A stretch of DNA of 32,000 nt from Candidatus Heimdallarchaeota archaeon (GCA_030149205.1 JASBSB010000008.1:90001-122000), one strand, 5' to 3'; counted from the first letter of the stretch, positions 1 through 32,000 are shown. Translations and numbers: made by a program. The notes: generated by a model from the sequence alone, not told the origin.

Positions 1-720
1 TGTTGCTGCAATTCTAGATATCCCAGTATATTCAAGTTCGTCACCATGAACCTTTATTCTAAGATTTAGATCAACAGCAGCATTGAAGATTTTTTTTGTC
101 TCCTCAACAGTAAATGCTCCTCGATCACAAAAAACATCTACTACATTCGACAGGGATTTTTTTTTGATTATTGGAAGGGTGTCAATTACCTCCTCAACGT
201 ATTCAGACCGCTTCAAAACATCAGGAATGGCATGCGCTCCACAGTAAGTTGGAAGGATTTGTACAGGATGATCAATTTTGTTTAAAATACCTAGTAATCT
301 TAGCTCATCCTTAATTGTTAATCCGTATCCAGATTTAGCCTCTGTAATCAAAGTTCCATTTTTCAACATAATATCAAGTCTCTGTATTACAAGCTCCTCA
401 AGCTCCTCATCACTAGCAGCGCGAGTAGCATTAACGGTCGATAGAATTCCGCCTCCCTCGCTTAAGATCTGCGAGTATGAAACACCTGAAACTTTAAGTG
501 GGAGTTCAAAAAATCTGTCTCCTGCAAAAATCAGGTGGTTATGTCCATCAACAAATGGAGGACACACGAACTTACCACTCCCATCGATGTCTGGATTATT
601 TTGGATCCCTCCGAAAATTTCCTCAATTAACCCGTTAACTACTCGAACATTTACCGGTCCATCAATCCAGTTAAAGCCATTAAAAAGTCCTTCAAGATTG
701 TTAATTTCAAAAGTGCTCAC
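1..720 (-). CDS. hutI: Imidazolonepropionase (amidohydrolase family), 5' part; continues beyond window start
   Basis: Manual translation from GTG at 720 (in-frame TAA just upstream at 724-726): MSTFEINNLEGLF...CPPFVDGHNHLIFAGDR...VSYSQILSEGGGILSTVNATRAASDEEL...GAHAIP...DVFCDRGAF...KVHGDEL. Contains the HxH metal motif and the HutI-typical GGGILSTVxATR and FC(D/E)xGAF motifs. Not in the ORF track because it has no stop codon in the window. Confidence 0.92.
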   Translation of the reverse strand, partial: MSTFEINNLEGLFNGFNWIDGPVNVRVVNGLIEEIFGGIQNNPDIDGSGKFVCPPFVDGHNHLIFAGDRFFELPLKVSGVSYSQILSEGGGILSTVNATRAASDEELEELVIQRLDIMLKNGTLITEAKSGYGLTIKDELRLLGILNKIDHPVQILPTYCGAHAIPDVLKRSEYVEEVIDTLPIIKKKSLSNVVDVFCDRGAFTVEETKKIFNAAVDLNLRIKVHGDELEYTGISRIAAT

Positions 721-1024
721 AGCTTAACTAATTATAATTCTCATAAAAACCGATTCACCGTGATTTAGTAGAATCACACTATCCCCATATTTTCAAAGAA
801 AATTCATTTAGTTTTGGTTCAAATCAATAAACAATTTCAATTTTCTTTATTTTATGATATGTGCCCAAATAAACATTATATAAGAGAATAGCATCAGGAT
901 TCGAAAATTATGGATATAAAAATATGAATATTCTTTGATCTGATTGATTCCTTTGAACAAATTGACTTAAATTCTTACACAATGCAAAGAAATTTTTATA
1001 GTTTAAATAAGAATACACTACAGA

Positions 1025-1924
1025 ATGGTAGAAAAAACTAACGAGTATTTTATTTATTCGCATAATGAGCGAGATTTCTCTTATATTGATGATGATAAGC
1101 GGAAAGAGAAGTTTAGTAAAATTGTAAAACTTCCATCGGTTAAAGAAATTGAGGATGCTTTAGAAAATGAAAGGATAGATGGTTTACTGGTGTTAGATCA
1201 GAAGGCTGAGCGGTGGTATTTGACTTTTGGAACTCATCTTGGAATTGTTGCTGAGAGAACTGCTCGAAGACAGGCTGATAGCATTTCTAGGACAGGATAT
1301 AGAATTCCTGGTAAATATACCATCAGTAGCAAGTTCCCACTTGAAGAACTCTCTGAAAGCAACATTGGAGACCTTTACAAATCAGCACAACAAAAATACA
1401 TCAAAGGTACACTAACTGGAATGGAGGTAGATGACCAAACCGGGGTCCCTTCACAACTTGCAGAGCGAGCGAAATTATTGAGAGAAATGGGATACGAGGA
1501 TGAGTTAACAAAAGCTGAATTTGAGAAAAAGCGAAAACAGGAAACAATGAGTATAAAACAAAAGGCTGGAGAAAGCAAAACAGAAGCAAAAACTCCCTCT
1601 GTAGTAAAAACTAAAACTACATCTACCGTTTCAAAAGCCCCATTGATTGAGGAAGCTTATCCAGAAACTGATCTTAAGAAGGGATTATTTTTTGAAGCGA
1701 AAAACATCAAAGAATATGTGGAGAATAACTTTACTGTAATTTCTGCAAAGGGAGTATTACATGACAATGAAAGAGAAACTGAGGAGCTGTTAGTGTTTAA
1801 ACAACAAAAATTGGCACCTAAGCAATGGAACGATACTGTTGTATATCTACAAAATGGTGACTTGTTACAAGTCACCCTAGAAAAAGACCAAGATGTGTTG
1901 TATGTAACTAGTGTAGAGAAATAA
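1025..1924 (+). CDS. Hypothetical two-domain protein (alpha/beta N-terminal domain, K/T/S-rich linker, C-terminal domain)
   Basis: 299-aa ORF with protein-like composition and a low-complexity linker (AKTPSVVKTKTTSTVSKAP). Its stop lies 2 nt before the next ATG. Confidence 0.75.
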   Translation: MVEKTNEYFIYSHNERDFSYIDDDKRKEKFSKIVKLPSVKEIEDALENERIDGLLVLDQKAERWYLTFGTHLGIVAERTARRQADSISRTGYRIPGKYTISSKFPLEELSESNIGDLYKSAQQKYIKGTLTGMEVDDQTGVPSQLAERAKLLREMGYEDELTKAEFEKKRKQETMSIKQKAGESKTEAKTPSVVKTKTTSTVSKAPLIEEAYPETDLKKGLFFEAKNIKEYVENNFTVISAKGVLHDNERETEELLVFKQQKLAPKQWNDTVVYLQNGDLLQVTLEKDQDVLYVTSVEK

Positions 1925-1926
1925 TA

Positions 1927-2781
1927 ATGGACCCCATACAATCGGTAATCAACAGTATAAGTATTTTAGATGATGAATTAATAACTGGGAAAGGAGATTA
2001 CAACATACAGAAATGGAATCTTAAGAGTAGAAAATTTTTGTTTTCACATGAAATAGGCTGGGAAGTGAGAAAAACAGAAATTTTTCAGGATACTTTATTT
2101 GTGGGAAGCTTAGATGGGAAAATTCGAATGTTTGATGTAGACACATTTGAATTTAAGAATGAGCTGATTCATGAAAAAGGTATAACTGCCCTTTTTGTTG
2201 ATGATCTATTTCTTGTTAGTGGATCATACAATGGTTCAGTCCAGATTAGAGACTCTCAGTCCCTTGAAATAATCTCGGAATTGTCTGCGACTAACGATTG
2301 GATAAATACTGTTACTTCTGATGAGATTCATCTGTATTTGGGAGATGGATTTAGACGTAATTCTCAAATTGACATTTATCACAAAAAGGAAATTGAGAAG
2401 GTAAGAGAGTTGAAAGTACCAGAAAGCAAAAAAATTTCTGCGATTGAGCTTACTGATAACCTATTGTTTGTTGGTCATTGTTATCCACACCAACTTGTCA
2501 TCTGGGATGTGCTATCATTTGAAATTATAAACATAATCAATGTATTTGACAAGGAGATAGTTTCAATCTTCTCAAATCGAAGATACGTTTATGTAGTATC
2601 CAAAAATCAAATTTTACAAATTGAAAAATCATCACTTGCAGTTGTAAATATTGTTTATATTAAAGAAGGATCACTCATTACTGCTACTGGGAATAAGGAT
2701 GAGATATTCGTTGCTCAGAGGGATAAAGTACTTTGTTATGATTCAAAAAAATTAGAATTGAAGTATAGGATTTTTACTTAA
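1927..2781 (+). CDS. WD40-repeat beta-propeller protein (~7 blades)
   Basis: ~40-aa periodic motifs: LITGKGDYNIQKWN, LFVGSLDGKIRMFD, LVSGSYNGSVQIRD, LFVGHCYPHQLVIWD. 284 aa is about 7 x 40. Confidence 0.88.
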   Translation: MDPIQSVINSISILDDELITGKGDYNIQKWNLKSRKFLFSHEIGWEVRKTEIFQDTLFVGSLDGKIRMFDVDTFEFKNELIHEKGITALFVDDLFLVSGSYNGSVQIRDSQSLEIISELSATNDWINTVTSDEIHLYLGDGFRRNSQIDIYHKKEIEKVRELKVPESKKISAIELTDNLLFVGHCYPHQLVIWDVLSFEIINIINVFDKEIVSIFSNRRYVYVVSKNQILQIEKSSLAVVNIVYIKEGSLITATGNKDEIFVAQRDKVLCYDSKKLELKYRIFT

Positions 2782-2817
2782 CAATGGATTTATAGTAACA
2801 ATTACAATCGATCTGAT

Positions 2818-3918
2818 ATGAGATATGATATCCTGAAGGGAATTAGGGTGCTAGATCTATCCAGAATATTCACTGGCCCATTTGCAAGTCAGTTGTTGGG
2901 AGACCTAGGTGCAAACATAACAAAGGTAGAACCTCCTTTTGGTGATGATACGAGGTTTTGGGGGCCTCCGTTTATGGACGAAAACCTTTCTGGATATTTT
3001 TATTCATTGAACAGGAATAAATCGGGTATAACCCTTAACCTCAAAGACTCAGGTGATTTAGATAGATTATATGAGCTTGTAAAAAAAGCCGATATTGTAA
3101 TTGAGAACTTTAAGCATGGTGTCCCACAACAACTTAAAATTAGTTATGAAATACTATCAAAGATAAACCCTACATTAATCTATCTATCAATAAATGGCTT
3201 CCACAGTTCTGGAAAATTTAAGGAGAGACCTTCCTATGATATAATTGCCCAGGCTGAGGCAGGTATCATGAGCTTAACTGGGACTGAAACAGGTGAGATC
3301 GTGAAGGTTGGTGTACCTATTGCTGACATTTCAGCAGGAATGTATGGAGTGATTGGAATACTTACTGCTTTACATCATAGGGATATGACCGGAAAGGGAA
3401 CTTATTTAGAAACTGACTTATTTTCGTCTCTCACTTCATGGCTTACTTATCAGGCTGTAAATAACCAACTATTGGAACCCAGACATACATTAATGGGTAC
3501 TAGTCACCCAAATATTGTCCCTTATCGAGCATACAATTGTAAGGATGACAGAAAAATAGTATTAGCCGTAGGGAACGATAAGACTTGGGTCAATTTTCTA
3601 AAGGTGCTAAATAACCCCAAGACTCTTCAAAAATACTCAACAAATGAGTCAAGAGTTCAATTTAGATTGATTGTTGATTCTGAAATTCAGAAAATATTAT
3701 TAACAAATGACTTGGATCATTGGGAGCTTAAATTTACAACAGCTGGAATTCCTTATGGGAAAGTTTCTAATCTCGATGATGTAATGAATCATGAAGATGT
3801 TAAATCCAACAATTTATTAATTGAATTTGAAGATGCTCAAGTTTTTAGAACTCCTATTAATTTTCGTGGGCAGACTCTATTGAGGTCTGAAGAACCCCCT
3901 AAATTTAATGATGGTTAA
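2818..3918 (+). CDS. Class III CoA-transferase (CaiB/BaiF/Frc family)
   Basis: LKGIRVLDLSRIFTGPFASQLLGDLGA, KVEPP.GDDTR, LNRNKSGITLNLK, ADIVIENF, YDIIAQAEAG, and the active-site Asp in VPIADISAG. The C-terminus (..EEPPKFNDG*) is somewhat shorter than usual. Substrate not assignable. Confidence 0.93.
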   Translation: MRYDILKGIRVLDLSRIFTGPFASQLLGDLGANITKVEPPFGDDTRFWGPPFMDENLSGYFYSLNRNKSGITLNLKDSGDLDRLYELVKKADIVIENFKHGVPQQLKISYEILSKINPTLIYLSINGFHSSGKFKERPSYDIIAQAEAGIMSLTGTETGEIVKVGVPIADISAGMYGVIGILTALHHRDMTGKGTYLETDLFSSLTSWLTYQAVNNQLLEPRHTLMGTSHPNIVPYRAYNCKDDRKIVLAVGNDKTWVNFLKVLNNPKTLQKYSTNESRVQFRLIVDSEIQKILLTNDLDHWELKFTTAGIPYGKVSNLDDVMNHEDVKSNNLLIEFEDAQVFRTPINFRGQTLLRSEEPPKFNDG

Positions 3919-3977
3919 TATTTCTTATGTATCTTCAATGAATTAAATTTCCTAAGATTCTTCACAAATTAAATATT

Positions 3978-4976
3978 TTAGACCCTATTTTCAAGGATAA
4001 ATGAGTTTACTGCTACATATATTGATCCAAGATCATTTTTTAATGTCTCCAATGTTTTTTGTGGTTTTAATGTTAGATCTTCTACCAATAAAGCGACAGA
4101 ATTAACCACACTTGGAACTACGATTAGGTTATTTGGTTTGGTCTCTCTATTAGAAGCTGTTTCAATTATTTTTTCAAGCCAAGTCTTAACAAACATGTTC
4201 AAGTCAGGTTTTTCTTCAGGGTTATAATTTAAAACAACTGGCAGAAAATCAATAAATAAGACGTCTTGAAGCTCATCAAACAGAAGCGGTTTTGGGTTCC
4301 TTTGCTTGTACTTCTTCTGCTTAGTCACCCGAAAAGTTCCTCTCGTTAATGATGAAAAGGTTCCCATAAGATTTGTTGCAGAATAATGTCTTGGTGTGAA
4401 AATATGTACCATACGCTCCTCAAACCCATGATTAAATTTTTTAAGGTTAGTAATTGCCCGCTTAAATCTTTCTTGTTCTCCAATCTGTAAAACAATCGAA
4501 GGTGACCAAAGATGCCAGACTTCAATTGGGGGTAAAAAATCGAAATCTTTCACCTTAGTTTCAGGTACACAAATCAAAGGAAGATTAAGATTTGTATCAA
4601 CCACAATGACTTCAGGTCTAAAAGCATTATATTCCATTTGTGAAATCTTGTATATTTTTTGCCAAAACGACTCAATACTTGGGAGTCCCAAAGAAAGTAC
4701 ATTTCTCCACCGATTTAACCAAAAATTTTGATTGATTTGCCAGAACATCTCCCCATCCTTTTCTACCGCTTCTAACCAACCGTTTGATTTACGATTTGAT
4801 ACCTCTGAGCTAGCAATAATTGTAAAAGTATCAGCATTATTAAAATTAAAATCGCAAAGGAGAGTATTTTTACCCGCCTCAGCATAACTAACTGCTACGG
4901 AAATACTCATTGGTGTTTTTCCTCCCCCACCCTTTGAACCAGTGATTATGATAACCTTTGGTTCTGAAACCATCAA
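3978..4976 (-). CDS. ParA/MinD-family (SIMIBI) P-loop ATPase, divergent
   Basis: Deviant Walker A IIITGSKGGGGKT, followed by GKNTLLCDFN and VIVVDT. The remainder is not recognisable. Confidence 0.75.
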   Translation of the reverse strand: MMVSEPKVIIITGSKGGGGKTPMSISVAVSYAEAGKNTLLCDFNFNNADTFTIIASSEVSNRKSNGWLEAVEKDGEMFWQINQNFWLNRWRNVLSLGLPSIESFWQKIYKISQMEYNAFRPEVIVVDTNLNLPLICVPETKVKDFDFLPPIEVWHLWSPSIVLQIGEQERFKRAITNLKKFNHGFEERMVHIFTPRHYSATNLMGTFSSLTRGTFRVTKQKKYKQRNPKPLLFDELQDVLFIDFLPVVLNYNPEEKPDLNMFVKTWLEKIIETASNRETKPNNLIVVPSVVNSVALLVEDLTLKPQKTLETLKNDLGSIYVAVNSFILENRV

Positions 4977-5131
4977 ACAGGTTATAATTCATGAGCTAAT
5001 ATAAGTTTCGTATTTTCATTTTGAATTCATCCAATCTATGGACTTATATTGAGACAGTATTGAAATTATTCCATTTAATATTGAACTTTATAGTCACTAA
5101 ATATCCTTAATTACATAGGAAAGCCATATTG

Positions 5132-6517
5132 TTAGACCTGTATAGGTATGATATGATTTTCAGATCTAAGTATTTGATCTGTTATTTGGAAAGATTCTGA
5201 TAAAAGTCCATCACAGGCAATTGAATTCCAACCTATCCCAGATAAGTAGAGACCAGGATTTTCTTTTTCCATTTTTTCCTTCCATTCTATTATCGATGAA
5301 TGATCCAAGGTAAATTGTGGTATTCCCTGGGGATGTTGTCGGTGAACCTCAACAAATTCTGGACTTCCTTTTGCACCCAATAAACCTGATAATTCTTTTG
5401 TCACCTCTTCGATAAGTATTGAATCATCTAAAGTAGAACGTTCAGGATACCTTGCTCCTCCTACAAAACATCTCAATAGAATTTTATTATCTGGGGCTCT
5501 ATGATTAAACAACTTAGAACTAAATAACACACCCAGTACAAAAGTTTTTTCACCTGATGGAGAGAGAAAGCCATATCCGATTGGAGGATTTTCAAAGGCT
5601 GTAACATCATAACCCAACGAAACTACGGTCACATAAGAAACATTCGGAGGTTTTGGTAGGACTTTACCCATGATTGATATCTTTGTTGCTGCAACAGATC
5701 CTGTGGACACAATTATATTTTCAGAATAATATGTATCACCTGATACAGTTTGAACTTCATATAACTCATCCTTCTTCTCAATCTTTTCAACGGTTGAATC
5801 GTAGCTGACATTTACCTGACGAGCTAAAGATTTGATCAAACCCTCCATACCTGTATCTGAAACATATAAGAAGGGCTTATCTGCTTTTTTATTTGATTCT
5901 ATTTTTCCTTGGGAGGAATTCTTTTTTTTCTTTGCCGAAGACATCATCCCTTTAACAACTGAACCAGATGATGTTTCAGCTGATTTAAGGAAAGGAAAAG
6001 AGTACTTAACACTTGATTTAGTATGATCACCTCCATAAATCCCAGACACAAAAGCATCAACAATGGGAGTCACAGATTTACCAAACCTTCGAGAAATAAA
6101 TTGTTCGACAGTTTCATCATCTGGGTTTGCTTTGACAAAGGGTTCTTTTAACAGTCTCAACTTACCTTTCAGTGAGATTATAGGAGTTGATAATGCAGAG
6201 AATAATCCAGTGGGTAAAGAGACAAGCTTGTGGTTTTTAATCAAATACCTAAGCTTTGCTTCGTTCGATGCAGCAACTGGATCTAAGCCCGCAAGTTCAA
6301 ATATCTTTTTTGTATTTTCGGATTTCCCTCGTAGACCCTCTGGCCCCCATTCAGATATATACCCATTCTTAGATGTGGTATGTATCAATCCTCCAGGCCT
6401 GTTTGCCTTTTCCAAAACCAGCAGTTTATCTTTCTCTATACCTTCATGTTGAAGGGATACCGCCGCACTTAATCCTGAAATCCCCGCCCCAATAATTACC
6501 GTGTGATATACATTCAT
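5132..6517 (-). CDS. hemY: FAD-dependent protoporphyrinogen IX oxidase (HemY/PgoX type)
   Basis: Rossmann motif IIGAGISGLSAA...LEKANRPGG, plus EWGP, FVSGIYGGD, GYGFL, GVLFSSKLF..RAP, LLRCFVGG and GIPQF. SD GGAGG 8 nt before the ATG. Last gene of the hem operon. Confidence 0.93.
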   Translation of the reverse strand: MNVYHTVIIGAGISGLSAAVSLQHEGIEKDKLLVLEKANRPGGLIHTTSKNGYISEWGPEGLRGKSENTKKIFELAGLDPVAASNEAKLRYLIKNHKLVSLPTGLFSALSTPIISLKGKLRLLKEPFVKANPDDETVEQFISRRFGKSVTPIVDAFVSGIYGGDHTKSSVKYSFPFLKSAETSSGSVVKGMMSSAKKKKNSSQGKIESNKKADKPFLYVSDTGMEGLIKSLARQVNVSYDSTVEKIEKKDELYEVQTVSGDTYYSENIIVSTGSVAATKISIMGKVLPKPPNVSYVTVVSLGYDVTAFENPPIGYGFLSPSGEKTFVLGVLFSSKLFNHRAPDNKILLRCFVGGARYPERSTLDDSILIEEVTKELSGLLGAKGSPEFVEVHRQHPQGIPQFTLDHSSIIEWKEKMEKENPGLYLSGIGWNSIACDGLLSESFQITDQILRSENHIIPIQV

Positions 6518-6529
6518 AGTTTGTTCCTC

Positions 6530-7912
6530 CTAAATTGATTGTGAGAAAAGATGTTTCCCTGGGTCATAATACTGGTCAAATACCGATGCTATGATTCTTG
6601 AAAAGATCTTCCCCTTAGATGTTGACTCCCATCCAGCTTCTGTTACTTGTAACAGACCCAAATTTACAAATTCATCAAGTATCTTTACCTTGGAATTAAT
6701 TTCATTGACTGCCTTTAAGCCATACCGTGATTCAACAACTTGGGGATTTATTTCTCCTTGACAGAGAAAATCCATTATTAATTTCTTGTGTAGAATATCA
6801 TCTGAACTCATTGAATGACCTTTTACCGTTGCAGTACCATATTTTTCAATTAGCCGCTCATATTCAGCCATATCCTTTGAATTTTGAGCGTATGCAAGTT
6901 CAAGTTCACTAATTCCAGAATAACCTAATGCAATTAAGTCTGTCCCTGCTTTTGTTGTATACCCCATAAAATTTCTTCTTAAGGTCTTTTTTTCATAACT
7001 TTGCCAAAGTCCATCATGCTTTGTTGAAAAATGATCAAAGCCGATTTGTTCATAATCTTGATTAATAAAAAATTTACGTGCTGAAAGAAATCGATTCAAT
7101 TTTTCTGATCCTTTCGCAATCACATTTAATGGAATAGCTTTATGATGCCGAAATAATGTGGGAAAATGTGCATAGCTGTACAATGCTATTCGATCAGGAT
7201 GAATGGTGTTTACAAGTCGAAGGGTTTTTGCAAAGTTTTCATCTGTCTGGTAGGGTAATCCATAAATTAGATCCATATTTACACTCTCAAATCCCTTTTC
7301 TCTTGAATATTCAATTAATGAGTTAGTCTCTTCGAAGGTTTGGAATCGGTTAAGTTTTTCTTGAACCTCAGGGTCAAAATCTTGAACTCCCACAGATATA
7401 CGGTTAAAGTTAAATTCTGACAACACATCGATATGCTCATCTGATGTGACTGATGGATGTATCTCAATAGATAGTTCTGCGTCCTTGAGGACTTTGAAAT
7501 TTGTCCAGATTGTTGTAAATAAGTCTTTGAGTTGATCAGGTGTTAGATGGGTTGGGGTTCCTCCACCTAGGTGTAGCTGTATGACCTCGTTTCTTGGCAA
7601 ATACAGCTCAGAGGTTTTACGAATCTCTTCTTTTAGAACTGATAAATACCTTTCAACTCTATCCTCTCTATGTGTTACAAGTACGTTACATGCACAGAAT
7701 AAACATCTTCTAATGCAAAACGGGATGTGTAAATAGAGGCTTAATGATTCTTCCTTGTGCTTGCTCTTTTCAATATCATCGAGATAGTTTTGCACGTTGT
7801 AATTCGATTTCCAATTAGGCACCGTCGGATAACTGGTATATCTCGGAACACGTAAGTCAAACTTCTCAATTTCTCCGACTTTTATATCTTCAATAGATTC
7901 TTGTTCAATCAT
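6530..7912 (-). CDS. hemN: Oxygen-independent coproporphyrinogen III oxidase/dehydrogenase (radical SAM, HemN/CgdH)
   Basis: PRYTSYPT, LYLHIPFCxxxCxxC (CIRRCLFC), HLGGGTPT, NRISVGVQDFD, DLIYGLPYQT and RNFMGYT. The PRYTSYP and RNFxGY motifs separate true HemN from HemW-like proteins. Confidence 0.95.
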   Translation of the reverse strand: MIEQESIEDIKVGEIEKFDLRVPRYTSYPTVPNWKSNYNVQNYLDDIEKSKHKEESLSLYLHIPFCIRRCLFCACNVLVTHREDRVERYLSVLKEEIRKTSELYLPRNEVIQLHLGGGTPTHLTPDQLKDLFTTIWTNFKVLKDAELSIEIHPSVTSDEHIDVLSEFNFNRISVGVQDFDPEVQEKLNRFQTFEETNSLIEYSREKGFESVNMDLIYGLPYQTDENFAKTLRLVNTIHPDRIALYSYAHFPTLFRHHKAIPLNVIAKGSEKLNRFLSARKFFINQDYEQIGFDHFSTKHDGLWQSYEKKTLRRNFMGYTTKAGTDLIALGYSGISELELAYAQNSKDMAEYERLIEKYGTATVKGHSMSSDDILHKKLIMDFLCQGEINPQVVESRYGLKAVNEINSKVKILDEFVNLGLLQVTEAGWESTSKGKIFSRIIASVFDQYYDPGKHLFSQSI

Positions 7913-8936
7913 AATTTTTCCACCTTTTTACTATCTCCACCATCTCACCCACGAGATTAACATCAGAATCTTTATGGATTCCTTGAGCTAAATTAAAAAT
8001 ATATTTGTTCCCAAACTTTGTCCCTTCCTCTAGAACATGTTGAGTCTCCTTCCTTACTGTATCCAGATTTGTTTGTAGAACACTTGGATCTAGATTCCCT
8101 TGTAGTATAACATCTTGTGAATAGTTTTTACGAACATTTGATAGTGAGAGAGTTGAATCTATACTGATGACATCAAATGAAAGCTTAACAAGTTCTGGAA
8201 GCAAATGCGAACTCCCTCTTGCATAGATTGAGTTTGGAACACCATTCAGACTTTGGATGATCTTCTTCAAGTGGGGAGAAACCCATTGCTGAAATTGCCA
8301 GGGAGATAAATAAAGTGCCCAAGATTCAAAAATTTGAACCATATCAACACCAGCAGACATTTGAGAATTTAGCTGAGATATGATTATATCACTTAATTTA
8401 TCTAAGAGATTGTCAAATGCATCTGGATAAAGGTATGCAAATTTTTTTGTTTTCAATGCGTCACGGGTAGATTTACCCTCAATTAAGTAACTTGCAAGGG
8501 TGAATGGCCCTCCTGCAAAACCTATCAACCATTTATCACTAATTTCTTCTCTAACTAGCTTCAAAGACTCTACAACGTAGGGGAAATCTTCATCAGGTTG
8601 CGGGATAAGTATGTCCGAAATCTCTATTGGATTTGTTAATGGTTTCTGCAGTTTAGGACCTTGGTTTGGAACAATCTTTAACCCCCTCTGCATGTAGTAA
8701 AGTGGTATTAAAATATCAGAGAAAATAATTGCTGCATCGAGGTTAAATCTTTGAATTGGTTGCAGAGTTATTTCTTTTGCAATATTTGCATTCATCACCA
8801 TATCCTCAAAGGATTTGCCTTCACGAAGTTTTCGATACTCAGGGAGGTAACGACCGGCTTGTCGCATAAACCAGATAGGAGGTCTTTCTGGGGTGATTCC
8901 TTTAAATAACGATGAAAAAAGTTCTCTCGAGGTCAT
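7905..8936 (-). CDS. hemE: Uroporphyrinogen III decarboxylase
   Basis: PIWFMRQAGRYLPEYR, DAAIIFSDIL, LIGFAGGPFTLASY, LQGNLDP. Confidence 0.97.
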   Translation of the reverse strand: MTSRELFSSLFKGITPERPPIWFMRQAGRYLPEYRKLREGKSFEDMVMNANIAKEITLQPIQRFNLDAAIIFSDILIPLYYMQRGLKIVPNQGPKLQKPLTNPIEISDILIPQPDEDFPYVVESLKLVREEISDKWLIGFAGGPFTLASYLIEGKSTRDALKTKKFAYLYPDAFDNLLDKLSDIIISQLNSQMSAGVDMVQIFESWALYLSPWQFQQWVSPHLKKIIQSLNGVPNSIYARGSSHLLPELVKLSFDVISIDSTLSLSNVRKNYSQDVILQGNLDPSVLQTNLDTVRKETQHVLEEGTKFGNKYIFNLAQGIHKDSDVNLVGEMVEIVKRWKNYD

Positions 8937-10222
8937 AAGTTTGTCACCACCTCAGAAATTTTATCAAGAGTCCAATTAAGAATTTTAGAACTATGAGCTG
9001 TAGACAGAAATGATACCTCGAATGGACTCGGTGGCAAATAAACTCCTTGTTTCAACAACTTTTTGTGAAAGACTTTATATTTGTCTTGTGCGTCGATTCC
9101 AAGCTGCTCTGGCTTAAAAATTGTCCTATTTTCTTGAAATACAATCCAAAGAATGCTTGCAAGAGATACAACACCAGCTTGAATCGAATTATCCGCAAAA
9201 ATTGAATCTAATGCCTTTGCGTAATCTTCAGATTTTTTATCTAACTCTCTGTAAACATTTCCATTTTGATCTGACAAAATTTCTAGCGTGGTTAATCCAG
9301 CACTCATCGCCACCGGATTACCACTCAATGTACCTGCTTGATACACTGGACCAAGCGGAGCAATGTAACTCATTAAGTCAGCTCTTCCTCCGTAGGCACC
9401 TACAGGAAATCCTCCACCTATAATCTTTCCAAAGGTAACAATATCTGGATATAGGTTGTAATATCCTGTAGCTCCAGCCAGTCCAATCCTAAATCCAGTA
9501 ATGACCTCATCAAGAATAAACATAGATCCATATTCTTTACAATGAGATTGAATTTCATGCATAAATGTACTAGATTGAACTAACAATCCGTTATTTGCTG
9601 GAACGCCTTCAATAATCACTGCTGCTATATCTTCCCCGAACTTTTCAAAGAGAGCTTTCAACTTGTCTGAATCACCTAATGGTAGAACAAGAGTTTCAGA
9701 AGAGACTGAGGAAGGAACTCCTGCACTTGAACTCAATCCAATTGTAGCCAAACCGCTTCCGGCTTTTACAAGCATAGAATCTGCGTGCCCATGGTAAGTT
9801 CCCTCAAATTTTACAATGTATCGTCTATTTGTGTACCCCCTTGCCAATCTGATGGCAGACATGACAGCCTCTGTTCCACTATTCACAAAACGGATCCAAT
9901 CGGTAGAAGGATGAAGCTCAATAATTTTCTCTGCGAGTTCGACTTCAATACGAGAAGAGGTACCATAGGTTAACCCATTTTTAATCTGCTTCTCCACTGC
10001 CTTAATTACTCGCTGATCTGAATGACCCAAAATTAGAGGACCGAAACTCATGCAATAATCAATGTATTGCTGACCTTCCACATCTACTAAAGTTGTTTCA
10101 TAACTCTTTTCTATAAACAAAGGATCACCATCTACAGAGTTTAAAGCTCTCACAGGTGAAGATACACCTCCAGGCATTACTTTGCGAGCCCGTTGTTTAA
10201 TGTCATTTAATCTTTCAACCAT
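8933..10222 (-). CDS. hemL: Glutamate-1-semialdehyde 2,1-aminomutase
   Basis: MPGGVSSPVRA, RFVNSGTEA, KFEGTYHGH, ILDEVITGFR, the PLP lysine in TFGKIIGGG, and YQAGTLSGNP. Confidence 0.97.
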   Translation of the reverse strand: MVERLNDIKQRARKVMPGGVSSPVRALNSVDGDPLFIEKSYETTLVDVEGQQYIDYCMSFGPLILGHSDQRVIKAVEKQIKNGLTYGTSSRIEVELAEKIIELHPSTDWIRFVNSGTEAVMSAIRLARGYTNRRYIVKFEGTYHGHADSMLVKAGSGLATIGLSSSAGVPSSVSSETLVLPLGDSDKLKALFEKFGEDIAAVIIEGVPANNGLLVQSSTFMHEIQSHCKEYGSMFILDEVITGFRIGLAGATGYYNLYPDIVTFGKIIGGGFPVGAYGGRADLMSYIAPLGPVYQAGTLSGNPVAMSAGLTTLEILSDQNGNVYRELDKKSEDYAKALDSIFADNSIQAGVVSLASILWIVFQENRTIFKPEQLGIDAQDKYKVFHKKLLKQGVYLPPSPFEVSFLSTAHSSKILNWTLDKISEVVTNL

Positions 10223-11184
10223 TGATTTTTCACCAGATCCTCTGCATGATATGTAATAATCATATCTGCACCCGCCCTCCTCATAGCCGTTAAATTTTCA
10301 AGAACTATTGATTTTTCCTCAAATAGCCCTGCTTTTACTGCCACTTTGACCATAGAATATTCTCCACTGACATTATAGGTATAAAGCGGTAAGTTTGTCA
10401 TTTGACGGGCTTGTTGGATAATGTCAAGGAAAGCAAGGGCAGGTTTGACCATCACCGCGTCTGCTCCTTGCTCTCCATCAGCTAAGACCTCAGAAAGTGC
10501 TAACCTCCTGTTACGAATATCAATTTGATAACTTTTTCTGTCTCCAAAACTTGGTGAACTTTCAGCTGCATCTCGAAAAGGTCCATAATATGAGCTAGAA
10601 TATTTGGCAGAATAACTCAAGATTGAGCGGTCAGTATAACCATTTTCATCAAGAGCTTGACGAAGAGAGCGAACTCTAAGATCCAGCATGTTACTAGGTG
10701 CCAACCAATCTGCTCCGGCTTGAGCATAAACTAGACCAGCTTTTGCATACAAATCAAGAGATTTATCATTGTTTACTGAGCTATCCGAATCAAGGATACC
10801 ACAGTGACCATGTGATGTGTATTCACAGAGGCAAACATCAGCATATAACTCAATGGAGCGACCGTAAGCCTCCTTTAGTAATCTTAGAGCAGAAGGGACC
10901 GGTCCTTTTTCATCGTAGGCTGATGAACCAACCTCATCTTTATTTTTGGGAATTCCAAATAAAATATAATGTCTTAATCCATCATTTTGAAGTTTATCAA
11001 TATATTCAGATGCAAGTTCTGGACTCATTTTGTATATTCCGGGCATAGATTGGATTTCTTTTTTTACACCTTTACCTTCAGTTATGAAAAGCGGATAAAC
11101 AAGGTGCTTATAACTTAAATCGGTTTCTGCTAATGACTCTCTGAGAGTTTGGCTTCTCTTATATCTTCTAAATCTGTAATTCAT
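10207..11184 (-). CDS. hemB: Porphobilinogen synthase (Zn-dependent ALA dehydratase)
   Basis: Zn-binding DVCLCEYTSHGHCG, SYSAKYSSSYYGPFRDAA, MVKPAL, YNVSGEY. Confidence 0.97.
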   Translation of the reverse strand: MNYRFRRYKRSQTLRESLAETDLSYKHLVYPLFITEGKGVKKEIQSMPGIYKMSPELASEYIDKLQNDGLRHYILFGIPKNKDEVGSSAYDEKGPVPSALRLLKEAYGRSIELYADVCLCEYTSHGHCGILDSDSSVNNDKSLDLYAKAGLVYAQAGADWLAPSNMLDLRVRSLRQALDENGYTDRSILSYSAKYSSSYYGPFRDAAESSPSFGDRKSYQIDIRNRRLALSEVLADGEQGADAVMVKPALAFLDIIQQARQMTNLPLYTYNVSGEYSMVKVAVKAGLFEEKSIVLENLTAMRRAGADMIITYHAEDLVKNQWLKD

Positions 11185-12787
11185 AAGTTTCTAACTCCTT
11201 TTTTAATGTGTTAACTATACCTTCCACAGTTGGAGACTCTGCCATTTTTGATTTGATTCCAAGTTCATCCAGTTGACTTTGAACTGATTTCCCAATTACA
11301 ATCCAATTGAACTTAGAAGATTTTTCCAGGGAATTAATTACATGTAAGACCCCTTTAGTTGAAAATCCAACAATATAATCTGGTTCAAATGGTAATTCAA
11401 CACTCAGATATTTAGTTGAATAGACTTTAAAATGATCAACGTACTCAAAGGGTGATACAGTGTAAGACTCACCTGAAAAATATACCACTTTATCTTTAGT
11501 GCTTAACACTTCCTTCAAATGAAGTTGTAATTCACTCATCCCATTTAAGGAAACAATATTGACAGGAAATCCATTTTTTCTTAAAATTTCACTTGTCCTA
11601 TAACCAACAGCAGCTACTTTGAATTTAGACTTTGGAAACTGTTGTTGTAGTTTATTCAAAAATGGAATTGCATGCTTACTGGATATAATTACCCAGTTTG
11701 CGGATTTCCAAGATTGAATCACATTTGAATTATTGAGTAACGAATAATTAGTTTCATACTCAATGATTTTTAAATTTGAAGCCATGTAACCTAAATTTAC
11801 GGCTTCAGAAATGTATGGAGCAGCTGTTTCATCGTCAGTCAAGAATAAAATTGAATTTCCATTATTTTTAGAATCTGATGTTCTTGAATCCATGTTTTCA
11901 CTGGCTATGAATTTTAAGAAGCGGTTTTTTAGAGCATTAATTGTATTATCTTGAAGTAAAATTCTATTGAAATTAGAAGTACCAATAGATTCAAGGTAAT
12001 AGGTGGATGAGAGTTGAATTTCACTGTCCCCAACATTTGTTATCGATATCCCAACTCCACTATCACATCCACCAAGAAACTGTCCTAACAATTCCCTCTC
12101 AACCTTAGTTATGAGAAAGCTATCTTCATCACCGATCTCTCTCAATTCAGAATACTCACCTTTTCTTACTTGAACCGCAATAGCAGATTGTCCAGGAGAT
12201 GTTGGGAATCTGTCAAGGGGGAGAATTATCATCTGAATGTTCTTAGCAATTTTTAGAACTATTCTGTCAAAAACAGCTGCAGACATAACTAATCCATCGA
12301 TATATTCTGTTTCAAGTTGTTTCACTCTTGTATGAACATTTCCTCTAATATCAAGTGGGATAATCGTTGGATCTAGAGCTTTTAGTTGGCTTCTTCTACG
12401 AATTGAACCTGTGGCTATTCTTGAAAATTTTCTTATTTTTAAAGGTGATGTTGATAATAAGTTATCAGATTTAATCAACAGAACATCATTTGGAGTGTCA
12501 CGCTTTAGAACAGTAACTATTTCTAACTCATCTGGTTGTTCTAAGGGTAAATCTTTCAAACTATGAACTGCTATGTCAATCTTACCTTCCAGTAATTCTT
12601 GCTCCAATCTGCTTGTAAATACACCCTGTCCTCGGAAGCTTGAGATGGGGGAAACCAAATCAATATCACCCTTACTTGAGATTCCTTTAATCGTAACTTC
12701 TTGGTTGAGCTTATTGATAATGGCATCTTTAACCATTTTAGCCTGAATTAAGGCTAATTCGCTCTTTCTGGTTCCTATACTGATCAA
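11168..12787 (-). CDS. hemC: Fused hydroxymethylbilane synthase (HemC) + uroporphyrinogen III synthase (HemD-like C-terminal domain)
   Basis: N-terminal ~290 aa: GTRKSELALIQA, DIAVHSLKDLP, GSIRRRSQL, RGNVHTR, PGQSAIAV and the cofactor Cys in GGCD. C-terminal ~230 aa: WVIISSKHAI, VAAVGYRTSEIL, VYFSGE, WIVIGKSV and AESPTVEGIV, all HemD-like. TTG start overlaps the hemA stop (TTGA), with SD GAGGAGG upstream. Confidence 0.9.
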   Translation of the reverse strand: MISIGTRKSELALIQAKMVKDAIINKLNQEVTIKGISSKGDIDLVSPISSFRGQGVFTSRLEQELLEGKIDIAVHSLKDLPLEQPDELEIVTVLKRDTPNDVLLIKSDNLLSTSPLKIRKFSRIATGSIRRRSQLKALDPTIIPLDIRGNVHTRVKQLETEYIDGLVMSAAVFDRIVLKIAKNIQMIILPLDRFPTSPGQSAIAVQVRKGEYSELREIGDEDSFLITKVERELLGQFLGGCDSGVGISITNVGDSEIQLSSTYYLESIGTSNFNRILLQDNTINALKNRFLKFIASENMDSRTSDSKNNGNSILFLTDDETAAPYISEAVNLGYMASNLKIIEYETNYSLLNNSNVIQSWKSANWVIISSKHAIPFLNKLQQQFPKSKFKVAAVGYRTSEILRKNGFPVNIVSLNGMSELQLHLKEVLSTKDKVVYFSGESYTVSPFEYVDHFKVYSTKYLSVELPFEPDYIVGFSTKGVLHVINSLEKSSKFNWIVIGKSVQSQLDELGIKSKMAESPTVEGIVNTLKKELETYELQI

Positions 12788-13917
12788 TTAGAATAGACCT
12801 CCTCATCAAGCACATCTTCAAACCTTTTTTGTGAGATGTACATTATCTCGTTAACAAATTTCTCAAAGTTCCGTTTTGCCTTCTTATCTTCTTTTAAAAA
12901 TAAACCCATTCTTTGTTCGGCAACAACTTTTACATCTGACCTAAAACTTTTCCAAAATTCAGATTTTGAGAGTCTTTGATACTCTTTCAGAATTTTCAAA
13001 AGCTCATCATCCAACATTTCCCTAATTCCACGGAACTCACCATCATCATCAAAGTTTCTAGAAAGAGAAAGCAAGGATTCCATTGAAAAGACATTAATAT
13101 TCTCCAGATCCTTAATTTCTGGATGACAGTTTCTAGGGAGACCAAAATCAAATATTAGTTTCTCAGAGTTTAAAGGAAAGTCAGAAGAATAAACAAATGG
13201 TGTCTCTGCACGTGTGGTATAGAAAAGAACTGGATGATTAGGGACAGAATTATAAGATTCAGCCCGGTAACCCTCCAATTCAAGACCCAATCTATTTTCT
13301 GTTCTTGTATAAACTGTAATGTTATCATTCAATTCTTTAAGATGGTGAACAATTATCTCAGCCATCTTTCCCGTTCCCACAACACCTAGAGAAGAAGCTT
13401 GTTTAATTTGCTGTTCAAAATTTGATGCAACAAAATAAATTGTAGATTTTTTTGCATAAGATAAAATTGTGGAAGACCTTAGACGCTTTCCCGTACGAAT
13501 TACCATTTGCATTAAGCGCTTCAAGTCACCACTCATGTAAGGCTCTGATTCAGTATACGCTGTTTTGAATTGATGTTGAATCTGGTCTTCCCCAATAACC
13601 AATGAATCAAGTGAAGAGATAACCTCAAGTAAGTGCTCTAATCCCTGTTTTCCTTGTAATTGTTCACAGCTTTGCAAATCTTTCCAATGGTTAAATTTAC
13701 GGAGCCTTTCAAGATATTGTTCTGATTGTTCTTTATCTGAATTTAACGTTACAAGTAAAACCCTTTGACAAGTGTTCAGGTAAAAAAAATTTCCGAATAC
13801 CTTGTGAATCTCCTTCAAATATTGAGCTCTGTTCTCAGATGGTAGAATCACTTTTTCAACATCCTCAATGCTACATCTCCCCAGCCTCCACGACAGAACC
13901 AAAAGAGGAAAATCCAT
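12784..13917 (-). CDS. hemA: Glutamyl-tRNA reductase (divergent, 377 aa)
   Basis: LNTCQRV (catalytic Cys), LDSLVIGEDQI, NADPH-binding GVVGTGKMA, FDFGLPRN. Start moved from the ORF-track 14058 to ATG 13917 (MDFPLLVLSW), which lies 1 nt after the hemH stop with SD GGAGG. The longer start would overlap hemH by 140 bp. Confidence 0.88.
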   Translation of the reverse strand: MDFPLLVLSWRLGRCSIEDVEKVILPSENRAQYLKEIHKVFGNFFYLNTCQRVLLVTLNSDKEQSEQYLERLRKFNHWKDLQSCEQLQGKQGLEHLLEVISSLDSLVIGEDQIQHQFKTAYTESEPYMSGDLKRLMQMVIRTGKRLRSSTILSYAKKSTIYFVASNFEQQIKQASSLGVVGTGKMAEIIVHHLKELNDNITVYTRTENRLGLELEGYRAESYNSVPNHPVLFYTTRAETPFVYSSDFPLNSEKLIFDFGLPRNCHPEIKDLENINVFSMESLLSLSRNFDDDGEFRGIREMLDDELLKILKEYQRLSKSEFWKSFRSDVKVVAEQRMGLFLKEDKKAKRNFEKFVNEIMYISQKRFEDVLDEEVYSN

Positions 13918-13918
13918 C

Positions 13919-14941
13919 TCAATTTTCCTCCAAGTAACCTTGCAAAAATTGGGCAACTTTGTTTGCGTAATCATCATCATCATTTGGAACTGAGACTCGA
14001 ACATAGTTCCGAACACCATATTTCTTGGCCAAGTCACCATATAAGATATCAATCTCATACAAGGTTTCTACATGGTCTGAAACGAATCCTAGGGGAACCA
14101 TAATGATTGTAGAAGGAGATGTTTTCGAAATTTCCTCTACGGTTTTATCTGTGTAAGGTCTTAACCAAGGAAGAGGTCCAACCTTACTTTGGTAAGAAAG
14201 ATGAAAGCTAATCTGATTTTTGTATTCTCCTAATCCATCGATTATAAGTTGTTTAGCCTCTTCTATCCTTCTGGGATATTGTTCACCACGATCTACATAT
14301 TTTTGTGGTAACCCATGAGCAGAAAATACCACGTGAACATTTTTATCCATCACCATCCCATCTTTCTGGAATTGTGTAAGTTTATTCTTAATCTCATCAC
14401 TCCACCAGTCGATGTAAAAACCCTGTGTTGTCCAATCATCAATTTCTGTTATTGTCAAATGTGAAGTATTTTCTTGTGTTTCTAGAAACCTATAAAAATC
14501 ATTGAAACTAGAACCTGTAGTTGCAGAAGCATAGTGTGGGTATTGAGAAAATAACAAGATGTGGTCATACCCATTTGTAATTTGTGATTTTAACTCCTCA
14601 ACTCTCGGATAAGTATATCTCATAACAACTTGAGTATCCACATCTAATCCAGATTCAACTAAGTTTGATTTAACTTTATTCGCCAATGATTCAGTGATAA
14701 GAAGAATAGGACTTCCATTCCCAATTTGACCGTACATATGACGTGTTCCCTTTGATCTGAATATTGAAACCATTTTTCCAAACTGTTTTTGAAAGAGGTT
14801 CATAGGAAAAGGGAGTTGGATCATGTCCTTATCTTCAAAAATATTTTGAAGGAATTTAGGGATATCTTCAAGTGTCTCAGGTCCACCCATATTTAGAAAT
14901 AAAATTAAAGTCTTCTTTTTACTAGATCCTAGACCACTCAT
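13919..14941 (-). CDS. hemH: Ferrochelatase (protoporphyrin ferrochelatase-type), first gene of hem operon
   Basis: LNMGGPETLEDI, GSPI, MRYTYP, QYPHYASATTGSS, FSAHGLP, YQSKVGPLPWLRPYT, VPLGFVSDHVETLYEID. Confidence 0.96.
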   Translation of the reverse strand: MSGLGSSKKKTLILFLNMGGPETLEDIPKFLQNIFEDKDMIQLPFPMNLFQKQFGKMVSIFRSKGTRHMYGQIGNGSPILLITESLANKVKSNLVESGLDVDTQVVMRYTYPRVEELKSQITNGYDHILLFSQYPHYASATTGSSFNDFYRFLETQENTSHLTITEIDDWTTQGFYIDWWSDEIKNKLTQFQKDGMVMDKNVHVVFSAHGLPQKYVDRGEQYPRRIEEAKQLIIDGLGEYKNQISFHLSYQSKVGPLPWLRPYTDKTVEEISKTSPSTIIMVPLGFVSDHVETLYEIDILYGDLAKKYGVRNYVRVSVPNDDDDYANKVAQFLQGYLEEN

Positions 14942-14970
14942 AAAGCTCTAGACTTTATACCACATTTAAC

Positions 14971-14977
14971 TTTAAAA
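14971..14977 (-). promoter_or_regulatory. Putative TATA box of hem operon
   Basis: Minus-strand TTTTAAA ending 29 nt before the hemH ATG, which fits archaeal spacing for a leaderless or short-leader mRNA. AT-rich context, so only moderately specific. Confidence 0.45.
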
Positions 14978-14990
14978 GGAATAGTTTCTT

Positions 14991-15004
14991 TGATTCCGGA
15001 ATCA
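14991..15004. promoter_or_regulatory. Perfect 14-bp palindrome TGATTCCGGAATCA, candidate transcription-factor site
   Basis: Exact self-reverse-complement with a GC-rich core in an AT-rich intergenic region, 13 nt upstream of the putative TATA box. Confidence 0.5.
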
Positions 15005-15196
15005 CCTGAACCTTTGTGGTTACGAAAAAATAAAGAGATTTTCATCTTTAATATTGAAAACATAAAGTAATTGTCTGTGGAATTAATATTCATTAAACTA
15101 AACATTTAACATTATAGTTTGGTTATCTTAAAGAAAAGATCAAAATAAATAGTCACTTATTTATTTTATCGCTCAGCGTCAGTCAAATCACAGGGT

Positions 15197-15487
15197 GTGG
15201 TCACAGTTTTAGGTGAACAGAGAAATATAAATACAGAGAATAAAAAATTGAATGAAGTAGAAGCAGAACAGGGAGAAAAAGAACAGATTATACCTCTCCA
15301 GCAACTAAAAGATCGAGACCTTTCCATAATTAAATTTAAGCAGTATCAACCAAATAATTTGCATCAATTCCAAAACACACCAGATCAGAAGAAATTTTCA
15401 AACAAGAGAAAAAATATTGCTAACCTAAGCAGACCTGTGTCATTGAAGTCAGTGATATTTAAGCTCGTGAGTGAGGTGAATATTTGA
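15197..15487 (+). CDS. Possible small hypothetical protein
   Basis: 96-aa purine-rich ORF with GTG start whose stop overlaps the next TTG start (TTGA). No recognisable motif, so it may be spurious. Confidence 0.3.
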   Translation: MVTVLGEQRNINTENKKLNEVEAEQGEKEQIIPLQQLKDRDLSIIKFKQYQPNNLHQFQNTPDQKKFSNKRKNIANLSRPVSLKSVIFKLVSEVNI

Positions 15488-16638
15488 AATTATCAGAGAA
15501 AAATAAACTGTTATTAGTCTCGATACTAGTAATTTCCCTTACCACAGGCTCTATTGGATCATTTCCGGGGATAATTTATTTTTATGGACATCTCGGTCCC
15601 GTCATCTTCGCTGTATGGAGCCCAGATGGGTCAACGATAGTCTCCGGGGGTGCGGATACAAATATAATCATTTGGGACGTTAAAAACTCTTCATCAAGCA
15701 CTGGCCTCTATAAATCACCATTTATGGATGATTTTAGAGGGGACCCAATTTCAGGGTTAGCTTGGTCACCAAATGGGACTTATCTCGCGGGTATGAGCTG
15801 GAAAGATGGATTACATATCTGGAATGAAAGCTACCACAAAAAGACCACTTTTCATCCTGCTGGTTACTCCTTTAGTGCTATGTCGTGGTTTGAAGGTGGC
15901 TTTCTGCTTGGGTTACTGGTGGGCGAGAATCGAGTTAACCCATATTTATCACTGAACGCAATCCTTGCAAGACCTAACTTGATAAATGGGAGTATATCTC
16001 CAATCCTGAAAACAAATGCCACAATCTTAGACATCAAGGTGAACAGAAACAATCAGGTGGCACTGCTCTTGAAAAACAGCACGGTTGTCACCATAATTGG
16101 CACCCAGCAACAATCCTATGTGTTCCAGCACATGCCGAAGGCAATCGAATGGGACAATCAAACCTTGGTAGTTAGTGTTCGCAACGAGATACGGTTTTTT
16201 GATGGCAAAAACACGGTGTTGAAGAACTCAAAAGATGTGACCGCTTTCGCCTTTAATTCCAACCACTCTGAGCTGATTCTTGGAGATGACAGAGGAGTGG
16301 TAAGTGTCTGGAACAAAACAGACCTCACGAAGAAACTAGAATTTAAGACACCATCTTATAGAATTCACAACTTTGATTGGAGAGGTTCCTCAGTGTTGAT
16401 CACAAGCAGTAATTCAAGTTTTTTCCTGTATTCGACCAGCAATGGGACACTGTTGGATTCTTATGGAGGTGTTCTGAGTTCCATTCCTGGTTCCCATTAC
16501 CCTGTGGGACAATATCTTGATTACCCCTTTGTCTCAATTCTATTAATTTTTGTTCTTATCATTCCAATTATGAAACGAAGAAAACTTTTGCATACAATCA
16601 ATCGAAGGTCTTACAAAAATATCTCTGAACTAAATTAA
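15484..16638 (+). CDS. Membrane-anchored/secreted WD40 beta-propeller protein
   Basis: N-terminal hydrophobic segment (LLLVSILVISL). WD40 motifs GHLGPVIFAVWSPDGSTIVSGGADTNIIIWD, ISGLAWSPNGTYLA...LHIWN and LILGDDRGVVSVWN. C-terminal TM helix + KRRK. SD GAGGTGA before the TTG. Confidence 0.85.
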   Translation: MKLSEKNKLLLVSILVISLTTGSIGSFPGIIYFYGHLGPVIFAVWSPDGSTIVSGGADTNIIIWDVKNSSSSTGLYKSPFMDDFRGDPISGLAWSPNGTYLAGMSWKDGLHIWNESYHKKTTFHPAGYSFSAMSWFEGGFLLGLLVGENRVNPYLSLNAILARPNLINGSISPILKTNATILDIKVNRNNQVALLLKNSTVVTIIGTQQQSYVFQHMPKAIEWDNQTLVVSVRNEIRFFDGKNTVLKNSKDVTAFAFNSNHSELILGDDRGVVSVWNKTDLTKKLEFKTPSYRIHNFDWRGSSVLITSSNSSFFLYSTSNGTLLDSYGGVLSSIPGSHYPVGQYLDYPFVSILLIFVLIIPIMKRRKLLHTINRRSYKNISELN

Positions 16639-16655
16639 GAATTACATTAAATCAA

Positions 16656-17786
16656 TTATTGAAGTAGATGCTCTTGAATATACTCCTCCAATTTCTGTAA
16701 CCCCTCTGTAAAGTTCTTCCTCCCAAAGCCAATTCGAAAGTGCTTGTTTCCAAAGAAATATGTTGTACTTGGAAGTAATACCACTCCCTTCTTCTGTATT
16801 AAGTCTAAACAGAAAGATTCTACATCTTCTGTAAAATGACATTTGACAAACCCTATGGTTCCAGCCTTTGGTTCTGTCCATGAGAATAATGAACTATGCT
16901 TTGAAATAAACTTCTTGAATTCTTTTAAATTTTCTCTTATTATCTGTAAATTTCTTTGAAGTAAATTATTGTAATTAGATAAAGCCTGAATGGCGAGATA
17001 CTCAGATGGAGCACTGTTGCAAATTGTGGTATAATCCTTAAAGATGGCAAGTTGATCTAATATTTCTTTAGACTGAGTCGCAATCCATCCAATTCGCAAA
17101 CCAGGTAAGCCTAGTGGTTTGGAGAGAACGCCAAGTGATAAGGCGTGACTGTACAGGTCTGCAAAAGGAGGAATTCTATCCTTTTGATCATATTCACCCA
17201 ACCTGTAGACCTCATCTGCAAAGATAATTAAGTCATGATTGCGTGCTATCCGAATTAGCTCCAATTGTTCTTTCTGAGTCAAATGAAAACCAGTTGGGTT
17301 ATTCGGTGTGTTGATCATGATGACCCGAGTGTTAGTTTTGATCTGATCTTCTAATTCTTTAAAATTCATCTTCCACCCCTCATTTTCATGCATTTTCCAA
17401 TAAGAAACCTCGACCTTATTTGCCTTTGCAACCTCGAAAAGTGATTGATAACATGGAAATTGAACAATAAGATGATCGCCCTCTGTTAGAATACCTGCCA
17501 TAAAGGCGAATATTCCTTCTTCAGCACCTGAAAATGAAAGAATGTTTTCGGATTCGAGGTTTTCATAAAATTGAGCAATTTGTTCTAGCAACAAGGGATT
17601 ACCCTGTGATTCAGTATAAGAGAGCTTTAAATCTAAAAATCCCTGAAGGTTCTCATCATATTCTCCTGAGTTTGACAATATTTCAGAAATGGTAAATGAT
17701 TCAGCATCTGAACCACTTAACATATATGGGGCGTTAAACTCATGTTTGGCATAGAACCGCTCAATTTCAAACATTTGAATTTTCAT
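16656..17786 (-). CDS. PLP-dependent aminotransferase class I/II
   Basis: GAEEGI, INTPNNPTG, FADEVY, the PLP lysine in LSKPLGLPGLRIGW, and HFRIGFG. The N-terminus (FEIERFYAKHEF..LSGSD) matches a common uncharacterised subfamily. Confidence 0.92.
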   Translation of the reverse strand: MKIQMFEIERFYAKHEFNAPYMLSGSDAESFTISEILSNSGEYDENLQGFLDLKLSYTESQGNPLLLEQIAQFYENLESENILSFSGAEEGIFAFMAGILTEGDHLIVQFPCYQSLFEVAKANKVEVSYWKMHENEGWKMNFKELEDQIKTNTRVIMINTPNNPTGFHLTQKEQLELIRIARNHDLIIFADEVYRLGEYDQKDRIPPFADLYSHALSLGVLSKPLGLPGLRIGWIATQSKEILDQLAIFKDYTTICNSAPSEYLAIQALSNYNNLLQRNLQIIRENLKEFKKFISKHSSLFSWTEPKAGTIGFVKCHFTEDVESFCLDLIQKKGVVLLPSTTYFFGNKHFRIGFGRKNFTEGLQKLEEYIQEHLLQ

Positions 17787-17985
17787 GATAGTTTTTCTAT
17801 TAAGTAACTAAGTACCTTTCTATGGAATTACATATGATATGTTATCTCAACTTAACTTTAAAACCAAATACTAATTATTCAGAATGATAAAAAAAACACT
17901 TATTTTATTAATTTGATTTATAATATAACAATAATATTATAGAATCGTCTTGAATTAGTTCAAAGTTTCGCAACTAACTTCTATA

Positions 17986-19236
17986 ATGCTTATAAACAAG
18001 TTGGACAAATACTCTATGATGAAGAGGGTTTCAACAATTCTAATTTTGGTTATCTTATTCCAATTTGGAATAAACCTAGGGGTGAGTTCAATGGGATATC
18101 ATCCAATATCAGAGGTAATTCAACCACAAATCACCAATGCAACATATGTTTCTGTTAAACTTGGTGGGATCTCAACATCAGTAAATGATGGGGTAACGTT
18201 AAATATCACTGTTAAATTTCAGACGGATGATGTTAACAAAACTTTGGTGGATTTATCACTGTCAACAACTGAGGGTCATTTTGCAAACAACTTAACAGAC
18301 ACATCTGTCCAGTTCAAAGCTGCGAATGTAACTTTATGGTTTCTTTGGACTGCCCCTGTAATTTATCAGAAACAGTCACTTAATGCAAATATCTCAACTA
18401 CTGCCACAATGGACACATTAACTGCTTCCGATTACAATATAGTGAAAGTTAACCCGGTTTTTTATGATTTTTCTGTAACTTGGATTCAGCCTACACAGAT
18501 ATTTCAAGATCAAACAGCTGCCCCTATTGAAATACAAGTGAAAAACAAGGTAAATTCTTCTCTTGTCTATAATGCAACAGTCTCTCTTAATTTAGAAATA
18601 GGAGTATTTACTGGGACAAACAGAAGTGATATTGTGGTTTTCACCAATCAATCTGGTGTGGCTAAGGCATACATGAACTTCAAACCAGTATCATTTATCT
18701 ATGATAAAAACACAGTCTCGGTCTCTGCAATAATTACAAAACCTAAGTACAATGACCTTACGTCTAACACCACCCTCACTGTCATCAAAGGAGCAAATAA
18801 ACCATCGGCATCAGTGAAATTTAGTACACATACGGATGGGGGAATATCAATTGTTGAAATCTTAATTTCTGCAAAACTCAATGGTAATCCCTGGTGGAAT
18901 GCCACCTTCAAGGTTATTGCCAATGCAGGACAGTTTGAGAACGGACAACAGACGATATCTGTGAAGACAAATTCATCTGGTTTAATATTAACTACTTGGA
19001 ACTCTTCAAAGATTCCGAAGCATGTTGACGATTTATCGGTATTTTTTGTTGTGAAACTTCAATCACTGGATTATGGAAACTTTTTCAAAGATCAAAACTA
19101 CACCTTATCACTTAAAGGAACACCAACAACAATCTCAATACCATCCTCTAAGAACCCTTCACCGCTGAACATTAGCTCAATCATTATTTCTTTTATAATT
19201 ACAGTTATCATTTTTAGGAGGAAAATATTCAAATGA
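17986..19236 (+). CDS. Secreted, C-terminally anchored Ig-like (Big_1/invasin-like) surface glycoprotein
   Basis: Signal peptide (start may be ATG 18016/18019, MKRVSTILILVILF). T/S/N/V-rich beta sequence with repeated TNxSG..W motifs and many NxS/T sequons. C-terminal PSPLN + hydrophobic helix + RRK. Confidence 0.75.
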   Translation: MLINKLDKYSMMKRVSTILILVILFQFGINLGVSSMGYHPISEVIQPQITNATYVSVKLGGISTSVNDGVTLNITVKFQTDDVNKTLVDLSLSTTEGHFANNLTDTSVQFKAANVTLWFLWTAPVIYQKQSLNANISTTATMDTLTASDYNIVKVNPVFYDFSVTWIQPTQIFQDQTAAPIEIQVKNKVNSSLVYNATVSLNLEIGVFTGTNRSDIVVFTNQSGVAKAYMNFKPVSFIYDKNTVSVSAIITKPKYNDLTSNTTLTVIKGANKPSASVKFSTHTDGGISIVEILISAKLNGNPWWNATFKVIANAGQFENGQQTISVKTNSSGLILTTWNSSKIPKHVDDLSVFFVVKLQSLDYGNFFKDQNYTLSLKGTPTTISIPSSKNPSPLNISSIIISFIITVIIFRRKIFK

Positions 19237-22200
19237 GAGGCAAACAAAGATCTGTCTCTCCAGTCGTAGCAATGGTTTTAATAATTGCATTAGCTGTTGC
19301 AAGTGCTGCCACTGTCTACATTGTTGTTGTAAACTTTATGAATCAAACCAACTACAATATTGCACCTGTTAGTTCTGTATTGGCATATGATTACAATAAT
19401 GACACTAAAATTGATGTGCTGAAGGTTAAACTAGAAAATGTTGGATCCAGTTCACTAGAGATATCATACATAGCAATTCAAGATGCTAACTCACCAAAAC
19501 AATGGTTTAAAGATCCAAACTCGCCATCCAAACTAGATGCAAAATCCTCACTTGATTTTACCTTCTTTACAAACAGCAGTTCATCACAGCTCTCATCAGG
19601 TCAAGATGTTATTATGTTTATTGGAAAATCAGTCAATGATTTTGCAACCATTAAACTAAGCATACCAACTCAGATTAATTTAGGAACTCCTGTAACTGTA
19701 ACTGTTCTTTCCGCTGGGAGTCCTGTAGTTGGGTCTATAATAAGCTTTACCCAGGCAAGTGGCTTACCTGCAAGTGTACCTCCCCAGTCCACAGATGGAA
19801 AAGGACAGGTCAAGGTTTACCTTCTTCCCAATTATTACTATGCAACAACATCAAATGGTGTGAAATCTAAGGTGTTTTTCTCTCTTGATGAACCTTCAAT
19901 CACAATCAACGGAACCGCTCAAAAAATCAGTGTAAAAGTTGTTGACAGCAAGAACCAACCCCTCTCAGGAATTAGTGTTTATGCTGCTGACAAAAATCAG
20001 AACGATATCGGTAAATCTACAATTACAAACAGTTCTGGGCTTGCTGACATGGTATTGGCTGAGGGTAGCTTTTTATTAAGAGCAAGCTATCTTTCTCAGA
20101 ACTACTGGTCGTCTCAAATAAATGTTCCTAGCTCAACCAAATTAGTAACCATAAAAATTACGTCTGGAACCCTGAATGGTAGCATATATTTTGGGAAGGT
20201 ACAGGTTAAGCAACGACTCTATGTCAGACTTTACACTTCTTCAAATGCAACAATGAACCAAGGTCAATGGACCAACAGTAGTGGATATTTCAGCTTTACA
20301 AATGGAGTGGTATCAGGTTTGTACAGGTTAAGACTCCAATATTCTGGGAGATATTTCTGGAGTGGAATCCTCTCTACTAGTACACCAGACCTTCAGGCGA
20401 ACTTTGGTGGAGGAATAATCTCAATCAATATTACCGCAGGCAACTACTCTTTAAGAAGAGGTGTATTAACCAGGCTATTTACAGACACGAACACATACAC
20501 CAGCAGATACAGTTGGACTAACACAACAGGAGGAGTGAATTATGGAGCTTACCCTGGAGGGAACTATAAAGTCAGAATTGATTGGCTCAGAAAATATACT
20601 TTCTCAAAGGTTTTTGAGAATACAGGAACTGCTTTACATCTTGATTTTGCTGGAGGAAAATTGATTGTTCAAGTTAGATTGAATGATACCACCATTCGTG
20701 GAGGAGTACTAACGAGGCTTTTCCTCCCAGATAATAACTATACCTACCTCTACGGTTGGACTAATTCATCTGGATTTGTAAATTATGGAGTTGTACTTGC
20801 AGGAAATTATAAACTACGAGTAGACTGGTTAAGAAAATATGTTTACACCTCTGAATTCTATCATGATGGTCTTGGTACAAAATTTGTTGATGTAAATGGA
20901 TTCAAGCTCTCAGTCAAAGTAAATCTGGATGGTCAATCTATTAGGTCAGGCGTGTTAACCAGACTATTCCTTGGCTCTTCTACAACATACACTTATCTTT
21001 ACGCCTATGTTAATTCCACAGGATATGCCAATTATGGAGGTATATTAAGTGGTATCTACAGGTTACGTATTGATTGGTTAAGGCAGTATGTTTATTCTTC
21101 AGACTTCGTGCATAATACAACAGGTCCAAAAACAGTTAACTTAGCTGGTGGAAGACTCTTAATCCAGGTCAAATTAGATAATTCACCAATTAGGAGTGGA
21201 GTCTTGACTAGGTTATTCCTCAATGGATCAAATACTTACACCTACCTCTACGCATACACTAATGGAACAGGTTGGGTTGATTATGGAGGAGTATTACAGG
21301 GTAATTATAAGCTTAGAATAGATTGGATGAGGCAGTATCAATTTTCCTCTGGTTTCTTCCACAATTCGAGCGCTCCAAAATCAATTAACATGCAAGGAGG
21401 TAGACTGGTAATCCATCTAACATCTGGGAACCAAAACCTCAGATCAGGAATTCTGACTAGGTTATTCCTTAACGGGTCAAATACTTACACGTACCTTTAT
21501 GCCTATACCAATGCCAGTAGCTATGTGGACTTCGGTGGAATACTCCCTGGTGTCTATCAGCTTAGAATAGATTGGTTAAGAATGTATACATTTACCGTAG
21601 GGTTTGATCATCAAAACTCTACAGCCAAATCCGTAAATGTACAAGGTGGAACCCTCTCGACTCAGGTAAAGATAGGAGGAACTCCTGTTCAGAGTGGGGT
21701 GTTAGTCAGACTCTTTACCAATTCATTTTCGTATACATACCTCTATGCTTATACTAATTCTTCAGGTTATGCAAACTTTGGAAATGTGATTGGTGGAAAC
21801 TTCTCAATGAGAGTGGATTGGCAAAGACAATACACCTACTCTGGATTCTTGATCCATAATGATAGTACCCCATTAAGTTTTAGCTTAGATGGAACCGGAA
21901 AGCTTCTGATCAGAGTCCGAGATAACGCAAACTCTCCTTTAGCTGGAAGTCAACTCATCAGGTTATTTTTAACACCTGGAAACAGCTATACCTACATTTA
22001 TAGGTATACCAATGGAACTGGATATGTCCAATTTAACACCATATTGGCAAATACTTACCAACTTAGGTGGGATAATCAGAATCCTGACTGGTATTCAAAC
22101 GTGTTTACTGTAAACAATACCGCTTCAGCAACTGTCGACATTACTGTCACACCCACAGCAACAGCTCAAAACGTTTCAAATCCACTAAATCCTGTGAGAG

Positions 22201-22268
22201 TAACCTCTGTAAGCTACCCAAGTCATATTGACAAGAAAATGGGGATAAGATATCCCCTAATCAGGTGA
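19233..22268 (+). CDS. Giant archaeal type IV pilin-like protein with ~10 tandem beta-sandwich repeats
   Basis: Class III signal peptide MRGKQRS|VSPVVAMVLIIALAV (archaeal pilin consensus R-[GAS]|VSPV), a pilin-like domain to ~aa 150, then repeats. No C-terminal TM anchor. SD AGGAGG; ATGA overlap with the upstream gene. Confidence 0.85.
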   Translation: MRGKQRSVSPVVAMVLIIALAVASAATVYIVVVNFMNQTNYNIAPVSSVLAYDYNNDTKIDVLKVKLENVGSSSLEISYIAIQDANSPKQWFKDPNSPSKLDAKSSLDFTFFTNSSSSQLSSGQDVIMFIGKSVNDFATIKLSIPTQINLGTPVTVTVLSAGSPVVGSIISFTQASGLPASVPPQSTDGKGQVKVYLLPNYYYATTSNGVKSKVFFSLDEPSITINGTAQKISVKVVDSKNQPLSGISVYAADKNQNDIGKSTITNSSGLADMVLAEGSFLLRASYLSQNYWSSQINVPSSTKLVTIKITSGTLNGSIYFGKVQVKQRLYVRLYTSSNATMNQGQWTNSSGYFSFTNGVVSGLYRLRLQYSGRYFWSGILSTSTPDLQANFGGGIISINITAGNYSLRRGVLTRLFTDTNTYTSRYSWTNTTGGVNYGAYPGGNYKVRIDWLRKYTFSKVFENTGTALHLDFAGGKLIVQVRLNDTTIRGGVLTRLFLPDNNYTYLYGWTNSSGFVNYGVVLAGNYKLRVDWLRKYVYTSEFYHDGLGTKFVDVNGFKLSVKVNLDGQSIRSGVLTRLFLGSSTTYTYLYAYVNSTGYANYGGILSGIYRLRIDWLRQYVYSSDFVHNTTGPKTVNLAGGRLLIQVKLDNSPIRSGVLTRLFLNGSNTYTYLYAYTNGTGWVDYGGVLQGNYKLRIDWMRQYQFSSGFFHNSSAPKSINMQGGRLVIHLTSGNQNLRSGILTRLFLNGSNTYTYLYAYTNASSYVDFGGILPGVYQLRIDWLRMYTFTVGFDHQNSTAKSVNVQGGTLSTQVKIGGTPVQSGVLVRLFTNSFSYTYLYAYTNSSGYANFGNVIGGNFSMRVDWQRQYTYSGFLIHNDSTPLSFSLDGTGKLLIRVRDNANSPLAGSQLIRLFLTPGNSYTYIYRYTNGTGYVQFNTILANTYQLRWDNQNPDWYSNVFTVNNTASATVDITVTPTATAQNVSNPLNPVRVTSVSYPSHIDKKMGIRYPLIR
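19686..22150 (+). repeat. Intragenic tandem repeat, ~82-83 aa (~249 bp) x ~10
   Basis: Unit consensus GG(K/R)LxxxVxxxxxxIRSGVLTRLFxxxNxYTYLYxYTNxSGxVxYGxxxxGxYxLRxDWxRxYxFSxxFxH. The 7 copies from ~20406 are well conserved and the first 3 are divergent. DNA copies gactaggttattcct at 21206 and 21455 are 249 bp apart and differ mostly at synonymous sites. The fold type (CarboxypepD_reg/transthyretin-like sandwich) is inferred. Confidence 0.9.
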
Positions 22269-22273
22269 ATATC

Positions 22274-24154
22274 ATGAAGAAACTAACCATTCTAATTATT
22301 ATCCTAGGTTTAAGCCTCATACTTCCAGGAAATGCGGTAGTCTCAGATCTAAACAGCTCAGTAATAATGACACCCACTGGTACATTACTTCCTACAACTA
22401 ACTACACACTCTATGTGTATGTTGCAAACTCCACACATGGAATTTCAGGAGCAAATGTAACCTTTACAGTTTCAAGTGGGAAGCTTATCTCCTCTCCTCA
22501 GGCTGGAGGGCTTGTTTCACTCTCAACGTTAGAGGCTATTTCCAACAGTTCAGGGTATGTGAAAATTGTGTGGGAAAGTCCTCAGACAGATTTTAGCATT
22601 CCTACCATAAATGTACAATTGCTGGCTGATATACAATACCCAGCAGAATCACTGAGTAAATCCTTAAGCAAAACAATATCTGTAGGCTCTCCAACTATTG
22701 ATTCTATAGCACAAATCACACAGAATCTGACTAAACCAGTATTGTCAAACCAATCTGTCGTAATCAAGACCACAGTGAAGAATAATCTGGGACTCCCCAC
22801 ACCAAACACACAGGTCTCACTTACTCTCCCTATTGGGAATTTCACCAGTAACAGTCAGGGATTAACAGATACAAATGGTGAGTTTATTGTCTCATGGAGA
22901 GCACCTATTCTTTCCACTGCAAATCCTTCGCAGATTGCAAACCTAACAATATTGGCTCAAATTAGTCCATCAGTTAATAATTCAAAGATCTTTCTGATAA
23001 ATGTAACTCTAGGAAAAGCAGCGGACATAGTAATTCAAAGCAGTTTACCACAGTTTACGAAAGAAGGTACAGTGCAACCAATCACAATAACAGTCCTAAA
23101 CAATCAGACACTCCAACAAGGTGCTGAGATATCCATCTCTACCACCAGAGGGTATTTCAAAAATCAAACTGGTTCATATGTACTTACCGATGCAACAGGT
23201 ATATCAAACAGCACAGGACAATTAACAGTATATTGGAAAGCACCAATCCTAGATAATAACTTGAATGTGACAAATGATTTCTCGCTTTTGTTAAATTTAG
23301 GTACAATTCAGGTTACAAGTGACTTTAACACAACTATCTACCCAGTGCTCAAAAGCTTCAAAGTTAAATGGTTGAGCTCAACAGCAGGATTCTCCCAAAA
23401 TAAAACCATACCTGTTAGTCTTCAACTTTTGGACAGCGTAAGCTCTCTCCCCGTAGCAAACGCAAATGTTCAGCTCAGCAGTGAGTATGGTGTCTGGAAT
23501 GTTAGTAATTCAGATGTGGTTTCACTCACTTCCGACTCTCAGGGAACAATAACTGGTTATATTGATGTCTCTAATGTCAAATTTGAATTTCAATTCCAAA
23601 ATCTCACTGTTATATACTCTGCTAGTAGCAGCAAATACAGGCCTATACAAGGAAATCAAAGTTTATCTATAGAAAGAAGCAGGCCAAATCTTGGGTTCAA
23701 AATTATCCTTGATTCTAAGAATGCAACAGTAGGGCAATCTATAGGCATTCTGATTAAAGTGGATTTGAAGGGTAATCCTGTACAAGATGTCACTTTGGAG
23801 TTAAGCACCACTACAGGGTACTTTGTAAATAGTACATCGGGTGTACCATCCAATTTTAGAGGTAGAACTGACACGGCTGGGTTATTGAAGGTAGTTTGGA
23901 AAACAGATAACATAAACCAAACTGACTTCAATCTAACAAACTACATCCATATCAAAGCTTATTTCCAAAGTTACACATATGACCTTGGTTCCTATAAAAT
24001 CAATCTCTATGAGAGTACAACAAGTGCAACCACTAATATACTTCCGAATTCATCCCCAACAGCTGGTTCAAACTCGTTAATCATTGGGTCTATCGCAACC
24101 GCACTGTTGGTTGCAGCTGGAGGAACGATTATCGTAATTAAAAAATATAATTAA
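22274..24154 (+). CDS. Secreted, C-terminally anchored multi-Ig (Big_1-like) surface glycoprotein
   Basis: ATG 22274 preceded by SD AGGTGA (ORF track uses GTG 22265). Signal peptide MKKLTILIIILGLSLILP. About 5 repeats: SNSSGYVKIVWESP, TDTNGEFIVSWRAP, SNSTGQLTVYWKAP, TSDSQGTITGYID, TDTAGLLKVVWKT. S/T-rich linker, TM helix, KK tail. Confidence 0.8.
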   Translation: MKKLTILIIILGLSLILPGNAVVSDLNSSVIMTPTGTLLPTTNYTLYVYVANSTHGISGANVTFTVSSGKLISSPQAGGLVSLSTLEAISNSSGYVKIVWESPQTDFSIPTINVQLLADIQYPAESLSKSLSKTISVGSPTIDSIAQITQNLTKPVLSNQSVVIKTTVKNNLGLPTPNTQVSLTLPIGNFTSNSQGLTDTNGEFIVSWRAPILSTANPSQIANLTILAQISPSVNNSKIFLINVTLGKAADIVIQSSLPQFTKEGTVQPITITVLNNQTLQQGAEISISTTRGYFKNQTGSYVLTDATGISNSTGQLTVYWKAPILDNNLNVTNDFSLLLNLGTIQVTSDFNTTIYPVLKSFKVKWLSSTAGFSQNKTIPVSLQLLDSVSSLPVANANVQLSSEYGVWNVSNSDVVSLTSDSQGTITGYIDVSNVKFEFQFQNLTVIYSASSSKYRPIQGNQSLSIERSRPNLGFKIILDSKNATVGQSIGILIKVDLKGNPVQDVTLELSTTTGYFVNSTSGVPSNFRGRTDTAGLLKVVWKTDNINQTDFNLTNYIHIKAYFQSYTYDLGSYKINLYESTTSATTNILPNSSPTAGSNSLIIGSIATALLVAAGGTIIVIKKYN

Positions 24155-24320
24155 AATCATAGATTGAAGGACAATTATATTTTGAATCAGCAAAAACAAT
24201 GTTATTACAATGAATTATGAAGTGATTAACCAAATAATGTAACAATATTATAGATTTAGACATATTAGAATTTAACCATTACACAAATCTTTTCAAAAAA
24301 AAATTATTTTCAACTAAATA

Positions 24321-24824
24321 ATGATTTCAATAGGAGAGACTGTGAAAGATTTCTTAGTCAAATATGTATTAGGCGTTGAGATAGAACCCATAGGAATTGA
24401 TTACCTTAAAAAAAAGTGGACCATTCTATTCTTCTATCCGGAGGATTTCAGCTTTATATGTCCTACCGAAGTAACGGGGTTTAATGACCATCTGGAAGAA
24501 GTAAAAGAATTAGGTGCTCAAATACTCGGTGTATCGGTTGATTCTCTTGAATCTCACAAAGCCTGGATAAAAGAGCTCAAAATCAAGTATCCATTAATTT
24601 CTGATGAGAATAAAGAACTGGGAAAAATTTTTGGAGTATTGGATAAAACTGACAATCGATGTCACCGAGCGACTTTCATCATCAATCCTGATTTAAAAGT
24701 CGAGTTTGTGATGGTTACCTCCAGAAATGTTGGGAGGTCTGTACATGAGACAATTCGGGTTCTTAAGGCAATTCATACCGGAGACAGTTGCCCTGCAGAT
24801 TGGGATCCAGAAGGTGTTAAATAA
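24321..24824 (+). CDS. 2-Cys peroxiredoxin (AhpC/Prx1 type)
   Basis: Peroxidatic motif LFFYPEDFSFICPTE, GVSVDS..SH.AW, RATFIINPD, and the resolving Cys in GDSCPADW. Confidence 0.93.
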   Translation: MISIGETVKDFLVKYVLGVEIEPIGIDYLKKKWTILFFYPEDFSFICPTEVTGFNDHLEEVKELGAQILGVSVDSLESHKAWIKELKIKYPLISDENKELGKIFGVLDKTDNRCHRATFIINPDLKVEFVMVTSRNVGRSVHETIRVLKAIHTGDSCPADWDPEGVK

Positions 24825-25558
24825 TGCCGTCTACAGATCTTGATGCTATAACTAAGAGCAAGGAACGAATTGATTTAAAAGGTAAAACCCGAGACCTTGT
24901 CTTTGGAATGCAAGATGGGTTAATCTCAATCTTGGGACTAGTAGCAGGAGTTTATGGGGCTTACTCTAATCAGCCTCTGATTGTAGTCATAACCGGCTTC
25001 ACCGGGGCAATGGCCGCAGCAATTTCTATGGCTGTAGGGTCACTTCTTTCAACTGAGGCAGAGAGAGATATATTAATCGCAGAGATCGATGAAGCAAGAG
25101 AACTGTTCAAAGAAAAACCGTATCTTGCCCAAGAAAGCCTAATGGGGGAGTTCACAAGTGCAGGTATGGACAAACCAACAGCATACGCTGCGGTAAAGGT
25201 TATGTCAAAAAATAAAGATGTGTTATTTGACAACTTCAGGAACAGCATACTTGACCTTCCAGCAGTAGAAAAAGAAAATCCATATGTTAATGCAGTTGTT
25301 ATGTTCATTGCATTCATCTTTGGGTCTCTCTTCCCAACCCTACCATTTCTCTTTTTCAGTGGGAGGACTGCATACTATGCAGCTATTATAGCAACAGGTA
25401 CTGCATTATTTATTTTAGGGGTTGCCAAAGGCTATTTTGCAAAACAAAATTTCTGGCTCTCTGGCATAAAATTCTTTCTCATCGCCGTAGTGGCAAGTTT
25501 ATTAAGTGAATACGCTGGGACTGTGATCAGAGATCTACTTGCTGCAAGGTTTGCATAG
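24824..25558 (+). CDS. VIT1/CCC1-family Fe2+/Mn2+ transporter
   Basis: RDLVFGMQDGL (conserved Asp), AAAISMAVG (conserved Met), acidic cytoplasmic segment, ~5 TM helices. TAATG overlap with the peroxiredoxin gene. Confidence 0.92.
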   Translation: MPSTDLDAITKSKERIDLKGKTRDLVFGMQDGLISILGLVAGVYGAYSNQPLIVVITGFTGAMAAAISMAVGSLLSTEAERDILIAEIDEARELFKEKPYLAQESLMGEFTSAGMDKPTAYAAVKVMSKNKDVLFDNFRNSILDLPAVEKENPYVNAVVMFIAFIFGSLFPTLPFLFFSGRTAYYAAIIATGTALFILGVAKGYFAKQNFWLSGIKFFLIAVVASLLSEYAGTVIRDLLAARFA

Positions 25559-25656
25559 TTTGTATAACTATCATTTTAAATGATTAATTCATCCATATTT
25601 CAAATGGACTTAAACCTATTTTGGCTCATCATAACATCTCAATGTTGCTTGATATC

Positions 25657-26232
25657 TTAAACTGGGGTGATGTCAGCATAAGCGATGTAATTACACAAGC
25701 GAATGGCATCAATTCTCTCATAAGCCCTGTACTTGTTTACACATTTCGCAAAAACAGCTTGAATTTTTGCTCTTAGCTCTTTTGCTATGTCCTCGTCAAC
25801 AAACATCACCATGTCCTCCGGTAAGTCATCAATCCTATTTTTTTCGATATGTGATTTAGTGACCCGGATTTTGTGGTACTGTAGAGCTAAAGAAAGATAT
25901 TGAACATACAATTTGAAACCGTGGGGATTCTGCTTTGGATTTAAGTGCAACCGCATTATTTCCTCTATTTCAGGGGTAATATTGAACTTCCGTCGCACAA
26001 GGTGCTCAGACACATTTTCTGCGCCAGCTTCATAGATTATTGGGGGATTATGCTCAACAAGCTGATTTATGTAGTAGAAAATTTTGGTTCCCGAAATTAT
26101 CAGTCTTTTCTTTAATTGTGAAGAAGTAATCCCAGGGTTCCTTAAAACAAGTATGAAAATCATCATTTTTATCGGATCCTCAAACTGGCTAAGAACAGAT
26201 TCAATCTCAGGACTTAATTGAAGCTTTTTCAT
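25657..26232 (-). CDS. Winged-HTH transcriptional regulator (ArsR-like fold, extended C-terminus)
   Basis: DPIKMMIFILVLRNPGITSSQLKKRL.ISGTKIFYYINQL, an HTH pattern. ATG 26232 preferred over TTG 26247 because a TATA box lies ~29 nt upstream of it. Confidence 0.75.
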   Translation of the reverse strand: MKKLQLSPEIESVLSQFEDPIKMMIFILVLRNPGITSSQLKKRLIISGTKIFYYINQLVEHNPPIIYEAGAENVSEHLVRRKFNITPEIEEIMRLHLNPKQNPHGFKLYVQYLSLALQYHKIRVTKSHIEKNRIDDLPEDMVMFVDEDIAKELRAKIQAVFAKCVNKYRAYERIDAIRLCNYIAYADITPV

Positions 26233-26257
26233 ATAAAATGTTCTCAATCGACAGATA

Positions 26258-26264
26258 TTTTAAA
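26258..26264. promoter_or_regulatory. TATA box (TTTTAAA), possibly shared by the divergent regulator and merB-like genes
   Basis: Centred ~29 nt from the regulator ATG (minus strand) and ~27 nt upstream of the inverted repeat preceding merB (plus strand). Confidence 0.45.
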
Positions 26265-26287
26265 GTATTGACATAATACATATTGTG

Positions 26288-26309
26288 AGCAGTCAAATAA
26301 TTGACTGCT
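26288..26309. promoter_or_regulatory. Inverted repeat AGCAGTCAA-ATAA-TTGACTGCT, candidate operator
   Basis: Perfect 9-bp arms with a 4-nt spacer, 24 nt upstream of the merB-like ATG and at the predicted transcription start. Confidence 0.65.
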
Positions 26310-26333
26310 TAATTTTTTAAGAGGACAAAAACA

Positions 26334-26948
26334 ATGAGTATAATGTTTTCAGATGAGATTCTTAATTTGCATCTCAAGGTACTGGCGGAGATACTCAAGG
26401 GGAAGTCATTTGAGAAAATAAAGAATCAGTATTCAGAGGAATTTAAGAGGCTAAACTATTTACAGGTAGCGACAGGACCACTTTTGACGTTTCAGAACGA
26501 GCAACTGATAGCTTCATACCCCATATCACCAAGAGAAAGCAGCTACATTGTGAATGTGGAAGGAGTTGGTAAAGGGTATGCCATGTGTGCCATCGACGCC
26601 TTAGGTGTCGCATACACATTCATGAAAAAGACCACAGTTGAAACCACCACCAAAGACACAGAAGAAGTGGTTAAAATAGAAGTCGACCCAAATGCAACAA
26701 CACATGAGGCTATGGACGTCTTTGTTACGTACACCCCGTTAGATAGCAAAATCACCAATGCTGCGGTGCAACAATGTCCAAGCATCAATTTTTACCGGGA
26801 CAGTAAAAACATCCCTGAACAGTTACAGGTATTGTCTTTCCAAGATGCATTATCTAGAGCAAAGGAGATATTTTCTCAGCAGGAAATCTTGAATTGTATC
26901 AAGGGAACTTCAACATGCACAGCAGACAATGCTTCAGATTGCTGTTAG
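26334..26948 (+). CDS. Organomercurial lyase MerB-like protein
   Basis: SYPISPRES...GYAMCAIDALG (MerB Cys96/Asp99 equivalents) and QQCPSINF (Cys159 equivalent). C-terminal CxxxxxxxCC tail. Confidence 0.75.
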   Translation: MSIMFSDEILNLHLKVLAEILKGKSFEKIKNQYSEEFKRLNYLQVATGPLLTFQNEQLIASYPISPRESSYIVNVEGVGKGYAMCAIDALGVAYTFMKKTTVETTTKDTEEVVKIEVDPNATTHEAMDVFVTYTPLDSKITNAAVQQCPSINFYRDSKNIPEQLQVLSFQDALSRAKEIFSQQEILNCIKGTSTCTADNASDCC

Positions 26949-26974
26949 GACGTTAAATCAGGGATTGTTGGCTT

Positions 26975-27453
26975 ATGATAGCAGATTTGGAGCTACTCAG
27001 TGAGTATTTGAAGTGGAGTGACACAACTCTCATAAGTTCTCTTCATGAACTGTCCGAGGAAGAGTTTGAAAAGAGATTTGAAGGGATTTCTGGAAGCATC
27101 TCTGGAAAAGCGGGTCATATAATTGGGGTCTATGAATTGTTTATTTTGACCATTGAGGGGAACTACCTGAGGGATTCCCAACCCAAAAAGGGCTGGGACA
27201 AGCAGCACTTCTCAAGTTATGGCAAGAGAAACTGATGAAACTACGCAAAGACATGAAAGAGAAAAGAAACAGGTTTTTGGAGCTGCCACTGGCAAAAAAT
27301 CATTTCGTGAATATAGAGCTGGCATATCTAGATTCAATCATACATTCCATTCATCACAAGGGACAGATCATCACAATGATAAGACTGATTGGTAAGGAGT
27401 TTTCAAGCTCTGATCTTAATTTGGACTTCTTCAAATTATTTTATAAAGAGTAA
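26975..27453 (+). pseudogene. DinB/YfiT-family protein split by a -1 frameshift
   Basis: ORF 26975-27235 gives the DinB N-half (YLKWSD...SISGKAGHII). The other frame from 27160 reads ELPEGFPTQKGLGQAALLKLWQEKL...IIHSIHHKGQIITMIRLIG (H-x3-H-x2-Q motif). One extra G in the G4 run at 27157-27160 restores a ~159-aa protein. Confidence 0.8.
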
Positions 27454-27712
27454 AAAGACCTAATCTTTGACATCTGAAATTAAATTATATGGTTTTCAAA
27501 TTATACAAGAGGCATCAAAGAGATTTAAAGAAAAATGCAAGACCACACCAACAAAAAATCTAAGACTTAAACCAGCATATAGATAGTTCCCAAAATATTA
27601 ATATAACTCTGATGAATTGTAGTAAACGGAGGAAAGATTCCAAATATTAAGCGAGAGTGAAGTTTGGTTTTTTACTTTCACAGATAAACAACTTAATAAC
27701 TTAAATTGGGCT

Positions 27713-28234
27713 ATGAATAATATCGACACAGAGTCAAGAGTGGTCGTATTTAAGATGAGTGAGGTTCTTAGGATAAATTCTAATTTAAGTGAAAAACCCG
27801 ATAACAATAAAATTGAGCTTCAAGGTAAAATTACATTAGGATTTCAGTTTTGCCGAAGCGCTATCGGTATCTTCCATCTTGAAGAAAAGAAATTTCTCTC
27901 CAGATTAGATATTTTTTTCTCAAATAAGGGAAAAGCACTAGTTAACAGACCAACACATAGAAAATGGGCAAATCCAAATTTTGAATTGCAAAGGTATGAA
28001 AGATTATCAGAGAGAAAAATTTCAGGCCCACACAAAAACATATATTTCCCTTCAAAAAATAAATCAGAGATACTAGGTTATGCCTATATCCCAAAAGATT
28101 TAGAGTTATTCTCTTTTCAGGGGGTAATCCGATCTCTAATGGAAGAATGGAACATTAAAGTCAGAAATCAAAATACTCTAGACTTTAATCCCTTCAATTT
28201 TCTGAACCTTCTCCAAGGAGAAAATTTACTATGA
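27713..28234 (+). CDS. DUF6978-like hypothetical protein
   Basis: SRLDI...PTHR...KISGPHKNIY...YAY.P...LMEEWNI resembles the RLD..H...PH.H.Y pattern of the small proteins usually found upstream of DUF1828 genes (from memory, not searched). Alternative start ATG 27755. Confidence 0.55.
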   Translation: MNNIDTESRVVVFKMSEVLRINSNLSEKPDNNKIELQGKITLGFQFCRSAIGIFHLEEKKFLSRLDIFFSNKGKALVNRPTHRKWANPNFELQRYERLSERKISGPHKNIYFPSKNKSEILGYAYIPKDLELFSFQGVIRSLMEEWNIKVRNQNTLDFNPFNFLNLLQGENLL

Positions 28235-29199
28235 TTGATGAAATTAAACAACATTTAGTTCAAGACTTTTCAAAGTCACTGGAAATTGAGCAGCTAAATG
28301 ATGGTTTTCTCGTAACAATTCCATTAGAAGATGTTTTTGGGTCATTTTTTATAGTCAAAGTTTATAAGAATAACAAAGGACAGTTCCGGATCACAGATTT
28401 AGGTGAAACCATCAGCATTTTGGATTCACATTACATAAAAAAACCAGATGATATGTATTTTAAATCTCTTAAAGAAAGATATGGTGTAGATCTAATTTCA
28501 GGAAGCTTAGTCTCAGCTTCGGAAGAAAATTTATATGAATCCATTCTCAATTTGTATTTTGCCTCATTTGAGCTTCAAAATTTGATTTTCATCAAAAATG
28601 ATGATAATTCAAAAAAAGATGAATTTTTAGAATTAACTGACAAAACGTTATTCCAAAAATTTCCTAAATACCAAAAATATAGGAATATAAAATTCCAATC
28701 TCCAGAAACGATGGTTTTTTATTCATTTCATTTCTTTGTTCAAGGCATGTTTATTGACGCATTATCCACTGATACAAATGAAGACGCTAGACAAATATTA
28801 AAATTGGAGACAGTTAAAGCCGCAGACTTAAAAATTTCAATAAATAAAGGATTTTATGCAGAATACGAAAGTGATGATAATAACAAAAATCCTAAGAAAG
28901 ACCCAGCGAAACCAATATTAAGAATCGAAACTTCCAAAATAGATAATTCAACTGTAATTACAAAATATTACTCAGATCAAAACTCTTCAATTCGTGAAAG
29001 AGATTTTTACCTTAGAGATAAACATAAACTTGTTGATTTCACTCAAACAAACCTTATTGTTATCCTTGATGACAGAAAAAATATTGATTGGGATACAGAC
29101 TTGATTAAAAAACTCAGTGAATATTCACATGTATACAAATGGAGACAAGATCAGAAAAAACTCAAAGAAAAATTGATGAATAAAAAGAGAGAAGCTTAG
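28231..29199 (+). CDS. DUF1828 N-terminal domain protein with restriction-endonuclease-like (DUF1829-like) C-terminus
   Basis: FLVTIPLEDVFGSFFIVKV...FRITDLGETI (DUF1828 pattern) and C-terminal DLK...LIVILDDR...L.EYS.V.KW. ATGA overlap with the upstream gene. Confidence 0.65.
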   Translation: MIDEIKQHLVQDFSKSLEIEQLNDGFLVTIPLEDVFGSFFIVKVYKNNKGQFRITDLGETISILDSHYIKKPDDMYFKSLKERYGVDLISGSLVSASEENLYESILNLYFASFELQNLIFIKNDDNSKKDEFLELTDKTLFQKFPKYQKYRNIKFQSPETMVFYSFHFFVQGMFIDALSTDTNEDARQILKLETVKAADLKISINKGFYAEYESDDNNKNPKKDPAKPILRIETSKIDNSTVITKYYSDQNSSIRERDFYLRDKHKLVDFTQTNLIVILDDRKNIDWDTDLIKKLSEYSHVYKWRQDQKKLKEKLMNKKREA

Positions 29200-29479
29200 A
29201 ATTCAATCTCATTTGAAAACTCTGAGGTAACAAAAGATTTCGCTTAACCCGAGTTATGCGACAAATCCAATCCAACTATTACAGGTTTTGAAACAACAGG
29301 AACAATTAAAGGAGCCTGACCTTCAAAGTCAAAGTCTATGAGATTAATAAGTAAATTAAAGGAGTTATTTCTTAGCAATCACAGAGTAAGAGGTTTTTAT
29401 AAGACAAAGAATAAAGTGAGAAAAAAATTAATCAGATGCCATAAATCTTATATTTTGTAGTTTAAATTTTTTATTAACC

Positions 29480-30337
29480 TTGAATACAATACTAAAGAAG
29501 GATAACAAAATAGATTATTGGGGGAAATCTGCACTTAGGGTATTGTTTGTAGCGATGGTACTTGTTGGTATATTATTTCACGCTTATTTACTATATGTCG
29601 GTCCAGTACTGGAAATGCTCACACGATCAATTTTTGCCTTCTTAGGAGCTGTAGCGATCATATTTTTGCTCATACTTATTTATCGCAGGTTTATTTTTCC
29701 TAAGACCTATGTCAGGAAGTACATAAGTGAAGTGTTTAATTTTTTAATGTTAATTCCCTTGTTGAACTTAGTATTGGTTGATACACAAAACACAATACTC
29801 AGCTTTCTCAATCTCCTATTTATTGATTTGATTATCTTTTTCTTCATGCTCAATGAGCAGCAATTTTTAAGATTCCAGACCATTGTGGCTCTCGAAAAAA
29901 ATAAACTGCTCCTTCAATACAAATTTAAATTATTCAAATCCTTCGACTATGATTACCAACTTGACAAACAGAGTGTGTTTTTTGGGCTCACTAAAACAAC
30001 CAAACTCTCTTGGGTAAAAGGAAAACGGGAGACATTGATCTCTCTTAGGGATGTTGAGTCACACTATCCAAATACAGAGTTAAACCTTTACCTCTATTCT
30101 TATAATTCAAAGGAAAAGGTGCTTTCAAGATATGTGCTACTATTGGATGTAAATTACATGATTGTGGAACAGTGGCTTACACAATTTGAGGAGAATCAGG
30201 TCAACATAAACTGGTATTCAGATGGCTCTAGGACTCGAAGAACAGATGAGCTTATTCAAGTCAGGGCACTCAGATTCCCCCCAAAGGCTTTAAGAGATAA
30301 TTCATTGTTAAGGCAAGCTGTGGAATCTGAATCTTAA
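29480..30337 (+). CDS. Hypothetical membrane protein (4 N-terminal TM helices + soluble C-terminal domain)
   Basis: 285-aa ORF with TTG start and four hydrophobic segments in aa ~17-125. No recognised motif. Confidence 0.65.
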   Translation: MNTILKKDNKIDYWGKSALRVLFVAMVLVGILFHAYLLYVGPVLEMLTRSIFAFLGAVAIIFLLILIYRRFIFPKTYVRKYISEVFNFLMLIPLLNLVLVDTQNTILSFLNLLFIDLIIFFFMLNEQQFLRFQTIVALEKNKLLLQYKFKLFKSFDYDYQLDKQSVFFGLTKTTKLSWVKGKRETLISLRDVESHYPNTELNLYLYSYNSKEKVLSRYVLLLDVNYMIVEQWLTQFEENQVNINWYSDGSRTRRTDELIQVRALRFPPKALRDNSLLRQAVESES

Positions 30338-30511
30338 ATTGATAGGTAAGTAAAACAAATCTACAAAGATTAGACTAACCAAATAATATAAAGCTTCAAA
30401 CTATCAATGTATTCAAGTTACAGAATAGATTCCTTTAGGCTTACAGCTAGGAAAATATACCAGACACTCTTCTGTGAAAGAACACATGAACTATTGCTGA
30501 AATCAAGTTGT

Positions 30512-30679
30512 TTATTCATTTTTCTCATTATCCCCAAACACTTCATCTTCAATTTCCTCGATGCTCATATGCTTAATCATCTTAAAATAGACTCCATATG
30601 CATCTGAAAGAGAGAAATCTGGATTTTTATTCTGGATTGCGATAAGCAGGTTTTTCATTCGATCTGCATCCTCTGACAT
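30512..30679 (-). CDS. Small acidic hypothetical protein (55 aa)
   Basis: Manual translation: MSEDADRMKNLLIAIQNKNPDFSLSDAYGVYFKMIKHMSIEEIEDEVFGDNEKNE*. Amphipathic helical pattern; below the ORF-track length cutoff. Confidence 0.5.
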   Translation of the reverse strand: MSEDADRMKNLLIAIQNKNPDFSLSDAYGVYFKMIKHMSIEEIEDEVFGDNEKNE

Positions 30680-30788
30680 TTCTATATTTTATTCAAGTTG
30701 AAACCACATAAATGAATTGCGGTCAAATTTTCCCTTGTTTACATCCTAATACAGGTATTTTGAACAATGCAGGAGAGATATTGGTGAA

Positions 30789-32000
30789 GCTTCCAGACCA
30801 TAAAGGTACTTCTTAGACGATGATTAAAACAATGAGTAATATAAGATATTTGGTTTCCAGACCATAAAGGTACTTCTTAGACCATATCAAGATATGCCCG
30901 AAACAACGGAGAAAAGCTAGTTTCCAGACCATAAAGGTACTTCTTAGACTAGTCAAGTCCCTAAAATACTAGCTCAAAATAGCTTGTTTCCAGACCATAA
31001 AGGTACTTCTTAGACACAAATCCCATATCCTTCTTAAACTGCTGTATCTCAGTTTCCAGACCATAAAGGTACTTCTTAGACTCGGTTGTTCCCAAATTTG
31101 CGTTTAGGTCAACGTAGTTTCCAGACCATAAAGGTACTTCTTAGACTAAGGGTTTACATCTTAAACTAGATCAAAAAACCCCGTTTCCAGACCATAAAGG
31201 TACTTCTTAGACGAACTGTTTTGGGTACTGCTATCTTCTGGTGGGATAAGTTTCCAGACCATAAAGGTACTTCTTAGACCGTGATACCTAGATTAGCGTT
31301 GAGATCAAGAACTATAGGTTTCCAGACCATAAAGGTACTTCTTAGACTAGTTGCCATTTTGTCTTTTTCACCTCTTTTGAACCGTTTCCAGACCATAAAG
31401 GTACTTCTTAGACGATGTTTCCTTTTTCGGTTACACCGAGATTCGCGCTGTTTCCAGACCATAAAGGTACTTCTTAGACTCTTTGTATTCTTTCGATCTG
31501 GTTAACCTTATCTACGTTTCCAGACCATAAAGGTACTTCTTAGACCGGAGGTGAAAACTGAAAAATGAGACAATATACCACGTTTCCAGACCATAAAGGT
31601 ACTTCTTAGACACAATGCTGCCAACGCAACTGTGGATATCAACTATACGTTTCCAGACCATAAAGGTACTTCTTAGACTTATGTCCTCACTATTTATCTG
31701 TTAGTTATAGATCTGTTTCCAGACCATAAAGGTACTTCTTAGACTTAGATTCTTCTGGTTAATTATTGCAACGGTGTTATTGTTTCCAGACCATAAAGGT
31801 ACTTCTTAGACTTTCTCGTGTTCTTTTTTTAGCTCTATAATCTCTTTTTTAGGTTTCCAGACCATAAAGGTACTTCTTAGACTCCAAAGTATACCCGATA
31901 TTTCTGCTCAAATCATTGTTGTTTCCAGACCATAAAGGTACTTCTTAGACTTGCAACTTGTGGAGCTTTTGGCTTGATATCTAGTGTTTCCAGACCATAA
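30789..32000 (-). CRISPR. CRISPR array, 30-bp repeat GTTTCCAGACCATAAAGGTACTTCTTAGAC (transcribed sense probably GTCTAAGAAGTACCTTTATGGTCTGGAAAC); truncated by window end
   Basis: 18 complete repeats (starts 30789, 30853, 30920, 30986, 31052, 31117, 31183, 31250, 31318, 31384, 31450, 31516, 31582, 31649, 31715, 31782, 31853, 31921) plus a partial one at 31986. 18 unique spacers of 34-41 bp. Only the leftmost repeat is mutated (GCTT..), marking the trailer end. The reverse complement ends in GAAAC, the usual 3' end. Confidence 0.98.

Follow-up and report, generated by a model that had tools for sequence, protein, structure and literature searches.

The stretch of DNA analyzed here (the window; 32,000 nucleotides, GCA_030149205.1, JASBSB010000008.1:90001-122000) contained a hem operon at positions 5132-14941. 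Its eight open reading frames (ORFs) were intact and lay on the minus strand, as did every feature described below, in the order: hemH-hemA-hemC/D (fused)-hemB-hemL-hemE-hemN-hemY. ORFs and family matches bore out the gene set, order, and coordinates of the preliminary description, and the recomputed junctions (+1, -4, -17, -16, -4, -8, and +12 nt) were identical to those given there. GGAGG, AGGAG, or GGTG(A) was found 6-12 nt ahead of the start codons of genes 2-8. No SD motif was found upstream of the ATG of hemH, the first gene; the SD motifs noted earlier at each junction were borne out for genes 2-8, with the correction that hemH has none.

The region upstream of hemH (14942-15000) was read directly from the sequence as the putative promoter of the operon. 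It was A/T-rich, with TATA-like boxes 12-36 nt before the ATG: TTTTAAAG at -36 to -29 and TATAAAG at -18 to -12. A sigma-70 scan showed no enrichment (32 found vs. 37 expected). The operon would be expressed as a single transcript from this archaeal-type promoter, with genes 2-8, each having its own SD, probably coupled translationally where stop and start codons overlap or abut.

The trunk of the pathway was encoded by hemA, hemC/D, hemB, and hemL. HemA (12784-13917; 377 aa) was a putative, divergent glutamyl-tRNA reductase with a GlutR_N domain (86 bits vs. 27) and an NAD(P) domain (Shikimate_DH, 43.5 bits). At 137.6 it fell short of the TIGR01035 cut-off (209.55), and the domain-profile search revealed no recognisable dimerisation domain. 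A catalytic-type Cys (in LNTCQRV) and an NADPH motif (GTGKMA) were present. The hemA start, preceded by GGAGG, lay 1 nt past the hemH stop; a longer hemA ORF from 14058 overlapped hemH and was rejected in favor of the ATG at 13917 as the coupled start. HemL (8933-10222) was identified as glutamate-1-semialdehyde 2,1-aminomutase by NF000818 (549.5 vs. 398), with TIGR00713 at 526.8 (cut-off 527.3) and the PLP lysine at K266 in TFGKIIGGG. Together HemA and HemL would form 5-aminolevulinate by the C5 route.

HemB (10207-11184) was a zinc-type porphobilinogen synthase (ALAD), the only ALAD of the genome, and was recognized by PF00490 (433 bits), NF006762 (419 vs. 297), and its Cys-rich metal motif DVCLCEYTSHGHCG. 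It would yield porphobilinogen, which the fused hydroxymethylbilane synthase and uroporphyrinogen-III synthase HemC/D (11168-12787; 539 aa) is predicted to convert to uroporphyrinogen III. The fusion protein matched PF01379 (194 bits, residues 2-211), PF02602 (49.6 bits vs. 27.5, residues 354-525), and TIGR00212 (206 vs. a cut-off of 164). Its sole Cys, Cys241 in GGCDSGVG, was at the dipyrromethane attachment position, and the fusion was retained in every archaeal copy. HemA and HemC/D were the most divergent genes of the operon.

Of the late genes, hemE (7905-8936) encoded a uroporphyrinogen decarboxylase (PF01208, 353 bits; TIGR01464, 357.5 vs. a cut-off of 302.95) that carried the MRQAGRYLPEYR motif, scored 185-220 bits against UROD structures in the PDB, and would produce coproporphyrinogen III. 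HemN (6530-7912) was a radical SAM, oxygen-independent coproporphyrinogen III dehydrogenase (CgdH), predicted to form protoporphyrinogen IX without oxygen. It scored 449.9 against TIGR00538 (cut-off 324.95), was below the cut-offs of the HemW (131 vs. 205) and HemZ (142 vs. 321) models, and contained CxxxCxxC plus a fourth Cys (HIPFCIRRCLFCAC), GGGTP, and an N-terminal PRYTSYPT. HemY (5132-6517) was a predicted FAD-dependent, oxygen-dependent protoporphyrinogen oxidase of the HemY family (TIGR00562, 253 vs. a cut-off of 97.85; PF01593, 123 bits; FAD motif GAGISG). Context favors the reading that this flavoenzyme acts on protoporphyrinogen (PgoX), because hemN is in the same operon and HemF is encoded in the bacterial cluster that neighbors the archaeal clade in the HemY tree; it would then oxidise protoporphyrinogen IX using oxygen.

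HemH (13919-14941; 340 aa), the only ferrochelatase of the genome, matched PF00762 (296 bits) and TIGR00109 (280 vs. a cut-off of 124.6). Its bit scores were 194 against human FECH and 156 against the yeast enzyme, as opposed to at most 92 against CpfC enzymes. Its M, H, H, and E were identical to the aligned M76, H263, H341, and E343 of human FECH, the catalytic residues of that enzyme. The HemH sequence had neither a cysteine nor a [2Fe-2S] extension at its C terminus. From these matches HemH is a ferrochelatase of predicted protoporphyrin type (PpfC), which would insert iron to give haem b.

A different reading of the late genes makes the operon a variant of the coproporphyrin-dependent (CPD) route. 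HemY would then be a CgoX and HemH a coproporphyrin ferrochelatase, while the HemN-like radical SAM protein would stand in for ChdC and decarboxylate coproheme without oxygen. Decarboxylation of coproheme is known for radical SAM enzymes, AhbD among them, and of the bacterial proteins nearest to HemY some are named 'coproporphyrinogen III oxidase' in UniRef. The top solved match of the window HemY, by 6 bits, was B. subtilis HemY (152 bits vs. 146 for M. xanthus PPO, with tobacco PPO at 140); its PDB entry is titled protoporphyrinogen oxidase, and the enzyme is the CgoX of the CPD route, which oxidises coproporphyrinogen. Such a variant is nevertheless very unlikely. The HemN score against its equivalog model (450 vs. 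325), together with PRYTSYPT, CxxxCxxC, and GGGTP, marks a true CgdH, the HemH scores against the protoporphyrin ferrochelatases of human and yeast were double those against any CpfC, and HemF was present in the HemY-bearing bacterial cluster that the HemY tree put beside the archaeal clade (weak support, 24). ChdC, moreover, was missing from the genome and from the operon-bearing relatives, in which AhbA/B was not found either.

Genome searches pointed the same way. In the 93.5%-complete genome, PF06778 (ChdC), PF17805 (AhbA/B), and TIGR01469 (SUMT) were without a match, no HemF and no CobN/Mg-chelatase large subunit were found, and TIGR04545 (AhbD) scored no higher than 74.6 bits (cut-off 500). 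The absence of cysG, ahb, and chdC that had been noted for the window extended to the whole genome. A search of the class (83 genomes) gave a single ChdC match, on a foreign-looking contig (G041:C40). Lacking SUMT, AhbA/B, and AhbD, the genome is without the sirohaem-dependent (Ahb) route; lacking also ChdC, HemF, and a Mg/Co-chelatase, it is left with the protoporphyrin-dependent (PPD) route as its only predicted tetrapyrrole pathway, and this pathway is the hem operon. The PPD route named in the preliminary description is consistent with the true HemN, the protoporphyrin-type HemH, and these absences. The CPD outcome that the description had set against it, a ChdC elsewhere with coproporphyrin specificity, was not what was found: no ChdC was detected and HemH was nearer to PpfC than to CpfC.

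The operon enzymes are of types typical of bacteria and eukaryotes, and hemE, hemN, hemY, and hemH are missing from most archaea (PMC3004389), as would be expected if bacterial DNA had been mis-binned into an archaeal MAG or joined to it by chimeric assembly, or if the operon were a very recent transfer. Several observations reduce the probability of this to practically nil. The tetranucleotide correlation of the operon with the genome was 0.974, equal to the mean of random chunks, so that its profile was indistinguishable from that of the genome. The operon contig (C9) also encoded an archaeal LeuRS (leuS_arch, 929 bits) and an archaeal-type aspS (424 bits). An independent 52.5-kb Logan contig of uniform depth spanned window positions 3000-15639, and since its offsets reach back to about C9:53,129 it covers these archaeal LeuRS and AspRS genes too. 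Related archaeal assemblies with the operon numbered more than 13, and the contigs bearing it reached 736 kb. HemN had a best sampled bacterial identity of only ∼42%, and the values of HemH and HemY were 28-37%.

The contig was thus archaeal and not chimeric by marker genes, depth, and tetranucleotides, the checks that had been proposed for it. The archaeal SSU model won the clan competition, and the nearest named proteins were from Ca. Kariarchaeaceae and Heimdallarchaeota LC_2 and LC_3. Together with the linked LeuRS and AspRS genes and the tetranucleotide profile, these results agree with the earlier suggestion of a probable Asgard host and support a host from the Heimdall group of Asgard archaea (Kariarchaeaceae-like Heimdallarchaeia).

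Within archaea the hem operon is a conserved unit. It was found in most genomes of the window's family, in which relatives are labelled Kariarchaeaceae, and the gene order was identical wherever the contig was long enough: in seven genomes of this family, in three genomes of a sister family, in the LC_3 genome, and on a 194-kb Atlantic contig. This order was shared by two contigs from a different archaeal lineage. The lineage of a 68%-GC archaeal contig that had the operon in this order was uncertain, probably non-Asgard. A third Heimdallarchaeia family was represented by one genome with only a HemH fragment and ALAD, at matching spacing. No flanking synteny was found between the window's operon and those of relatives. 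Ferrochelatase occurred in only these three families among 400 Asgard genomes, with none in 317 genomes of other Asgard families. Across the 83 genomes of the class, ALAD was found almost only inside the hem operon, and families without the operon had no ALAD and no AhbA/B.

The HemH, HemY, HemN, and concatenated trees each grouped the archaeal operons in a single clade. Support for the joint archaeal clade was 100 in both the HemY and HemN trees. In the careful HemH tree support was 99-100 for the Asgard clade and 98-100/85-87 for this clade with the second archaeal group, and the concatenated tree (3130 columns) gave 100/100 for both the archaeal and Asgard clades. Bacterial sampling in these trees was limited and hit-driven, and no sampled bacterial relative exceeded about 42% identity. 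One genome of the window's family (G043) had the operon type of the sister family in the concatenated tree, so inheritance was not purely vertical.

The earlier proposal that the operon was acquired as a unit fits this distribution, i.e., the near confinement of ALAD to the operon and of ferrochelatase to three families, and is based on it and on trees with the limited bacterial sampling given above. Stepwise assembly inside archaea, with bacterial hemE, hemN, hemY, and hemH added to an archaeal trunk (hemA, hemL, hemB, hemC, hemD), is an unlikely but not a negligible alternative. Trunk genes occur, often clustered, in most tetrapyrrole-making archaea (PMC3004389), the hemH-first order is unlike the bacterial E-N-H-Y clusters seen here, and the most divergent genes, hemA and hemC/D, belong to the trunk. 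Against such assembly, the operon-less families, having neither ALAD nor AhbA/B, show no resident trunk on which to build, and the closest non-archaeal matches of the HemC domain were FCB-group bacteria, as for HemY. On the preferred reading, the whole pathway, trunk included, would have come into archaea or spread among them as a single unit, followed by mostly vertical inheritance in three Heimdallarchaeia families.

Haem users in the genome included three COX1 matches (haem-copper oxidases); CtaB adjoined COX1, and CtaA was short. Haem from the operon would serve the three oxidases via CtaB and CtaA, as well as b-type cytochromes. A role in pigment synthesis has been suggested for deep-sea Heimdallarchaeia, with HemA, HemL, HemB, HemC, HemE, HemN, HemG, and HemH of Heimdallarchaeia MAGs placed in a 'porphyrin and bacteriochlorophyll' scheme (PMC11193907). 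That the pathway here mainly yields protoporphyrin for (bacterio)chlorophyll-like pigments is scarcely probable, given that ferrochelatase heads the operon, that no CobN/Mg-chelatase large subunit was found in the genome, and that the oxidases, CtaB, and CtaA are present.

Taken together, the locus is very probably a working eight-gene operon that leads from glutamyl-tRNA to haem b by the PPD route in a Kariarchaeaceae-like Heimdallarchaeia Asgard archaeon. The classical route has already been reported in Ca. Heimdallarchaeota, with horizontal gene transfer suggested (PMC11459464, 2024), and the operon sits in the LC_3 genome, public since 2017; the preliminary description was right to caution that haem genes of Heimdallarchaeia might be known. 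No description of the operon architecture or ancestry was found in the literature, and these are the new part. Beyond the route reported earlier, the operon emerges as the predicted sole tetrapyrrole pathway of its lineage and as a conserved unit within archaea.

Compared with known systems, the operon has the same end product, haem b, as the archaeal Ahb pathway and shares with it the trunk to uroporphyrinogen III, whereas SUMT, AhbA/B, and AhbD are lacking from the window's genome. The classical PPD pathway of Gram-negative bacteria and eukaryotes comprises HemE/UroD, HemN/CgdH or HemF/CgdC, HemY/PgoX, and HemH/PpfC. The window has the same enzyme families at every step, with diagnostic motifs intact and no ChdC, and its HemH can be aligned over the full length of the human mitochondrial ferrochelatase, though it lacks the C-terminal [2Fe-2S] extension found in animals. 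It differs in its archaeal host, in its single operon of all eight genes with a hemC-hemD fusion, in pairing anaerobic HemN with aerobic HemY without HemF, and in its short, divergent HemA.

Bacterial clusters with the same late enzymes, HemN and HemY included, were the hemE-hemN-hemH-hemY clusters of Acidobacteriota/Thermoanaerobaculia and a whole-pathway cluster of the FCB group. Some have the full pathway at one locus, but with another gene order, separate hemC and hemD, and a divergently transcribed trunk; identities to the window were 28-31% (HemH, HemY) and about 40% (HemN), and the clusters fell outside the archaeal clade of the concatenated tree. The Leptospira hem cluster presumably combines a hemC/D fusion with the gene order A-C/D-B-L-E-N-Y; relative to it, hemH leads the archaeal operon, which is without two-component genes. 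No Leptospira sequence was among the named nearest homologues of the window proteins.

The LC_2 HemH and HemC/D were named matches to the window proteins at 37-49% identity. LC_3 proteins shared only 27-54% identity with those of the window, the LC_3 operon was in a second subclade together with the sister family, and a divergent TrmB gene upstream of it is absent from the window. The LC_3 operon (GCA_001940645.1, MDVS01000010.1) nevertheless has the eight genes in the window's order, HemC/D fused, and belongs to the window's clade in the concatenated tree.

On the minus strand, from position 14941 to 5132 of the window, eight uninterrupted open reading frames (ORFs) formed a hem operon. Pfam and NCBIfam matches identified them, in order, as ferrochelatase (HemH), glutamyl-tRNA reductase (HemA), a fused hydroxymethylbilane synthase/uroporphyrinogen-III synthase (HemC/D), porphobilinogen synthase (HemB), GSA aminomutase (HemL), uroporphyrinogen decarboxylase (HemE), oxygen-independent coproporphyrinogen dehydrogenase (HemN), and a HemY-type protoporphyrinogen oxidase (HemY). 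The recomputed junctions were +1, -4, -17, -16, -4, -8, and +12 nt, with the ATG at 13917 taken as the hemA start; a longer hemA ORF overlapping hemH was put aside for this coupled start. Genes two through eight were each preceded, 6–12 nt upstream, by a Shine-Dalgarno (SD) motif (GGAGG, AGGAG, or GGTG(A)). Recomputation thus reproduced exactly the gene order, junctions, and SD motifs of the preliminary description. The first gene, hemH, had no SD motif and was preceded by TATA-like A/T boxes, an arrangement that would be consistent with an archaeal promoter and a very short leader. Scans for sigma-70 promoters and terminators showed no enrichment. At the hemH/hemA junction (13904–13931, minus strand), a 10-bp hairpin (-15.4 kcal/mol, z -2.46) paired the hemA SD (GGAGGAAAAU) to hemA codons 2–4, its loop taking in both the stop of hemH and the start of hemA. 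Such a hairpin would tie hemA translation to ribosomes completing hemH; it was not conserved in ten related junctions and is regarded as incidental.

Diagnostic motifs were intact in the encoded enzymes. HemN contained an N-terminal PRYTSYPT, HIPFCIRRCLFCAC (CxxxCxxC plus a fourth Cys), and GGGTP; HemB a zinc-type motif (DVCLCEYTSHGHCG); HemE the motif MRQAGRYLPEYR; and HemY a GAGISG motif. The sole cysteine of HemC/D lay at the cofactor position (GGCDSGVG), and the PLP lysine of HemL was in place. HemH aligned end to end with human ferrochelatase, and the residues that we take to be M76, H263, H341, and E343 of the human enzyme were conserved in it; it has no cysteines and ends ahead of the animal [2Fe-2S] extension. 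The enzyme assignment is weakest for HemA: it had the N-terminal domain of GlutR, an NADPH domain, and a cysteine (in LNTCQRV); its NCBIfam score fell under the cut-off, and no dimerization domain was detected.

Neither ChdC, which marks the coproporphyrin-dependent route, nor AhbA/B of the sirohaem-dependent archaeal route was found in the window's genome (93.5% complete), nor were HemF, SUMT, or CobN/Mg-chelatase, and AhbD gave nothing above noise in the same genome. The genome encoded one ferrochelatase and one ALAD, both of them the operon copies. HemN passed the true-HemN equivalog model and failed the HemW and HemZ models. HemH scored 194 bits against the human and 156 bits against the yeast protoporphyrin ferrochelatase (PpfC enzymes), compared with at most 92 bits for coproporphyrin ferrochelatases. 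The HemY scores (B. subtilis HemY, 152; M. xanthus, 146; tobacco, 140) left its substrate unassignable from sequence. Protoporphyrinogen is favored by context: hemN belongs to the same operon, the genome lacks ChdC, and HemF is encoded in the bacterial cluster that the HemY tree sets, with weak support, beside the archaeal clade. These results support the route proposed in the preliminary description, and the operon very probably encodes a protoporphyrin-dependent pathway to haem b, with haem as its sole product. Haem users in the genome included three COX1 matches, one with CtaB alongside, and a short CtaA.

A chimeric or bacterial contig, raised earlier as a possible source of the operon, is contradicted by several lines of evidence. 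The SSU rRNA of the genome matched the archaeal model best, and the 123-kb contig bearing the window (C9) carried two archaeal-type synthetase genes 20–30 kb from the operon: that for LeuRS, which scored 929 bits with the archaeal model and 150 with the bacterial one, and that for AspRS. In an independent Logan assembly of the probable source run, a single 52.5-kb contig of uniform depth (73.6) covered positions 3000–15639 of the window without difference, and offsets placed the LeuRS and AspRS genes on it too. The tetranucleotide correlation of the operon with the rest of the genome (0.974) exactly equalled the mean for 9.8-kb chunks drawn at random. Two further studies, one of a hydrothermal vent and one of sediment, contained near-identical DNA at low depth. 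Among named homologues, those nearest to HemH, HemY, and HemC/D belonged to 'Candidatus Kariarchaeaceae archaeon' and 'Heimdallarchaeota archaeon LC_2/LC_3'.

The flanks of the operon shared no neighbors with those of relatives, the one exception being a ParA-like match of 49 aa that was positioned differently. In the window these flanks, not common to related genomes, each held a WD40 beta-propeller on the plus strand: one about 2.4 kb past the hemY end (1927–2781) and one about 0.5 kb past the hemH end (15484–16638). Farther out, at 19233–24154 (plus strand), a pair of large ORFs that overlap each other (1011 and 629 aa) and have Ig-like and CarboxypepD_reg domains probably encodes surface proteins; the first of them weakly matched, at 23 bits and just under the cut-off, the N-terminus of archaeal type IV pilins. 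About 9 kb from the operon, the end of an AhpC/TSA peroxiredoxin gene (117 bits) overlapped by 1 nt the start of a VIT1-family iron transporter gene (158 bits; 24321–25558, plus strand); this looks like an oxidative-stress/iron-handling pair.

Related loci were fetched and the window's proteins mapped onto them. The hemH-A-C/D-B-L-E-N-Y order was identical on every mapped contig, as far as the contig extended. All eight genes were present in five genomes (G035, G042, G044, G045, and G046), and two to seven genes, cut by the contig end, in five others (G033, G034, G036, G038, and G043). The same operon occurred in LC_3 (MDVS01000010.1) and on a 194-kb Atlantic contig. Identities of the operon proteins to those of the window were only 25–64%, even inside the GTDB genus; the operon is therefore old.

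Among 83 species genomes of the class, full-strength ferrochelatase was confined to the window's family (f1), its sister family in the same taxonomic order (f4; all three genomes), and one genome of a third family (f6). Across 400 genomes of the phylum, ferrochelatase occurred in 13, all belonging to these three families, and in none of the 317 genomes of other Asgard families. ALAD was almost confined to the operon-bearing genomes of the class, where it was the operon copy, and was absent altogether from families of the class without the operon. AhbA/B were found in the class genomes on one contig only. Because ALAD occurs almost only in the operon and AhbA/B are absent apart from that contig, the operon constitutes the whole tetrapyrrole pathway in the class, and, since the operon-less families lack ALAD, the capacity appears to have been gained or lost as one block, a reading for which the ALAD and AhbA/B distribution is the best support.

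Two f1 genomes deviated. In G041 (63% complete), HemH was present only as foreign-type fragments. One adjoined ChdC (G041:C40:7373-8729), and on another contig (G041:C442:8-1670) hemH directly adjoined hemB, its best matches being eukaryote-like or bacterial at about 35%. Neither was of the archaeal operon type, and both are probably contaminant contigs. G043, coded as f1, carried on contig C421 (locus L037) an operon of the f4/LC_3 type (100/99 in the concatenated tree), with identities to the window of 25% for HemA and 31% for HemC/D; it may have been transferred within the class, or the contig may be mis-binned.

In another Heimdallarchaeia family (f5; G047–G068, 4–5.9 Mb), 11 of 22 genomes matched haem-copper oxidase subunit I strongly (about 450 bits). 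These eleven genomes were searched for markers of the three known terminal haem routes: ferrochelatase, ChdC, and ALAD were found in none, and AhbA/B in one only. The distribution suggests haem auxotrophy or scavenging, and dependence on partners. In the family's only genome with AhbA/B-like genes, these (61.7 and 50.9 bits) lay beside ALAD on a single short contig (G059:C30:3-2111); this could be an isolated cluster of the sirohaem route or else a contaminant.

The sister of the Asgard HemH clade was a group whose two contigs held the same eight-gene operon. One of them (L120; 19.5 kb, 68.5% GC) encoded PAN, FtsZ, DUF2240, and TrmB. The nearest atlas clusters of its FtsZ and PAN were euryarchaeal, and its PAN was 58–65% identical, and alike, to all families in the 400 sampled Asgard genomes. 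Close to none of these genomes, the group is probably a second, non-Asgard archaeal lineage, a placement made with moderate confidence. A haloarchaeal identity of L120 was ruled out by its proteins, which are not acidic (pI 5–6). The gyrase on the other contig fails as a non-Asgard marker because the DNA gyrase B C-terminal domain was present in 203 of the 400 sampled Asgard genomes, and among these in nearly all Heimdallarchaeia families except f7. A TrmB gene lay upstream of the operon in LC_3 and in both contigs of the second group. It was rejected as a conserved regulator: the two TrmB proteins were mutually unmatched and none adjoins the window's operon.

In 59 archaeal genomes the late hem genes were missing, except for hemE and hemH in Thermoplasmatales (Storbeck et al., 2010; PMC3004389). 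[quoted passage not shown] Appler et al. (bioRxiv 10.1101/2024.07.04.601786) treat haem biosynthesis in general terms, the main text not naming these genes. The preliminary description's caution that such genes might already be reported was therefore warranted for the route. The literature searches turned up no account of the operon, of its HemC/D fusion, of its three-family restriction, or of its phylogeny; no paper pairing Heimdallarchaeota with protoporphyrinogen oxidase; and none on the Leptospira hem cluster. A genome that GTDB assigns to the same genus as the window's (G046:C12, locus L038; proteins P0011 and P0249) bears the NCBI label 'Methanobacteriota/Euryarchaeota archaeon', and some of the unclassified Euryarchaeota of PMC11459464 may therefore be mislabeled Heimdallarchaeia.

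The observation is thus confirmed and its interpretation supported. The pathway is a canonical one that has already been reported for this lineage; what is added, incrementally, are the results on the operon and on its distribution. Oxygen-respiring Heimdall-group archaea obtain haem by the classical route, missing in most archaea, and the HemY step of that route itself requires oxygen. Beyond the published gene-presence surveys that were found, the distribution points to an operon that is the entire tetrapyrrole pathway of the class, gained or lost as a block, and to a fixed-order, HemC/D-fused, conserved archaeal unit common to a second archaeal lineage. Together with the suggested f5 auxotrophy, these distribution-based readings bear on aerobic metabolism and syntrophy scenarios around eukaryogenesis.

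In the careful HemH tree the Asgard sequences formed a clade (99–100) that was joined by the second archaeal group (98–100/85–87), and the next branch outward was a bacterial hemE-N-H-Y-ccsA cluster. Asgard archaea and the second group also formed joint clades in the HemY tree (100) and the HemN tree (100). The concatenated tree (eight proteins, 3130 columns) supported the archaeal (100/100) and Asgard (100/100) clades, with two Asgard subclades that followed family for the most part, G043 being the exception. Bacterial sampling in all of these trees was sparse and hit-driven. The earlier proposal that the operon was acquired or assembled as a unit is consistent with the ALAD and ferrochelatase distribution and with the joint archaeal clades.

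Word-seeded searches beyond the Asgard set matched HemH to Acidobacteria and Desulfuromonadales (36–37%) and to arthropod mitochondrial enzymes (38–39%), HemY to FCB-group bacteria (31–36%), and the HemC domain to FCB-group bacteria (40–44%). Between arthropod FECH and an alphaproteobacterial HemH, by comparison, identity was only about 25%. The arthropod enzymes formed one ferrochelatase subfamily with archaeal HemH, split (100/100) from the five named enzymes added to the tree, which came from alpha-, beta-, and gammaproteobacteria, myxobacteria, and Sericytochromatia. It could be proposed that the archaeal operon clade is an old archaeal classical-pathway lineage whose HemH shares a specific ancestor with the eukaryotic mitochondrial ferrochelatase, in which case at least the final eukaryotic haem step would come from the Asgard host and not from the alphaproteobacterial endosymbiont. 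A clade of archaeal and eukaryotic HemH was not rejected (AU p = 0.38). Against a host origin, the backbone of the HemH tree was poorly supported, the eukaryotes in it adjoined a group from a bacterial-looking contig (89/84), none appeared among the top 120 HemY relatives, and eukaryotes use HemF rather than HemN. On balance, the proposal is very unlikely.

When one genome per species was scanned with a pattern seed, bacterial HemN reached no more than 42% identity, with matches in Acidobacteriota, Myxococcota, Planctomycetota, and Burkholderiales. No close bacterial donor appeared in the data sampled by word- and pattern-seeded searches. The clusters of these bacterial matches differ from the archaeal operon in architecture: their order is hemE-N-H-Y, the trunk is divergently transcribed, and hemC and hemD are separate, whereas the operon of the window is a single unidirectional series with a fused hemC/D. 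They differ in sequence as well, with HemH and HemY only 28–31% identical to those of the window.
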